Part shown: in pieces, positions 1-64,000 of the stretch
How the letters are laid out: each line of letters begins with the position of its first letter
How positions within the stretch are numbered: position 1 is the first letter of the stretch
DNA from: an uncultured Bacilli bacterium
Lineage (GTDB): Bacteria; Bacillota_I; Bacilli_A; RF39; UBA660
Reading direction: 5' to 3'
Assembly: GCA_934096265.1 (NCBI GenBank)
Contig: CAKOLI010000006.1
Location: 253-64,252, forward strand
DNA length: 64,000 bases
Made by a program: the position numbers and the translations under genes
The notes under the pieces: generated by a model
Databases searched by the model: none
Told to the model about the DNA's origin: nothing
Seen by the model: only the letters and a program-made list of their open reading frames with translations

Positions 1-144
1 GATATCGACGAATACGCAGACTTAATCGATGTTTTAATGGAGAGTGATTATATTGACTTGTTTGATATTGCAACGCAAAATACATTCTTTTTTACTCAAT
101 ACATAAAATCTAGGAAAAATGTTAAAAAGAAAGATAGAAATTAA
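1..144 (+). CDS. 3' end of an unidentified ORF entering from the left edge
   Basis: Frame 1 is open from nt 1 to TAA at 142-144 (...DIDEYADLIDVLMESDYIDLFDIATQNTFFFTQYIKSRKNVKKKDRN). It lies on the integrase side of tRNA-Gly. No recognisable motif. Confidence 0.3.
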   Translation, partial: DIDEYADLIDVLMESDYIDLFDIATQNTFFFTQYIKSRKNVKKKDRN

Positions 145-248
145 TTATTTAAATATTTGATTTTGTGATATAATTAATTTAGGATGGTGATAGCATGATT
201 TGACAAAATTAAAAATTAGTATATAATATCTCACTTGAGGTGAGAAGT

Positions 249-1223
249 ATGAGCTTTGAAGAAGCTTATAAAGAATTTTTAATCTTTGCTTCAAAACTGC
301 AAAAAAAACAAAGTTTTGATTGTCTCGCATACAATTTTAGTGCAAATATTTTATGTTTTTTTAAAAATTATACATTGAACAGTATTACAATACATGATAT
401 TGAAAAATGGCAAGATTTTATACTTAATAAAAATTTTTGTAACAACTATAATAAAAAACTCTTATCAATGTTAAAGTCATTTATTACTTTTTGTTATAAG
501 AGATATAATTTTGATATTTCAATTTTAAAAGATATTTCTGATTTCCCTTTAAAGTACGAACAAAAGAAAACAGATTTTTATACATTGAAAGAGTTTAAAC
601 GTTTTATTAAGTATGTAGATAACAATATTTATAAACAATTTTTCAATTTAATGTTTTATACAGGAACTAGACCAGGAGAAGCTATGGCTTTAAAATTTAC
701 TGATTTAAACAACGGTTTTGTTTCAATTAATAAAACTATTGATGAACACGGTAAGAGGCTCGTAGGTACTCCAAAATCGTTTTCTAGCTATAGAAAAATA
801 AAAATTGATAAATATTTATATCATGATTTGTTAAAACTAAAAAAATATTATGTTACTAAATTTTCAAACGAACATTATGATTATTATATTTTTGGTGGAA
901 TTAAACCTTTAGCACCAACTACCATTAATAGGTACAAAAAAATAGCCTGTCAAAAGGCTAATTTAAGGGCTATAACGCTTCACCAGTTTAGACATAGTCA
1001 TGCAACCTTACTGTTTAACAATAACGTAGATATTCACTATATTAAGGACAGATTAGGACATAGTAAGGTTTCAACCACGTTAGATTTTTATACCCATTGT
1101 TATTATGACCAAGAAAAAAGAGTTTTAAAAACTCTTAACTCAATGAGATTTAATTTTTTCGACTGTCTCGCATACAATTTAAAAAAATTATTCTCTATAT
1201 TAAAACATTTTACAATGCTTTAA
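249..1223 (+). CDS. int: Tyrosine-type site-specific recombinase / phage integrase
   Basis: Catalytic signature is visible: R in TGTRPGEAMAL, H-x-x-R in HQFRHSHATLL, H and Y in LGHSKVSTTLDFYTH. ATG at 249 is preceded by GAGGTGAG; the ORF track starts at GTG 240. Confidence 0.85.
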   Translation: MSFEEAYKEFLIFASKLQKKQSFDCLAYNFSANILCFFKNYTLNSITIHDIEKWQDFILNKNFCNNYNKKLLSMLKSFITFCYKRYNFDISILKDISDFPLKYEQKKTDFYTLKEFKRFIKYVDNNIYKQFFNLMFYTGTRPGEAMALKFTDLNNGFVSINKTIDEHGKRLVGTPKSFSSYRKIKIDKYLYHDLLKLKKYYVTKFSNEHYDYYIFGGIKPLAPTTINRYKKIACQKANLRAITLHQFRHSHATLLFNNNVDIHYIKDRLGHSKVSTTLDFYTHCYYDQEKRVLKTLNSMRFNFFDCLAYNLKKLFSILKHFTML

Positions 1224-1230
1224 ACTTTTT

Positions 1231-1304
1231 TGGAGCGGATGAGGAGAATCGAACTCCCGTGGTTAGCTTGGAAGGCTAAAGTTCTACCATTAAACTACAT
1301 CCGC
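1231..1304 (-). tRNA. tRNA-Gly (anticodon UCC)
   Basis: Reverse complement reads GCGGATGTAGTTTAATGGTAGAACTTTAGCCTTCCAAGCTAACCACGGGAGTTCGATTCTCCTCATCCGCTCCA. It has a 7-bp acceptor stem GCGGATG/CATCCGC, anticodon loop CTTCCAA, T-loop GTTCGATTC and an encoded CCA. Confidence 0.9.
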
Positions 1305-1368
1305 AAAACTGGTAGGCAATATAAATATTACTATATTTCCTACTATTTGTCAAGCAAATTAATTAAAA

Positions 1369-1920
1369 TTATATAAATATTTCAGTTTTTTTAGAATATA
1401 TAGGTTTATAATCCTTATTTACCATATATTTTTCAATCAAACAAACATCATTTTTCATCATACTCATAGGAACATCAATAATCCTCTGATTTGACGAACC
1501 CCTATACTGTAAATCCATATTTCTAAATTCAATCATAAATTTACCATCTACCAAAACATCAACATATTTTAATAAATTCCTATATTTTTCATATTTAATT
1601 AAATATTCATAATCAAATCCAGTATAACACCACACATTAAGGCCACGCTCTTTAGCAGCCTTCGCAATAAGCATACAAGCTTCTGGTTGCACCATTGGGT
1701 CCCCACCAGACAAAGTAATACCGTCTTGACATTCTAAATTTTTAATTTCATCAATAACTGTATCTACCGATACCGCAAAACCACCATCAAAATCATGCGT
1801 AGTTGGATTATGACAGAAAGGGCACTTATGTGGACATCCTTGAGTCCAAACAACCGTCCTAACGCCCTCTCCATCAACAATACTATCTACTTGTAAATCA
1901 CTTGCCAATCTAATATTCAT
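1369..1920 (-). CDS. nrdG: Anaerobic ribonucleoside-triphosphate reductase activating protein (radical SAM)
   Basis: CPHKCPFCHN radical-SAM cysteine cluster near the N-terminus. The start codon follows the stop of the nrdD small gene by 2 nt. Confidence 0.9.
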   Translation of the reverse strand: MNIRLASDLQVDSIVDGEGVRTVVWTQGCPHKCPFCHNPTTHDFDGGFAVSVDTVIDEIKNLECQDGITLSGGDPMVQPEACMLIAKAAKERGLNVWCYTGFDYEYLIKYEKYRNLLKYVDVLVDGKFMIEFRNMDLQYRGSSNQRIIDVPMSMMKNDVCLIEKYMVNKDYKPIYSKKTEIFI

Positions 1921-1922
1921 AA

Positions 1923-2087
1923 TTATTTACAACAACTACAAATTCCTTCAGTACTATGCTTTACTCTATCATGTTCTTCAGCACGTTTACCATTATTAAA
2001 TTTATCAGTAGTTCCAACTAAATAGCCAGTTATTCTTCTAATTCTTTCAAACTTAACCCCTTCACCAACTTTTTTCTTTTCTTTCAT
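1923..2087 (-). CDS. Stand-alone glycyl-radical domain of class III RNR (54 aa, NrdD C-terminal module)
   Basis: MKEKKKVGEGVKFERIRRITGYLVGTTDKFNNGKRAEEHDRVKH carries the R-x-x-G-Y glycyl-radical motif and the N-x-G-K...E...R-x-K-H tail of NrdD C-termini. Its own ATG at 2087 is preceded by AAGGAGGAGAGAAT. The frame differs from the large nrdD ORF. Confidence 0.75.
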   Translation of the reverse strand: MKEKKKVGEGVKFERIRRITGYLVGTTDKFNNGKRAEEHDRVKHSTEGICSCCK

Positions 2088-2101
2088 ATTCTCTCCTCCT
2101 T

Positions 2102-4408
2102 CTATCTTCCGTACTCTGTTAAAGTACAATTTCTTAAAGTTTCCATATTAACACCTTCGCCATCACGTCTTCCACAGTTAGGACACACTTCACCTATAAC
2201 ACCAGTATATCCACATACAGGATCTCTATCAACAGGATGATTAATAGCCCCATAACCAACACCTGCATCGTGCATCATATAAATAATCTTCTTAAACGCT
2301 TCAATATTTTGACAAGTATCACCATCAAGCTCTACATAACTAATATGACCAGCATTCGTAAACGCATGATAAGGACCTTCCAACTTCAATTTCTTTGCAA
2401 TACTAATATCATAGTAAACTGGTACATGGAAAGAATTAGTATAATAATCTCTATCAGTTACACCTGGAATAATACCATAAATACTCTTATCTATATTAGT
2501 AAACCTTCCACTAAGCCCTTCAGCGGGAGTAGCAAGCAACGTAAAATTCAATTTAGACTCTTCTGCATACTCATCAAGTCTTTTACGCATAAAACCAATT
2601 ATTTCAAGACCTAAATCTTGAGAAGATTTAGCTTCCCCATGATGCTTACCAGTCAATGCCTTTAAACACTCTGCCAAGCCAATAAAACCAATAGACAACG
2701 TACCTTGCTTAAGCACTCTTCTAAGTTTATCATTATCTTTGAGTTCCTTAGAATCTATCCACACACCTTGCCCCATCAAAAATGGAAAATTCTTTACCTT
2801 TTTATTACACTGAATTTCAAATCTTTCTAATAATTGATCCTTTACCAAATCCATTACATCAGAAAGCTCTGCATAAAACCCTTCCATATCAGGTTTTTTA
2901 TTACCAGAAACAATACCATGCTTAATACCCAATCTTGGTAAATTAATAGAAGTAAATGACAAATTACCACGACTAGTAACAACCTCATTATCCTTATCAT
3001 ACACATTACCAATAACTCTTGTACGACATCCCATATAAGCTATCTCAGTACGATAATCTCCTTCTTTATAATAATGCAAATTAAATGGCACATCTATAAA
3101 TGAAAAATTAGGAAACAACCTCTTAGCGGAAACCTTACATGCTAACTCAAACAAATCATAATTCTTATCTTCTTTGTAATAATTAACCCCTTCCTTCATC
3201 TTAAAAATCGATATTGGAAATATAGGAGTTTCCCCATGACCTAAACCACTATCCGCAGCTAGTAAATAATTCTTAATTACCATTCTACCTTCAGCAGAAG
3301 TATCAGTACCAAAATTTATTGAAGAAAATGGCACTTGAGCACCAGCCCTAGAATGCATTGTATTCAAATTATGGATAAACGCTTCCATTGCTTGATACGT
3401 AATACGATCAGTCTTAAGTAATGCCTTATCATATGCTTTTCTAAATATTCTTCTAAGAACCTCACCATTAGCACTATCTTCACCATCATTTATATATTTA
3501 TCAAACATATCAAGATTTACTTCAATACTTTGTAACTTATCAATATCCTTACTTATAGCATCAAATTTAATTAAAGTTAAAAAACCATCTAAATCCAAAT
3601 AATCATATATCATTTGCTTAAATTGCTTCCTAAAAGTCTTCATAACCCCAGGAGCCATATAATAATCAAACGCAGGAATACTTTGGCCTCCATGTTGATC
3701 ATTTTGATTAGATTGAATAGCAATTGCACATAACGCAGCATAAGACATAATATCTTGTGGCTCTCTAAGATGACCATGACCAGTAGAAAAACCATTCTTA
3801 AACAACTTAGCTATATCTATTTGTGTACACGTAGTAGTACCCATAGGCAAGAAATCCATATCATGAATATGAATAAGCCCCTCATCATGAGCATCAGCAT
3901 ATTTATTCTTCATAAGATAAGCCTTCGCAAACTCCTTAGAAAATGCAGAACCATATTGAAGCATAGTACCCATAGCAGTATCCCCATCAACATTAGCATT
4001 CTCCCTCTTAGAATCTTCCTCATTAGCTTCTTTCAACCCTAAAGCTTCAGCGGCCTTAGTTAACTTATGAAACTTCTTACCAAAAGCTTCCCTAGAGCTA
4101 TTTCTCCTAGCACGATACTCAGAATAATGATTATAAACATCTTCATACCCTAATTCCTTAAGTCTATCTTCAATTATATCTTGAATACTCTCTATCTTAA
4201 TAGTCTTCCTCTCACAATAATCTTCAATTATCTTATCAATAACACTTGCATACACCCTATTTTCATCAGTAATAGTATATTCTTCATTGTTAAGACCATC
4301 AAACCCCTTCTTTATCGCAATAGCGATTTTCTCTGCATTAAAATCTACTTTTTTGCCTTCCCGTTTAATAACTTTCAAGTCTTCAAGTTTATCTAAATTT
4401 TGTATCAT
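2102..4408 (-). CDS. nrdD: Anaerobic ribonucleoside-triphosphate reductase, large part (ATP-cone, catalytic barrel, Zn ribbon) without a canonical glycyl-radical motif
   Basis: N-terminal ATP-cone (VIKREGKKVDFNAEKIAIAIKKG) and a C-terminal Zn ribbon (C..CPNCG). The ORF ends ...GEGVNMETLRNCTLTEYGR*, with Thr where the radical Gly is expected. Confidence 0.9.
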   Translation of the reverse strand: MIQNLDKLEDLKVIKREGKKVDFNAEKIAIAIKKGFDGLNNEEYTITDENRVYASVIDKIIEDYCERKTIKIESIQDIIEDRLKELGYEDVYNHYSEYRARRNSSREAFGKKFHKLTKAAEALGLKEANEEDSKRENANVDGDTAMGTMLQYGSAFSKEFAKAYLMKNKYADAHDEGLIHIHDMDFLPMGTTTCTQIDIAKLFKNGFSTGHGHLREPQDIMSYAALCAIAIQSNQNDQHGGQSIPAFDYYMAPGVMKTFRKQFKQMIYDYLDLDGFLTLIKFDAISKDIDKLQSIEVNLDMFDKYINDGEDSANGEVLRRIFRKAYDKALLKTDRITYQAMEAFIHNLNTMHSRAGAQVPFSSINFGTDTSAEGRMVIKNYLLAADSGLGHGETPIFPISIFKMKEGVNYYKEDKNYDLFELACKVSAKRLFPNFSFIDVPFNLHYYKEGDYRTEIAYMGCRTRVIGNVYDKDNEVVTSRGNLSFTSINLPRLGIKHGIVSGNKKPDMEGFYAELSDVMDLVKDQLLERFEIQCNKKVKNFPFLMGQGVWIDSKELKDNDKLRRVLKQGTLSIGFIGLAECLKALTGKHHGEAKSSQDLGLEIIGFMRKRLDEYAEESKLNFTLLATPAEGLSGRFTNIDKSIYGIIPGVTDRDYYTNSFHVPVYYDISIAKKLKLEGPYHAFTNAGHISYVELDGDTCQNIEAFKKIIYMMHDAGVGYGAINHPVDRDPVCGYTGVIGEVCPNCGRRDGEGVNMETLRNCTLTEYGR

Positions 4409-4544
4409 TTTTTCACTCCTCCAACTTCTTCAAAAAATGTAAAACCGCATTTTTGCACTTTTTTACTTTTCTATCTAATAACAGTTTATCACTTATTATA
4501 TAAGGTGTCAATAGTTTTTTATAGAAAATATGTTCGTGTATTTT

Positions 4545-4580
4545 AAAAGAAAAAAATAAAGTCTTGTAATATAAGACTTT
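4545..4580 (-). terminator. Putative intrinsic terminator after tex
   Basis: Hairpin AAAGTCTT-N7-AAGACTTT at 4558-4580, followed on the minus strand by ATTTTTTTCTTTT. Confidence 0.45.
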
Positions 4581-4668
4581 ATCAAAAAATGTAAAAATTT
4601 ATTTTTTTATCACATCATGTAAACTAGTAAAATTAGACCCAATTAAAATGATTAAAAACTAAAAATAT

Positions 4669-6816
4669 TTACCTAGGTAACATTGATAATTGTACCTTCT
4701 TCTTCTCCAAATTAACGTCCTTAACATAACAATCTATTATATCTCCAACATTAACTATATCCATAGGATTCTTAACATATTCATTAGACAACTCTGATAT
4801 ATGAATTAACCCATCATTCTTAAGACCTATATCCACGAAAGCCCCAAAGTCTACTACATTCCTAACCGTACCTTGCAACTTCATTCCAACAACTAAATTC
4901 TCTATCTTAATAATATCACTTCTAAGTAAAGGCTTTTCAAATGAATCTCGATAATCCCTACCTGGCTGTTTTAAACATTTAATTATATCAGAAAGAGTAT
5001 ATTCATCCACCATAAGCTTCTTTGCATAATCACTTACATCAACCTTATCTAACAAAGAAACTAACTCCACGGTACCAATATCATTTATATTTTTACCAAG
5101 CATTCCTAAAAATTCTAAAGTTTTCTGATAACTCTCAGGATGAATAGAAGTCATATCCAAAATATTATCTCCATCTACAACCCTAATAAACCCAACAGAC
5201 TGTTCATAAACCTTATCACTTATCCCTTTAATACCCTTATATTCATTTCTAGACATAATCTTCCCATGAGCCTCTCTATATGAAAGTATCTTATCAATAA
5301 CACTCTTAGTAAGACCAGAAACATACCTAAGTAACGAAGAAGACGCCGTATTAATGTTAACCCCAACATTATTAACAGCTTTAGAAACAACAAAGCATAA
5401 AGACTCATCCAGCCTCTTCTCATTAACATCATGTTGATACAAACCAACACCAATACTCTTACAATCTATTTTTACAAGTTCCGCTAGAGGATCTTGTAAC
5501 CTTCTAGCAATACTAATCGCACTACGTTCCTCAACATGTAAATTAGGGAACTCAGAAATAGCCAATTTTGAAGCCGAATAAACAGAAGCTCCAGCCTCAC
5601 TCACTATTATATACTCTACCTTTTTCTTCTTAATTAAAGGAATAACCTCTGCAACTAACAATTCACTCTCCCTAGAAGCAGTACCATTACCTATAGCAAT
5701 AATATCAACATCATATTTCTCTACCAAATTCTTAATAACTTCCTTAGCCTCATTCCACTTATTTTTAGGCTCATGAGGATATATAACTGTAATATCTTGC
5801 ACCCTAGATGCCCCATCAATAACGGCTAACTTACATCCAGTTCTATACGCAGGATCAAGACCCAATACAACCTTATCCTTCATTGGAAATTGCAACAACA
5901 ACTTCTCTAAATTACTTGAAAAAACAGATATAGCCTGCTCCTCACCTCTATCAGTTAACTCATTTCTTATCTCCCTATCAATACTAGGCTTAATAAGCCT
6001 CTTATAACTATCCTTTATTGCATCACATACAATATCTACCACAGAAGAATTTTTATCCTTAATAACCTTATCCTCTAAATATTTAATAACATTCTCATCC
6101 ATAACAGATACAGATACACTAAGTATACCATCCTTCTCACCACGATTAATAGCCAAAATACGATGAGGCTTCATATACTTAATCCTATCACTATAATCAT
6201 AATAAATCTCATAAGTCAAATCTTCATCAACAGCCTTAGCCTTCTTCTTACTAACTATCTGACCATTATTATATATATAACTTCTAATACTTTTACGATA
6301 TATAGCATTATCACTAATCCATTCACTAATTATATACTTAGCTAAAGTTATAGCCTCATCATAAGACTTAACCACCTCATTTAAATATTTACATACATAA
6401 TCTTCTTCTAATTTACTAGGAAAACTCATTATAACCTTAGCAAGTGGCTCAAGACCATTCTCAATAGCAAAAGTAGCCTTCGTCTTTTTCTTCTCTTTAT
6501 ACGGCCTATACAAATCCTCTACCTCTACTAACTTCTCACACTTCATAATATCATCCTTTAAACTAGAAGTAAGCATCCCCTTCTCATCAATAAGCCTAAT
6601 TACATCTTCCTTCCTTTTTAAAAGATTAACTTGATACTCATACACATCATTAATCTTCCTTATCTCTTCCTCATCCATATTACCAGTAACTTCCTTGCGG
6701 TATCTCGCAATAAAAGGAATAGTATTCCCATCTTCAAGTAACTTCAAAGTATTTCTAACAGAAATATCCTTAACACCAAGCTCCTTTGCTATATTACTAA
6801 TTATATTATCATTCAT
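4669..6816 (-). CDS. tex: Tex-like transcription accessory protein (YqgF/HhH/S1 domains)
   Basis: 715 aa. N-terminus ...IPFIARYRKEVTGNMDEEEIR is typical of Tex. C-terminal S1 domain (GTVRNVVDFGAFVDIG...GLIHISEL). Confidence 0.9.
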   Translation of the reverse strand: MNDNIISNIAKELGVKDISVRNTLKLLEDGNTIPFIARYRKEVTGNMDEEEIRKINDVYEYQVNLLKRKEDVIRLIDEKGMLTSSLKDDIMKCEKLVEVEDLYRPYKEKKKTKATFAIENGLEPLAKVIMSFPSKLEEDYVCKYLNEVVKSYDEAITLAKYIISEWISDNAIYRKSIRSYIYNNGQIVSKKKAKAVDEDLTYEIYYDYSDRIKYMKPHRILAINRGEKDGILSVSVSVMDENVIKYLEDKVIKDKNSSVVDIVCDAIKDSYKRLIKPSIDREIRNELTDRGEEQAISVFSSNLEKLLLQFPMKDKVVLGLDPAYRTGCKLAVIDGASRVQDITVIYPHEPKNKWNEAKEVIKNLVEKYDVDIIAIGNGTASRESELLVAEVIPLIKKKKVEYIIVSEAGASVYSASKLAISEFPNLHVEERSAISIARRLQDPLAELVKIDCKSIGVGLYQHDVNEKRLDESLCFVVSKAVNNVGVNINTASSSLLRYVSGLTKSVIDKILSYREAHGKIMSRNEYKGIKGISDKVYEQSVGFIRVVDGDNILDMTSIHPESYQKTLEFLGMLGKNINDIGTVELVSLLDKVDVSDYAKKLMVDEYTLSDIIKCLKQPGRDYRDSFEKPLLRSDIIKIENLVVGMKLQGTVRNVVDFGAFVDIGLKNDGLIHISELSNEYVKNPMDIVNVGDIIDCYVKDVNLEKKKVQLSMLPR

Positions 6817-6915
6817 ATTACCAATTCTCCTCTCATAATACCATAACTAAAATTATAACATATCATTTAAAAAAATAACAAAAAAATTAACTTAAGACAA
6901 ACAATCATAAGTTAA

Positions 6916-8109
6916 TCACTTCTTCTTAAGCATATCCCCATATATAACTTTATCATTACCAAATCTCTTCCTAAGAGAATCAACTACCGCCTGTACACCA
7001 CTCTCAGTCTCTACCTTATGATTATCATCAAATAAAGATAACTGAAACTTATAAGAAGAAGAAAACGAAGTAACACCTACACATATATTTCTAATTGCCT
7101 TACCATTCCATAACTTATCAAACAAAGAAGAAAAACTATTATACAAATCATTATCAGAATTAATTCCTCTATCTAATTTATATTGTTTACTAAATTTACT
7201 AAAATCAGAGTACTTAATTGAGACAAACACAACAGAGGCATTAAATCCCTGTCTCCTAAGTTTATCGCCAACATCAATAGACAACTCTCTAATTACATTC
7301 TTAATTGCCTTGCTATCATCATAATCATATGGAAGTACAGTAGAAGCACTAATACTCTTAGGACTAACACTCTCATATTCCACAGAAGAACTATCTATCC
7401 CATTAGCATAATCATGCATTAAATATCCCATACTCTTAAAATGCTTAACCAAAAAATCTACATCCGTATTAGCTAAATCCCCTATAGTATTAATTCCAAG
7501 AGCTATAAGCTTCTCACTAGTCTTCTTCCCAATCATAAATAAATCAGAAACAGAAAGACCCCACGTCTTATCTCTGACCTCATTCATAAAAAGCGTATGC
7601 ACTTTATCTGGCTTTGTAAAATCAGAAGCCATTTTAGCACATAATTTATTTTCACCTACACCTACATTAACTGTAAAGCCAAATTTCTCTTTAATATCCT
7701 CCTTAATCTTATAAGCAATCTTAACTGGATCTCCAAATAAACTTAAAGAATCTGTATAGTCAATAAAACACTCATCAATAGAATATCTCTCTACCTTGTC
7801 AGAATAAGTTAACAAATACTCATACATCATATCAGAATACTTTTTATATATTTTAAAATCAGGAGCAAAAACCTCCAAATTAGGACACTTAGTTCTAGCC
7901 ATATAAAGACTTTCTCCCGTTACAACACCCATTCTCTTAGCGGGAATACTCTTTGCAAGCACTATTCCCTTTCTCTGTGACTCATCCCCTCCAATAACCG
8001 CAAAACGATGTCTAATATCTACTTGATAACCATTGTTTAACATGTTAACTGCAGACCATGATAAAAAAGCATTATTAACATCTATATGTAATATTATCCT
8101 CTTTTTCAT
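6916..8109 (-). CDS. dinB: Y-family DNA polymerase (Pol IV / DinB-like)
   Basis: MKKRIILHIDVNNAFLSWSAV..., SIDECFID motif, little-finger C-terminus. ATG at 8109 is preceded by AGAGGTGA; the track start at 8172 is an upstream extension. Confidence 0.85.
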   Translation of the reverse strand: MKKRIILHIDVNNAFLSWSAVNMLNNGYQVDIRHRFAVIGGDESQRKGIVLAKSIPAKRMGVVTGESLYMARTKCPNLEVFAPDFKIYKKYSDMMYEYLLTYSDKVERYSIDECFIDYTDSLSLFGDPVKIAYKIKEDIKEKFGFTVNVGVGENKLCAKMASDFTKPDKVHTLFMNEVRDKTWGLSVSDLFMIGKKTSEKLIALGINTIGDLANTDVDFLVKHFKSMGYLMHDYANGIDSSSVEYESVSPKSISASTVLPYDYDDSKAIKNVIRELSIDVGDKLRRQGFNASVVFVSIKYSDFSKFSKQYKLDRGINSDNDLYNSFSSLFDKLWNGKAIRNICVGVTSFSSSYKFQLSLFDDNHKVETESGVQAVVDSLRKRFGNDKVIYGDMLKKK

Positions 8110-8184
8110 GATATCACCTCTATAAATATAATAACATATGTTTGTATTTTTTGCAAGAAAAAATAGATACATTTAATATCTATT

Positions 8185-8862
8185 CTAATCATTCCTAGCG
8201 GCCAAAATAAGTCTAAGAATTTGAATTAACGTATTTACCAAAGCTGCTACATAAGTAAACGCGGCCGCCTTAAGCATATTAACACAGCCCTCTTCTTCAT
8301 TATCACAAACAATATTCATATTAACAAGTTCTTCCCTAGCCCTACGTGATGCATCAAACTCAACAGGTAAAGTAACCAACTGAAAAATTAAAGTAGTACT
8401 AAGCAAACCTATTCCAGCATAGGTCCATCCCAATTCTCCAAATAAAAAACCTATTACAAGCACAAAATAACCTATCTTAGAAGCAAAATTAACTATTGGT
8501 ACAATCTTAGAACGAATCTTCATCATCGTATATCCTTCTTTATCTTGAATAGCATGGCCAACCTCATGAGCGGCTACTGACATAGAAGCTATAGACGTAC
8601 CATTAAATATAGAATTAGAAAGCCTAACTACCTTCCTAGAAGGATCATAATGATCAGTAAGTTCTCCCTTAACAGAAACTACATGAACGTCAGAAAGACC
8701 ATTCTTATCAAGAATCTTTCTAGCTACCTCAAATCCTGTAATCCCATTTCTATTCTTAATTTTTTTATACTTACCATAACTAACATTAATATATATTTGT
8801 GAACCTATCGTAATAACCAAAGAAATAATAAATAACAAATCAAACCCATAATACCAATTCAT
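8185..8862 (-). CDS. Membrane zinc metallopeptidase (YugP / Zn_peptidase_2 family)
   Basis: HEVGHAIQ zinc motif flanked by N- and C-terminal hydrophobic segments. Confidence 0.8.
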   Translation of the reverse strand: MNWYYGFDLLFIISLVITIGSQIYINVSYGKYKKIKNRNGITGFEVARKILDKNGLSDVHVVSVKGELTDHYDPSRKVVRLSNSIFNGTSIASMSVAAHEVGHAIQDKEGYTMMKIRSKIVPIVNFASKIGYFVLVIGFLFGELGWTYAGIGLLSTTLIFQLVTLPVEFDASRRAREELVNMNIVCDNEEEGCVNMLKAAAFTYVAALVNTLIQILRLILAARND

Positions 8863-8870
8863 AACTTCAC

Positions 8871-10274
8871 CTATCCTTTTAATTCAAATATAACACCATC
8901 TCTAGTATCCTTAATAATTACACCATGAGCAAGCAACTCTTCTCTTATCTTATCAGCTTCCTCATAATTCTTCTCTTTCTTAAAAGCATTTCTCTTACTA
9001 ATCATCTCATTTATATAAATTTCCATATCTTTAGAAACAACATTATCTTCTTCTAAAGCCAAATTAAGAGATAAAACTTTATCAAAATCAATAACTAAAT
9101 ACCTTTTAGTGGCATCATTCAAACTATCATCCTTAAGTACATCATACAAAACAGTAAGCCCCATCGCAGTATTTAAATCCATAAATAGTGCATCCTTAAA
9201 CCTATCCTGATATATTAAAGCCTTATCCATACAAACTTCACCATCATTACTTAAACTCTTAATCTTATTCTTAAGCTTTCGATAAGCACTATCAGCTCCT
9301 TGTAAAATATCATAACTAAACGTAAGTGGTTTACGATAATGACTTTGTAAACAAAGAAGTCTATATACCAAAGGATTATAACCTTTACTAATCAATAAAG
9401 ACAAAGTTAAAAACTCTCCACTAGATTTACTCATCTTACCGTGCAAATCATTAAGATGTTCTACATGAAACCAATAATTACACCATTTATGCCCAATAAA
9501 ACTTTCCGTCTGAGCTATCTCATTAGTATGATGAGGAAATATATTATCAACACCACCACAGTGGATATCTAAATACTCCCCTAAATACTTAAGAGCAATA
9601 GCAGAACACTCAATATGCCATCCTGGATATCCATATCCCCAAGGACTATCCCATTTAAGCTCCTGATCATTAAATTTTGACTTAGTAAACCAAAGAACAA
9701 AATCAGTCTTATTACGCTTATTAACATCTTCTTCTACATCATCTCTAACTCCAACTACTAAATCTTCCTCATTATGATTAGTAAGAACATAGTACTCAAC
9801 TAACTTAGATGTATCGAAATACACATTCCCATTACTAAAATATGCATATCCCTTATCTATAAGCCCACTAATCATCTTTATATAATAATCTATCATTGAA
9901 GTAGCAGGTACCACAATATCAGGTTTCTTATTATTAACAAGAGCCATATCATCAAAGAAAGCATTAGTATATATCTTCGCTATCTCCAAAACAGTCTTAT
10001 GTTCTCTAATAGCCCCTTTTACCATCTTATCTTCCCCAGTATCGGCATCACTAGACAAATGACCAACATCAGTAATATTCATAGCCCTCTTAACCTTATA
10101 ACCAGCATATATAAGCATCTTCTCCAAAACATCTTCCATTATATAAGATCTTAAATTACCTATATGTGCATAATGATACACAGTAGGACCACAAGTATAC
10201 ATAGTTACTTCCTTATCATTATAAGGATGAAACTCCTCTAACTTCCTACTCTTAGTATTATATAATTTAATCAT
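8871..10274 (-). CDS. cysS: Cysteine--tRNA ligase
   Basis: HIGNLRSY and KMSKSSG class I signatures. ATG at 10274 is preceded by GGAGGTG. Confidence 0.95.
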
Positions 10275-10333
10275 TATAAACACCTCCATTAAAATATATC
10301 ACATAATTATGTTTAAATTATGGTAATATAATG

Positions 10334-11761
10334 TTATTTATTAAGTCTCTCTAACACTTTATCTCTACCAAACAAATAAATAACATTAGCAAGATCAGGT
10401 CCATGCATAATACCAGATATCTTAATCCTAATAGGCATATATAACATCTTCCCCTTAACCATTGCATCTTCCTTAGTCTTATTAATACATTCATTAATAC
10501 TATCTACACTAAAACTACTCATATTAAGTATATGCTCTCTAAATATACTAATTGTATTATCAACACCATCTTGCCTCATAAAATCAGCACATTCATCATT
10601 AAGAGTATAATCATCATCAAAAAACACCTTCGCAAGCTCTACTATTTCCTTACCATATTTAAGCTCACTTTGATATAAAGAAACTAAATCCATAAGCCAT
10701 TCTCTACTCTTATTAGACAAATCATACGCCTTCTCTAAATGAGGCAAAGTAAGACTCAAAAGTTCATCTACTGATAACTTCTTAATATAATGACTATTAA
10801 CCCATCCTAACTTTTTAACATCATATATAGAAGGACTCTTACTAATTCTAGTAGGATCAAAAGAAGAAATTAACTCATCCATAGAAAAAATCTCATTATT
10901 ATCCTTAGGACTCCATCCCAATAATACTAAATAATTAACTATCGCAGAAGGCAAATAACCATCATTATATAAATCCATAAACGAAGCATCACCATTCCTC
11001 TTAGATAACTTATTACCATCTTCTCCTAACACCATAGGAACATGAATATAAGTAGGAGCTTCCCATCCAAAAGCCTCATATAACAAATTATACTTAGGAG
11101 TTTGGCTCAAATATTCATTACCCCTAATAACATGAGTAATACCCATCAAATGATCATCTATTACATTAGCAAAATTATAAGTAGGAAAACCATCACTCTT
11201 TAACAAAATTTGATCCTCAAGTACACTATTATCAACCTTAATATCACCATACACAACATCATGAAAACAAGAAATACCCGTAGTAGGCATCTTTTGCCTA
11301 ATAACGTAAGGAACACCATTCTTAAGATTATTCAAAATCTCCTCTTCACTCAAATTAAGACAATTCCTATCATACTTAAAAGCTTGTTTCTTCTCTTCAT
11401 ACATACTTCTTAACTCTTCAAGTCTACTCTCACTACAAAAACAATAATAAGCTTTACCCATTTCCACTAACTTATGAGCATACTCAATATATATATCTTT
11501 TCTTTCACTTTGAATATAAGGCCCAACTTCCCCAGGATTCTCAGGACCTTCATCTATCTTAATATCACAAAGCCTAAGCGTATCATAAATAAACTTAGTA
11601 GCGCCCTCTACCTTTCTTTCTTGATCAGTATCCTCTATCCTTAAAATAAATTTACCTCCACTATGCTTAGCAACTAAATATTCAAATATTGCTGTACGTA
11701 AATTACCTATATGCATATACCCTGTAGGGCTTGGTGCATATCTAGTTCTAATTTCCTTCAT
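10334..11761 (-). CDS. gltX: Glutamate--tRNA ligase
   Basis: RYAPSPTGYMHIGNLRTA and KLSKR signatures. Confidence 0.95.
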   Translation of the reverse strand: MKEIRTRYAPSPTGYMHIGNLRTAIFEYLVAKHSGGKFILRIEDTDQERKVEGATKFIYDTLRLCDIKIDEGPENPGEVGPYIQSERKDIYIEYAHKLVEMGKAYYCFCSESRLEELRSMYEEKKQAFKYDRNCLNLSEEEILNNLKNGVPYVIRQKMPTTGISCFHDVVYGDIKVDNSVLEDQILLKSDGFPTYNFANVIDDHLMGITHVIRGNEYLSQTPKYNLLYEAFGWEAPTYIHVPMVLGEDGNKLSKRNGDASFMDLYNDGYLPSAIVNYLVLLGWSPKDNNEIFSMDELISSFDPTRISKSPSIYDVKKLGWVNSHYIKKLSVDELLSLTLPHLEKAYDLSNKSREWLMDLVSLYQSELKYGKEIVELAKVFFDDDYTLNDECADFMRQDGVDNTISIFREHILNMSSFSVDSINECINKTKEDAMVKGKMLYMPIRIKISGIMHGPDLANVIYLFGRDKVLERLNK

Positions 11762-11821
11762 AATTACCTCCTAAAAAATTAATTAACAACATTATACCAC
11801 GAAATAAATTTAAAAAAAATA

Positions 11822-11863
11822 GAAAACAAAGAAAAAACAGATATCTATCATTTAAATATCCGT
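11822..11863 (-). terminator. Putative intrinsic terminator after csp
   Basis: Minus strand ACGGATAT-N10-ATATCTGT (one G-U pair) followed by TTTTTTCTTTGTTTTC. Confidence 0.45.
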
Positions 11864-11881
11864 TTGTAATACCTCTTGAAA

Positions 11882-12097
11882 TTATCTACTCTTCGTTGTA
11901 ACGGGAACTTCAACATTAACTGCTTGCAATCCCTTGGGAGTTTCAATTAGATCAAAATTAACAAGTTGTCCTTCCGCAAGTGTTCTATAACCATCAAGTT
12001 TAATAGCAGAATAATGAACAAAAATATCTTCACCCTCTGTGTAATCAATAAAGCCATAACCTTTATCATTGTTAAACCACTTTACTCTACCACTCAT
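11882..12097 (-). CDS. csp: Cold-shock protein (CspA family)
   Basis: GRVKWFNNDKGYGFI and DIFVHYSAI RNP motifs. A roughly 200-nt upstream untranslated region is typical of csp genes. Confidence 0.95.
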   Translation of the reverse strand: MSGRVKWFNNDKGYGFIDYTEGEDIFVHYSAIKLDGYRTLAEGQLVNFDLIETPKGLQAVNVEVPVTTKSR

Positions 12098-12325
12098 CTT
12101 TACACCTCACATTCTAGTAATTCCTTACAATACAATTATAAAACATAATCGTAAGAATGAAGCTCCAAAACCGTCGACACATTTCGAGCTAATTCATCCA
12201 TCCATCTTTCGTGGACTATTCAAATATAACACAGTATATATAATATAAACCCATAGATAAACAAATGTATCAAAATACATAATATTCGTTGAATACAAAA
12301 AAAAGAAAAAATAGAGATAAGTCTA

Positions 12326-13213
12326 TTAATTTATCTTAATATTCATTACCTCTAAAATACGATTTAAATCCGCACTATTTTCAAAAAATATTTGCATTTT
12401 CTTACCATCTATTTTCACTTTAGTACCTAATATTTCTTTTAACTCATCTTCCACATATTGATAATCATTATTAGTACTTACCCTAGTAATAGGCACTTTC
12501 TTCTTAATATTATCCGTACTAGTTAAATTCTCCAAATCATGAACACTCATATTCTTAAGTACTATATCACTAGCTAGCCTCTTAATCTCCTCTTCATCAT
12601 CTAGCTTACTAAGAACCCTAGCATGCCCCATAGAAATCTTATCATCCAAAACCATATCTTGAACTTCCGAAGGAAGCCTCAAAAGACCAAGTGTATTAGT
12701 AATATGACTTCTACTCTTACCAAGCTTAAGTGCTAAATCTTCCTGCCTAATATGCAAACTATCAATAATACCTTTATAAGCCCAAGCAAGCTCTATCGCA
12801 GACAAATTCTCCCTTTGTAAATTTTCCAAAAGGGCTATTTCCCTCATCTCATCGTCACTAAAATCTTTAATAATCGCAGGAATAGTCTTCTTTCCCGCTA
12901 ATTTAGACGCTCTAAGCCTTCTTTCACCAGCTACTAAATAATAACCCTTAATAGTCTTCTTAACTATAATAGGTTGAAAAACACCATAATTACGAATAGA
13001 AGTAGCGAGTTCATCAAGAGCCTCTTGATCAAAATTCCTTCTTGGTTGATAAGGATTAACCTTAATATCATCCACATCAATCTGTACAATATCATCTTCA
13101 CGAGATGACTCAACTATATTACTCTCAAACGTATCAAAATCTATAGCTTCCCCATTAAATAATTGCTCTAACCCTCTACCAAGAGCCTTCTTTTTTTGTT
13201 CCATTTCTAACAA
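12326..13213 (-). CDS. spo0J: Chromosome partitioning protein ParB / Spo0J (parS-type specificity signature)
   Basis: GERRLRAS CTP-binding box. The HTH region LGKSRSHITNTLGLL...SMGHARVL resembles B. subtilis Spo0J LGKSRPHIANHLRLL...SAGHGRTL (recalled). It overlaps the end of soj. Confidence 0.9.
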   Translation of the reverse strand: MLEMEQKKKALGRGLEQLFNGEAIDFDTFESNIVESSREDDIVQIDVDDIKVNPYQPRRNFDQEALDELATSIRNYGVFQPIIVKKTIKGYYLVAGERRLRASKLAGKKTIPAIIKDFSDDEMREIALLENLQRENLSAIELAWAYKGIIDSLHIRQEDLALKLGKSRSHITNTLGLLRLPSEVQDMVLDDKISMGHARVLSKLDDEEEIKRLASDIVLKNMSVHDLENLTSTDNIKKKVPITRVSTNNDYQYVEDELKEILGTKVKIDGKKMQIFFENSADLNRILEVMNIKIN

Positions 13214-13991
13214 TAACCTCCTTTGCTAAATTAAGATATGCCAAAGTACCCTTACTAGTAGGGTCATATGCGGCAATAGGTTTACCATGACTAGGAGCCT
13301 CAGATAACCTAACCAACCTTGGAATAATCGTATTATAAACCCTCTCTTTAAAAAACTCCCTAATATTCTCTACAACCTCTAAACCTAAATTAGTTCTTGA
13401 ATAAAGCATAGTTAGTAAAACACCCTCAATCTCTAAATTAGGATTAATCTTCTTCTTCGCAAGCATTATCGTATTCATAAGTTGCATAATACCCTCTAAC
13501 GCAAAAAACTCACATTGAACAGGTATAATAACAGAATCAGAAGCCGCCAAAGCATTAGTAGTAAGTATTCCAAGTGAAGGAGGACAATCCAAAATCACAT
13601 AATCGTAATTATCCTTAACAAGCAAAATACCTTTCTTTAACTGACCATTCTTATCAAAAACTTGACCCTGATTAACAGCATTCCTCTCCTTATTCATGAG
13701 TTCAATATCTACCCCAGCCAAATTAATGTAAGCAGGTATCAAACTCAAATTCTTATATTTAGTTTTAATAATTGCCTTATCAATAGGAGACTTATCAGTA
13801 AGAACTTCATATATACTATCTCTTACCTCCCCCTTATTTATCCCCACCCCAGTAGTAGCATTACCTTGAGGATCCAAATCAACAAGCAAAACCTTCTTAT
13901 TTAATATCCCTAAAGAAGCAGCTAAATTAATACTAGTAGTAGTCTTACCTACGCCCCCTTTTTGATTTACCATTGCAATTACTTTTCCCAT
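13176..13991 (-). CDS. soj: ParA-family ATPase Soj
   Basis: MGKVIAMVNQKGGVGKTTT deviant Walker A. ATG at 13991 is preceded by GAAGGTG; the track start at 14060 is an extension. Confidence 0.92.
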   Translation of the reverse strand: MGKVIAMVNQKGGVGKTTTSINLAASLGILNKKVLLVDLDPQGNATTGVGINKGEVRDSIYEVLTDKSPIDKAIIKTKYKNLSLIPAYINLAGVDIELMNKERNAVNQGQVFDKNGQLKKGILLVKDNYDYVILDCPPSLGILTTNALAASDSVIIPVQCEFFALEGIMQLMNTIMLAKKKINPNLEIEGVLLTMLYSRTNLGLEVVENIREFFKERVYNTIIPRLVRLSEAPSHGKPIAAYDPTSKGTLAYLNLAKEVIVRNGTKKEGSW

Positions 13992-14109
13992 CGTTACACC
14001 TTCAATTCTTGTATATCTATTGTAACAAATTTTTATAAAAAAGAAAACACCTTTTATCAAAATATAAAATTATTTTAAATACATGCTATAATATTAATAA
14101 GGTGATAAC

Positions 14110-14835
14110 ATGAATTTAACTAAAAATAATTGGACAAAAGAAGAATATCAAAAGTTTATTAACTACCTAAAAGCATTAGAAAATATAAAATATAAAAATT
14201 TTCATAAAAAACTCCTAAACCAAGATATAAATATAATTGGTATAAGAACCCCCAAACTAAAAGAAATAGCAAAAAACATTTATAAAGGAAACTATCAATC
14301 TTTCTTATCACAAGTAACATTTCAATACTATGAAGAAAAAATAATATACGCCCTTGTCATATCAAATATTAAGAAACTAGATAATAACCTAATAAAATAT
14401 ATAGATACATACAAAAATAATATAACTAATTGGGCGGAATGTGACTTATTTTGCAGTAACTTCAAAATAGTTAAAAAAAATAAAGAATATTTTTATAAAT
14501 ATATAACTAAAAACATAACCAGTAACAAAGAATATATTAAAAGAATGTGCTTTGTATTACTCCTAAATTACTATATAGAAAATATCTATCTAAACGATAT
14601 ATTTACCTATACTAATACCTATTGTAACTCTACATACTACATTAATATGAGTATAGCATGGTTACTTAGCATCTGCTATATCAAATACAAAGACAAAACA
14701 ACAACCTATTTACTAAAAAATAACCTAGATAATTTTACCTATAACAAAACAATATCTAAAATATGTGACTCAAAAAGAATAAATAAAGAAGATAAAACAT
14801 ATCTAAAAACATTAAAAAAGGCTTCTAACCACTAA
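14110..14835 (+). CDS. DNA alkylation repair protein (AlkD-like HEAT-repeat family)
   Basis: 241 aa all-helical protein. NWTKEEY..., IIGIRTPKLKEIAK and NWAECD segments are typical of this family as recalled. Plus strand in a minus-strand context. Confidence 0.6.
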   Translation: MNLTKNNWTKEEYQKFINYLKALENIKYKNFHKKLLNQDINIIGIRTPKLKEIAKNIYKGNYQSFLSQVTFQYYEEKIIYALVISNIKKLDNNLIKYIDTYKNNITNWAECDLFCSNFKIVKKNKEYFYKYITKNITSNKEYIKRMCFVLLLNYYIENIYLNDIFTYTNTYCNSTYYINMSIAWLLSICYIKYKDKTTTYLLKNNLDNFTYNKTISKICDSKRINKEDKTYLKTLKKASNH

Positions 14836-14852
14836 AAGCCTTTTTAATTTAA

Positions 14853-17800
14853 CTATTTAACATATTTTTTAATTAATACTAATACACCAAGAAGTAACAC
14901 ACTAAAATATGTATTATTATAATTACTTACACCTGTATGTGGAGGATTATCATTACCCATACCATCTTTTTCATAAACATAAGTAACAACTATCTCATCA
15001 CTTGTATAACTGCCATCTTTATTTGAAGGTTCACTATATAAATGATAATCCTTAATTTCTAATGCATAAGTATTATATAACTTACCAACTAAATCAGTCA
15101 TTTCTATAGAGTTAGCTAATTCTACACCATCTCTATCTACATACTTAACAATAACCTTACCCATAAGTACAGAAGTATCAACTTCATCTTCACAATAAGA
15201 AGTAACATCACTATCAAGAACTACCTTACTAGTAACCTTATTAGTAATAATATCACTATCAATATCTATATAAGAAATACTAATTTCTCTATCAAAATTA
15301 ATTACTTGATTATCTTCGTTTATATCAAACACTTCTATATAAGTAATAGTATTATTCTTACTATCATAAATTCCATCTAAAATATTAGATTTATTTAAAT
15401 CTATAGCATATGGTAACTCATCTACAATAGTCAAAGTAACCTTACCTACATAATCTTTAATTACAGATGCATACCTTATATTATAATCAACAGAATTATT
15501 AACATTATCCAAATCATTATCTCCATCCTTAGATAAAGCCTCTTCAGTAACATAACCATTTTCCTTAACATATAAAACATCAATATAGTTATCATTTACA
15601 TTAATAACTAAATCTTCCTCATTTTGAATATCTCCATCTTTATAACCCGTAGGTCTCATTGCATTCTTATCAATAGTATCTAACTTAATAACATCTCCAT
15701 ATGTAACATTACTAACTGAAGAACTACCTATCATATTATTTAAATCATCTTGATAATATCTTACTGTATATGATAAATCACTTCTAAGATTATAATAGAA
15801 AATCATCTCATTATCATTATTTGATTTAATTTCTAATAAAGAAGGATCTACCTTATTAAATACATAACCATCTGTTTCATGCTTTTCATAATCACTAGAT
15901 TTTAAAGTTGTACCATATTTAGCTTCACCAACTATAGTATAATCTTTATTCTCATTATAATTACCATTTAAATCTTGATAAAAATGTCTAATTACAAACT
16001 TATAATTATTTCTAACATAATATACTCTAATAACATTATCTTCTTCTACTGAACTAACTATTAACTCACTAGGATTTACCTTTTCAAACCTAAATCCATC
16101 CTCTAAATGTGGAATATAATTAGTAATCTTTTCATTATACTCAGCACTACCTAAATACATATACTCAGTATTTTCATAATACTTAGATTCTTCACTATCA
16201 TAACTTACATTTTCATAAAAATACCTTACTGTATAACTAAAAGTATCTTTAGTATATAAAACATCAATGTAGTTACCATTTACCTTAATAACTAAATCTT
16301 CCTCATTTTGAATATCTCCATCTTTATAACCCGTAGGTCTCATTGCATTCTTATCAATAGTATCTAACTTAATAACATCTCCATATGTAACATTACTAAC
16401 TGAAGAACTACCTATCATATTATTTAAATCATCTTGATAATATCTTACTGTATATGATAAATCACTTCTTTTAACATATAGCACATTAACAATATTAGAA
16501 GAATTATCAGTACTAACAATCAAACTAGTAGGATTATCAGGAGCTAAAGTATAACCATCTAATATATATTTGTCTAACTCAACATCAATAACTTTATCCT
16601 TAACAGAATCTCCAGTAACTTTATTTATATAATGAAGACTATCAGAAGGATCAGTAATAACATCCTTATAATATCTAATTTCATAAGTATACTTATTAGC
16701 CTCCCAATAAACTTGTGGATTTTTAGAAGGAGTTATATCCTTACTATTTGAATCTGCATCTACATAAGATAACTTATATGTAGAATTAGTATCATATAAC
16801 CCAGTAGGAACATCAGGATTAATATCTATATTGAAATTAAAACTAATACCATCCTCAGTTATATCACCAATTTCATATGTATATGTATTACCATCTACAT
16901 GATTATCAGAAGAATCAGTAAATACAAAATTACCACCTAAAGTATCTACTAAAGTAGCTTCAGTTCCCGCTAATTTAGGAACCATACTATCAAATACACT
17001 ATTTAACGCAGAAGCAATACTAGAAGTATCTGCATTATAATAAAATCCTTTTGTTTTATCATATGTACCTTCTTCATCACCAGTAGGATCACTAGCAACA
17101 ACTGTTGTATTAGAAGATACATACCTAAGTACAGAAGCAGCATTCGAAGTATCACTAATACCATACCCAATAGCGTATATACTAGATCCAGCATTCTTTG
17201 CCTTAGTTGCTTCCTTCTTAGCATTTTTTAATGCCATAGGATAAGAACAAACATTATTCCAATTACAAACTCTTCCATCTGTTCCGTAATAATATGTAGG
17301 TTCTCCATCACTTATAACTAATATAAATTTTTGAGCATCAAGCTCATCATCAACAGTATCTAATTTTCTTGCAGCTTCCTTAATACCACCAGCTAAATCA
17401 GTACCACCATAAGGATGACCAAATGATGCTTCATCAAACACCTTACCATCCTTAGTAAGATTAGATTTACTCTTAAATTCAGTCGCCGTAGTAGCACTAC
17501 CAGAAAAAGTAACCAAACTTACAAAAGCAACATCTCTAGTACTATTTGTATCCTTTGCAATTAATGCATCCGCAAAGTCACTAGCGCCTTTTATAGCATT
17601 TTCCCATTTATTACTTGTTAAAGCACTTCTTTTTTCATAACCATAACCATCCACACAAGCAATCTTAGTACCATCTGAAGCAGTATAATGTGCATCGCGT
17701 GTAACTATAGTAGAGTATCCACCTTTAGCGGAATCACAAATCATACTACCAGAAGTATCAAATACAATTACAACATAAATAGGTTTAATCTTTACATCAG

Positions 17801-18119
17801 GCTTATCAATATTCTTACCTACAACATCAAACTTAACATTATATCTTCCTAATATAACATTACCATCTTCATCATGTACTTTACTAACAGTCTTAGAAAC
17901 ACTAACGCCTCCTAAAACATCACTATTACCATCAGTAATTGTAGCAGAATCCCCATAAGAACCAGTAACAGGATTATAAACATCTCCTTTCTTAATATTA
18001 GAAGGAATAACTGAATCAGCTAAAACCGCAAGTGGAGATACAGTTTCAGTAATAACAATTATCAAAGCAAACAACAACTTGACAAACTTGTCAGCAAATT
18101 TCTTACAAACTTTTCTCAT
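14853..18119 (-). CDS. Sortase-anchored surface adhesin: signal peptide, VWA domain, about six MucBP-like repeats, (P)PxTG-type sorting signal
   Basis: N-terminal hydrophobic signal. VVIVFDTSGSM MIDAS motif. Repeated 70-80 aa modules start ...Y-x-V/I-R-Y/H-Y/F... The C-terminus is NDNPPHTG followed by a hydrophobic helix and KKYVK. Confidence 0.8.
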   Translation of the reverse strand: MRKVCKKFADKFVKLLFALIIVITETVSPLAVLADSVIPSNIKKGDVYNPVTGSYGDSATITDGNSDVLGGVSVSKTVSKVHDEDGNVILGRYNVKFDVVGKNIDKPDVKIKPIYVVIVFDTSGSMICDSAKGGYSTIVTRDAHYTASDGTKIACVDGYGYEKRSALTSNKWENAIKGASDFADALIAKDTNSTRDVAFVSLVTFSGSATTATEFKSKSNLTKDGKVFDEASFGHPYGGTDLAGGIKEAARKLDTVDDELDAQKFILVISDGEPTYYYGTDGRVCNWNNVCSYPMALKNAKKEATKAKNAGSSIYAIGYGISDTSNAASVLRYVSSNTTVVASDPTGDEEGTYDKTKGFYYNADTSSIASALNSVFDSMVPKLAGTEATLVDTLGGNFVFTDSSDNHVDGNTYTYEIGDITEDGISFNFNIDINPDVPTGLYDTNSTYKLSYVDADSNSKDITPSKNPQVYWEANKYTYEIRYYKDVITDPSDSLHYINKVTGDSVKDKVIDVELDKYILDGYTLAPDNPTSLIVSTDNSSNIVNVLYVKRSDLSYTVRYYQDDLNNMIGSSSVSNVTYGDVIKLDTIDKNAMRPTGYKDGDIQNEEDLVIKVNGNYIDVLYTKDTFSYTVRYFYENVSYDSEESKYYENTEYMYLGSAEYNEKITNYIPHLEDGFRFEKVNPSELIVSSVEEDNVIRVYYVRNNYKFVIRHFYQDLNGNYNENKDYTIVGEAKYGTTLKSSDYEKHETDGYVFNKVDPSLLEIKSNNDNEMIFYYNLRSDLSYTVRYYQDDLNNMIGSSSVSNVTYGDVIKLDTIDKNAMRPTGYKDGDIQNEEDLVINVNDNYIDVLYVKENGYVTEEALSKDGDNDLDNVNNSVDYNIRYASVIKDYVGKVTLTIVDELPYAIDLNKSNILDGIYDSKNNTITYIEVFDINEDNQVINFDREISISYIDIDSDIITNKVTSKVVLDSDVTSYCEDEVDTSVLMGKVIVKYVDRDGVELANSIEMTDLVGKLYNTYALEIKDYHLYSEPSNKDGSYTSDEIVVTYVYEKDGMGNDNPPHTGVSNYNNTYFSVLLLGVLVLIKKYVK
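15601..15785. repeat. 185-bp perfect direct repeat, copy 1 (inside the adhesin gene)
   Basis: Identical by eye to 16285-16469, offset 684 bp (228 codons). Encodes RSDLSYTVRYYQDDLNNMIGSSSVSNVTYGDVIKLDTIDKNAMRPTGYKDGDIQNEEDLVI. Confidence 0.85.
16285..16469. repeat. 185-bp perfect direct repeat, copy 2 (inside the adhesin gene)
   Basis: See copy 1. The flanks (15577-15600 versus 16261-16284) continue with a few mismatches. Confidence 0.85.
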
Positions 18120-18397
18120 ATAAAAGCCTCCCTTTCAAATATAACTAATTAAAACTCAAAAGAACCATAATCCCCACTGAATAAAAAGCTCAAATAAGAT
18201 TTAATTGTCCTAATATTATAAAGATTTTTTTAATATTGTCAACCAAAATTACAAATTTTTAAGCAATTTATTTACACCTAAATATAGTTTACTACTATTT
18301 TTTGCCAAATATATGTATAAAAGTACCATAAAATACCACATAAAGTGACATTATAAATAAAATCATGATATAATACTTAATACAAAGGAGAGATATT

Positions 18398-19708
18398 ATG
18401 GACATACTAAAAAACATTCAAATAGATGATGACTACATCGTAGTAGGAGTATCCACAGGCAGTGATTCTATGGCACTTTTTCACTACCTAATTAACAATA
18501 CCAAAAAAAAGATAGTATGTGCCCATGTAAACCATAACGTAAGAAAAGAAAGTATTAAAGAAGAAGAATACCTAAAAGAATACTGTAAAAAAAATAATAT
18601 TATATTTGAAACAATTAAATTAACTAACTACAAAGAAAATAACTTTGAAAATGAAGCAAGAAAAAAAAGATACGCCTTTTATGAAAAAATATTAAAAAAA
18701 TATAATACTAAATATCTATTTCTTGCTCACCACGGTGATGATTTAATAGAAACTATTCTAATGAAAATAGTAAGAGGTTCTAACCTTGAAGGATACGCAG
18801 GATTAAAAGAAATAAGTAAAAGAAAAGATTACTACATCATAAGACCATTACTTAATTACACCAAAGAAGATATATTAAATTACTGCACCAAACACAAAAT
18901 CACATATTTTAACGATAATACTAACACAAACACAAAATATACTAGAAACAGATATCGCACAAAATTCTTACCTCTTTTAAAAGAAGAGGACAAAGATATT
19001 CACAAAAAATTCATTAATTATTCAAAAACACTACTAGAATATCTTTATTATATTGAAAAAGTATCTGAAGAATATATAAATAAAATATATATAAACAACA
19101 CAATAGATATTAAAGAATTTAAAAAAATAGATCCATTCATAAGAAAAAATATTCTATATCAAATTCTAAACACAATATATGAAAATACACCAGATATTGT
19201 AAAAAAACGTCATATTGACAGTATAATAAATATAATTACAAGCAACAAACCAAACCTAGAAATAAACTTACCTAATAAAGTAATAGTAATAAAATCATAT
19301 AACAAGTTATTATTTACTACTAAAAAAGAAAAACAAGATTATATAATACCATTAAAAAATTATAACGAAATAAACAATCATATTATTAAAATAATAGATA
19401 AAACAAACGAATCTGGCAATGATATAATTAGACTAAACAAAAAAGATATTATGATGCCACTATATATAAGAAACAAAAAGAATGGTGATTATATTATTCT
19501 AAAAGGTTTAAATAAAAAGAAAAAAATTAGTGATATCTTTATAGAAAATAAAATTCCTAAAAACTTAAGAGACACTTACCCTATTCTTGTCGATAGTAAC
19601 AATCAAATTATTTGGATACCAAATTTAAAAAAATCTAAATTTGATATTGTAAAAGGTCAAATGTGTGATATAATAATCAAGTACTGTGAAAAGGAGGAAA
19701 CAAAGTGA
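18398..19708 (+). CDS. tilS: tRNA(Ile)-lysidine synthase
   Basis: PP-loop VGVSTGSDSMAL. 436 aa with a TilS C-terminal domain. Overlaps the ftsH start by 4 nt. Confidence 0.9.
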   Translation: MDILKNIQIDDDYIVVGVSTGSDSMALFHYLINNTKKKIVCAHVNHNVRKESIKEEEYLKEYCKKNNIIFETIKLTNYKENNFENEARKKRYAFYEKILKKYNTKYLFLAHHGDDLIETILMKIVRGSNLEGYAGLKEISKRKDYYIIRPLLNYTKEDILNYCTKHKITYFNDNTNTNTKYTRNRYRTKFLPLLKEEDKDIHKKFINYSKTLLEYLYYIEKVSEEYINKIYINNTIDIKEFKKIDPFIRKNILYQILNTIYENTPDIVKKRHIDSIINIITSNKPNLEINLPNKVIVIKSYNKLLFTTKKEKQDYIIPLKNYNEINNHIIKIIDKTNESGNDIIRLNKKDIMMPLYIRNKKNGDYIILKGLNKKKKISDIFIENKIPKNLRDTYPILVDSNNQIIWIPNLKKSKFDIVKGQMCDIIIKYCEKEETK

Positions 19709-21612
19709 AAAATAACACGGTAAGAAAAGGATTATTACCATATATCTTTATGTTCTTTTTTATAATTAGCTGTTTATTCATTGTAAATAACATGAACACA
19801 AAAGTAAATAAATTTAATTATGATGATTTTAACGAAAACCTAAAAAACGGAAAAATAACCGAAATGACAATTACACCCAAAACCAGAACAGAAGTATATG
19901 AAATAGTTGGTAAATTAGAAGGATATAATGACAAAGAAAGTTTTACATTAAATTTACCTATGTCAGATGAAATAATTTCTAAAATATTAGAAAACAAAGA
20001 AACTAATAGTTTCAAATTAAAAGTAAATACTGACCCTGAAGCATCTTCATGGCTGGCTCTTGCTATTAACGTATTACCATTACTATTATTAGTAGGAGCA
20101 ACATTCTACTTATTCTCAAAACAATTAGGTTCTGGTAGTAAATCCATGGACTTTGGCAGAAGTAAAGCTAAATTGATGGATAAAAACGTCAAGACTACCT
20201 TCAATGATGTAGCAGGATTAGATGAAGAAAAAGAAGAAGTAAGTGAATTAATTGATTTCTTAAAAAATCCTAAAAAATTTCAAAGTATGGGTGCCAGAAT
20301 ACCTAAAGGTGTATTATTAGTAGGACCTCCAGGTACTGGTAAAACACTCCTTGCAAGAGCAGTTGCTGGAGAAGCTAAAGTACCATTCTACTACATAAGT
20401 GGCTCTGACTTTGTAGAATTATTCGTAGGTGTAGGTGCATCTCGTGTTAGAGATATGTTTAAACAAGCAAAATTAAACGCTCCTTGCCTAATATTCATTG
20501 ATGAAATAGATGCCGTAGGTAGACAAAGAGGTACTGGACTAGGTGGAGGACATGACGAAAGAGAACAAACACTAAACCAATTACTAACTGAAATGGATGG
20601 CTTCGGTGCTAACGAAGGAATAATCATAATCGCAGCTACTAACCGTCCAGATGTCCTAGATCCAGCTCTATTAAGACCAGGAAGATTTGACAGACAAGTA
20701 ACTGTCTCACTACCTGATAAAAAAGGCCGTGAAGCAATATTAAAAGTACATGCTAAAAACAAAACATTTGCCAAGGGTGTAACACTATCATACCTAGCAC
20801 AAAGAACGCCAGGTTTTAGCGGTGCTGACTTAGAAAACCTACTTAACGAAGCAGCTCTACTAGCCGTAAGACGTAACAAAAAAAATATCTCTATGGCGGA
20901 AATTGATGAAGCTACCGACAGAGTATTAATGGGACCTGCCAAAGTAAGTAAAAAATACACTGAAAAAGAAAAGAAACTAGTGGCATATCACGAAGCAGGA
21001 CATGTTGTAATGGGATTAAAACTAGATGGCGCTAACGATGTACAAAAAGTAACAATAATTCCACGTGGTGTTGCAGGTGGATACACCATGATGTTACCAA
21101 AAGAAGAAACATTCAACTATACAAAGAAAGAACTATTAGAATCAATTTCAGGTCTATTAGGTGGTCGTGTTGCAGAAGAAGTTGTCTTCAATGAAGTAAC
21201 TACTGGAGCCCATGATGACTTTAAAAAAGCTACAAAAATAGCAAGAAGCATGGTAACAGAATACGGTATGAGTTCACTAGGACCAATGAGACTAGAAGAA
21301 AGCGAAGGAAACACATTCTTAGGTAGAGACTACACCAAAAACAGAAATATTTCAGATACCGTAGCCCATGAAATAGACGAAGAAATGCGTAAAATTATTA
21401 ACGAATGTTACGAAAAAGCAAAGAAAATAATTAAAGAAAATAGACACACATTAGATTTAATCGCGAACGCATTAATTGAAAACGAAACAATTACAAAAGA
21501 ACAAATAGAAAATCTAGTTACATATGGGAAACTTGAAATAGATGATACTACTGAAGAACATAACCAAGAAGCTAAAACAGAAAACATTAAAGATAATAAA
21601 AAAAATAAGTAA
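19705..21612 (+). CDS. ftsH: ATP-dependent zinc metalloprotease FtsH
   Basis: GPPGTGKT Walker A, second region of homology, HEAGH zinc site. GTG start is preceded by AAGGAGG. Confidence 0.97.
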
Positions 21613-21619
21613 ATACATT

Positions 21620-22057
21620 TTATCTAAAGTATTTACTTTTTTTCTTTTTAAGTACACTACATCCCCTCATATGATATTTAACCCTATCAAAAAATAATTT
21701 CATATCATTATATGGTAAATTATTAAGCTTCTTAAATGTAGTAAAATTATTCTTATATACATTACATATATTACTTAATTCTAACAATTCATCATCACTA
21801 ATATTATCATAAGGATCTAACATACTAATTGAATTATCTAAAGAATTATACCTAACTAAATCTCCAGGAAAATAATAATCTTTATTACTATTAAAACTAG
21901 GCATAATCTTCTTAATAAAATTAATATCATTATCCCAAATTGTTATCTCCAAATAATGCACATGTCTATAACCATCACAAGATAAATTACCATATAACCT
22001 CTTTACATTTAAAGGACCTGACAATGTACTTTTTGTAACTATTGCAATATTTGACAT
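21620..22057 (-). CDS. Hypothetical protein (145 aa)
   Basis: ATG at 22057 is preceded by GAGGTGA. No recognisable motif. It occupies the position after divIC where B. subtilis has yabR. Confidence 0.5.
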   Translation of the reverse strand: MSNIAIVTKSTLSGPLNVKRLYGNLSCDGYRHVHYLEITIWDNDINFIKKIMPSFNSNKDYYFPGDLVRYNSLDNSISMLDPYDNISDDELLELSNICNVYKNNFTTFKKLNNLPYNDMKLFFDRVKYHMRGCSVLKKKKSKYFR

Positions 22058-22117
22058 ATAAATCACCTCAAATAGGTAATATATATTACCACAAAAATTA
22101 AAAATAGTCAAAAAATA

Positions 22118-22465
22118 TTAATCAGGTAATTTAATAATAAATTCTCCTTCCTTAGAGTACAAATACTTTTCCCTAGCATATCTAGCTACATAAGCGGGAT
22201 CTTCTAACTTTTGAATATCATTCTTTAACACCTTTTCTTCTTCCTTAAGTGCTAAAATTTGACTCTCTAAAAAAACTTTCTCCTTCTTCATTTCATTAAT
22301 CTTATTCAAATTACTAAGTAAATTATAACTCAAAGTAAAAATTATAGAACCAAACACTACAAATGCAACAAAAAGTCTCATCTTAATATTAATTTTAATC
22401 TTACTCTTCTTACTACTTTTTACATTTGTAGAAAGAGACTTACTTACTTTACTATTTTTAGACAA
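22118..22465 (-). CDS. divIC: Septum formation initiator DivIC/FtsB family
   Basis: Single transmembrane segment followed by a coiled coil (LESQILALKEEEKVLKNDIQKLEDPAYVARYAREKY). Synteny after yabP-yabQ. Confidence 0.85.
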   Translation of the reverse strand: MSKNSKVSKSLSTNVKSSKKSKIKINIKMRLFVAFVVFGSIIFTLSYNLLSNLNKINEMKKEKVFLESQILALKEEEKVLKNDIQKLEDPAYVARYAREKYLYSKEGEFIIKLPD

Positions 22466-22496
22466 AATCCCACCTCCATATCATACGAACATTATA

Positions 22497-22781
22497 TCAC
22501 ATTTTTTTATGTTTAACAAACATTTTAGAAATAACACCACCTACAAAATAACCAATTAATATACAAAACAAAAAGTATACATGTATAATTCCATTATTAA
22601 TCATTCTTAAAACCAAAAAATAAAACAAAAGATTATCTAAAACAAATAACACTGATATAATAATTTTTTCAACAAATTTACTAAAAAACAAATACTTATA
22701 ATTAATACTTACTAAAAAATATACAACTATTCCATATAAAAAAGAAAAAGAAAGAGAAATAATCTGCAACTTTAAACTCAT
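22497..22781 (-). CDS. yabQ: Spore cortex biosynthesis membrane protein YabQ
   Basis: 94-aa polytopic membrane protein abutting the yabP stop. Conserved yabP-yabQ-divIC order. Confidence 0.7.
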   Translation of the reverse strand: MSLKLQIISLSFSFLYGIVVYFLVSINYKYLFFSKFVEKIIISVLFVLDNLLFYFLVLRMINNGIIHVYFLFCILIGYFVGGVISKMFVKHKKM

Positions 22782-23078
22782 TTACTTAAATAACTTAGAC
22801 AAAATAGAATCATCCCTATTTTTCTTCAAATTACTATTTTCAAAATATCCAAGACTATCTATCTTCCCTTTAATTGAAACATTTCCTTGATAAGTATCCA
22901 ATTTAATTATTTCTAATTCTTCTCCCTTAATAACTAAATAACCAAGTGTTGTCTCTAATAAAAACTCCTCATTATCAAAACTATCTATTTTTTTTACACC
23001 AGTAATAATAATATTCTTCCTCTCTGTAATTGATATACCATGATTAAAACTATTTTCTAACTCTTTTGCCTTGTCCAT
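22782..23078 (-). CDS. yabP: Sporulation protein YabP
   Basis: ITGVKKIDSFDNEEFLLETTLGYLVIKGEELEIIKLD pattern of the YabP family, plus synteny. Confidence 0.8.
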   Translation of the reverse strand: MDKAKELENSFNHGISITERKNIIITGVKKIDSFDNEEFLLETTLGYLVIKGEELEIIKLDTYQGNVSIKGKIDSLGYFENSNLKKNRDDSILSKLFK

Positions 23079-23144
23079 ATTATCCTCCTAAAAAATATTA
23101 TGTAAAACAAAAAAAAATAGAACAAAAAAAGAATAACTTCATCG

Positions 23145-23402
23145 TTATTCTGCTTTTTCATAAGCTTCCAAAATAGCTTTTTCAAACATTTGACGTGTTT
23201 CTGTATTAATTGGATGAGCTATATCTTTATATCCACCAGTAGCGGTTTGTCTACTAGGCATTGCTATAAATAATCCATTATCGCCTTCAATAATTCTAAT
23301 ATCATATACTACAAAAGCATCATCTAGTAATACTGAAGCAATTCCTTTCATACGAGAATTTTCTTTGTCAATTTTCTTTACTGTAACTGAAGTAATCTTC
23401 AT
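23145..23402 (-). CDS. spoVG: Septation/sporulation regulator SpoVG
   Basis: [12 protein letters not shown]...[36 protein letters not shown] at 23402 is preceded by GAAGGAG. Confidence 0.95.
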
Positions 23403-23543
23403 TTTGCACGCTCCTTCTAAAAAGGATGGATGACATACCATTACCTTTCTAATTACATTGTATATAATAAAACGCTAAAAGTCAACATTTTTTTACTAAA
23501 GTTGTCACTTTTTAGCATCTTTTTTACTAACTAATATAAATTA

Positions 23544-23756
23544 TTAAAATTTGATGAGAATACTATTCGTAAGTACATCCGTATAACTAAAACTCATCAT
23601 TTCCCTGTCATCCAACTTAACAATAAAGATATAATTATATGTCTCAACAATAACCCCATTATACTCTAAAATTTTATTTCTACTTCCATTATAAACAATC
23701 TTAACAGGTTTCCCTAAATTATTATCTATATTATTTTTAATCTTCTCTAATGTCAT
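23544..23756 (-). CDS. veg: Veg protein (biofilm/sporulation-associated small protein)
   Basis: 70 aa. The pattern IKNNIDNNLGKPVKIVYNGSRNK...GVIVETYNYIFIVKLD...SFSYTDVLT parallels B. subtilis Veg. Confidence 0.85.
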   Translation of the reverse strand: MTLEKIKNNIDNNLGKPVKIVYNGSRNKILEYNGVIVETYNYIFIVKLDDREMMSFSYTDVLTNSILIKF

Positions 23757-23764
23757 AAATCCCC

Positions 23765-24535
23765 CTATTCTCTAGGATAACCTACATACATACACCCTTT
23801 TGTAATTATACCTCCTATCCCTTCAGGACCATATTTAGTTTTATTCAAAATATTAATCAAATCAATATCCTCTCTCTTATCAGAAAAAGATACTGACATA
23901 GCTACAATCGCAGGATCAAGAGCGTGAATATTAATTCTCTTAGGACTAGATGCAAAATTAGCTCCCGCTTTAATTAACTCCTCATAATCAGATTGACATG
24001 CTCCTGCAATAATAATTAACTTCTCATGAGACTTTTCATATCTCCTGGCCTCTTTAACCGCATTAATAAAATTAACACTATTCTTATACCCTTCTCTCTT
24101 CTTTCTCTTTCTATAATATGCATCATGACCAGTAATAACCAAAACATCAGGATTATACATCTCTAAATATTCATACATCTTACCACTAACATTAGCTTCA
24201 TCTTCACATATACCATACGCTTTTGCCTTATTCTTTTTATAAAAACTTAAACACTTATCTAAATACTCCTTATCACTATCAATATGCAAAATCTTACCAG
24301 GTAAATAAAAATACTCACTCCTATCCAAAGATTTATACTTAGAAGTATCTAAATAAAACTCATCTTCTAAAGATGAATCATCATCATAAAGAACTAAATC
24401 ATCCTCTTCACTATCAGCACAAAGTCTAATATCTACCCCTTTTAAATAATAAACACTATCTCTTACATCATATATTTTAAAAACAACATCATTCCCATAT
24501 GAATTCCTAGTAACTAAATCTCCCACTTTAAACAT
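23765..24535 (-). CDS. yabG: Sporulation-specific protease YabG
   Basis: MFKVGDLVTRNSYGNDVVFKI aligns with the B. subtilis YabG N-terminus (recalled). VLVITGHDA and ACQS motifs. The alternative GTG start at 24544 adds 3 aa. Confidence 0.85.
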   Translation of the reverse strand: MFKVGDLVTRNSYGNDVVFKIYDVRDSVYYLKGVDIRLCADSEEDDLVLYDDDSSLEDEFYLDTSKYKSLDRSEYFYLPGKILHIDSDKEYLDKCLSFYKKNKAKAYGICEDEANVSGKMYEYLEMYNPDVLVITGHDAYYRKRKKREGYKNSVNFINAVKEARRYEKSHEKLIIIAGACQSDYEELIKAGANFASSPKRINIHALDPAIVAMSVSFSDKREDIDLINILNKTKYGPEGIGGIITKGCMYVGYPRE

Positions 24536-24593
24536 AATCTTCACCCATAAAATAATATGAATATAAATCTAAAAAAAGAACAAAAAAAGATTA

Positions 24594-25385
24594 CTACAAA
24601 CTATTAGCAATCTCAACAAAAATCTCTAAAGGAATTTGTTCTGCTCTAACAGACAAATCCAAATTATATTTACTAAGTACAGACATAACCTTATCCATAT
24701 TATAACCAACCAAATTATTTCTAAGCGTCTTCCTCTTATATCTAAAACTATCTCTTACTAATCTATTAAACACTTCCATATTCTTAACATATGGTCTATC
24801 TTTTTTAATCACAAACTCCACAACAGTACTACATACCTTAGGCCTTGGAATAAAACAATTACTACTAACATCAAATAGTTTACAAATATCATAATAATAA
24901 TTTAAATAAACAGTCAAAGAATTATAATTCTTACTATTAGGTTTTGCAACAAACCTATCCGCAACTTCCTTTTGCACCATAACAAGCATTTTATCAGCCA
25001 TAATCCCATTACTTATAACTTTATTTATAATCGCAGTAGTAATATAATATGGCAAATTAGCTACAACATATTTCTTTTTATAATCATAATCCTTAATATC
25101 ATCACTTACAGAAGCCTTTAAAAAATCTCCATACTTAACAATTACATTATTATTATCATTAACTAAATTATCTAACTTATCCTTCAAACTAGTATCTATT
25201 TCATAACACAACAAATACTTAGCAAGAGGAGCCATCCTACGAGAAATAGCCCCTTCACCAGGACCAATCTCAATAACAAGTGTATCTTTATCTATACAAG
25301 CACTACTAACTATTTTATTAATAATATTTTCATCAATTAAAAAATTCTGCCCTAAAGACTTCTTAAATTTAAACTTACTATCCAT
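24594..25385 (-). CDS. rsmA: 16S rRNA (adenine1518/1519-N6)-dimethyltransferase
   Basis: KKSLGQNFLIDENI, EIGPGEGAI SAM motif and NLPYYITT. ATG at 25385 is preceded by GGAGGT. Confidence 0.95.
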   Translation of the reverse strand: MDSKFKFKKSLGQNFLIDENIINKIVSSACIDKDTLVIEIGPGEGAISRRMAPLAKYLLCYEIDTSLKDKLDNLVNDNNNVIVKYGDFLKASVSDDIKDYDYKKKYVVANLPYYITTAIINKVISNGIMADKMLVMVQKEVADRFVAKPNSKNYNSLTVYLNYYYDICKLFDVSSNCFIPRPKVCSTVVEFVIKKDRPYVKNMEVFNRLVRDSFRYKRKTLRNNLVGYNMDKVMSVLSKYNLDLSVRAEQIPLEIFVEIANSL

Positions 25386-25418
25386 ATATACCTCCAAACA
25401 AAAAGAGGCAAACGCCCC

Positions 25419-26222
25419 TTAAAAACCATATCTTAATACTTCAAAAGTAACATCTTTATCTATACCAAATGCTTTAATTTCAGGATCATTCTCAGACGCA
25501 AACATTAAATCTATCCAAATATTACCATTTTTCCAAGCATTACGCATAGTTGCTCCTGTATCAATAACAATTCCAAGAAAAGGCTTATCATAGTAACTAA
25601 AAGAAGAAACCCTAATAACAGTACCATTAGGAAACTTATCATAAGCCGCTGCTAAAATACGAACCTCACCATAAGTATCATCATCATAAGTAATTCTATC
25701 CGCCTTTTGCACTACACCATCAACAACAGAAGCCACCCTATACCCACTAGCGGTCTTACCACTCTTACATCCCTTACAATCAGGGCCATAACCAGTAAGC
25801 GTACCAATATAATTATCAATAGCTTTATAACTCATAACATCAATTACTTCTTCTTTTATACTATTATCATCACTACTATTATCTAAAGAAGAACTATCAT
25901 CATTCCTTGTATTATTTAAATTATTACTGTTATTATTACTATTATTATTCTTATCTACAGTATCGTTACCCTTAGTATCCTTATCTATTACTTTCTCGTC
26001 ATTCTTATCGGCTATAGGTAATACCTCATTATCATCATCTTTTGATAAAACAATATCACTTGCTACAAAATCACCATAAGAAACACTAACTTTAGAAGTA
26101 GAATTTATATTTGTCACAAAACTAGAATCATCAGAATCCATAGGCAAAGACATTAATACAAAGCCTGTAACTACCAAAATTTGCACAATCGGACCACAAA
26201 TTTTGATGATTTTATTTACCAT
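25419..26222 (-). CDS. 3D-domain (YabE/RpfB-like) secreted cell-wall protein with an Asn/Asp/Ser-rich linker
   Basis: Signal-anchor MVNKIIKICGPIVQILVVTGFVLMSL. C-terminal 3D domain (GYGPDCKGCKSGKTASGYRV...GIVIDTG...IWIDLMF). Position between tatD and rsmA as for B. subtilis yabE. Confidence 0.75.
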   Translation of the reverse strand: MVNKIIKICGPIVQILVVTGFVLMSLPMDSDDSSFVTNINSTSKVSVSYGDFVASDIVLSKDDDNEVLPIADKNDEKVIDKDTKGNDTVDKNNNSNNNSNNLNNTRNDDSSSLDNSSDDNSIKEEVIDVMSYKAIDNYIGTLTGYGPDCKGCKSGKTASGYRVASVVDGVVQKADRITYDDDTYGEVRILAAAYDKFPNGTVIRVSSFSYYDKPFLGIVIDTGATMRNAWKNGNIWIDLMFASENDPEIKAFGIDKDVTFEVLRYGF

Positions 26223-26298
26223 TCTTTTCACCTCAAATATTGTATCACGCATAAATTTAAAACCATCCCCCATAGATAGAATTATAACACAACATTAT

Positions 26299-27051
26299 CT
26301 AAAAGTCAAATAATCTATTAGCATTCTCCGTAGTAACCCTAGCAACCTCCTCATTACTTAACCCCTTTAAAGAAGCAATCTCATCACAAATAAGTGGAAT
26401 ATAACTAGGCATATTAGGCTTACCTCTAAAAGGCTCTGGTGTAAGATAAGGACTATCAGTTTCTAATAAAATATATTCCAAATCTGTATTACTTACCACT
26501 TCCTTAATATTTTTAGCATTTTTAAACGTAATTATACCTCCAACCCCTAAATAAAAACCAAGCTTAGTAAACAATACAGAAGACTCTACACTACCACTAT
26601 AACAATGAAGAGAGCCAGTAAGACCCTTATATTCCTTTAATATATTATATGTATCTCCTATACTATCTCTACAATGAATAATTACAGGTTTATTATATTG
26701 CTTAGCAATATCCAACTGTCTCATAAAACAAATACCTTGTTTCATTTTTATCTCATCACTATTATCATAATGATAATCAAGTCCTATTTCACCTATAGCA
26801 ACTATTTTCTCATCATTAACATGCTGCAACAAAAACTCCTCATCATACTCCATATAACTATCTGGATGATATCCAATCGCACCATACACCATATCATACT
26901 TTTTTACAAGCCTCAAAACCTCCAAATTACTCTCTTTATTATAACCATTAACAATAACCTTTAAAACACCATTAGATCTAGCTAAATCAAGTACTGAATC
27001 TATATTATCATAATATTCACTAGTAACATGACAATGCGTATCAATATACAT
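26299..27051 (-). CDS. tatD: TatD-family metal-dependent DNase/hydrolase
   Basis: MYIDTHCH..., AIGEIGLDYHY, IIHCRD and ETDSPYL motifs. Confidence 0.93.
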   Translation of the reverse strand: MYIDTHCHVTSEYYDNIDSVLDLARSNGVLKVIVNGYNKESNLEVLRLVKKYDMVYGAIGYHPDSYMEYDEEFLLQHVNDEKIVAIGEIGLDYHYDNSDEIKMKQGICFMRQLDIAKQYNKPVIIHCRDSIGDTYNILKEYKGLTGSLHCYSGSVESSVLFTKLGFYLGVGGIITFKNAKNIKEVVSNTDLEYILLETDSPYLTPEPFRGKPNMPSYIPLICDEIASLKGLSNEEVARVTTENANRLFDF

Positions 27052-27095
27052 AAATACCTCCTAAATAACAAAAATTATACTATAAAAGTATAATT

Positions 27096-27254
27096 TCAAT
27101 CTAATATTTTATATTTAACATATAACACTGCAGTACATAAAAAGAAAATTACATCTATTACTTCATGGTCAGACAAAATAGTCATTATAAAAAATCCAAA
27201 TAATGCCATAAAAAACATATCATCTGCTCCAAACTTCTTTAATAGTTTGCTCAT
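27096..27254 (-). CDS. Possible 52-aa hydrophobic peptide (below the ORF-track cutoff)
   Basis: ATG at 27254 is preceded by AGAAAGGGTAAAAATT. Sequence MSKLLKKFGADDMFFMALFGFFIMTILSDHEVIDVIFFLCTAVLYVKYKILD predicts two short hydrophobic helices. It fills the otherwise empty metG-tatD gap. Confidence 0.3.
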   Translation of the reverse strand: MSKLLKKFGADDMFFMALFGFFIMTILSDHEVIDVIFFLCTAVLYVKYKILD

Positions 27255-27379
27255 AATTTTTACCCTTTCTTATATTATTTACTGCCTCCTACACACTAAA
27301 TATATCAAATATATAATAAAAAGTAAACAAAATTAAATATTTCTAAAAACTTTACATAACACTGTAAAAGAAAACCTAT

Positions 27380-28909
27380 TTATTTATTAACAATTCTTAA
27401 AAATAAAGGATCTATCTTATTTAATTTATTCTTATCTTCCAAACAGCCAAATTTACATACACAATCTACTTCATCATACTTTGTATTAAGCGCAAATAAT
27501 ATCTTAGAACTAGTATCAGGTAAATAAGGCTTTAACAAAATTGCCCCTAACCTAATAGACTCTAATAAATTATAAAGTACTGTATTTAATCTATCATGTT
27601 TATCATAATCTTTAGAAAGTACCCAAGGCATAGTATCATCTATATACTTATTACACCTTTTAAATATATCAAATATAGCCTCTAAAGCTTCAGGAACCTT
27701 TAATTCATCCATATATTTATCTACCATATTTTTAACACTAAGTACATAATTAATTAAATCATAATCTATCTCTTCACTACAATTACAATTAGATACAATA
27801 CCATCAAAATACTTATAACTCATACTAATAGTCCTATTAACTAAATTACCAAGCACATTAGCTAAATCTGCATTAATTCTATTTATAAGTAAATCCTCTG
27901 AAAAATTACCATCATTACCAAAAGGAACCTCCCTAAGTAAATAATACCTAACAGCATCCACACCATAAGAATTAATATATTCTCTAGGATCCTTATAATT
28001 ACCTAATGACTTTGATATTTTACCTCCATTAATAACAAGCCAACCATGAGCAAATATTTGCTTAGGCAAAGGTAGATCAAGAGCCATCAACATAATAGGC
28101 CATATAATTGTATGAAACCTAACAATCTCCTTACCTACAATATGTAAATCAGCAGGCCAATACTTCTTAAAATTACTATCATCACAAGTCTCATATCCCA
28201 AAGCGGATAAATAATTAGACAAAGCATCTATCCAAACATATACAATATGATTAGTATCAAAAGTAACTGGTATTCCCCACTTAAACGACGTCCTAGAAAC
28301 ACATAAATCTTGTAACCCAGGCTTAATAAAATTATTAATCATCTCATTCTTCCTAGATAAAGGCTTAATAAAATCAGGATGACTATCTATATAATCAACC
28401 AACCTATCTTGATATTTACTTAATCTAAAAAAATAAGCTTCCTCACAAACCTCATTAACCTCTCTACCACAATCAGGACACTTACCGTCTACTAATTGCC
28501 CAGAAGTCCAAAAAGACTCACATGGAGTACAATACAAACCCTTATATTCACCCTTATAAATATCACCTTGCTTATATAACCTTTCAAATATCTTTTGTAC
28601 CACCATAACATGATCACTATCAGTAGTCCTAATAAATTTATCATAACTAATATTTAATTGTTTCCATAAGTCCTTAGCATCCATTATAATCTTATCCACA
28701 TATTCCTGTGGAGTAACCCCTGCTTCCTTAGCTTTCTTTTCAATCTTCAAACCATGCTCATCAGAACCAGTTAGAAAAAACGTATCATATCCATTTGATC
28801 TTTTGTAACGTGCAATAGCGTCCGCTACAACAGTAGTATAACAATGACCTATATGAAAACTAGCACTAGGATAATATATAGGTGTTGTTATATAAAATTT
28901 TTTATCCAT
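27380..28909 (-). CDS. metG: Methionine--tRNA ligase (short form, no C-terminal tRNA-binding domain)
   Basis: PSASFHIGHCYT and KISKSLGN signatures, plus a CPDCG zinc knuckle. Confidence 0.95.
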   Translation of the reverse strand: MDKKFYITTPIYYPSASFHIGHCYTTVVADAIARYKRSNGYDTFFLTGSDEHGLKIEKKAKEAGVTPQEYVDKIIMDAKDLWKQLNISYDKFIRTTDSDHVMVVQKIFERLYKQGDIYKGEYKGLYCTPCESFWTSGQLVDGKCPDCGREVNEVCEEAYFFRLSKYQDRLVDYIDSHPDFIKPLSRKNEMINNFIKPGLQDLCVSRTSFKWGIPVTFDTNHIVYVWIDALSNYLSALGYETCDDSNFKKYWPADLHIVGKEIVRFHTIIWPIMLMALDLPLPKQIFAHGWLVINGGKISKSLGNYKDPREYINSYGVDAVRYYLLREVPFGNDGNFSEDLLINRINADLANVLGNLVNRTISMSYKYFDGIVSNCNCSEEIDYDLINYVLSVKNMVDKYMDELKVPEALEAIFDIFKRCNKYIDDTMPWVLSKDYDKHDRLNTVLYNLLESIRLGAILLKPYLPDTSSKILFALNTKYDEVDCVCKFGCLEDKNKLNKIDPLFLRIVNK

Positions 28910-29034
28910 TACAATTCCTCCTCATAAAATAAAACTAATAAATAACATAAAATTACCAACACATCCGAAAAACATACCATAATAAATAAATGTTATTAAA
29001 ACTATTAATATTCATAGACATAAAACACCTCCAA

Positions 29035-29262
29035 CAAATAAAAAAAATACAACATAAGGACGAGACAAACCCGTGGTACCACCTTACTTTGTATTTAAAA
29101 TACACACTCATAAGTTATAACGTCACCAACGTCTAAATATTATCTAAATAGAAGCAAGAGAAGCCATATATAACATAACCTTTTACTTACTCACACCATC
29201 CATAAGCTCTCTTTAAAAAGATATACGTTACCCTCATCTCTAATACGCCTTAAAACTACCAA
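29035..29262 (-). promoter_or_regulatory. T-box leader upstream of metG
   Basis: Minus strand has AAGGTGGTACCACGGG (T-box core, plus-strand 29071-29085). A pairing segment (ACAAAGTAAGG...CCTTATGTTGT) and ATTTTTTTATTT follow. Upstream, stem I-like AGAGATGAGGGTAACG and AAAGAGAGCTTATGGATGGTGTGAGTAAG contain AUG codons as candidate specifiers. Confidence 0.7.
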
Positions 29263-29302
29263 TATTATATTTAATTTATACAAAAATGTCAAGATTTTTT
29301 TA

Positions 29303-29824
29303 TCATTCTAAATGCTTTGACAATATTTTTGCCAACACAATAGCACTAGACTCCTCAAGCATATCCAAATACCTATCTTCTGAATACACAATCACACATC
29401 CATTCGCATCACTATTACTAACAATTGAAACAATAACATAATAATAATTATCTTTAACCCCTTTTATAATACTAATTTCAGACTTTTGCTTAGAATAAAA
29501 CTTATCCCTAGAGTCAATTAACCTAAGTAAAGTATCACTAATTTCCTTATTCAAATACTTACACTCTCCATCACTAGAACTAGCAACAATTTTATCTCTA
29601 TCTGATACCAAAATATTTAGCCCCAAAACATCTGAAAACGCATATACATAATCACTAACCTTATCTTCACAGCTAGCAATACTAGAATATTTTTGTAAAA
29701 TTATCCTATCATCATATGCTATAATGTCTAACTTATCGCCATTTTTAATTCTTAAAGTATTACGTATTTCCTTAGGAATAACTATCCTTCCAAGATCATC
29801 AATTCTACGAACAATTCCCACCAT
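29303..29824 (-). CDS. spoVT: Stage V sporulation transcription factor SpoVT (AbrB-type N-domain plus GAF-like C-domain)
   Basis: GIVRRIDDLGRIVIPKEIRNTLRIKNGDKLDI SpoVT/AbrB swapped-hairpin motif. 173 aa. Confidence 0.9.
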   Translation of the reverse strand: MVGIVRRIDDLGRIVIPKEIRNTLRIKNGDKLDIIAYDDRIILQKYSSIASCEDKVSDYVYAFSDVLGLNILVSDRDKIVASSSDGECKYLNKEISDTLLRLIDSRDKFYSKQKSEISIIKGVKDNYYYVIVSIVSNSDANGCVIVYSEDRYLDMLEESSAIVLAKILSKHLE

Positions 29825-29920
29825 TAATATCTTCCTCCAATATTACTTATTCTACTAAATTTACATTATTTTATACATATTGATTGACTAAAATAATTAT
29901 TTTAATTATAATTATACTAG

Positions 29921-30661
29921 GTGATAAATATGAACGATACATACAATGCCATCATTGAAATTCCACTAAAAACTAAAAATAAATTTGAAATAGATGTACA
30001 AACAAAACAAATAAAACTAGATAGAGTTTTATATTCCGCTATGAATTATCCAGCAGAATACGGCTACATAGATGAAACATACGCATATGACAAAGATCCA
30101 TTAGATATACTTGTCATCTCATCAGAGCCAACATTCCCAGGATGTATTGTACCAGCACGTATAATAGGATACCTAGAAGTTGTTGACAATGGTTATGAAG
30201 ACTTTAAATTAATCTCCGTCGTAGCGGTAGATCCTAGATATAAAGAAATTAACAAATTAGATGACCTATCCGATTTTACTCTCGCTGAAATAAAAAATTT
30301 CTTTCAAAATTACAAAACATTGCAAAATATAGAAGTAGAAGTTAAAGACTACCACAACAAAAAAGAAGCATTAAACATGATAAAACTATGTCAAACAAGA
30401 TATAAATTAAAAAATGAACTAAACGATATGACAATAAAAAAAATTGATATAGAAATAACAGAAAATACTAAAGAATTAGCAAATTGCACAGTAACATATA
30501 ATAACTCTGTTGTACTTAATGATGTAAAAGTTGTATCTATCAAAGATAAAATTACTATTGCTCTAAAGAAAGATATTTTCAGTGGTATTAAACTAACTAA
30601 AGAATTTCTTCAAGAACTAGAAAAAAGTGTTATAGAAAAATATAATGAGACTATTAACTAG
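29921..30661 (+). CDS. ppa: Family I inorganic pyrophosphatase with a roughly 75-aa SpoVG-like C-terminal extension
   Basis: IIEIP...KFE..., LDRVLYSAMNYPAEYGYI, DPLDILV and DFKLISV are PPase motifs. The tail MTIKKIDIEITENTKELANCTVTYNNSVVLNDVKVVSIKDKITIALKK...LTKEFLQELEKSVIEKY mirrors the SpoVG pattern. Confidence 0.85.
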   Translation: MINMNDTYNAIIEIPLKTKNKFEIDVQTKQIKLDRVLYSAMNYPAEYGYIDETYAYDKDPLDILVISSEPTFPGCIVPARIIGYLEVVDNGYEDFKLISVVAVDPRYKEINKLDDLSDFTLAEIKNFFQNYKTLQNIEVEVKDYHNKKEALNMIKLCQTRYKLKNELNDMTIKKIDIEITENTKELANCTVTYNNSVVLNDVKVVSIKDKITIALKKDIFSGIKLTKEFLQELEKSVIEKYNETIN

Positions 30662-33600
30662 CCTCATTATTTTTATTAATCATATCTATAAGTACACTAA
30701 GAAGTTCATTTACATATACCAAATAGTGGGAAGAAAGCTTAACTGTATCTATTATAATAACTATTCTTCCAAATCTATAACTAAATCTAAACATCCTAGA
30801 AATCTCATAAGCTTTAACAAACAACTCTTCACCATCTACTTTACTAGAAATATCCTTAGGTAAAGTAATCTCAACATAATTCCTTGTTTGTTTTACATCT
30901 TTAATATTAAGTTTCAAAGCTAACTTTTCAAACCATTCCTCATACATGTAAATAACCATATCATTTGATACCCTACCAAACCTATCTTCAATCTCTGACT
31001 TAACATCTTTAAGTTTATCAAAACTATCAACCTTATTAATAAGCTTATGTATCTCTATCTTAATATCATCATCTACAGTATAATCATCAGATATATGAGT
31101 AGCAACTTCTATCAAAGGCTTACTATCTACATCATCACTACTATCATTAGAACTAGGAATACCCTTTAATTCCAAGACAGCATCATTTAACATCTTTAAA
31201 TACAAATCTATACCAACAGAATCAATAAAACCAGATTGCTCATCACCTAAAATATCTCCTGCTCCTCTAATAGATAAATCCCTAAGAGCTATCTTAAAAC
31301 CACTACCAAGCTCTGTAAACTCCTTAATCGTAGAAAGCCTCTTAACAGCTATATCATTTAATTCCTTTCTATTATTATACATCAAATAAGCATACCCTAT
31401 CTTATCACTCCTACCAATTCTTCCCCTAATTTGATATAACTGAGAAAGTCCAAAACAATCAGCGTCAATAATTATCAAAGTATTTGCATTAGGGATATCA
31501 ATACCAGTTTCAATAATCGTTGTACAAACCAAAACATCACTCTTATAATCAATAAAATCCTGCATCTTATTCTCAAGCGTCTCTTTATTCATCCTACCAT
31601 GTGCATAATCTATCCTAACTTGAGGCACTAATCTTTTAATCTCATCAACCTTCGTCAAAATACTATCAACCTTATTATATAAGATAAAAACTTGTCCCTT
31701 CCTTGCTAATTCCTTATAAATAGCATCCTTAATAACACTAACATTATATGGAAGTACATAAGTTTGCACAGGAAATCTATTAACAGGAGGTGTATCAATA
31801 AGTGCTAAAGACCTAATCCCCGCCATAGACATCTGTAAAGTCCTAGGAATTGGAGTGGCACTAAGTGTAAGAACATCAACATTAGCCTTATATTCCTTAA
31901 TTTTCTCCTTATGAGTAACACCAAAACGTTGCTCCTCATCAACAACTAACAAACCTAAATTCTTAAAAACAACATCATTAGATAATATTCTATGTGTACC
32001 AAACAAAATATCTATCTTACCATCATTAAGCCTTTGTATAATATTTTTTTGTTCCTTTACGCTTACAAACCTATTTAAAAGTGCTATATTAACTGGAAAA
32101 TTTCTAAACCTCTTTAAAGCACTTTTATACTGTTGATTAGACAATATAGTTGTGGGACACAAATAAGCTACTTGCTTACCATCATTAATAGCCTTAAAAA
32201 TAGCCCTAAAAGCAACCTCAGTTTTCCCATAGCCAACATCTCCACACAACAACATATCCATAGGCTTATTCTTTTCCATCTCCTCCTTAATCTTTTTAGA
32301 AGCAATTATTTGATCCGTAGTTTCCTGAAATTCAAATTCACTCTCAAACAACATCTGATTTTCATCATCAGAAGAAAATGCATATCCTTCCATACTTTCC
32401 CTAGAAGCATATATTTTTAATAACTTAGAAGCAATATCCTGCATCTTTTTCTTAAGTCTAATCTTAACCCTTTGAAAATCACCACTACCAAGCTTATTTA
32501 ACTTAGGAACAACTCCCTCTTTAGAAGAATACTTACTAATACGATCAATCTTCTCCACAGGAACATACAAAACATCACTACCAGAAAATAACAACTTAAT
32601 ATAATCTTTCTTAAAGCCATTCTTATTAAGTGTAACAAGCCCCTCATACATACCAATCCCATGAATATCATGAACTATATAATCCCCAACTTCAATATTA
32701 CTAACACTCTTAATCTTAGTACCAAGTTTAAAATTATTCTTAAACCTACTCTTATTTAAAACACTATCAAATATATCATTCTCACTTATAACAACATAAT
32801 CATTATAAATAAACCCACTATTAATATTTTTTAATATAAAATTAACATAACCAAAAACAATATCATTCTCATTACTAATAATTATTCTACTATCACTGAA
32901 CAAATCATATATCCTATTCAAAGTATTAATATTATTAAAACAAACAACAACAGTCTTAGAAGAAGAAGCATACTTATTTATATCCTCCTTAAACTTAGAT
33001 ACATTACTCTTATAATTAATAATAGAAGAAGATAGATATCTATGTAATTTAACACCATCTTTTTCCAAATAATTATCAAAATCTAATAAATACCTACTAC
33101 TAACATTATCCACATCACTTAACAAATTCATATAATTACCAGTATAATCTAAATCATTATTCTCCCTGTACTCTAACACCTCTTCGCATAACCTACTATA
33201 TCCACCCATAATCTGATTATAATCATAATAAACAAGTTCATAATCACCTAAGTAACCACCAATATTAGTAATACTATCACTATACTGCTTCAAATACTTT
33301 TGCAACCTCTTAACATCGTCTATTTCCTTATCTAATATAAATTCAGAAAAAGGATAAATAGTAATCTCATCCACAATATTAGTAGATAACTGGCTATCTA
33401 TATCAAAAAACCTAATAGAATCTATATCGTTCCCCCAAAACTCAATCCTAATTGGATTATCCATTCCAACAGGAAACACATCAATAATATACCCTCTTAC
33501 AGCCATCTCACCAGTCTTAGATACCAAAGAAGAAGCATTATATCCAAGATTATATAAAAAAGAAATAAACTCTTCCCTATTAATATTCATATTCTTAGAA

Positions 33601-33983
33601 ATTTTCAAAATAGATTTTTTCCACAATGACATACAAGGTAAATACCTAAGCCAACCTAAAAGACAAGTAACAACAATATACTTATTTTTATTATCCACAA
33701 GACTATTAAGAGTTAAAATTCTCTCAATTTTAAACTCAGGACTAATAGAAATAGCTTCACTTGTAATAAAATCATCCATTGGAAAAAGCAATATCTTATC
33801 CGTATAATTAAAAAGTCCCTGATACAATAAAGTAGCCTCATACATCGTATTACATACAACTAATAAATTATTATTACAAGAATTAAAATAATCATATAAA
33901 TATATATAATTAAGCTCCTTATTTAATCCAGAAATAGCCAAATAATCAAAATCAGTAAACATCTTATCAAACATAAACATCAC
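30654..33983 (-). CDS. mfd: Transcription-repair coupling factor
   Basis: 1109 aa. Superfamily 2 helicase motifs (GDVGYGKTEVA, DEEQRFG, LSATPIPRT), a CarD-like domain and a TRG motif. Confidence 0.97.
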   Translation of the reverse strand: MMFMFDKMFTDFDYLAISGLNKELNYIYLYDYFNSCNNNLLVVCNTMYEATLLYQGLFNYTDKILLFPMDDFITSEAISISPEFKIERILTLNSLVDNKNKYIVVTCLLGWLRYLPCMSLWKKSILKISKNMNINREEFISFLYNLGYNASSLVSKTGEMAVRGYIIDVFPVGMDNPIRIEFWGNDIDSIRFFDIDSQLSTNIVDEITIYPFSEFILDKEIDDVKRLQKYLKQYSDSITNIGGYLGDYELVYYDYNQIMGGYSRLCEEVLEYRENNDLDYTGNYMNLLSDVDNVSSRYLLDFDNYLEKDGVKLHRYLSSSIINYKSNVSKFKEDINKYASSSKTVVVCFNNINTLNRIYDLFSDSRIIISNENDIVFGYVNFILKNINSGFIYNDYVVISENDIFDSVLNKSRFKNNFKLGTKIKSVSNIEVGDYIVHDIHGIGMYEGLVTLNKNGFKKDYIKLLFSGSDVLYVPVEKIDRISKYSSKEGVVPKLNKLGSGDFQRVKIRLKKKMQDIASKLLKIYASRESMEGYAFSSDDENQMLFESEFEFQETTDQIIASKKIKEEMEKNKPMDMLLCGDVGYGKTEVAFRAIFKAINDGKQVAYLCPTTILSNQQYKSALKRFRNFPVNIALLNRFVSVKEQKNIIQRLNDGKIDILFGTHRILSNDVVFKNLGLLVVDEEQRFGVTHKEKIKEYKANVDVLTLSATPIPRTLQMSMAGIRSLALIDTPPVNRFPVQTYVLPYNVSVIKDAIYKELARKGQVFILYNKVDSILTKVDEIKRLVPQVRIDYAHGRMNKETLENKMQDFIDYKSDVLVCTTIIETGIDIPNANTLIIIDADCFGLSQLYQIRGRIGRSDKIGYAYLMYNNRKELNDIAVKRLSTIKEFTELGSGFKIALRDLSIRGAGDILGDEQSGFIDSVGIDLYLKMLNDAVLELKGIPSSNDSSDDVDSKPLIEVATHISDDYTVDDDIKIEIHKLINKVDSFDKLKDVKSEIEDRFGRVSNDMVIYMYEEWFEKLALKLNIKDVKQTRNYVEITLPKDISSKVDGEELFVKAYEISRMFRFSYRFGRIVIIIDTVKLSSHYLVYVNELLSVLIDMINKNNEAS

Positions 33984-34067
33984 CCCTAACGCGAAAAAGA
34001 TAGTTTAAAACTATCCACAACAGCAAAATACTAAACATATTATACCAAAAAAAGAAAAAAGAGTAAA

Positions 34068-34628
34068 TTACTTAGCATTATATTTACTCATAAGTGCTTC
34101 TTTAGGTAAAGTAACAAAATCATCTACTACATTCACAAGCCTACTATATACAGAATTAAGAATATCCTTATCAAAAGAAGAAATATGACCTAAAACATAA
34201 TCCTTTGCATCAATACTCTTATCCTTAGCAATACCAATCTTTAACCTTAAATATTTTTTACTACCAAGCAACATCTCAATATTTTTAATACCATTATGTC
34301 CCCCACTAGAACTATCATAAACAAATTTAACTCTACCTAAACTCATATCCATATCATCATGAATAACCAATATATCATCTAAAGAAACTTTATAATAATC
34401 AACAAACTTCTTAACTACCTCTCCAGACAAATTAATATATTTCATAGGCTTAATAAGTAATACTTTTTCTCCATTAATCACATACTCTAGATAACTAGCT
34501 CCAAACTTAGCATATGTAAAAACAAAATCATTATAATTAGCAATATAATCTACCACATCAAACCCAATATTATGCCTAGTATTCTTATATTCAACACCAG
34601 GATTTCCAAGACCAAAAATTAATTTCAT
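34068..34628 (-). CDS. pth: Peptidyl-tRNA hydrolase
   Basis: MKLIFGLGNPG..YKNTRHNIGF and GGHNGIKNI motifs. ATG at 34628 is preceded by GGGAGGA. Confidence 0.95.
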   Translation of the reverse strand: MKLIFGLGNPGVEYKNTRHNIGFDVVDYIANYNDFVFTYAKFGASYLEYVINGEKVLLIKPMKYINLSGEVVKKFVDYYKVSLDDILVIHDDMDMSLGRVKFVYDSSSGGHNGIKNIEMLLGSKKYLRLKIGIAKDKSIDAKDYVLGHISSFDKDILNSVYSRLVNVVDDFVTLPKEALMSKYNAK

Positions 34629-34667
34629 AATATCCTCCCAAACATCCAAATATACATAACCATTTGA

Positions 34668-35516
34668 TTATTTACCATTAATTGCATCATGATATTCCTT
34701 ATACACATCTGACTTAGGTACATGCCTATCCTTAGCAACCTTTTTAATCGCATCCATCATACTAATTCCTTGTTTAATATACATATTAACACTATCAACA
34801 ACATTAATATCAGAAAAAGCATTTATTTCCTTATTACCAGACACAACAATTACAAACTCACCTATAAATTCCTCTTTTTCTGAAAGTAACTTACTAATAC
34901 TACCTCTATATATACTCTCATATTTCTTAGAAATTTCCCTTGAAATGCTAATTTTTCTATCTCCAAATATCTCTAACATCAACTCTAACGTTCTTCTCAT
35001 TCTATGTGGTGCCTCATAAAAAATCATAGTATATTCATAATCAACTAATGAAACTAACTCTTTTCTACGCTTTCCTTCATTACTATTTAAAAATCCATAA
35101 AACATAAAAGGATTACTATCTAAAGAAGAAGTAACCAGTGCAAGAACAAAAGCGCATGCTCCAGGCAATGCAACAACATTATACCCATTAGAAGAAACAT
35201 AGTTTACCACCTTAAAACCAGGATCACTAATAACAGGCATCCCCCTATCAGACACAAGCCCTACATTCATCCCACTTTTTAAATTATCTAATACCTTAAA
35301 CTTAACCTTATCCTCATTATGATCATGCAATGCTACTAACTTCTTTTTAATATCAAAATGATTAAGCAAATTCAAAGTAACTCTAGTATCTTCGGAATAT
35401 ATAATATCAACCATTTTCAATATAGATACACTCCTAAAAGTCATATCATCCAAATTACCTATTGGAGTAGGTATTAAATATAAAGTAGGACTATCATCAT
35501 AACTCTTTTGCCACAT
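34668..35516 (-). CDS. rsmI: 16S rRNA (cytidine1402-2'-O)-methyltransferase
   Basis: LYLIPTPIGNLDDMTFRSVSIL...SEDTR and ISDPGF motifs. Confidence 0.92.
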   Translation of the reverse strand: MWQKSYDDSPTLYLIPTPIGNLDDMTFRSVSILKMVDIIYSEDTRVTLNLLNHFDIKKKLVALHDHNEDKVKFKVLDNLKSGMNVGLVSDRGMPVISDPGFKVVNYVSSNGYNVVALPGACAFVLALVTSSLDSNPFMFYGFLNSNEGKRRKELVSLVDYEYTMIFYEAPHRMRRTLELMLEIFGDRKISISREISKKYESIYRGSISKLLSEKEEFIGEFVIVVSGNKEINAFSDINVVDSVNMYIKQGISMMDAIKKVAKDRHVPKSDVYKEYHDAINGK

Positions 35517-35525
35517 ATAAACACC

Positions 35526-36248
35526 TCATTCCTGAAACATATCTCTAATCCTATCAGTATAACTACCATCATCATTATGAACATACAAAGGATCTAAAAT
35601 TTTAAGACCAGACTTACCATTCTTAACACCTTCAATTAATATCAAATTACATGTAGAACCATATTTTGAATACACAAACTGCACTTTTTTAGGTTCAATT
35701 CTATATTTTTGCATAATATTAATAATCTCAATAAGCCTATCTGCCTGATGCACCATTGCAAAAATACCATCATTATTAAGCAAATAACAAGCCTTAGCAA
35801 TAACATCATCAAGCGTAATCAAAATCTCATGACGGGCTACACATTTTACATAATTGTCATTAATAAACTTATCACTAGTATGTCTAAAATATGGTGGATT
35901 ACAAATAACAACATCAAATTCCCCTTGCTTATAATAAGAGGATATATTCTTAACATCATCATTAATAAGCTCAATCTGCTTATCAAAACTATTCTCTAAT
36001 ATTGATTGAACTCCTAAATCATACACACACTTCTGTACCTCAACACCAACTAACTTAGCATTAGTACGATATGACAACAACATCAATACCGCTGCATTAC
36101 CAGTACAAAAATCCATAATTTTCTTATCTTTTTTCCTAATAGTTACAAAATTTGCAAGCAAGACTGAATCTAACGAAAAATTAAACCATTCTTCATCTTG
36201 ATATATATATTTATTATTAAAATTAAGTAGTCTATGTTTAACCTTCAT
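35526..36248 (-). CDS. trmN6: tRNA1(Val) (adenine37-N6)-methyltransferase (YabB/TrmN6 family)
   Basis: DFCTGNAAV SAM motif and NPPYF catalytic motif. Position after yaaT as in B. subtilis yabB. Confidence 0.8.
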   Translation of the reverse strand: MKVKHRLLNFNNKYIYQDEEWFNFSLDSVLLANFVTIRKKDKKIMDFCTGNAAVLMLLSYRTNAKLVGVEVQKCVYDLGVQSILENSFDKQIELINDDVKNISSYYKQGEFDVVICNPPYFRHTSDKFINDNYVKCVARHEILITLDDVIAKACYLLNNDGIFAMVHQADRLIEIINIMQKYRIEPKKVQFVYSKYGSTCNLILIEGVKNGKSGLKILDPLYVHNDDGSYTDRIRDMFQE

Positions 36249-37020
36249 CAGATACCTCTACTTCCACTATACCAACTTCTTCTACAAAAACCTTATACTT
36301 CCTATTAAATATATCTAAAGATATAACCTTACCAGAACCACTAGAAGTAGATACATATTGACCTACCTGAGGCATACCCTTTCTATAATCATAATAACAT
36401 TCGTCTTCATATTTTAAACAACACAAAAGTCTACCACATAAACCATTAATTTTACTTGGATTTAACGCCAAAAATTGGTTTTTTGCCATATTAATAGACA
36501 CACTATCAAAATCATTCAAAAATGTAGAACAACACAAAATCCTACCACAAGGCCCTAAGCCTCCTACTTCTCTAGCTTTATCTCGAATACCAATTTGACG
36601 AAGTTCTATCCTTGTTTTAAATATAGTTCCCAATTCCTTTGCTAAATTTCTAAAATCAACCCTATCTAATGAAGTAAATCTAAATAACAACTGACTCCTA
36701 TCAAATGAATAACACGCATCTGTAACAGACATATCTAACTTATTTTTTAAAATTAAAGATTTACAAGTACTTATGGCCTTCTTTGCATCTTTCAAATTAT
36801 TTAAATGCTGTAAATAATCTTTCTTAGTAGATACTCTAATTATCTTTCTATAATCATAATCGCTAGCCTTTGCATTATCCACAAATTGTACAACCTTACC
36901 AAACTGCAAACCCTTATCAGTATCCACAATAACAGTTAAATTCTTTTTCAACTTTAAACCATTCGCATCAAAATAACATTTACCATTACTACCATCAAAT
37001 ACAACACCAACTAAATTCAT
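36238..37020 (-). CDS. ricT: PSP1-domain protein RicT/YaaT
   Basis: PSP1 C-terminal cysteine pattern (GPCGRILCCSTFL...CGRLLCCLKYE). Follows holB. Confidence 0.88.
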   Translation of the reverse strand: MNLVGVVFDGSNGKCYFDANGLKLKKNLTVIVDTDKGLQFGKVVQFVDNAKASDYDYRKIIRVSTKKDYLQHLNNLKDAKKAISTCKSLILKNKLDMSVTDACYSFDRSQLLFRFTSLDRVDFRNLAKELGTIFKTRIELRQIGIRDKAREVGGLGPCGRILCCSTFLNDFDSVSINMAKNQFLALNPSKINGLCGRLLCCLKYEDECYYDYRKGMPQVGQYVSTSSGSGKVISLDIFNRKYKVFVEEVGIVEVEVSDEG

Positions 37021-37901
37021 AACTCACCACCTAACTTTATAACCAAATTATCCACAAACAAAGAAAGATTAGCATTACTTTTAATTTCCTCCCTAGCAAT
37101 TACTAACATTGTAATCTTATTAAGTAATTTATCCAAGTTATTATTACTTACTATATCACTAATCACATCATAATAATCCCCATACTTATCAGTCTTCTTA
37201 CCTAAAAAACAATACAAAATATTCATATATATATCAATAATTACATCCATTACATCTAAAGAATCATTTCTACTACTGAACAAATCAGGCCAATATAATT
37301 TATAATAAATAATAGTATTATACTTATTAAATTCTAAATATCTAACAAAATCAAATATATCTTTAATATGCAAATTACTATTGGAATTAACAGCATAACT
37401 ATTATTAAGTTTAATATATTGACACCTAGATTTAATAGTATCTAATATTAAATTAACATTATTTGTAAGTAAAAAAGCAATAATATCATCTTCTGGCTCT
37501 TCCAAAAACTTAAGCATAGTATTCGCTGCACTCAAATTTAATTTTTCTGCTTCATTTATTATATAAATTTTTTTACTATTATCAATACTTTTCATACTAA
37601 ATTCTTTTTGCAGATTAAGTAACTGTTCTTTTTTTATCCACATACCATCCGAATTAATAATTTTAAAAGATGTATATGCATTATCATCAATATAATGACA
37701 AATTTTACAATTAACATCATTACATTTACCCTTACACCTAAATGGACACAAAATATATTTAACAAAATCTATCACTATATTTAGCCCATCAGCATTATTA
37801 TTAACATCAATTAAATATGCATGTGATAGCCTATTAGCACAACATTCATTTACAAGCGTATTATAAATATTGGCTTGTCCATCCTTATACTTATCTATCA
37901 T
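37017..37901 (-). CDS. holB: DNA polymerase III delta' subunit
   Basis: RLSHAYL start, Cys-rich insert, NTMLKFLEEPE and SRCQ motifs. Confidence 0.85.
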   Translation of the reverse strand: MIDKYKDGQANIYNTLVNECCANRLSHAYLIDVNNNADGLNIVIDFVKYILCPFRCKGKCNDVNCKICHYIDDNAYTSFKIINSDGMWIKKEQLLNLQKEFSMKSIDNSKKIYIINEAEKLNLSAANTMLKFLEEPEDDIIAFLLTNNVNLILDTIKSRCQYIKLNNSYAVNSNSNLHIKDIFDFVRYLEFNKYNTIIYYKLYWPDLFSSRNDSLDVMDVIIDIYMNILYCFLGKKTDKYGDYYDVISDIVSNNNLDKLLNKITMLVIAREEIKSNANLSLFVDNLVIKLGGEL

Positions 37902-37912
37902 TAAACCACCAA

Positions 37913-38104
37913 CTAACTAAAAAATACAACAACAATAATAAATAACCCAACAAGCGAAGGAAAACCTAACACCGACACCAACAAAAGAGTAAAAACATTA
38001 ATAGGTATCTGCAAATTAATTGGTGAGGCAATAACATTATATCCATATATTAAAATTGCTGCAAAAACAATTCTTTTAATTACATTAAAAAGCTTTTTTA
38101 TCAT
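37913..38104 (-). CDS. bofA: Pro-sigmaK processing inhibitor BofA
   Basis: 63-aa two-helix membrane protein. LQIPINVFTLLLVSVLGFPSLVGLFII parallels B. subtilis BofA IHVPINLVTTAISGILGIPGIAALVVI (recalled). Located after recR as in B. subtilis. Confidence 0.7.
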   Translation of the reverse strand: MIKKLFNVIKRIVFAAILIYGYNVIASPINLQIPINVFTLLLVSVLGFPSLVGLFIIVVVFFS

Positions 38105-38142
38105 AATATCACCTAGTAAAAATTATGAATATTATATAATTA

Positions 38143-38742
38143 TTATGATATATTTATTCTTTCTTCAAACGCAATTTCCAAAGTCATATTATCCAAATAT
38201 TCCATTTCAGCACCAAGTGGAACACCACTAGCAATCCTTGAAATCTTAACATTAACACCATCTAACATCTTTTTGATATATTGCATCGTTGTTTCTCCTT
38301 CAATACTAGGTTTAAGAGCCAACACAACTTCTTTAACCGAAGAAGTACGAATTCTATCAATTAACTTATCTATATTAATATCTTCAGGACTAACTCCATT
38401 TAGTGGCGAAATAAGACCATCTAACACATGATAATATCCATTAAAAATACCAATCTTTTCAAACAATACAATATCTTTAAAATTTTCTACAACAAAAAGA
38501 ATATCAGAATTTCTGTTCTTATTTTTACATATGATACATTCTTCTCCATCACAAATATTATTACATATCTTACACCTACCAATGTTATCTCTAACATCAA
38601 TAATAGAAGAAGCAAACTCAGTAAGATCATCTTTTTCAAAATTTAACAAAGAAAACGCTAATCTCTCAGCAGTTTTATCGCCTATACCAGGTAAACTCTT
38701 AAACGAATCAATTAGCCTTTTTATATTATCAGGATATATCAT
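38143..38742 (-). CDS. recR: Recombination protein RecR
   Basis: LPGIGDKTAERLAF HhH motif, C4 zinc finger (CKICNNICDGEECIIC) and a Toprim domain. Confidence 0.95.
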   Translation of the reverse strand: MIYPDNIKRLIDSFKSLPGIGDKTAERLAFSLLNFEKDDLTEFASSIIDVRDNIGRCKICNNICDGEECIICKNKNRNSDILFVVENFKDIVLFEKIGIFNGYYHVLDGLISPLNGVSPEDINIDKLIDRIRTSSVKEVVLALKPSIEGETTMQYIKKMLDGVNVKISRIASGVPLGAEMEYLDNMTLEIAFEERINIS

Positions 38743-39038
38743 TATAACATTCCCGCTAATCCTTGATACTTACTTAATTTTTTCTCCTTATCCAAATCAG
38801 CTTTTTTTACAGCATCATTAGTTGCAACAACAATCATATCTTCTAAAAGGTCCAAATCATCTTTTTCAAATTCTTCTTTATTATTAATACTAACTTTTAG
38901 TACCTCTTTTTTTCCATTAATTATAATTTTTACTAAAGCAGAATTACCTTCATACTCTGTATTTTCCAATTCATTTTGTATTCTTTGAATATCCTTTTGC
39001 ATTTGTTGAGCTTGTCTCATTATATTTTGCATATTCAT
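38742..39038 (-). CDS. ybaB: Nucleoid-associated protein YbaB/EbfC
   Basis: MNMQNIMRQAQQMQKDIQRIQNELE... ATG at 39038 is preceded by AGGAGGTG. dnaX-ybaB-recR synteny. Confidence 0.92.
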   Translation of the reverse strand: MNMQNIMRQAQQMQKDIQRIQNELENTEYEGNSALVKIIINGKKEVLKVSINNKEEFEKDDLDLLEDMIVVATNDAVKKADLDKEKKLSKYQGLAGML

Positions 39039-39050
39039 AATATACACCTC

Positions 39051-40790
39051 CTACTTATATTCTATTATATCACTACCAACAATATTAATTAAGTCATTAA
39101 TATCATTATTTACATTTTTTTGCACTAATTCATCACTAGAATTTATACTATCGTCAACTTGTAACTCATCAATATATTTATATTGTATATTAGATTTTTT
39201 ATTTTTAACAAAGTTATTTTTTTCAACAAGCCACTCATTCTCGTTAAGTCCAATAACCAAGTAATTTTTATTTAAAACTTTTTTCAACAAACTACTAACA
39301 TCATCAGTACACTGATTCAATCTATCAGTAACGGAAATATTATTACCCACAATTATTATGTTATTAGAACCAGCTGCAACTGGTGTAGAGTCTTGTAAAA
39401 CACCTGCTATTACACCAAGATCATCATTCAATACATAATCAGCAATATTACTCCATTTTGCTTTTACAGCCGCCAACTCTTCCTTATTAGCAGTGGCAAA
39501 GGTATTATTAATTCTAATTTTTTTAATATCGTCTGATAAAGAGTTACTTCTTTCTACATTTAAAGCATTTGTATCATTATTAGCTACAAAATTATTTCCC
39601 GGGAAATAATTTGTATTATACTTTACTTTGGGAAATAATTTTATTTCCCGAGTTTCATTCTCACTATTTTGGGAAATATTTTTATTTCCCAAATCTTCAT
39701 CTTTCAAATCATTATTTAATTTCGATGACATTTTAATCAAAAAGACTTGAATCATAATTTTTGGATAAGAAGTATTTTTAATATTAAATGACAATTGATT
39801 TGCAGAGTCAATAAACATATACAAAAATTCTTCATTTACAAAATTTTTTAATTCTTTCAATTTTTCATTTTTATAGTTTTCCACAGGCAAGTTAGGAGCA
39901 ACAATACTTATTAACAAATCTTTAGCAACAGCAATCAATTCATCAACTATTCTAAGCATATTTTTGCCTTTAATATCACATGTATCAATAAAATTAACAA
40001 TTTCTAAAACATTATGATGATACATATTAGTAAACAAATTACAAATATCTGAAAAAGATATACTTCCATTAATCTCATACACATCATCTATAGTAACGAC
40101 TTCTCCTTTAGAAGAAATTAACTGGTCTAACATATTAATTGAATCACGCATACCACCATCTGAAAAAATTGCTATTTGTTTTAATAATTCTTCATCTATA
40201 TTTATACCTTCTAAATTAATAATTCTTTTTAAGTTTTCCACAATGTTTTCCACAGATATACGACTAAAATTAAATTTTTGACATCTTGATAAAATAGTAG
40301 CTGGTATTTTTTGTTCTTCAGTAGTAGCTAAAATAAATATTACATGTCTAGGTGGTTCTTCAAGAGTTTTCAACAATGCATTAAATGCACCTATTGAAAG
40401 CATATGTACCTCATCTATAATATAAACTTTATATTTTGATATTGAAGGAACAAGATTAATTTTATCTCTAATTTCCCTTATTTCATCAACTCCATTATTA
40501 GATGCAGCATCAATCTCAATAATATCGTCATTACAATTATTTGCAATACTTATACAACTTTCACATTTTCCACAGGGTTCTCCGTTAATTGGATTTAAAC
40601 AATTAACCATTTTGGCTATTAATTTTGCTGTTGTTGTTTTACCTGTACCACGCGGACCACAAAACAAATAAGCATGAGTAATTTTATTATTAATAATAGC
40701 ATTTTGGATAGTTTCCACAATCATATTTTGACCTGCAATTTCACTAAACTTTTTAGGTCTATATTTTCTATACAAAGCTAAGTATTCCAC
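39051..40790 (-). CDS. dnaX: DNA polymerase III gamma/tau subunit
   Basis: GPRGTGKTT Walker A, zinc module CGKCESC, DEVHML and SRCQ motifs. GTG start is preceded by AGGAGGTG. Asn-rich variable C-terminal half. Confidence 0.95.
   Translation of the reverse strand: MEYLALYRKYRPKKFSEIAGQNMIVETIQNAIINNKITHAYLFCGPRGTGKTTTAKLIAKMVNCLNPINGEPCGKCESCISIANNCNDDIIEIDAASNNGVDEIREIRDKINLVPSISKYKVYIIDEVHMLSIGAFNALLKTLEEPPRHVIFILATTEEQKIPATILSRCQKFNFSRISVENIVENLKRIINLEGINIDEELLKQIAIFSDGGMRDSINMLDQLISSKGEVVTIDDVYEINGSISFSDICNLFTNMYHHNVLEIVNFIDTCDIKGKNMLRIVDELIAVAKDLLISIVAPNLPVENYKNEKLKELKNFVNEEFLYMFIDSANQLSFNIKNTSYPKIMIQVFLIKMSSKLNNDLKDEDLGNKNISQNSENETREIKLFPKVKYNTNYFPGNNFVANNDTNALNVERSNSLSDDIKKIRINNTFATANKEELAAVKAKWSNIADYVLNDDLGVIAGVLQDSTPVAAGSNNIIIVGNNISVTDRLNQCTDDVSSLLKKVLNKNYLVIGLNENEWLVEKNNFVKNKKSNIQYKYIDELQVDDSINSSDELVQKNVNNDINDLINIVGSDIIEYK
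39592..39690. promoter_or_regulatory. Cluster of Noc-binding-site (NBS) sequences inside the dnaX coding sequence
   Basis: Exact TATTTCCCGGGAAATA at 39593-39608. Everted half-site pairs GGGAAATAATTTTATTTCCC at 39630-39649 and GGGAAATATTTTTATTTCCC at 39671-39690. Confidence 0.6.
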
Positions 40791-40823
40791 AATGCACCTC
40801 CTGTAGATATTATAACATACTTT

Positions 40824-40851
40824 TTAAAGAAAAAAGGCATATCATTGCCTT
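40824..40851 (-). terminator. Weak hairpin plus T-run between tadA and dnaX
   Basis: Minus strand AAGGCA-ATGATA-TGCCTT followed by TTTTCTTT. A TATAAT-containing segment precedes the dnaX RBS. Confidence 0.3.
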
Positions 40852-41303
40852 CATTGCCTTTTTTCTTTAAAAAAATCACTCAATATCTTAACATATTTTT
40901 CATTATGCACAGGGCCAATCACCTCTACTCCTGCATCTTCTAATATTTCTTTGTATTTATAATTTTTATCATTAATAATTCCAAAAACAACCTTAGATAT
41001 ACGAGCTTCAATTATAACACCTATACACATCAAACAAGGAAAAACTGTAACATACAGTATAGAACCATTAATTCGCCAATCTCCTATAAGTTCGCACATA
41101 GAACAAATTGCATTAATTTCTGCATGTCTTAAAACCAACTTGGTATTATATTTATCATTATATCCACAAGTAACTTTATTTTTAAAAACTAAAACTGAAC
41201 CAATAGGTACATCATCATTTTCATATGCTTTTTGAGCCATTAAAAAAGCTAAATCTAAATATTTTTCATCATAACTATTACTTTTTTTTATAGTGCAACT
41301 CAC
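40851..41303 (-). CDS. tadA: tRNA-specific adenosine deaminase
   Basis: HAEINAI and PCLMC zinc-binding motifs. GTG start. Confidence 0.92.
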   Translation of the reverse strand: MSCTIKKSNSYDEKYLDLAFLMAQKAYENDDVPIGSVLVFKNKVTCGYNDKYNTKLVLRHAEINAICSMCELIGDWRINGSILYVTVFPCLMCIGVIIEARISKVVFGIINDKNYKYKEILEDAGVEVIGPVHNEKYVKILSDFFKEKRQ

Positions 41304-41324
41304 TCAATCTTCAACTCCTAAAAA

Positions 41325-41403
41325 AAATAGTGCACATATTAAGAGGCTAGTTAAGCTGCTATTTTCCAATCCTGACTTGTTACTAGCATTAATATTGCAC
41401 TAC
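41325..41403 (-). ncRNA. ffs: Short (4.5S-type) signal recognition particle RNA
   Basis: Minus strand AGTGCAATATTAATGCTAGTAACAAGTCAGGATTGGAAAATAGCAGCTTAACTAGCCTCTTAATATGTGCACT folds as one long hairpin. Its apex GTCAGG-ATT-GGAA-AAT-AGCAGC matches the conserved domain IV GUCAGGUCCGGAAGGAAGCAGC. It is followed by ATTTTTTTT. In B. subtilis scr lies in the same neighbourhood, between tadA and dnaX. Confidence 0.65.
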
Positions 41404-41407
41404 TAAT

Positions 41408-41436
41408 AATATATACTAATTATTTAAAAATTTCAA
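41408..41436 (-). promoter_or_regulatory. SigA-type promoter for the SRP RNA
   Basis: Minus strand TTGAAA-N17-TATATT, with the -10 ending about 6 nt before the first base of the SRP helix. Confidence 0.5.
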
Positions 41437-41444
41437 CATTTTTT

Positions 41445-42992
41445 ATGTTCCACGTGGAACATGTATCATAAATTATTAAAAAATAATTAGACTTATAACA
41501 ACAATAATATTAAAATTAGACATTAGTAAGCTAAAAGTATATAATCAGTAATATTAAATATATTTAAATATTAAGTAATTATACAAATAAACGCAATTCT
41601 ATGTTCCACGTGGAACATAGAATTCATATTATATTCTATAATAATAATAATTAGTACAAAAACAATCATTAAACAGTAAATTATCTCTATCGTAAGCATA
41701 CAAGTATCTGCATTTTTATTAATGCTATTAATATATAAACAACGTAATTAATTATTTTTTTAGTTAGCATTACATTTTAATTAAAGTTATATATTCTATG
41801 TTCCACGTGGAACATAAAATATGCATTGAAAATTGCAAACTATTACTCATAATTATATTATTAACAATAATTAAACTTAAGTTTTAATTATTTAATGAGA
41901 AAATTATTTAACTAATAATAAATTAATATAATATGTAGTATTCATTGTATAGTAAAAAATATACCAAAATTTAATTTTAGCATAGTAAAATCATAATTAA
42001 GTATAAAATTAATATATATTTAAATCTCAACATTTATAATATAGATAATGTTCCACGTGGAACATGGCATATTTAATTATGTAACTAATTTAGCTAATAA
42101 AAAAAATAACAATTGCAATTAAATATAAGTAAAATTATATATAAATAATAATAATTAGTATAAAAATAATTATTAAACAGTAAATTTTCTTCATCGTAGA
42201 CATATAAATATCAGCATTTTTGTTAATGCTATTAATATATAAACAACATAATTAATAATTTATAACTTGCATTACATTTTAATTAAAGCTATGTGTTTTA
42301 TGTTCCACGTGGAACATAAAATATGCATTGAAAATTGCAAAATACTACACATAATTATATTAATTTATTTAAAACGTAAAACACCAATTATATAGTAAAA
42401 AACATACCAAAATTTAATTTTAGTATAGTAAAATCATAACTAAGTATAAAATTAATATATATTTTAATCTCAACATTCATAATATAGATAATGTTCCACG
42501 TGGAACATAGAATATGCATTAAAAATTACAAACTATCACACATAATAATATTTATTAACAATAATTAAACTTAAGTTTTTATTATTTAATGAGAAAATTA
42601 ATTAACTAATAATAAATTAATATAATGTGTAGTATACATTGTATAGTAAAAAACATACCAAAATTTAATTTTAGCATAGTAAAATACATAACTAAGTACA
42701 AAATTTACATATATATTTAAATTTAAATATTTATAATACCCATGTTCCACGTGGAACATAAAATACATGTTATAGCAATCTATTTTTATAATAGAAATTT
42801 AAAATATTTATATTTAAATTTAATTTCAATAAAATTATATGTATTAAAACTTTATATTATAAATAACAGGCTACAAAATCTATTTATTTATAATATTTAA
42901 ATATTAAGTAATAAACACATATCATTTAATTAAAAACTAATTATATAATTAATAATCACTTATTATAATACTTCATGTTCCACGTGGAACAT
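41445..42992. repeat. Array of eight identical 18-bp palindromes ATGTTCCACGTGGAACAT (parS-like) embedded in long AT-rich repeat units
   Basis: Copies at 41445-41462, 41601-41618, 41798-41815, 42048-42065, 42300-42317, 42491-42508, 42742-42759 and 42975-42992. The core TGTTCCACGTGGAACA differs at one position from TGTTNCACGTGAAACA. No ORF of 60 aa or more lies between 41304 and 43011. Confidence 0.9.
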
Positions 42993-43011
42993 GAAGTAAA
43001 AAAAGAGAATA

Positions 43012-45465
43012 CTATTCACTAATATTCTCATTTTGCGATTCGTCATTCAAAATCTTATCCACAGTTGCTACAGAAGAAACAGATTGTTTATCTCTTAAAT
43101 TAATTAGTTTAACACCTTGGGTGACACGACTTAATTTTGAAATCTGAGCTATATCAAGTCTAATAACTATACCTTCATTTGTAACTATAATCAAGTCTTT
43201 ATCATCAGACACCAATTTAAATGCAATTAACGATCCATTCTTTTCAGTTAAATTAATTGTTTTAACACCCTTGCCACCACGGTTAGTAATTCTATACTCA
43301 TTTATATCAGTTTTTTTACCATAGCCTTTTTCAGTTACTACAAGTACATTTTGATTATCTGAAGCAATTTCCATACCAATTAAATCTCCACCAGATAAAT
43401 TAATACCTTTAACGCCAGATGCACTTCTACCCATTACTCTAATTGCCTTTTCGTTAAATCTTACCATACGACCATTAGAAGCAGCCATTAATATATCATT
43501 ATCCCCTGTAGTTTTCTTAGCGGATACTAACTCATCATTATCACGTAAAGTTATAAACTTCTTACCATTATTCCTAATATTATCAAATTCAGAAATAGCA
43601 GTACGTTTAATAATTCCACATTTAGTAGCAAATACTAAATTTTTGTAAATATCATTATTTTCAATTTTCAACAACTCTTTAACTTTCTCATCCTTTTCTA
43701 AATTTAATAAATTAACAATAGGAATACCTTTAGATTGACGACCAAATTCTGGAATCTCATATCCCTTTAATCTATATACCTTCCCTTTATTAGTAAAGAA
43801 CAATATATAATCATGCGAATTAGAATTAATAATGTTTTCCACAAAGTCTTCTTCGTTAGTAGACATACCTTTAATTCCCACTCCCCCACGATTTTGTGTT
43901 TTATAAGTATCCACAGGTAGTCTCTTAATATAGCCTTTATTAGTTAAAGTAATAGCTACATTTTCTTCAGGAATTAAAGACTCATCATCAATATAATCAA
44001 TAGCGGTCATATCGATTCTTGTTCTTCTTTCATCAGCGAACTTTTGTTTGATTTCTAATAACTCATCCTTAATTATTTTCAAAATTCTTTCATTACTTGC
44101 TAAAATAGCTCTCAACTCTTCTATTAATTTAAGTAATTCACCTAATTCTTTTTCTATTTTATCTCTTTCTAATCCTGTTAGCCTACGCAACTTCATTTCT
44201 AAAATAGCTTCCGATTGAATATTATCAAGACCGAATTTAGAAGATAATTGATTTTTAGCCTCCTCATCACTCTTAGAAGATTTAATTATTTTTATAACTT
44301 CATCTATATTATCAAGAGCAATCTTTAAACCTTCTAATATATGAACTCTTTTCTCTGCCTTATCTAAGTCAAATTTTGTTCTTCTAATAATAACTTCCCT
44401 TTGATAATCAATATACTTAGAAATTATATCCTTTAAACCTAACGTTTTAGGAACAATTCCGTCCAACATTAGAAAAATTATTCCATAATTGACTTGAAAT
44501 TGTGTATGCTTGTACAATTTATTTAACACTACTTGAGGATTAGCATCCTTTTTTAAAGTAATTGTAATTTTAATACCATCTTTTAAATCAGTATGATAAT
44601 CAGAAATACCTTCAATTACCTTACTATGAACCAAATCTGCTACCTTATTTTTCAATTCAGCAGTATTTACACCATAAGGGACTTCATCAATTACAATATA
44701 GTGCTTACCATTCTTTTCCTCAATATTAGCCTTACTTCTAATAACAATAGTACCACGACCAGTTTCATAAGCTTGCCTAATGCCTTTATTACCTAATATA
44801 ATTCCACCAGTAGGAAAATCAGGACCTTTAATATAATTCATTAATCCGGCTGTATCAATATCTTGATTATCAATATATGCAACACATCCATCAATTACTT
44901 CACCTAAATTATGAGGAGGAATATTTGTTGCCATACCAACAGCAATACCCATCGTACCATTAACTAATATATTAGGAAACCTTGAAGGCAAAACCAATGG
45001 TTCTTTTTCTAAACCATCAAAGTTATCCACAAAATCTACTGTATTTTTATTAATATCTTTAAGTAATTCTAACGAAATTTTAGACAACCTTGATTCAGTA
45101 TAACGCATTGCAGCTGCCCCATACCCTTCAATATTACCAAAATTACCATGACCATCTATTAAAGTATAACGATAGCTAAAATCTTGTGCCATTCTAACCA
45201 TTGCTTCATATATAGACGAATCACCATGAGGATGATACTTACCAATAACATCCCCAACTATTCTAGCACTTTTTTTATGCATTTTATCTGGAGTATAACC
45301 AGATTCATACATCGAATATAATATTCTTCTATGCACAGGCTTTAACCCATCTCTTAAATCAGGCAAAGCACGTGCTTTTATAACACTAAGAGAATACTCC
45401 ATAAAAGATGTACTAATTTCATTAACAATATTATTCTCTTCTAGTCTATCTCTACTATGATCCAT
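43012..45465 (-). CDS. gyrA: DNA gyrase subunit A
   Basis: [15 protein letters not shown] and the catalytic-Tyr region AAMRYTE. ATG at 45465 is preceded by GAGGTGAG. Confidence 0.97.
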
Positions 45466-45478
45466 TATTCTCACCTCA

Positions 45479-48500
<3,022 letters not shown>

Positions 48501-48676
48501 AAATAAATTTACTCATTCTATCACCCATTGTGGAAAACTAATTTTTTTCATCTACACATAACTAAATTATACCATAAAATGCGTTTAATTTAAAGTAAAA
48601 AAGGCACTTTTTTATATTTTAAATGCCTTTTTAATCATAATATACTTAATTACATATATCATATAAAAATTAATAT

Positions 48677-49162
48677 TTAAACACCTTTAGTATACAAATT
48701 TAACTCTATTATTTTCTTTTTACAAATTAATAAATAATTTCTTAATAACATGCACTTATTAATTTGATTTTTCATCGAATAAAAAGATTTATTTATTAAA
48801 TATTTTTTACTATTAATAAAATAAATAGCTGTATGATTATTTGGAGCTCTTCTAATATATTTAACTTGACTAAAATTAATCCACACACATTCCTTATTTC
48901 TATAAGAGTGCGTAGGAAAAATTATAACATCATTTGTAATATCAATTACAATAGGTAATTTATCATCAGTACACAATACCTTTTTTATCAAATCCTTAGT
49001 AAAAAAATTAGAATTATATGTTTTAATTGATGCATTAATAACTTTACTCACACAACTACGAATATATATTTTATCATTATTATGAAATATCACAGTATGT
49101 TTAAAATTAATATCTCTATGAAACATTATAGTATCATTATTAATTATATAAAAATCCTGCAT
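48677..49162 (-). CDS. comK: ComK-family protein
   Basis: YIINNDTIMF..., KLPIVIDITNDVIIFPTHSYRNKECVWINFSQV and LINKSFYSMKNQINKCMLLRNYL parallel B. subtilis ComK PPIMVDPSNQIFLFPTLSSTRPQCGWISHVHV...ISYNSFENQVYRTAWLRTKF (recalled). ATG at 49162 is preceded by GGAAAGGGGGG. Confidence 0.65.
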   Translation of the reverse strand: MQDFYIINNDTIMFHRDINFKHTVIFHNNDKIYIRSCVSKVINASIKTYNSNFFTKDLIKKVLCTDDKLPIVIDITNDVIIFPTHSYRNKECVWINFSQVKYIRRAPNNHTAIYFINSKKYLINKSFYSMKNQINKCMLLRNYLLICKKKIIELNLYTKGV

Positions 49163-49248
49163 AAACCCCCCTTTCCATATATAAAAAAAATATATATGCA
49201 CTTTATTTAAGCATATATATTTGTCGAAATTTGTAGAAAAATGTCGAA

Positions 49249-50364
49249 TTAATAAGTTTTTATAGGTAATATTAATTGCACTAAAGATTCATCTTCCTTA
49301 GAAGTTAAAACAATAGGACTATTATTATCTATCATATTAATAATAACCGTATCAGCATTAAAACTTTTTAACCCTTCCATCATATATTTAGAACTAAAAG
49401 ATATATCTATATTCTTATCATTAATAACATCCATTTTTTCCTCAACTCTACCTATCTCAGGAGAATTAGATAATATCATTAATTCATTACCATTTAACGA
49501 TAGCCTAATAGTATTCTTATCTTTATCATTAGTAAGTAATGCCGCACGATCTATCATACCATATAGCATATCTAAATTACATTCAACACTAATATTATAA
49601 CTAGAAGGAATAACATTTGAATTAGCGGGATAAGTACCAGATAATAACCTTGATTGAAACAATATATTTTTATATTTAAACAATACCTTATTATTAAATA
49701 AATGCATTTCTATATTCTCATTATCATCATTAATAATCTTAGTAAGTTCTATAACATTCCTACATGGAATAATAACATTAATGATATTACTAGTATTAAC
49801 ATCTATATTAATACTTTTTTTTGCAAGACGATAAGAATCAGTAGCAATTACATCTAACTTTTGATTATCAATCTTAAAATTTATACCTGTAAGTATTGGT
49901 CTAGTTTCACTAGTACTAGTCGCAAAAGATGTTTGATTAACCACATTCTTAAATAACAAAGTATTTATAGTAATAGGATCCTTAGTTAATTCAAGATATA
50001 AATTAGGAAACTCATTAGGATTAATTCCATTTAAATTAAATTCTGAATTTTCAGTAGTTATCAACATTTTATAACCATCAGTAACCTCAATAGCAACTTC
50101 TGTATTAGGAAGTTTTCTAATTAACTCAACAATATATTTTCCACCTATAACAATACTACCTTCATTTTCTATTTTTGTAATGTCTTTACTATCAATAAAC
50201 GATTTAATTGATATATCAGTATCACTAGCACTTAAGTACAACCCTTCTTCTTTCAATTCAAATTTAATTCCAGATAAAATAGGTATTAAATTTTTAGATG
50301 ATATAGCTTTAGATACATTTAATAAGTTATCTATAAGAATATCTTTTTTAATCACAAATTTCAT
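49249..50364 (-). CDS. dnaN: DNA polymerase III beta sliding clamp
   Basis: 371 aa. MKFVIKKDILIDNLLNVSKAISSKNLIPILSGIKF, RPILTGINF, and the C-terminal LILPIKTY. Confidence 0.97.
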   Translation of the reverse strand: MKFVIKKDILIDNLLNVSKAISSKNLIPILSGIKFELKEEGLYLSASDTDISIKSFIDSKDITKIENEGSIVIGGKYIVELIRKLPNTEVAIEVTDGYKMLITTENSEFNLNGINPNEFPNLYLELTKDPITINTLLFKNVVNQTSFATSTSETRPILTGINFKIDNQKLDVIATDSYRLAKKSINIDVNTSNIINVIIPCRNVIELTKIINDDNENIEMHLFNNKVLFKYKNILFQSRLLSGTYPANSNVIPSSYNISVECNLDMLYGMIDRAALLTNDKDKNTIRLSLNGNELMILSNSPEIGRVEEKMDVINDKNIDISFSSKYMMEGLKSFNADTVIINMIDNNSPIVLTSKEDESLVQLILPIKTY

Positions 50365-50526
50365 TATATTCCTTCTTTCTATTATTATATTTATATTGAT
50401 TATTATACTGTGGAAAATGTGGAAAACTCTCTTAACTCTTTGATTTATAAGGCTTTACTTGCTCAGTCTATGTGGAAAACTTGTAGATAATTTTAGCACT
50501 TATAAACCTAATTATGTGGATAACAT
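50365..50526. promoter_or_regulatory. dnaA-dnaN intergenic oriC module: DnaA boxes plus an AT-rich unwinding candidate
   Basis: TGTGGAAAA at 50409, 50418 and 50471. TGTAGATAA at 50482. Perfect TGTGGATAA at 50515 overlapping the dnaA stop. The pure A/T run 50381-50407 abuts the boxes on the dnaN side. Confidence 0.7.
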
Positions 50527-51882
50527 TTTTTTAAGCTCTTTTATTATATCTTTTACTTGGTCATTTTCTTTCAAATCTTCTGCAATTTTATCACAAGAAT
50601 GCATAATAGTTGAATGATCCCTTCCACCAAAATAACTACCTATTCTAGGAAAAGATTCGTTAGTAATAACCCTACATAGATAAATAGCAATTTGTCTAGG
50701 AAATGCAATAGTTTTAGTTCTCTTTTTACCTTTTAAATCATCAATTTTAATTTGAAAATAATCACTAACTACTTGTTGAATACGATGTATATCATTTTTA
50801 AATGCACATTTAGTAATTAATTGATCTTTTAAGGCATCTATTGCAGTATCTAAATCTACTTTCCCATTATTCATCATTAAAGAATAAGCAAAAACTCTGG
50901 TTATAGCACCTTCCAGTTGTCTAACATCTGAATCAAAACTATTAGCAATATATTCTATTACTTCATCAGGAACATCCTTAGCAGATTCATTATACATTAT
51001 TTTATTTTTAATAATACTTTTTCTAAGTTCTAAATCAGGTGGAAATATATTTGCAGTAAGCCCCCAAGAAAATCTAGTCCGAAGTCTATCTTCTAATAAC
51101 TTCAAATCATTAACAGATCTATCCGATGCTATAATTATTTGCTTATTAGAGTTATATAATTCATTAAATGTGTGAAAAAACTCTTGTTGAGTCGCCGTAG
51201 CATTCTCTAAAAATTGAATATCATCAATTAACAATACATCAACATTTCGGTACTTGTTTTTAAAAGTATTAATTAAATCAAAATTATCTTTATCCTTATC
51301 TTTATTTCTAATAACACTAATAAAATCGTTAACAAAATCATCACTAGTAACATATAAAACCTTCATATCTTTATTCTTTAATATATAATTTCCAATAGCG
51401 TGCATTAAATGCGTTTTACCAAGTCCACTTTTCCCATATAAAAACAGTGGATTATATGCTTTTCCAGGTTTTTCCGCAACTGACAAAGCTGCAGTATATG
51501 CAAATTTATTGCTTTCCCCTTTAATAAAAGTCTCAAAAGTATAATTATTATTTAAATTAGCATCAGAATAATTATAAATTAAACTATCACTACTACTTTT
51601 ATCCACATTAGAAGAATTATCCTGTACCTCTTCTTCTAATAAAAAGTTAAAAGTATAGTTATAGCCAGTTATTGAAGAAAATATCTCCTCAATAATTGGT
51701 AAATAATTTTCAGTTAAATGTTTCTTATGAAGATTTAATGGAACAATAACAACAGCTACTTCACCATCTATTTTATATAACTTAGTATCTCTAAACCAAG
51801 CTTCAAATGAAATTGAAGAAATTTGTTCTTTAACTTTATCTAAAAAATTGTTCCAAACAACATTAGTGTCAACAGAATTCAT
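50512..51882 (-). CDS. dnaA: Chromosomal replication initiator DnaA
   Basis: MNSVDTNVVWNNFLDKVKEQIS..., GKSGLGKTHLMHAIGN Walker A, LLIDDIQFL, and the domain IV motif GGRDHSTIMHSCDKI. ATG at 51882 is preceded by GAAGGAG; the track start at 51966 is an extension. Confidence 0.97.
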   Translation of the reverse strand: MNSVDTNVVWNNFLDKVKEQISSISFEAWFRDTKLYKIDGEVAVVIVPLNLHKKHLTENYLPIIEEIFSSITGYNYTFNFLLEEEVQDNSSNVDKSSSDSLIYNYSDANLNNNYTFETFIKGESNKFAYTAALSVAEKPGKAYNPLFLYGKSGLGKTHLMHAIGNYILKNKDMKVLYVTSDDFVNDFISVIRNKDKDKDNFDLINTFKNKYRNVDVLLIDDIQFLENATATQQEFFHTFNELYNSNKQIIIASDRSVNDLKLLEDRLRTRFSWGLTANIFPPDLELRKSIIKNKIMYNESAKDVPDEVIEYIANSFDSDVRQLEGAITRVFAYSLMMNNGKVDLDTAIDALKDQLITKCAFKNDIHRIQQVVSDYFQIKIDDLKGKKRTKTIAFPRQIAIYLCRVITNESFPRIGSYFGGRDHSTIMHSCDKIAEDLKENDQVKDIIKELKKMLST

Positions 51883-52299
51883 TGTATCATACTCCTTCAT
51901 TTCATTATAAATACATTTTAACTTATTTTTTGACAAAAAGAAACCCTTTTTTACACTTTTCATCATAAATTCACAAGATATTCACAGGATATCAACAAGC
52001 TAAAGTTAATTAAATCAACTAATTCGTCATTTTTCCCCAGAAAACAACATTTTTCATATAAACATTGTGTACAACTTTATTAACATCTATGTGGATAACT
52101 GTGTATAGCTTTCAAAACTTGTATAATTTAAGCAAAATATTAGAAATTTATCAACAAAACACCTGTGGAAAACTATAAAAATACCAAACAAATTAACAAT
52201 TAAGGTGTGCATAACTAATAATTACAAAAAATATAATTAAAAAAAAAGACATAATCCTTTTTATAAAGATTAGTTCTCTTTTAAATACATATATTTATC
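51883..52299. promoter_or_regulatory. Upstream dnaA region with a DnaA-box cluster (dnaA promoter / oriC upstream module)
   Basis: Perfect TGTGGATAA at 52090-52098, TGTGGAAAA at 52164-52172, TGTGCATAA at 52206-52214, all in the same orientation. Weaker 2-mismatch sites lie nearby. Confidence 0.65.
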
Positions 52300-53721
52300 T
52301 TAATTTTTATTTATATTAATTATAATTTGATATTTATCAGCTAAATCAAGTTCAGTTACATTTACTTTATTATTACCATTACTAGCATTCTTAACAGTAT
52401 TACGAATTTCATTAACAATATTATTAAAGTCACTATTATTACTACTTTCAGTTACTTTCACACTTAAACTTGATAAACCATCACTATTAGTATCAATTTT
52501 TTCAATATTAACAGGTTTAATTTCATCATTAAACATATTACCATTATCGACATTTTTTGCACTTATTTGAGAAGTTAAATCATTAGTTGTAACAAATTCA
52601 TCATTCAAAGAAGGGAAAAACTTATTACCGTTCAAAGAAAATAAATTATTATTTGTATTATTATCATTACTAACATCTTTTGGTAAATCAGATTTTAATA
52701 AATCATCAAAATTAGGTAAATCTTTAGGTCTATTAATATCTTCTGCTACCTCTTTAATTTTATTAATATCAATAGCTTGAGTCTTATCTTCAATAACTGC
52801 TTCAGTATCATTAAATACATTAGATTTAGCATCAACAATATCCAATCCATTCAAGGCTTTTTGCATATTATCATTGATATCCATATCCATAACATTACTA
52901 TTACCAGTAGGATTATTATTTAAATTATTTAAGTTTATAACATCATTATTAACATTATTATCTCCAAAATTAGGTATTGATATATCATTATTAGGAGTAA
53001 CTACATTATTATTTTGAATATTATTACTAATATTAGTATTAAGTTCCTTTGACATATTAACATTAGATAAAGCATTATTAGAATTTAAAGAAATGTCTCC
53101 ATTATTATTAGCTTTAGCATTTAAAATATCTTTTATCAAATCATCAGTTTGTTTGACAGTTAATCTATCATTTATAATATTATTTAATATTTTAGATTGC
53201 TCATTAAAATCTTTTAATTGTAACAGACTTCTAGCATGTCTTTCGGATATTTTATTAGTAAGTAATGCTTGTTGTACATCTTCCCCTAAATTTAATAGTC
53301 TTAATTTATTTGCAACATTAGATTGACTTTTTCCCATTCTAATAGCAAGTTGATCTTGTGTAAGTTGCCCTAAGTCAAGTAATCTCTTATAAGATTTGGC
53401 TTCTTCTAACGCAGATAATTGTTTCCTTTGAATATTTTCCACTACTGCAACTTCTGCACTTTCTTTGTCATCTAATTCAGTAATAATCGCAGGAATCTCA
53501 CTAAGCCCTGCTTTAACAGCGGCTTTAAATCTTCTTTCACCTGCTATAATTTCATATTTATCTCCTATTTTTCTAAGAACCAATGGTTGTATAATACCAT
53601 GTTGCTTAATTGAAGCAGTTAATTCATTAAGCTCGTCTTCATTAAATGTTAAACGTGGTTGAAAACGATTAGGAATAACATCATCTATTTTAATATTTAA
53701 AATTTCTTTTCCTAAATTCAT
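52300..53721 (-). CDS. noc: ParB-family nucleoid occlusion protein Noc homologue with a roughly 230-aa Asn-rich C-terminal extension
   Basis: PNRFQPR and GERRFKAA boxes. HTH MGKSQSNVANKLRLL...SERHARSL matches B. subtilis Noc LGKGQSTIANKLRLL...TERHARAL (recalled) rather than Spo0J. Follows rsmG. ATG at 53721 is preceded by AAGGAGGATAAT; the track start is TTG at 53886. Confidence 0.8.
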   Translation of the reverse strand: MNLGKEILNIKIDDVIPNRFQPRLTFNEDELNELTASIKQHGIIQPLVLRKIGDKYEIIAGERRFKAAVKAGLSEIPAIITELDDKESAEVAVVENIQRKQLSALEEAKSYKRLLDLGQLTQDQLAIRMGKSQSNVANKLRLLNLGEDVQQALLTNKISERHARSLLQLKDFNEQSKILNNIINDRLTVKQTDDLIKDILNAKANNNGDISLNSNNALSNVNMSKELNTNISNNIQNNNVVTPNNDISIPNFGDNNVNNDVINLNNLNNNPTGNSNVMDMDINDNMQKALNGLDIVDAKSNVFNDTEAVIEDKTQAIDINKIKEVAEDINRPKDLPNFDDLLKSDLPKDVSNDNNTNNNLFSLNGNKFFPSLNDEFVTTNDLTSQISAKNVDNGNMFNDEIKPVNIEKIDTNSDGLSSLSVKVTESSNNSDFNNIVNEIRNTVKNASNGNNKVNVTELDLADKYQIIININKN

Positions 53722-53807
53722 ATTATCCTCCTTATTCTTTATACAATTATTATAATACACTATATTTGTCGAAAAAACAAGAAAAAAATAAATTTTAAAC
53801 ATTTTTT

Positions 53808-53913
53808 GGGAAATAATTTTATTTCCCAAGGTAAAATAAGGGTTTATATATATAAAAAATATTTCCCGGGAAATATTTTTACACAAAAAAATTGGGAAAT
53901 AAAATTATTTCCC
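53808..53913. promoter_or_regulatory. Cluster of NBS sequences in the rsmG-noc intergenic region
   Basis: Exact TATTTCCCGGGAAATA at 53860-53875. Everted pairs GGGAAATAATTTTATTTCCC at 53808-53827 and GGGAAATAAAATTATTTCCC at 53894-53913. Confidence 0.65.
53884..53913 (-). terminator. Possible rsmG terminator, coincident with one everted NBS-like palindrome
   Basis: Minus strand GGGAAATAA-TT-TTATTTCCC followed by AATTTTTTTGTGT, 13 nt after the rsmG stop. Confidence 0.4.
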
Positions 53914-53925
53914 AAACTAAATTCA

Positions 53926-54627
53926 TTATAATGGAGATTTTTTTATTTCTTTATACGCTCTTGGAAATTTATTATTTGTATTTCCTATTTTTTTAAATGA
54001 GATTAATAATCTCTCGCTATTTTCAATTGGTAGTAAAAATTCCAATCTTTTATCTTCCTTAAAATTCATTTTCTTTAAACAATTATCAAGATTGTTAAAT
54101 TCGTCCCCCGCTTTTGCTTTCATCGCGATAAAGTGCCCACCAACTTTTACAGAAGCACCAGATATTTCAAGTAACTGACTCATACCTGTCACTGCTCTTC
54201 CAGTTACTATATCAAACATTTCTCTATTATTTCTAGTAAATATTTCCGCTCTATCATTAACAACAACAACATTACATAAATTTAATTCATCCACAATAGC
54301 CTTCAAAAAATTACATCTTTTTCCTAAAGAATCTAACAAAGTAAGCTTAATATTTGGAAATATTATTTTTAAAGGAATACCAGGAAATCCCGCTCCTGTG
54401 CCAATATCACATACACTCTGCTTGTCAAAATCAATAATTTTACATATAGTTAAAGAGTCAAAAAAATGTTTTAAATATATAGCATCTTCATCAGTAATAG
54501 AAGTTAAATTAATCATTTTATTCCATTCTATTAACATATTAAAATATTTTTCAAACTGTTGTAACTGACAATCATTAATATCAATATTTAAATCTTTCAA
54601 ATGAGTAATAAAATCTTCTCTATTCAT
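53926..54627 (-). CDS. rsmG: 16S rRNA (guanine527-N7)-methyltransferase
   Basis: DIGTGAGFPGIPLKI SAM motif. Overlaps the mnmG end. Conserved mnmG-rsmG order. Confidence 0.93.
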   Translation of the reverse strand: MNREDFITHLKDLNIDINDCQLQQFEKYFNMLIEWNKMINLTSITDEDAIYLKHFFDSLTICKIIDFDKQSVCDIGTGAGFPGIPLKIIFPNIKLTLLDSLGKRCNFLKAIVDELNLCNVVVVNDRAEIFTRNNREMFDIVTGRAVTGMSQLLEISGASVKVGGHFIAMKAKAGDEFNNLDNCLKKMNFKEDKRLEFLLPIENSERLLISFKKIGNTNNKFPRAYKEIKKSPL

Positions 54628-56458
54628 TATAAAACCTCTTTAAATAAATAAGTAATATAGATATATCCGCGGGATTAACCCCACTAATTCTTAAAGCTTG
54701 ACCAATAGAACCAGGTCTAATTTTTTCTAGTTTAACTCTTGCCTCACTTGCTAAATTAGGAATTTTACTATAATCAATATCAGTAGGTATTAATTTTTCC
54801 TCATTCTTTAACATTTTTTGTGCTTCTTTATCTACTTTTTTAATATATCCATCATATTTAATTTGAATTTCTACTTCTTCCAATACTTCTTTATTAACAT
54901 TACATAAAAAATCATATTTCAAAGCCAAATCATCTATTTTAACACTAGGTATTTTTAAATAATCATATAAATTACTACCTATAGAACCTTTATCATTATT
55001 AATAACAATTTTAGTATTTTTAAGACGCTCTATCAAATTAGCAATTAAATTTTTCTTTAATAAAAATTTATTATACCTATCTTCATCAATTAAGCCAACC
55101 TTATAACCATATTCTCTTAATCTTAAGTCTGCGTTATCATGTCTAAGTAACAAACGATATTCAGCTCTAGAAGTAAGAAGTCTATAAGGGTCCATAATCC
55201 CTTTAGTAATCAAATCATCTATAAGTACACCAATATAAGCTTCATTTCTTTTTAAAACAAGAGGATCTTTATCTTTAAGTTTCAAAGATGCATTTATACC
55301 CGCGATTAAACCTTGACAAGCGGCTTCTTCATATCCACTTGTTCCATTAATTTGACCTGCCGTAAACAAATTATTAATTAATTTAGTTTCTAAACTAGGT
55401 TTTAATTGTAAAGGATTAATTGCATCATATTCAATCGCATATGCATATTTTAAAATAACAGCATTTTCTAATCCGGGTAAACTATGAACCATCTCTTCTT
55501 GAACATCTTTAGGCATACTTGTAGAAAAACCTTGTAAATAAATATCATCATAATATAAACTTTCTGGCTCTAAAAATAATTGATGCCTTTCCTTATCAGC
55601 GAATCTAACTACTTTATCTTCAATAGAAGGACAATATCTAGGACCAACACCTTTAATATCGTTTCTACCCCCATACATACTAGATTTATGCAAATTATTA
55701 TTAATAATTTCATGAGTTTTTTTAGTAGTATAAATTAAATGACATGGAACTTGATTGTGAACATCGTAAAAAGCCTCTACATCATGACTAAAAGTATACA
55801 GTTTATCATCTCCATATTCAACTTTCGTCTTTTCAAAATCAATAGAATCTCTTTTAATTCTAGGAGGTGTACCAGTTTTAAGTCTAATTATTTCAAATCC
55901 TAACTTACCCAAATTATCTGATAAGTGCATTGATGGTCTTTGAGAATTAGGACCACTACGAGTTCTTGTATCCCCAATCAAAATATCACTCTTTAAATAA
56001 GTACCAGTAGTTAAGATTACTGCCTTAGCCTTAATTTTGCCATATTTATCACAAATAACTCCGGTAACTGTCTTACCTTCAATAACCAAATCTTCAACTA
56101 AATCCTCAAGTAAAGTTAAATTATTACAGTTATTAAGAGTTTTCAACATCTCCTGTGGATAAGTTATTTTATCTGCCTGTGCCCTCAAACTTCTAACTGC
56201 AGGTCCTTTAGAAGAATTAAGCATTTTCATTTGTAGTAAAGTTTTATCTGCATTAATTCCCATTTCCCCACCTAAAGCATCAATTTCTCTAACAACTATT
56301 CCTTTTGCAGACCCACCAATAGAAGGATTACATGGCATAGTGGCAATATTATTTATATTACCTGTAATAAGTAAAGTTTTATTATTAGTTCTAGCACATG
56401 CTAACGCAGCTTCACATCCAGCATGACCACCACCTACGACAACAACATCATAATCCAT
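54620..56458 (-). CDS. mnmG: tRNA uridine 5-carboxymethylaminomethyl modification enzyme MnmG (GidA)
   Basis: MDYDVVVVGGGHAGCEAALA FAD motif. ATG at 56458 is preceded by GAGGTGA. Confidence 0.96.
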   Translation of the reverse strand: MDYDVVVVGGGHAGCEAALACARTNNKTLLITGNINNIATMPCNPSIGGSAKGIVVREIDALGGEMGINADKTLLQMKMLNSSKGPAVRSLRAQADKITYPQEMLKTLNNCNNLTLLEDLVEDLVIEGKTVTGVICDKYGKIKAKAVILTTGTYLKSDILIGDTRTRSGPNSQRPSMHLSDNLGKLGFEIIRLKTGTPPRIKRDSIDFEKTKVEYGDDKLYTFSHDVEAFYDVHNQVPCHLIYTTKKTHEIINNNLHKSSMYGGRNDIKGVGPRYCPSIEDKVVRFADKERHQLFLEPESLYYDDIYLQGFSTSMPKDVQEEMVHSLPGLENAVILKYAYAIEYDAINPLQLKPSLETKLINNLFTAGQINGTSGYEEAACQGLIAGINASLKLKDKDPLVLKRNEAYIGVLIDDLITKGIMDPYRLLTSRAEYRLLLRHDNADLRLREYGYKVGLIDEDRYNKFLLKKNLIANLIERLKNTKIVINNDKGSIGSNLYDYLKIPSVKIDDLALKYDFLCNVNKEVLEEVEIQIKYDGYIKKVDKEAQKMLKNEEKLIPTDIDYSKIPNLASEARVKLEKIRPGSIGQALRISGVNPADISILLIYLKRFYNE

Positions 56459-56579
56459 ACAATTCACCTCACAAATTTCTTCATTATTATATATCATTTT
56501 TTTAATTAATACAATAAAAAAAGAATACATATATGCAATTTACTAAATTACCATCAATATTCTTTTATGTAAAATAAAG

Positions 56580-57929
56580 CTATTTTCCTAAACAAAATTT
56601 ACTAAATAAATTATCTAAAAATTCCTCACTATATGTCTCACCTATAATCTCACCAAGTATTTCCCAAGATGATCTTACATCAAATTCTACCATATCAATA
56701 GGAAGATCATTATCTATATTATTAATCGCAGTATTAATCTTATCTAAAGCTTTCTTCATAAAACCAATATTCTTAATATTAGTTAATATACAATCATTAT
56801 TTAAATTAATTTCTCCTAAATTAAATAAATTCTTAATCTTATCTTTAATTAAATCAATTCCAATATCTTCTTTAACACTAATCTCAATATAATCATCAAG
56901 CATATTCTTATCAAGCTTATTATCTAAATCAATTTTATTTACAACAATTATTCTCTTCATATCTTTAGTCTTATCAAGTAACTCTAAATCATCTTTATCT
57001 ATATAATCATTATTATTCAAAATCAAAATAATTAAATCACTATTATCTATAATAGATAAACTCTTAGATACTCCAATTTTTTCTACAACATCATCAGTAT
57101 TCCTAATACCAGCTGTATCAATTACATTTAAAATAATTCCATCTAAATTAATAGAACCCTCTACAATATCTCTAGTAGTTCCAGGAATATCAGTAACAAT
57201 AGCTTTATCTTCTTCTAATAAAGCATTAAGTAAAGAAGATTTTCCGACATTAGGCCTTCCAATAATCCCTACTTTAATGGAAGAAGTAAGAACCATTCCA
57301 TTCTCACTATTTTTAATAATAGTTTTAAGCTTATCAGCAAATAAATTCAAACTACATTTAAATTTTTCATTAGTAATTTCCTCTATATCAGTATATTCTG
57401 GATAATCAATATTAACCTCAATATTACCTAAAATAGTAACTAACTCATCACGTAAACTTCTAATTAAAGATGAAGTCTTCCCACTAAGTCCATTAATAAA
57501 AACTTTTCTACCAGCATCAGATTTAGTTTCAATTAAATTATTAATACTATCTGCTTGAATTAAGTCAATTCTACCATTCAAAAAAGCCCTCTTAGTAAAC
57601 TCACCAGCTAAAGCTAACCTAGCACCATTCTTAATAAGAACTTCCAATATCTTATTAGTGGTAGTTATCCCTCCATGAGCATTAATTTCTACAACATCTT
57701 CCCTAGTATAAGTCTTAGGTTTAAGCATTATAGAAACTAACACTTCATCAATAATATCTTCTCCATCAACTATATAACCATAATAAATAGTATGACTCTT
57801 AATACTATCTAAATTCTTATGTTTAAATACCTTTTTAAGTATAGTAACAGCCTCATTACCACTCATTCTAATAATCGAAATAGCTCCTTCACCAAGTGCG
57901 GTAGAAATAGCTACTATAGTATCATCCAT
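56580..57929 (-). CDS. mnmE: tRNA modification GTPase MnmE (TrmE)
   Basis: DTIVAISTALGEGAISIIR, GRPNVGKSSLLNAL, DTAGIR, and the C-terminal FCLGK. Confidence 0.96.
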   Translation of the reverse strand: MDDTIVAISTALGEGAISIIRMSGNEAVTILKKVFKHKNLDSIKSHTIYYGYIVDGEDIIDEVLVSIMLKPKTYTREDVVEINAHGGITTTNKILEVLIKNGARLALAGEFTKRAFLNGRIDLIQADSINNLIETKSDAGRKVFINGLSGKTSSLIRSLRDELVTILGNIEVNIDYPEYTDIEEITNEKFKCSLNLFADKLKTIIKNSENGMVLTSSIKVGIIGRPNVGKSSLLNALLEEDKAIVTDIPGTTRDIVEGSINLDGIILNVIDTAGIRNTDDVVEKIGVSKSLSIIDNSDLIILILNNNDYIDKDDLELLDKTKDMKRIIVVNKIDLDNKLDKNMLDDYIEISVKEDIGIDLIKDKIKNLFNLGEINLNNDCILTNIKNIGFMKKALDKINTAINNIDNDLPIDMVEFDVRSSWEILGEIIGETYSEEFLDNLFSKFCLGK

Positions 57930-57977
57930 ATGTAAATCCTCCTATATAAAGAAAACACAGAAATATAATCTGTATTT

Positions 57978-58580
57978 TTACTTTAATTTAATAACAACAC
58001 ATCTATTAGGCTCAACCCCAGTACTCTCTGTATATACATATTTATCTCTAGCAAGAGTTTCATGAACTATCCTTCTTTCATAAGAATTCATACTATCCAT
58101 CTTAACATCAACTCCTGTACTAGCAACTTCTCTAGCAGTTTGCCTAGCTAAATATTGAATACCTTTAATCCTTTTTTCTTTATAATTCTCAACATCTAAT
58201 AAAAATGGTACCTTTTCTCCAGTTTCATTATATAAAAATTGCTTCATAAGTAATTGTAAAGCCATCAAAGTTTTCCCATTCTTACCTATTAATATATTAT
58301 TATTATCAGAAAAAATCTTAATAACTACTACATCATCCCTCTTCTTCACTTCCATATTAATACCAATATTCATAAGTGAAGCAATATCCCTAAGAGCATC
58401 CTTTATATAATCAACCACACCATCTATTTTAGTAACCTTAATTACTACTTTCTTCTTAACAATCCCTCTTACTTCTTCTACAACTTGAATAAATAAATTA
58501 TCCCTAGATGTATCTAAATCATTAATAGCTTTTTGAATAGCATCTTCTTTATTTTGAGCTTCATAGTTATATGATGTCAT
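57978..58580 (-). CDS. jag: Jag/KhpB RNA-binding protein (KH plus R3H)
   Basis: C-terminal R3H MNSYERRIVHETLA. Follows yidC. Confidence 0.9.
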   Translation of the reverse strand: MTSYNYEAQNKEDAIQKAINDLDTSRDNLFIQVVEEVRGIVKKKVVIKVTKIDGVVDYIKDALRDIASLMNIGINMEVKKRDDVVVIKIFSDNNNILIGKNGKTLMALQLLMKQFLYNETGEKVPFLLDVENYKEKRIKGIQYLARQTAREVASTGVDVKMDSMNSYERRIVHETLARDKYVYTESTGVEPNRCVVIKLK

Positions 58581-59499
58581 TATTCTTTACCTTCTTTCTT
58601 TTTACTAATAAATTTTGTAAAATAGTAAACACACTACCAGTAATCCAATATATACCAATAGCCGCGGATAAAGTAAATGAGGCAAAAGCAATAAATCCAA
58701 GCATTATATATAAAGTAGTCTTCATCTGAGAAGCTGCAGGTCCAGATTGATCATTCATAGTATTTTTAAATGAAAAATAAGTAGTACCAATAATTAAAAT
58801 AATTAAAATTACATATATATAATTTCCATTACTAATACCTATCCAAGCACTAGTACCCATTTGCATACCTAAAAAGTTATTTTCAAATATCGCAGGTACT
58901 CTATTAATCGCTTCTAAGAAAGCAAACAATAAAGGTAACTGTATAAATGCAAGTAAGCAACCAGACATAGGATTAATATTATATTTCTTATAAATAATCA
59001 TCATCTCTTGAGCTTTTTTCATTTGATCTTCTTGAGATGTTTTATCACGATACTTCTTTTCTAGCTTATCTAACTCAGGCTTAGCCACCTTCATATTTTC
59101 AGATTGTACAGCAGTCTTCTTAGTAACAGGAATAAGTATTGTTCTAATAAGTAAAGTAGCAAGCACCACTGCAAAACCATAATTTTTAACTAAATTACCT
59201 ATTTGAATAATAAGCCAAGCTAAAGGCTTAACAAATATACTTGTCCATAATCCTTCATATCCTCCATCAGTAATAGACATAGAAGAACAACTAGGTAACT
59301 TATCCAAATCAACATCATGTGCCTTATATATATCAATAACCTTTTCATTAGTAGGTTTACATAATATATTCTTTGTCAAAGCCTGCCCAGTAAGTTCATT
59401 TTGTACAACCTTACCATCATCACCCTTCAACTGCTTTGTACATCCCGTTAAAAGTAACAACGTACAAAAAAGTCCAACAACAAATTTTTTCTTCATCAC
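58567..59499 (-). CDS. yidC: Membrane protein insertase YidC/SpoIIIJ (lipoprotein type)
   Basis: Lipobox LLLTGC, a conserved polytopic core and a basic C-terminal tail. Confidence 0.93.
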   Translation of the reverse strand: MMKKKFVVGLFCTLLLLTGCTKQLKGDDGKVVQNELTGQALTKNILCKPTNEKVIDIYKAHDVDLDKLPSCSSMSITDGGYEGLWTSIFVKPLAWLIIQIGNLVKNYGFAVVLATLLIRTILIPVTKKTAVQSENMKVAKPELDKLEKKYRDKTSQEDQMKKAQEMMIIYKKYNINPMSGCLLAFIQLPLLFAFLEAINRVPAIFENNFLGMQMGTSAWIGISNGNYIYVILIILIIGTTYFSFKNTMNDQSGPAASQMKTTLYIMLGFIAFASFTLSAAIGIYWITGSVFTILQNLLVKRKKVKNNDII

Positions 59500-59816
59500 A
59501 AAATCTCCTTCATTAAATTAATTAGTTCTCTCTCCATATCACTATAAGATAAATCAAGAACACTCCCTTTAACTATTATAACATATTGTTTGTTATTTTG
59601 AAGATTTTTTTTATACTTATCTATAATATTTTTAATTTGTCTCTTAATTTTATTTCTAACAACAGCATTACCCGTTTTCTTAGGAACCGAAATACCAAAT
59701 AACATAATATCTGCTCCATTATAAAAAACAGAAAAATACTTATTCCTTACAACTTTTCTCTTATCTATAATCTTCTTAAAATCTTCATTTTTCTTAATAA
59801 TTTCTCTTTTCTTCAT
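59496..59816 (-). CDS. rnpA: Ribonuclease P protein component
   Basis: 106 aa, basic. GISVPKKTGNAVVRNKIKRQIK RNR motif. Downstream of rpmH. Confidence 0.93.
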   Translation of the reverse strand: MKKREIIKKNEDFKKIIDKRKVVRNKYFSVFYNGADIMLFGISVPKKTGNAVVRNKIKRQIKNIIDKYKKNLQNNKQYVIIVKGSVLDLSYSDMERELINLMKEIL

Positions 59817-59861
59817 AACAAAGTCCTTCCATCTAAGAAAAAAACCACCAAAGAAGTGGAT

Positions 59862-59984
59862 TTAAGCACATATTTTTTTGCGGCCTTTAGCTCTTCTACT
59901 ATTTAGTACTTTTCCTTTAATACGAGCAAAAAAACCATGTTTTTTCTTTCTATTTCTATTATTAGGTTGAAAAGTTCTCTTCAT
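59862..59984 (-). CDS. rpmH: 50S ribosomal protein L34 (40 aa, below the ORF-track cutoff)
   Basis: [43 protein letters not shown] at 59984 is preceded by GGAGGTG. Confidence 0.93.
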
Positions 59985-60134
59985 AATTTACACCTCCAAA
60001 TCACCTAAAACAAAATTCTTTTATATTATATAGGGTAATTTCTCTATTGTCAATTATTTTTTATCTTTTTTATCTTTTTTCTTTATTTTTTACACATATT
60101 TTGTTATACTAATACTAAGAATAGGAGAGATAAT

Positions 60135-61637
60135 ATGCTAAAAAAAATTACAAATTCATTTCAAGAATCATTTAACACTATCTATCCTATAATATTTATA
60201 GTATTTCTAATAAACGTATTTATTCCTTTAGGTTTTATCAACTTAATCCTATTTCTAATAAGCTCCCTATTTATTATAATTGGTATTACTACATTTAACT
60301 TTGGCATAAACATTTCCTTAATATCTATAGGTAAATCTCTCGCAACCACTCTTTTAAAAAATAAAAAAATATCCCTAATCCTAATTATAAGCTTCATAGT
60401 AGGCCTAGTTATCACCATCGCCGAACCAGACCTAATAGTCTTATCAAATCAACTAACAAACATTCCAAACATCCTATTTATATCAGTTGTAAGCAGTGGT
60501 GTAGGTTTATTTTTAATGCTCGCTAGTTATCGTATACTATATAAAAAAGATTTTAACAAAATAGTTATATCATGCTATACATTAATTCTAATATTTCTTT
60601 TATTTATTCCACAAGAATTTATCCCAATCGCCTTTGACGCCTCAGGAGCCACCACTGGCTCTATAAGCGTACCATTCATACTAGCTTTTGGTTTAGGATT
60701 AGTATCTAATCGTAAAGATAAAAAAGCCAAAGAAGACAGCTTTGGCCTAGTAGGAATATGCTCTATAGGACCAATAATAACAGTATTACTAATGGGCTTA
60801 TTCTACAAACCAAATAGCACCTACACTCCTTCTATAGAAAATAACACAGAAGTAATAAAAATAATTACAAGTGCCCTATTAAAATATAGTAAAGAAATAT
60901 TTATATCATTACTACCAATAATCATAATATTAATAATATATCAACATAAAAAACAAATATACACTCCTAAAAAACTAAAAAAAATATCCCTAGGTATATT
61001 CCTAACATTTATAGGCTTAACCCTATTCTTAACAGGTGCTAACGTAGGATTTTTAAAAATAGCATACAACATAGGAAATAAAATAGTATTATCTGAATAT
61101 AGTAACTTATTTTTACCTCTAGGTATGATTATAGGATATTTCTCTGTAACTGCAGAACCATCAGTAAAAATCTTAACTGAACAAATAGAAAACATAACAG
61201 GAGGCAGCATATCTAAAAAACTAATTAACTTTTGCCTATCTATAGGTGTTGCCATCGCAGTATTATTATCTCTAACCAGAGTACTAACAGGAATATCCAT
61301 ACTATATTTCATAATCCCAATATACATATTAGTAATAATACTAACCCTTGTAACACCTAAAATATTTACCGTAATTGCTTTTGACTCAGGAGGAGCAGCT
61401 TCTGGTGTCATGACAACATGTTTCTTACTTCCCCTGGCCATTGGTGCAGCCACATCCCTAGAAGTAAACATCATCAAATCTGCCTTTGGAATGGTAGCCC
61501 TAGTCGCGGCATCTCCCTTATTAATAATCCAAATACTAGGCTTAACATACAAAATAATCAAACAACGAAGCATCAAAAAACTAAAAATAGATGAAAGCAT
61601 TATAGAATACAAATGGGGGAATTCATATGGAAAATAA
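60135..61637 (+). CDS. Polytopic membrane protein, duplicated DUF1538-type architecture
   Basis: 500 aa, about 12 hydrophobic segments in two similar halves. Followed by, and overlapping, a P-II-like gene; I recall this pairing as typical for DUF1538. Confidence 0.6.
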   Translation: MLKKITNSFQESFNTIYPIIFIVFLINVFIPLGFINLILFLISSLFIIIGITTFNFGINISLISIGKSLATTLLKNKKISLILIISFIVGLVITIAEPDLIVLSNQLTNIPNILFISVVSSGVGLFLMLASYRILYKKDFNKIVISCYTLILIFLLFIPQEFIPIAFDASGATTGSISVPFILAFGLGLVSNRKDKKAKEDSFGLVGICSIGPIITVLLMGLFYKPNSTYTPSIENNTEVIKIITSALLKYSKEIFISLLPIIIILIIYQHKKQIYTPKKLKKISLGIFLTFIGLTLFLTGANVGFLKIAYNIGNKIVLSEYSNLFLPLGMIIGYFSVTAEPSVKILTEQIENITGGSISKKLINFCLSIGVAIAVLLSLTRVLTGISILYFIIPIYILVIILTLVTPKIFTVIAFDSGGAASGVMTTCFLLPLAIGAATSLEVNIIKSAFGMVALVAASPLLIIQILGLTYKIIKQRSIKKLKIDESIIEYKWGNSYGK

Positions 61638-62313
61638 TCTAGTACTACTAACGATAATCGTAGACTATACAAAAAATAAAGAAATAACAAACATCTTCAA
61701 AAAATACAACCTATATTTTAACTACAAAATACAAGGCTTTGGAAGTGCCTCGAGTAGCCTACTTGATTACTTTGGTTTAAATGAAGTAAAAAAAGAAATC
61801 TACATATCACTCCTACCTAACAAACTAATATCAGAAATAATATACCAACTAAATAAAAGCCTAAACTTAGAAAAAATAGGAACAGGTATTGCTTATACCA
61901 TCCGTTTATCTAGCTCAGTAAAATACCTATATGATGCTTATGCTATATCAAACATCCATGAGGAGGATAAAAAAATGATAAAAAAAGATAAATATCATCT
62001 AATAATAACTATAACAGAAGAAGGTTATAGTGAAAAAGTCATGTCAGTTGCTAAAAATAAAGGGGCAACAGGAGGAACAGTAATCAAAGGAAGTGGCCTT
62101 GGAAATAAAGATGCAATAAAATTCTTAGGCTTCTTAGTAGAACCAGAAAAAGACATAACCTTAATCGTTGTACCTAATGCTATTAGACTAAAAATGATGA
62201 ATGCTATAACAAAAGAAACTGGAATAAACACCAAAGGAAAAGGAATATGCTTTTCCATGCCTATAGATAAAGCAATAGGCTTAGGAGAAGAAGTTAAATT
62301 TGAAAAAATATAA
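61627..62313 (+). CDS. Tandem P-II-like (GlnB-fold) signalling protein
   Basis: Two roughly 105-aa halves. The second has HLIITITEEGYSEKVMSVAKNKGATGGTVIKGSGLG...ITLIVVP...GICFSMPIDKAIGL, similar to the P-II beta-alpha-beta pattern. The start overlaps the upstream gene by 11 nt. Confidence 0.6.
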   Translation: MENNLVLLTIIVDYTKNKEITNIFKKYNLYFNYKIQGFGSASSSLLDYFGLNEVKKEIYISLLPNKLISEIIYQLNKSLNLEKIGTGIAYTIRLSSSVKYLYDAYAISNIHEEDKKMIKKDKYHLIITITEEGYSEKVMSVAKNKGATGGTVIKGSGLGNKDAIKFLGFLVEPEKDITLIVVPNAIRLKMMNAITKETGINTKGKGICFSMPIDKAIGLGEEVKFEKI

Positions 62314-62328
62314 AAGGAAGTGAAATAT

Positions 62329-64000
62329 ATGTTTAAACAAATAATAAGCATAAACAAAAACAACACCGAAATTTTAATAGATGAAAAATCCATAAGTGAA
62401 GATATACTAAATTACTATGTAGTATTTACTGATGAAAGCAAACAAATACTAGGAGAAATAAGCGAAGTAAACAAAGATAAAGTAAAAATTAATTTTCTAG
62501 GAGAATTAAAAGAGGGCAAATTTATAAGTGGTATCATAAGAAAACCTTCTCTAAACTCTCAAATAAGAATAATTAACGACGAAGAACTAAAAATCTTAAT
62601 AGGAGAAGAAACAGATAACAATATGGTCTTAGGACTATCCCCTCTATATCAAGATAAAACAATATATATAAATATTAATGATATGTTTTCTAACCACAGT
62701 GCCATCTTTGGTAACACTGGCTCTGGTAAAACATACGGAGTATCAAGATTAGTCCAAAACCTATTTACCAAGCAAAACATAATACCTTTTTACTCTAATA
62801 TCTTCATATTTAACTCCACTAATGAATATGATAATGCCTTCTCAAGCATAAACAAAATAAATCCTAACTTTAACTACAAAATATTTACTACTAATACAAA
62901 CCAATCAAACATACCAATACTAAAAATACCACTTTGGCAACTAAGCTCAGACGACTACGCTAACCTCCTAGACGTAACCGAATACTCTCAAATCAACATT
63001 ATCGATAAAATGCTAATATACGTAAGTGCCTTTGCTAAAAACGATGAATACTCTATAAAATATAAAAATCACTTAATATCCTCCGCAATAATCTCAGTAC
63101 TATATACAAACCAAACCTCCGCTCGTATCCGTGACCAAATATTCAACATTCTAACCATATGCAACACCAATGAATTAAACTTAGATGTTGAAATACAAGG
63201 AGTAGGTTACACAAGACAATTAAGAAAATGCTTTGATATAGACTCTAAAGGAGACTTTGTAGAAAGATTATTAGTAACACAATATATAGAAAACTTCCTA
63301 AGCCCAAATACTAAATGGAAAGAAGAGTACGAAGAAGTATTCTACACCCTAGATGACCTAGAAGAAGCTCTAAACTTTACTCTAATATCAGAAGGATTAC
63401 TCCTAAATGACAAATACTATGCAGAAGCCATCGCATTAAAAGTAAAACTACATACAATATGCAACAGTTCCTATAAAAAATTCTTTAACTACGATAAATT
63501 CATCACCTTAAATGAATATATAAATGAATTAGTAATGTTATCTCCTAATAAAAGATGCCAAATAATTAACTTTGTCCTAGAAGATATAGATGATCGTATG
63601 GCCAAAGCTTTAACCAAAATATATTCCAGATTAATATTCAAATTCTCAAGAAACCTAAAAGAAAGAGGAGCTTTCCCAATACATATAATGCTAGAAGAAG
63701 CTCATAGATACGTCCAAAAAGATTTTGATAACAAAACACTAGGCTATAACATATTTGAAAGAATAGCTAAAGAAGGTAGAAAATATGGAGTCATCATAGA
63801 CTTAATAACCCAAAGACCAACAGAATTATCCGAAACAGTATTAAGCCAATGTACCAACTTCCTAATCTTTAAAATTAACCATCCAACAGACCTAGATTAC
63901 ATAGAAAAAATGGTTCCAAATATAAGCCAAGACATAATAGAAAAACAAAAATCACTTCAATCAGGTACATGTATCGCCTTTGGTAAAATGATGAAACTTC
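62329..64000 (+). CDS. HerA/DUF87-family ATPase, 5' portion (runs off the window)
   Basis: Not in the ORF track because no stop is reached. ATG at 62329 is preceded by AGGAAGTGA. The frame stays open to nt 64000. N-terminal barrel-like domain, Walker A AIFGNTGSGKTYG, Walker B IHIMLEEAHRY, and GRKYGVIIDLITQRPTELSETVLSQCTNFLIFKINHPTD. Confidence 0.8.
   Translation, partial: MFKQIISINKNNTEILIDEKSISEDILNYYVVFTDESKQILGEISEVNKDKVKINFLGELKEGKFISGIIRKPSLNSQIRIINDEELKILIGEETDNNMVLGLSPLYQDKTIYININDMFSNHSAIFGNTGSGKTYGVSRLVQNLFTKQNIIPFYSNIFIFNSTNEYDNAFSSINKINPNFNYKIFTTNTNQSNIPILKIPLWQLSSDDYANLLDVTEYSQINIIDKMLIYVSAFAKNDEYSIKYKNHLISSAIISVLYTNQTSARIRDQIFNILTICNTNELNLDVEIQGVGYTRQLRKCFDIDSKGDFVERLLVTQYIENFLSPNTKWKEEYEEVFYTLDDLEEALNFTLISEGLLLNDKYYAEAIALKVKLHTICNSSYKKFFNYDKFITLNEYINELVMLSPNKRCQIINFVLEDIDDRMAKALTKIYSRLIFKFSRNLKERGAFPIHIMLEEAHRYVQKDFDNKTLGYNIFERIAKEGRKYGVIIDLITQRPTELSETVLSQCTNFLIFKINHPTDLDYIEKMVPNISQDIIEKQKSLQSGTCIAFGKMMKL

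Follow-up and report, generated by a model that had tools for sequence, protein, structure and literature searches.

The tract between gyrA and tadA in the 64-kb stretch of DNA analysed here (the window) is very likely the chromosomal centromere, or parS cluster, of its host, an uncultured low-GC gut member of Bacilli and kin of Clostridium sp. CAG:762. The 18-mer ATGTTCCACGTGGAACAT occurs exactly eight times in the 64-kb window, with 0 mismatches in each copy (Table 1), and the starts are separated by 156, 197, 250, 252, 191, 251, and 233 bp. In dinucleotide-preserving shuffles the mean is 0.02 matches, and 0 of 100 contain eight or more. The exact search and the shuffles bear out the earlier note on this DNA, which had reported eight mismatch-free copies with these starts and spacings. 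A scan with the parS consensus TGTTNCACGTGNAACA at up to two mismatches recovers the same eight sites from the 64 kb, all in the array tract, and every box agrees with TGTTNCACGTGNAACA at each specified position. Outside the array, the window contains no further parS-like site even at 2–3 mismatches, the site counts for this organism covering 64 kb of its genome. The flanks of the eight copies are 45% identical, as against 100% for the 18-mer. We regard the identity of the sites to parS and their restriction to one locus within the 64 kb as established.

Table 1 Positions of the array, its flanking genes, and related features in the window
Feature	Coordinates	Strand	Basis and remarks
tadA	40851-41303	minus	Left border of the gyrA-tadA interval
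Small SRP RNA gene (bacterial)	41313..41411	minus	Rfam RF00169, 59.5 bits vs gathering score 40
AT-rich non-coding scaffold of the array	41412..43011		Repeat, ORF, and Rfam scans
parS site 1 (ATGTTCCACGTGGAACAT)	41445..41462		Exact match; adjoins promoter-like element of SRP RNA gene
parS site 2	41601..41618		Exact match; palindrome here 30 bp long (AATTCTATGTTCCACGTGGAACATAGAATT)
parS site 3	41798..41815		Exact match
parS site 4	42048..42065		Exact match
parS site 5	42300..42317		Exact match
parS site 6	42491..42508		Exact match
parS site 7	42742..42759		Exact match
parS site 8	42975..42992		Exact match; 20 bp 3' of gyrA stop codon
gyrA	43012-45486	minus	NCBIfam gyrA, 1150 bits; right border of the tract
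ParB (Spo0J-type)	12326..13213	minus	ParB_N and HTH_ParB domains; predicted reader of the array
ParA/Soj ATPase	13176..14060	minus	AAA_31 and CbiA domains, ParA-family matches; ParB partner
Perfect NBS	39594..39607		Inside dnaX; position kept in sister species
DnaA-box cluster, 5 boxes (<=1 mismatch)	50409..50523		dnaA-dnaN spacer; predicted part of oriC
DnaA-box cluster, 4 boxes (<=1 mismatch)	52090..52214		Upstream of dnaA; predicted part of oriC
Noc-like ParB paralog, 528 aa	52300..53886	minus	ParB_N and HTH_ParB domains intact
Perfect NBS ATTTCCCGGGAAAT	53861..53874		Just upstream of likely noc start; position kept in sister species

Gene annotation agrees with the placement of the array between gyrA and tadA in the earlier note, and the gene order, dnaA-dnaN-recF-gyrB-gyrA-[array]-tadA-dnaX, is a chromosomal context and not that of a plasmid. 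The tract is the longest non-coding stretch between the listed ORFs of the window. Its earlier description as gene-free holds in that no ORF of 60 aa or more is present, but an SRP RNA gene occupies its edge. This gene lies 34 bp from parS site 1, bounds the array on the left, and is no part of the centromere. A promoter-like element of the SRP RNA gene (TTGAAA-17-TATATT) is located at 41436-41408 on the minus strand; the promoter scan gives 27 matches with 26.7 expected and is uninformative in DNA of 14% GC.

The scaffold that carries the boxes has a GC content of 17%, or 14% with the boxes excluded, and is made of diverged direct repeats of ~190–250 bp and ~500 bp (families D1–D6, 63–96% identical). 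The repeat units are irregular (156–252 bp), and Tandem Repeats Finder detects no regular tandem array in the tract, short AT-rich micro-repeats alone being reported. Searches against Rfam, at gathering thresholds for the window and at E up to 1 for the tract, detect the SRP RNA at the edge and no structured RNA family inside the scaffold; the sole match there, MIR6288 (20 bits, gathering score 74, E = 0.92), is not credible.

The predicted reader of the array is encoded in the same window. ParB is probably 292 aa long with the start MEQKKK, contains a GERRLRA CTP motif and an N-terminal LGRGL, and matches B. subtilis Spo0J (6SDK) at 9.7e-56. Alignments to 6SDK and 4UMK place R, T, R, and G at the positions of Caulobacter residues 173, 179, 184, and 201, which is the parS-type specificity pattern (Jalal et al. 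2020, PMC7383237). Among 120 ParB homologs (72–100% identity), residues 173/201 are R/G in 111 and R/A in 8, and parS-type specificity is kept in 119; a parS-type ParB is retained wherever it can be checked. Domains and specificity residues confirm that the window encodes Soj and a ParB with a Spo0J-type signature. In accordance with the earlier proposal, the fit of the sites to the consensus and residues R173 and G201 suggest, as far as sequence can tell, that the array consists of parS sites read by this ParB. The ParA gene overlaps the start of parB. ParAB is 28 kb from the array in the window and ~29 kb from it in a sister species, where both share one contig, and no parS is found within 10 kb of parAB.

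The arrangement is conserved in related species. A comparison of the gyrA–tadA interval across related genomes, as the earlier note had called for, covers 61 species loci whose GyrA has an identity of 64% or more and reveals that the array and the synteny gyrA-[array]-tadA-dnaX are kept, with 250 parS sites within 3.5 kb after gyrA. Elsewhere in these loci, the 497 kb upstream contain 0 sites, the gyrA 3' end has 1, and the sequence still further downstream has 0. At least two sites are present in 47 of the 49 loci with enough sequence (median 4); locus L010 has 0 sites in 2.1 kb and locus L048 a single site. The outgroup has 6 sites in total over 19 loci. Outside the spacer, parS is absent from the remaining 62 kb of the window and from ~950 kb–1 Mb of relatives' flanks. 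Within this sequence the motif is limited to one tract, and the generic dispersed repeat that the earlier note had said would speak against its reading is not seen.

The box itself hardly changes. At the same place in relatives, the variants TGTTTCACGTGAAACA, TGTTCCACGTGAAACA, and TGTTCCACGTGGAACA account for 111, 77, and 36 sites, respectively. These are canonical parS forms, and the box therefore varies at the known degenerate position only; the per-position profile is 93–100% conserved everywhere except at positions 5 and 12. Across the clade the effective length of the box is 18 bp, comprising the 16-bp palindrome TGTTCCACGTGGAACA and a conserved A/T on each side. When the boxes are masked, BLAST finds no meaningful match between the spacers of related loci. 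The conservation of box and position and the turnover of the remainder are established, and the pattern is consistent with selection that holds the box alone and leaves the surrounding DNA free to change.

Period, copy number, spacer, and parS variant are species-specific and homogeneous inside one species. The repeat period is 35, 37, 38, 45, 53, 61, 127, or ~250 bp, depending on the species. No multiple of 10.5 bp is common to the periods, which run from 35 to 252 bp, and there is thus no sign of helical phasing. The identity of parS variants within an array is 0.74 compared with 0.37 after permutation, and 0 of 5000 permutations reach 0.74. Copy number is mostly 2–12 across species and 6–8 or 3–8 across strains, the strain values being lower bounds because short-read assemblies can collapse repeats. 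Since copy number differs between species and between strains, the exact number of sites is not constrained. Between strains, whole units (197 and 233 bp) have been deleted, and a single C-to-T substitution affects the degenerate position of the box; in one pair with identical DnaA, locus L330 has 3 sites and locus L331 has 8. Arrays also break short-read assemblies, and many contigs end inside them.

The array is near the predicted origin. It is located 7.5–9 kb from dnaA (50512-51966), the distance given originally, and ~7.4 kb from the DnaA-box cluster of the dnaA-dnaN spacer. The GC skew of the window does not invert at the DnaA-box clusters, and the predicted position of oriC rests on DnaA boxes and synteny for this reason. 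A local inversion of the rnpA-noc block probably explains part of the missing skew inversion.

The window encodes a second ParB-family protein, the Noc-like paralog, which the earlier inventory of ParB proteins had missed. Its specificity residues are Q-K-N-R, which is the type that reads the Noc-binding site (NBS), and it carries an Asn-rich C-terminal extension of ~265 aa. Judged by these residues, the paralog is not predicted to bind the array. Perfect NBS are found in the window at 39594 and 53861 alone, and 41412-43011 contains no ATTTCCCGGGAAAT at up to two mismatches. The position inside dnaX is apparently common to many relatives. In 25 of the 61 relatives, the gyrA–tadA spacer itself contains at least two NBS. 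In several relatives, such as L032 with its 127-bp unit, a parS and an NBS occur once each per tandem unit, and the two boxes are separate motifs inside each unit.

The sites might be real parS and the array nonetheless do no more than a single site, with copy number a neutral by-product; the copies would arise by unequal recombination and slippage, since an AT-rich spacer such as this one tolerates insertions. We take this to be a serious possibility, though not the probable one. It agrees with the variation in copy number across species and strains, with the relatives that have only 0–2 sites, and with the sufficiency of one parS in P. aeruginosa and often in other species (PMC4368675, PMC7333895). 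In Caulobacter, Tn-seq found extra parS to be tolerated near the native cluster and nowhere else, and this by itself could account for clustering (PMC5815017). However, two or more sites are kept in nearly all species loci with enough sequence, arrays have been rebuilt from unrelated units in different lineages, and 8 of 8 boxes in the window are intact, although neutral extras should decay. Outside the clade, no locus among 120 metagenome matches listed exceeds 4 sites per 2 kb. A second parS lies within 2 kb in 40% of the 120 metagenome loci listed with the 18-mer; the metagenome and viral matches listed for the exact motif come from many environments and are mostly single sites. No viral contig among the 120 matches listed has more than two sites, giving no sign of phage-borne arrays.

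Readings in which the palindromes are not parS fare far worse. If the Noc-like paralog bound the boxes, the tract would be an array for nucleoid occlusion or membrane tethering; the gene of the paralog is ~9 kb off, nearer than parB, its two domains are intact, and genuine NBS are arrayed in the same spacer of many relatives. This is nevertheless highly improbable, given that Q173/K179/R201 is the NBS pattern that abolished parS preference in the experiments of Jalal et al., that the perfect ATTTCCCGGGAAAT sites of the window are elsewhere, and that the two boxes are distinct within the units of relatives. On the specificity residues and the separate NBS motif, the paralog was rejected as the reader; the sole other ParB-family protein of the window has its own motif, which eases the earlier concern that another regulator might own the palindrome. 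The boxes could instead be RNA or DNA hairpins, serving as terminators or insulators between gyrA and SRP RNA-tadA-dnaX, or a REP/MITE-like repeat. Hairpins followed by a T-run are indeed found four times with 0.1 expected, each centred on a box, and site 8 lies 20 bp beyond the gyrA stop. A terminator, however, needs a stem and not a fixed sequence, and the box is held to the parS consensus in dozens of species; the T-run follows some copies only (3 of 8 boxes have a terminator-like score), eight successive terminators are not needed, and the motif is missing from the rest of the window and from ~1 Mb of related flanks, which argues against REP/MITE elements. Some copies may double as terminators, but we give the hairpin or repeat reading very little credence. 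Still less credible is that the tract belongs to the replication origin or titrates DnaA (datA/DARS-like), as suggested by proximity to dnaA and by the likeness of TGTTCCACG to a degenerate DnaA box: the half-site TGTTCCAC agrees with TTATCCACA at 6 of 9 positions, but the variants in relatives track parS degeneracy and not that of DnaA boxes. With 0 boxes TTATCCACA (up to one mismatch) in 41300-43020 and clusters of 5 and 4 flanking dnaA, the DnaA-box reading was rejected.

The parS cluster can be compared with known ParABS systems. The earlier premise that chromosomal parS are scattered singletons is wrong, as origin-proximal clusters are documented in several species. Caulobacter has a parS1-7 cluster of 5–7 sites ~8 kb from ori (PMC5815017), M. 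xanthus has 24 sites upstream of parAB (PMC3778016), P. aeruginosa has the four-site cluster parS1-4 (PMC4368675), and S. coelicolor and L. innocua likewise have origin-proximal clusters (~22 sites, PMC7333895). The window shares with the clusters of B. subtilis, Caulobacter, M. xanthus, and P. aeruginosa the 16-bp palindrome consensus, the type of ParB (CTP motif, HTH, R173/G201) with its ParA, proximity to the origin, and several close sites; by analogy, the mechanism would be shared as well (nucleation, CTP clamp, sliding, ParA segregation, and SMC loading). In contrast to these clusters, the sites in the window are identical and embedded in tandem direct repeats of a dedicated non-coding spacer, the cluster of the clade is fixed at gyrA–tadA and not in or beside parAB (28–29 kb away), and period and spacer turn over between species while being homogenised within species. 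The small parS clusters of sampled high-GC bacteria adjoin parA. We found no published description of such a layout, the comparison leaving aside the arrangement of the ~22 L. innocua sites.

The likeness to F plasmid sopC drawn by the earlier note is apt. SopC consists of 12 repeats of 43 bp in tandem, and SopB binds a 16-bp inverted repeat in each of them. In sopC and, more loosely, in the window, head-to-tail units in non-coding DNA carry one short palindromic site per unit for a ParB-family protein. In relatives, regular units of this kind are clear at 35–61 bp and at 127 bp, and those with regular units of 35–61 bp in up to 11 copies (L019, L008, L033, and L052) are structurally very near sopC, so that the comparison suits them even better. 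Unlike sopC, the locus of the clade is chromosomal and apart from the partition operon, its box is the universal chromosomal parS, and the units of the window species are long (156–252 bp), irregular, and diverged. Eukaryotic satellite centromeres also have a conserved protein-binding box, for example the CENP-B box in alpha-satellite. They share with the clade a short conserved box in tandem repeats whose unit length and sequence change rapidly from one species to the next yet are homogenised inside each, but the likeness is in evolutionary dynamics only; proteins, scale, and segregation mechanism are unrelated. As in the Noc-NBS system of B. subtilis and S. aureus, the window has a Noc-type paralog and perfect ATTTCCCGGGAAAT sites; unlike there, its paralog has about double the length and an Asn-rich tail, and the array has no NBS. 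[quoted passage not shown]

From the parS cluster and its cognate proteins, we infer ParB binding, CTP-dependent spreading, the action of ParA and SMC, and a benefit of multiplicity as follows. Each 16-bp palindrome would nucleate a dimer of the ParB encoded at 12326-13213. By analogy with B. subtilis and Caulobacter ParB, the parS-bound protein would take CTP, close as a clamp, and slide onto the flanks, leaving parS free for the next dimer. With its eight sites, the 1.55-kb stretch of untranscribed DNA could in this way gather a dense ParB domain extending as far as the predicted oriC, ~7.4 kb off. Acting on this domain, ParA/Soj would segregate the origin region, and it is probably there that SMC would load. 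The array may thus serve as a dedicated ParB/SMC loading platform, as the earlier note suggested, in which multiplicity itself may be adaptive. Its evolution would be satellite-like: unequal recombination or slippage would add, remove, and homogenise whole units, and selection would keep the box alone while the number of copies floats.

More tentatively, and rather less probably than not, the spacer in this clade is a fast-evolving satellite-like centromere and a common platform on which both ParB-family CTP clamps are loaded. The long Noc-like paralog would in that case load next to ParB near the origin, and segregation would be coupled to membrane tethering or to division or replication control at one locus. 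In this scheme, the lineage of the window species would have retained the parS half only.

What is new is the tandem, sopC-like build of the array, which keeps a fixed place 28 kb from parAB, and, in 25 of 61 relatives, the presence of arrayed Noc-binding sites in that spacer. The locus uncouples parS from parAB, unlike in the sampled high-GC bacteria, and the co-arrayed Noc sites, if functional, would be an arrangement previously undescribed for Noc. Across dozens of species, one centromere address is kept while unit length and copy number are rebuilt and the box and ParB stay constant, and the natural arrays span spacings of 35 to 250 bp. If the spacer is indeed a platform shared by both clamps, the birth, homogenisation, and loss of units would turn the clade into a natural experiment on why parS sites come in clusters and grow in number. 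Arrays have been rebuilt and the gain and loss of units is visible at strain level, and this question can therefore be addressed by comparative and population genomics and by loading assays in vitro.

The 18-mer ATGTTCCACGTGGAACAT occurs eight times between gyrA and tadA without a mismatch (144 of 144 box positions identical), exactly as the earlier note had it, against a mean of 0.02 matches in shuffled sequence. A search with the degenerate parS pattern TGTTNCACGTGNAACA, allowing up to two mismatches, finds exactly these eight sites and none in the 64-kb window outside their tract. The interval had also been described as gene-free. This holds for the 1.6 kb from 41412 to 43011, by far the window's longest non-coding stretch between listed ORFs, but not for a small SRP RNA gene identified by an Rfam match. 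The best candidate for a promoter-like element of this gene is only 9 bp from parS site 1 (41445-41462); therefore, SRP RNA transcription and ParB loading at site 1 may interfere with each other. The tract contains no DnaA box and no credible RNA family (a match to MIR6288 scores 20 bits versus a gathering score of 74).

Features of the window, with positions and strands
Feature	Position	Strand	Remark
ParB	12326-13213	minus	295-aa ORF, probably 292 aa; ParB_N and HTH_ParB domains
ParA	13176-14060	minus	gene overlapping parB
VWA/MucBP protein	14853-18119	minus	1088 aa; adjoins parAB region
NBS ATTTCCCGGGAAAT, perfect	39594-39607		inside dnaX
tadA	40851-41303	minus	left-hand neighbour of array
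SRP RNA gene	41313-41411	minus	inside gyrA-tadA interval
Promoter-like element, SRP RNA gene	41408-41436	minus	TTGAAA-17-TATATT
parS boxes (18-mer)	starts 41445, 41601, 41798, 42048, 42300, 42491, 42742, 42975		
gyrA	43012-45486	minus	right-hand neighbour of array
ComK-family gene	48677-49201	minus	between dnaN and recF
DnaA-box cluster	50409-50515		5 boxes (up to 1 mismatch); dnaA-dnaN spacer
DnaA-box cluster	52090-52206		4 boxes (up to 1 mismatch); upstream of dnaA
Noc-like ParB paralog	52300-53886	minus	between rsmG and dnaA
NBS ATTTCCCGGGAAAT, perfect	53861-53874		just upstream of likely noc start
Block rnpA-yidC-jag-mnmE-mnmG-rsmG-noc	52300-59816		co-oriented with dnaA

The GC content of the tract is 17%, or 14% without the boxes. 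The boxes are carried by diverged direct repeats (families of ~100-130 nt, 63-96% identical) that recur at ~190-250 bp and ~500 bp; Tandem Repeats Finder detects no regular array in the tract. The 45-nt flanks on each side of the eight boxes have a mean identity of 45%, near chance for AT-rich DNA.

A TadA protein identical to that of the window is encoded on human-gut metagenome contigs (Hadza and other samples); those that span the interval have between six and eight exact boxes each. On one contig (L004) the tract is identical to that of the window. In other strain contigs, deletions remove exactly one unit (197 bp or 233 bp), and a single C-to-T substitution falls on degenerate position 5, where it leaves a consensus parS. 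Metagenome contigs of the window species (L006, L007, and others) often start or end inside the array. Since so many terminate there, the repeats break short-read assemblies, and the strain copy numbers are lower bounds. The array of one relative (L032), however, comes from a long-read assembly (metaFlye); a short-read artefact can therefore be dismissed as the source of the arrays.

As the earlier note had proposed, the gyrA-tadA interval was compared in relatives. A GyrA scan of 185,579 species genomes gave 80 loci, of which 61 with GyrA at least 64% identical form the clade and 19 serve as outgroups. The closest relative is Clostridium sp. CAG:762 (88% identical); other clade members are uncultured gut Bacilli in records labelled Tenericutes, Mollicutes, or Erysipelotrichaceae. 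At up to one mismatch, the clade has 250 parS sites within 3.5 kb after gyrA, none in 497 kb upstream, one at the gyrA 3' end, and none further downstream; the corresponding numbers for the outgroups are two after gyrA, one upstream, and three further downstream. Where at least 1.5 kb of post-gyrA sequence is available (49 clade loci), 47 loci have two or more sites (median 4, maximum 12 per locus). The gene order dnaA-dnaN-(comK)-recF-gyrB-gyrA-[array]-tadA-dnaX is kept, and all seven further loci found via DnaA homologs have arrays at the same place.

Over 271 parS sites, conservation is 93-100% at all positions of the box but two: position 5 alternates between T and C and position 12 between A and G, exactly the known parS degeneracy. 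The base flanking the 16-mer is A (T on the opposite side) in 93% of the sites versus ~38% in the background, indicating that the 18-mer of the earlier note is a real unit in the clade. What surrounds the boxes is far less stable. The period is species-specific (35 bp in L052, 37 in L009 and L085, 38 in L033, 45 in L049, 53 in L019, 61 in L008, 127 in L030-L032 and L083, and ~250 in L084 and the window), and no other species among the related loci gives a meaningful match to the window spacers once the boxes are masked. DnaA is identical between two contigs whose arrays have three and eight 60-bp units, respectively. The boxes of any one array are homogeneous in their parS variant (pairwise identity 0.74 versus 0.37 permuted; 0 of 5000 permutations reached 0.74). 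Because boxes are conserved while period, spacers, and copy number turn over, the sequence pattern points to concerted evolution in which units are exchanged unequally and only the protein-binding box is under selection.

There are two ParB-family genes in the window; the earlier note had recognized the parS-type ParB with its ParA, but overlooked the second. The best alignment of ParB is to B. subtilis Spo0J (6SDK, 9.7e-56), and the protein carries the GERRLRA CTP motif and an N-terminal LGRGL motif. Jalal et al. demonstrated that four residues (Caulobacter positions 173/179/184/201) set specificity for parS versus the Noc-binding site (NBS; PMC7383237). ParB has R/T/R/G at these positions, the parS type, and the Noc-like paralog, which aligns best with Noc structures (7NFU, 1.3e-61), has Q/K/N/R, the NBS type. 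Because the two paralogs have separate motifs, the array is assigned to ParB on sequence grounds; the Noc-like paralog is ruled out as reader of the boxes by its NBS-type residues and by a parS tract that contains no NBS. Among the 120 ParB homologs listed, residues 173/201 are R/G in 111 and R/A in 8, GERRLRA is present in 119, and LGRGL in 118. At GyrA identities of 72-77%, the ParB homologs of clade members (292-298 aa) show 72-79% identity.

The Noc-like paralog is about twice as long as B. subtilis Noc, with an Asn-rich low-complexity C-terminal extension of ~265 aa, and long versions (435-513 aa) follow rsmG in relatives, too. The sequence MFKIYFFLVFS... is a candidate N-terminal membrane helix, with an uncertain start codon. 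Both NBS of the window are perfect B. subtilis-type sites in a genome of 28% GC. Both positions are found again in the sister species (L328, L329), and many relatives have an NBS whose distance from gyrA is consistent with a location in dnaX; one explanation would be autoregulation of noc together with an intragenic site that has been conserved.

In relatives, NBS are arrayed in the spacer as well, unlike the scattered sites of B. subtilis and S. aureus (PMC8429893, PMC5540599). At up to one mismatch, 127 NBS lie in 127 kb (the first 2.5 kb after gyrA) versus 28 in 970 kb elsewhere, a 35-fold enrichment, and these 2.5 kb hold two or more in 25 of 61 loci. The NBS period equals the parS period in L029-L032, L083, and apparently L084; in L032 (12436-14100), every 127-bp unit visibly contains one aATGTTTCACGTGGAACATa and one tATTTCCCGGGAAATa (one parS, one NBS). 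Perfect ATTTCCCGGGAAAT arrays also occupy the spacer in L020, L021, L026, L029-L031, L037, L083, L084, and L334. No report of such composite units was found in the literature. The pattern suggests that, in this clade, ParB-family clamps in general use the spacer as a landing pad. It leaves the reading of the window array unchanged, because that array has no NBS.

In a sister species, array and parAB are on one contig ~29 kb apart (L329 and L336, ERZ27258800:k141_118038), matching the ~28-29 kb of the window. In five loci of two species, the 10 kb on either side of parAB are free of parS at up to two mismatches. Given this distance and this lack of nearby sites, the centromere is uncoupled from the partition operon in the clade. 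The parAB genes of the window are detached from noc and rsmG and adjoin tilS-ftsH and a cold-shock gene, a context kept in two further species (L335-L339). The neighbouring VWA/MucBP protein, likely a surface adhesin, has a counterpart in the sister species.

The statement that chromosomal parS sites are scattered singletons was wrong. Origin-proximal clusters are known in Caulobacter (5-7 sites ~8 kb from ori; PMC5815017), M. xanthus (24 sites upstream of parAB; PMC3778016), and P. aeruginosa (4 sites closest to oriC; PMC4368675), and S. coelicolor and L. innocua have ~22 sites (PMC7333895). In Caulobacter, Tn-seq places recF-gyrB within one of two hot spots tolerating extra parS insertions (PMC5815017), which may be relevant here. 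Among 120 listed metagenome loci, chosen by presence of the 18-mer, 72 have at most one parS in any 2 kb, 38 reach two, 7 reach three, 1 reaches four, and 2 reach five; both five-site loci are gyrA-[array]-tadA loci of the same clade. Eight sites in 1.55 kb are at the extreme of the sampled distribution. High-GC bacteria in the sample have three-site clusters between rsmG/mnmG and parA, the classical place, in contrast to the distant array of the window. The literature found, which does not extend to Livny et al. 2007, describes neither tandem-repeat parS arrays downstream of gyrA nor parS in Mollicutes-like Bacilli of the clade.

DnaA-box clusters on both sides of dnaA form a predicted oriC of the usual bipartite Firmicute type, and 7.4 kb separate the array from the nearer one. 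GC skew is strongly negative over the entire window (about -0.3 to -0.5), with no inversion at these clusters and no positive skew at the plus-strand genes of 60-64 kb. In most relatives, rnpA-yidC-jag-mnmE and dnaA are divergently oriented, the B. subtilis arrangement, whereas the block containing these genes is co-oriented with dnaA in the window and the sister species, making a local inversion next to oriC likely. Such an inversion would be part of the explanation for the missing skew switch, with the skew at 60-64 kb left over. The ComK-family gene keeps its position in much of the clade; B. subtilis has a small S4-like gene there.

The array is a genuine feature with a very probable function, and we are confident that the boxes are ParB-bound parS sites forming the centromere. 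A canonical ParABS centromere is the best-supported reading, its steps being taken by analogy from B. subtilis and Caulobacter ParB, for which nucleation, CTP clamp, sliding, ParA action, and SMC loading are established (PMC7053999, PMC8367383, PMC7333895). Each box would nucleate ParB dimers, which would bind CTP, close as clamps, and slide to adjacent DNA. Several boxes in untranscribed DNA could thereby give a dense ParB domain reaching the predicted oriC 7 kb off, upon which ParA would act and at which SMC would probably be loaded.

Multiplicity may be neutral, without a selected benefit: copy number floats widely, and one parS site is enough in other bacteria. However, two or more sites are retained in nearly every species, and each of the eight window boxes is intact. 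We regard neutrality as a real possibility without favouring it, and an adaptive benefit is therefore given at most even odds.

A chromosomal parS centromere cluster is a known kind of element, and the parS identity will not surprise a specialist. What is new is the architecture: tandem units resembling those of F plasmid sopC, a fixed chromosomal position distant from parAB, satellite-like turnover, and NBS co-arrayed in relatives. The clade-wide pattern opens to study the stated question of what drives parS clustering and number.

Follow-up and report, generated by a model that had tools for sequence, protein, structure and literature searches.

Three palindromes in the spacer upstream of a noc-like gene, one canonical Noc-binding site (NBS) and two pairs of the same half-sites in everted order, are best read as predicted DNA sites for the Noc-type ParB paralogue encoded downstream (probability roughly 0.6). 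On this reading they would belong to a nucleation zone that flanks the replication origin, with the everted pairs as auxiliary docks. This would not be classical nucleoid occlusion, because the membrane helix of the protein is missing and the sites are not scattered. As far as the sequence allows a judgement, this helix-less Noc is probably a marker of the region around the replication origin and not of the chromosome as a whole. Hereafter, the window refers to the whole stretch of 64,000 nucleotides that was analysed.

A cluster of Noc sites in the rsmG-noc spacer

The spacer between rsmG and noc is 204 bp long and holds one NBS and both everted pairs, as well as the signals expected in front of noc:

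53860-53875, no strand assigned: canonical 16-bp NBS TATTTCCCGGGAAATA, identical to the NBS given in PMC7383237 and PMC8429893, one of two in the assembly
53808-53827, no strand assigned: everted half-site pair on the noc side, GGGAAATAATTTTATTTCCC = GGGAAATA-ATTT-TATTTCCC, followed by an A-run on the coding (minus) strand and not terminator-like
53894-53913, with a hairpin at 53882-53915 on the minus strand: everted half-site pair on the rsmG side, GGGAAATAAAATTATTTCCC, likely the rsmG terminator
53752-53780, minus strand: candidate noc promoter TTGTTT-17-TATTAT, read from the sequence and not flagged by the consensus scan, in a block nearly identical in the sister species (G001)
53727-53732, minus strand: strong noc ribosome-binding site AGGAGG, preceding the noc ATG
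52300-53721, minus strand: Noc-type ParB paralogue of 473 aa, recognised by domain, profile and PDB matches, without the N-terminal membrane helix

The everted sites follow the general 20-bp form GGGAAATA-N4-TATTTCCC, in which the two 8-bp half-sites of the NBS stand in swapped order, and the two 20-mers near noc are reverse complements of each other. An earlier note on this DNA had reported that the 16-mer is identical to the published B. subtilis NBS and that an everted pair lies on either side of it, and both observations hold at these positions. Its estimates of spacing need revision: the everted spacers, given as 2-4 bp, both measure 4 bp (all AT), and the flanking distance, given as about 35-50 bp, amounts to gaps of 32 and 18 bp between the NBS and its two pairs.

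A Noc-type protein without the membrane helix

The protein encoded at 52300-53721 combines a ParB N-terminal, CTP-binding domain (PF02195, 1.2e-33) with a ParB helix-turn-helix (HTH) domain (PF17762, 1.6e-31), and the CTP-binding motifs GERRFKAA and ENIQR are kept. The earlier note had called the gene a noc homologue, and structure and profile comparisons bear this out: in a PDB search, Noc of G. thermoleovorans (212 bits) and of B. subtilis (190 bits) scored above Spo0J (168 bits), and the Noc model TIGR04285 (281.5 bits) scored above the generic ParB model (parB_part, 179 bits). The score on TIGR04285 lies below the curated NCBIfam cut-off of 315 bits because only model positions 1-202 of 255 align, the C-terminal domain being separated by a linker insertion. 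This linker comprises about 230 N-rich, disordered residues between the HTH domain and a short, conserved C-terminal domain.

The Noc-type recognition residues ascribed to the gene by the earlier note are present in part. In the Caulobacter numbering of PMC7383237, three of the four specificity residues match (Q173, K179, and R201; KSQSNVANKLRLLN...SERHAR), and the fourth does not, position 184 being N in place of K. One lysine at position 179 or 184 is reported to suffice for NBS specificity (PMC7383237); K184 is near-invariant in Noc, and the N at this position counts against the preferred reading. Taking the alignments and residues together, we conclude that the protein is Noc by descent and by predicted DNA specificity.

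At the N-terminus, residue 5 of the protein is aligned with residue 26 in the Noc of G. thermoleovorans and with residue 28 in that of B. subtilis, such that the protein starts about 22 residues later. From this alignment, and from the strong AGGAGG ahead of the ATG, we predict that helix alpha1, which targets the membrane, and helix alpha2 are both missing. Full-length relatives are equally short: all 68 of the 68 extracted proteins start 8-15 residues before the motif PNRFQPR, and their linkers are long and variable. The membrane-targeting helix of Noc has been described as extremely conserved and needed for function (Adams 2015, PMC4331003). Altogether, the predicted system lacks three features tied to classical Noc function, namely the membrane helix, scattered sites, and a score above the TIGR04285 family cut-off.

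The length and composition of the linker (window positions 52300-53130, compared with loci L042-L121) vary greatly, and three short motifs recur across genera: a rough DI..IK..A.DI, [ND]..[DS]LL[KQR], and [KR][FY]F[PN].L[ED][DE]E (GNKFFPSLNDE here). These recurrent motifs could bind partners in place of the missing membrane helix.

Two clusters of identical make-up, one of them inside dnaX

When the window was searched for the NBS pattern with up to two mismatches, two matches were found, both exact (0.02 in shuffled sequences; 0 of 100 shuffles reached 2), and the everted pattern gave four matches, all exact (0.05 in shuffled sequences; 0 of 100 reached 4). The view of the earlier note that such motifs are improbable by chance in AT-rich DNA is thereby upheld. 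The note had also proposed a genome-wide count, and in the whole assembly (861 kb in 15 contigs, 28% G+C, about 80% complete, of which the missing fifth could hold scattered NBS) this count gives two NBS and four everted pairs, all of them inside the window and in two clusters only. No further 16-mer within two mismatches of the NBS exists in these 861 kb, and as a control, no everted pairs of parS half-sites were found in the genome. The two clusters lie 14 kb apart and have the same make-up, one NBS and two everted pairs each; one occupies the rsmG-noc spacer and the other lies in dnaX:

39593-39608, no strand assigned: second canonical NBS, in the dnaX linker, coding Y-F-P-G-N with the rare codons TTC and CCG
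39630-39649, no strand assigned: everted pair in dnaX, coding R-E-I-K-L-F-P with CGG and CCC
39671-39690, no strand assigned: everted pair in dnaX, coding G-N-K-N-I-S with TCC

The dnaX cluster (39593-39690) is part of the coding sequence, at the variable linker that follows domain III, and argues for selection at the level of DNA, given three properties of the sequence. The codons used at its sites are among the rarest of the genome, with shares of 0.3% for CGG among Arg codons, 2.5% for CCG and 5.5% for CCC among Pro codons, and 4.1% for TCC among Ser codons. The reading frame also differs between genera, since the NBS in the dnaX linker of other genera of the family is read as I-S-R-E-I and that of the source species as Y-F-P-G-N. 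Finally, the spot in rsmI at which many relatives keep an NBS (about 34920-34950), which here reads ATTTCAAGGGAAAT, encodes the I-S-R-E-I peptide from common codons and has lost the site; codon bias erases a site where it is not maintained.

An exact NBS is found inside rsmI of many relatives (loci L010, L013-L015, L017, L019, and L035), coding I-S-R-E-I with the very rare CGG. One genome with such an rsmI site (G049) belongs to another family and has a Noc of normal length.

In the source genus, at dnaX codons of about 367-400, just past domain III, G GGA AAT comes to lie in frame through the NBS and one everted pair, with a TAA in the -1 frame. A programmed -1 frameshift as the selected feature of dnaX was rejected, as other genera read the dnaX NBS as ISREI and the second everted pair lies in a different frame. 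The resemblance of G GGA AAT to the tau/gamma frameshift site of E. coli is probably a coincidence, since the frame is not kept across genera.

The clusters bracket the origin and the parS array

On the minus strand of the window, genes are arranged in the order rpmH, rnpA, yidC, jag, mnmE, mnmG, rsmG, noc-like, dnaA, dnaN, recF, gyrB, gyrA, gap, ffs, tadA, and dnaX. The features that define the origin region and the ParB-parS system are as follows:

50512-51966, minus strand: dnaA, with DnaA-box clusters on both sides (50409-50523 and 52090-52214); likely oriC at 50409-52214
41446-42991, no strand assigned: eight perfect parS (TGTTCCACGTGGAACA; palindrome ATGTTCCACGTGGAACAT) in the gyrA-ffs non-coding gap of about 1.6-1.7 kb
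41313-41411, minus strand: ffs (SRP RNA gene)
12326-14060, minus strand: separate genes for ParA (Soj) and ParB (Spo0J-type; R173, G201), with ParB at 12326-13213

Along the window, the dnaX cluster (39.6 kb) is followed by the parS array (41.4-43.0 kb), gyrA, gyrB, recF, and dnaN, oriC and dnaA (50.4-52.2 kb), noc, and the noc cluster (53.8-53.9 kb). The Noc-site clusters hence bracket both oriC/dnaA and the parS array, and their NBS lie 1.9 and 10.9 kb from dnaA. The residues of parS specificity (R173 and G201; TGTTNCACGTGNAACA) are absent from the Noc-type protein, which has Q173 and R201 in their place, and belong to the ParB encoded at 12326-13213. Copies of parS are spaced 150-250 bp apart, and the spacers were not called a tandem repeat by Tandem Repeats Finder.

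GC skew was rejected as a marker of oriC: it is negative over the whole window, including across dnaA, and tracks gene orientation. The genes from rpmH through dnaA, dnaN, and onward all lie on the minus strand; rpmH and dnaA diverge in B. subtilis, unlike here. The sole gene-strand switch, at about 60.0 kb (59985-60135), is located upstream of rpmH, and the DnaA-box clusters still flank dnaA.

Origin-proximal NBS across the family

We surveyed 61 genomes, 37 from the RF39-like family of uncultured gut Bacilli and 24 from other families. An exact 14-mer NBS core was present in 33 of the 37 family genomes, mostly in 1-5 copies (20 in one), and in one of the 24 genomes of other families. The gene dnaA was located in 32 genomes, and all 47 of the 47 NBS that share a contig with it (contigs of up to 150 kb) lie within 0.3-18.2 kb of dnaA. 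The suggestion of the earlier note that a Noc nucleation centre lies next to oriC fits these distances and those of 1.9 and 10.9 kb in the window, and we extend it to the family. In four near-complete relatives, all NBS with 0-1 mismatches share a single cluster, about 1 kb long and at a distance of 7.6-9 kb from dnaA, and the few remaining matches have two mismatches and are at the level of the reversed-pattern control.

Within the family, NBS are found repeatedly inside the dnaX linker and rsmI, in the jag-mnmE spacer, at the mnmE-mnmG junction, and in the gyrA-tadA gap. In many genera, the NBS of this gap alternate with parS, as in G033 (tandem units of 79 bp) and G006 (units of 66 bp). The source genus resembles these relatives in clade, helix-less Noc, and origin-near sites, but its gap contains only parS (eight copies), and its NBS are located in dnaX and in the rsmG-noc spacer, each accompanied by two everted pairs. 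We found no description in print of interleaved parS/NBS arrays in the gyrA-ffs gap.

The rsmG-noc spacer of the sister species has the same make-up as that of the source species in a different order: the NBS is followed after 8 bp by an everted pair with a T-run and, 13 bp further on, by an everted pair with one mismatch. In its dnaX, an exact NBS is accompanied by an everted-like site and by overlapping degenerate copies. Among 301 family genomes (214 genera), everted pairs with spacers of 2-6 bp occur in seven, and outside the source genus only as single copies, of which those of G135 (half-site, 5 bp, NBS) and G083 (NBS, 3 bp, half-site) share a half-site with an NBS. Tight everted pairs thus appear to be nearly confined to the source genus, and this genus-specific part rests on two species.

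Extra half-sites beside the NBS of other genera (7 of 80 NBS versus 2.2% expected; five of them everted with 7-10 bp spacers) were set aside as weak, as several follow from the encoded peptide (L-G-N in RsmI; the terminal G-K-stop of MnmE); the half-sites beside the NBS of G135 and G083 are two cleaner cases. Sister families with Noc of canonical length were likewise dropped as a comparator for scattered NBS, since no NBS of the B. subtilis type rose above the reversed-pattern control; the contrast between scattered and clustered sites therefore rests on the literature. Three genomes of these families (G050, G046, and G041) encode a full-length Noc of normal size (307-354 bits on TIGR04285) and have no NBS above the control at two mismatches; their Noc may recognise sites that depart from the published consensus.

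Hairpins, autoregulation, and relics as alternatives

The everted motifs could instead be RNA or DNA hairpins (terminators or mRNA stabilisers) that Noc does not use, their likeness to the NBS arising only from the need for GC-clamped palindromes in AT-rich DNA. We consider this unlikely as a general account, but it applies well to one site. On the minus strand, the motif at 53894-53913 forms a 10-bp stem with a 4-nt loop and a run of seven T, starting 10 nt after the rsmG stop codon, and 53882-53915 (-11.4 kcal/mol) is the sole terminator-like site in 53500-54100; this rsmG-side pair very probably terminates rsmG, a predicted dual use. Everted hairpins in general fold at -10 to -12 kcal/mol compared with -6 kcal/mol for the NBS, an everted pair of the sister species has a T-run too, and in another genus (G187) a lone, terminator-like everted pair with a T-run has no NBS nearby, showing that such hairpins can arise for other reasons. 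The three other pairs of the source genome form hairpins just as stable, but A-runs or coding sequence come after them: a T-run is missing from both strands in three of the four pairs, including both of those in dnaX. A pure hairpin reading therefore covers only one of the four everted sites, as the other three lack a T-run and two lie within coding sequence, where they are spelled with the rarest codons. Moreover, all four pairs are near an exact NBS (within 32 bp at the noc cluster) and have both 8-bp half-sites exact, and between the two species the half-sites stay fixed as the spacer varies, with the mismatches of the sister species uncompensated. A known RNA family for the everted motifs was also rejected, given that Rfam returned only generic hairpin matches below the gathering score. 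The outcome that the earlier note had regarded as fatal to its proposal, namely a role of the everted motifs confined to hairpins or terminators, is thus not what we find, with three of four pairs lacking a T-run and two in coding sequence.

The cluster could also be chiefly an autoregulatory operator, at which Noc binds, spreads, and represses or tunes the noc promoter. Such a role agrees with its position, on the upstream side of the candidate noc -35 element at a distance of 27-135 bp, and with the presence of the arrangement in the sister species, and spreading proteins of the ParB family can silence nearby promoters, as mentioned for P. aeruginosa ParB (PMC10419367). All three sites nevertheless leave the core promoter free, and a cluster of identical make-up is located in dnaX, far from any noc promoter. 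An NBS in the 400 bp before noc was found in 0 of 75 related species for which 400 bp or more of sequence precede the gene, the sister species alone sharing it, and 80 metagenome loci (up to 1.5 kb on each side of noc; best matches at most 72% identical, hence none of the source genus) contained neither an NBS nor an everted pair. Since an NBS before noc is not conserved, autoregulation would be at most genus-specific; we regard it as an improbable main function, and control of noc transcription as a local side effect at most. A very unlikely reading is that the everted pairs have no function and are left over from tandem NBS, of which the outer halves decayed and only the inner junctions remain. 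Tandem NBS do exist in the family (two NBS 7 bp apart in G009 automatically form an everted junction), and the dnaX pair coding REIKLFP lines up with the right-hand half of the NBS (NISREIKLY) that other genera have at the same spot. Decay of this kind is hard to reconcile with eight inner half-sites that are all perfect beside outer flanks without residual similarity, with pairs kept in both species, and with dnaX pairs that persist against a strong codon bias, whereas the rsmI site has decayed to common codons.

A proposed origin-flanking Noc complex

The preferred reading, predicted sites for the downstream Noc-type protein in an origin-flanking nucleation zone, can be expressed as a mechanism that follows published Noc and ParB biochemistry, in which dimers nucleate on their site, bind CTP, close into clamps, and slide (Jalal 2021, PMC8429893; Jalal 2020, PMC7383237; bioRxiv 2022.02.28.481274). 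Noc dimers would load on the canonical 16-mer as CTP-dependent clamps, close, slide, and spread over several kb, coating the origin region. The Noc ChIP signal in S. aureus spans 8-10 kb around a site (Pang 2017, PMC5540599), and if this span holds here, Noc from both clusters could cover the whole interval between them.

In the everted pairs, the same two half-sites would stand tail to tail, 12 bp apart from centre to centre, and single DNA-binding domains could dock on them. On the canonical site, the two subunits pack together via swapped helices (bioRxiv 2022.02.28.481274). Because tail-to-tail half-sites may not allow this packing, and may not position the two N-terminal domains for clamp closure, we read the everted pairs as most likely auxiliary, non-loading docks that would raise the local occupancy of Noc; the rsmG-side pair would also serve as the terminator hairpin of rsmG.

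The result would be an origin-proximal, centromere-like Noc complex beside ParB-parS, possibly a lineage-wide trait of RF39-like gut Bacilli. Without the membrane route, its roles could include organisation of the origin together with ParB, restraint of initiation as in S. aureus, or recruitment of partners via the linker motifs. A bolder proposal, which we hold to be rather doubtful, is that Noc, elsewhere a division inhibitor that tethers to the membrane, was repurposed in this clade as a second origin or centromere protein and that, in the source genus, it gained a further binding mode in which the everted pairs statically hold dimers whose N-terminal gates face apart and cannot close into a clamp, thereby acting as anchors or boundaries for sliding clamps, with the clusters fencing an oriC-parS domain.

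Relation to known systems

Noc is the textbook nucleoid-occlusion factor of Gram-positive bacteria, and its NBS-based nucleoid occlusion system was reportedly described by Wu in 2009. In B. subtilis, Noc has about 70 sites, spread over the origin-proximal part of the chromosome. The system in the window resembles that of B. subtilis and S. aureus in its identical 16-bp site, Q173/K179/R201, CTP-binding motifs, gene position after rsmG, and closest match to solved Noc structures. [quoted passage not shown] Noc of S. aureus occupies 41 loci over the origin-proximal part of the chromosome, compared to two clusters here, and a distribution of many NBS across the half to two-thirds of the chromosome that lies nearest the origin was not seen in the 861 kb (about 80% complete) of the assembly.

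Chromosomal ParB-parS centromeres provide a second comparison. They share with the Noc sites the small number of perfect palindromes within about 20 kb of oriC, some of them in coding sequence, and a binder that is a CTP clamp of the ParB family. Unlike these centromeres, the site and the specificity residues are Noc-type, and a genuine ParA/ParB/parS set is present in the same window. We know of no ParA partner for the Noc-type protein. A precedent for half-sites as docking sites exists in P. aeruginosa, where ParB binds half-parS (single palindrome arms) independently of spreading (PMC5961200, PMC10419367). Those half-sites are hundreds of scattered 7-mers, whereas in each everted pair two complete 8-bp half-sites stand tail to tail across a constant 4-bp spacer, always with a full site beside them.

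In the searchable literature, we found no description of origin-confined NBS, of a helix-less Noc, or of everted pairs of Noc or ParB half-sites, in agreement with the statement of the earlier note that the everted arrangement is not a described Noc site. The membrane helix and scattered sites have been held essential to the working of Noc (PMC4331003, PMC8429893). Here, a large clade of gut bacteria appears to keep the DNA-reading head of Noc and its exact site without the helix, and with sites confined to the origin, beside or interleaved with parS. This raises the questions of how Noc would act without membrane binding, whether one centromere serves two sister CTP clamps, and whether the link of Noc to replication initiation known from S. 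aureus (PMC5540599) is its older function. For the ParB family as a whole, the everted pairs pose the question of whether a dimer can read oppositely arranged half-sites and whether this blocks clamp closure.

Elsewhere in the window, positions 14853-18119 encode a predicted surface protein of 1088 aa with a signal peptide, a C-terminal membrane anchor, and a near-exact internal duplication of about 100 aa (RSDLSYTVRYYQDDLNNMIGSSS...).
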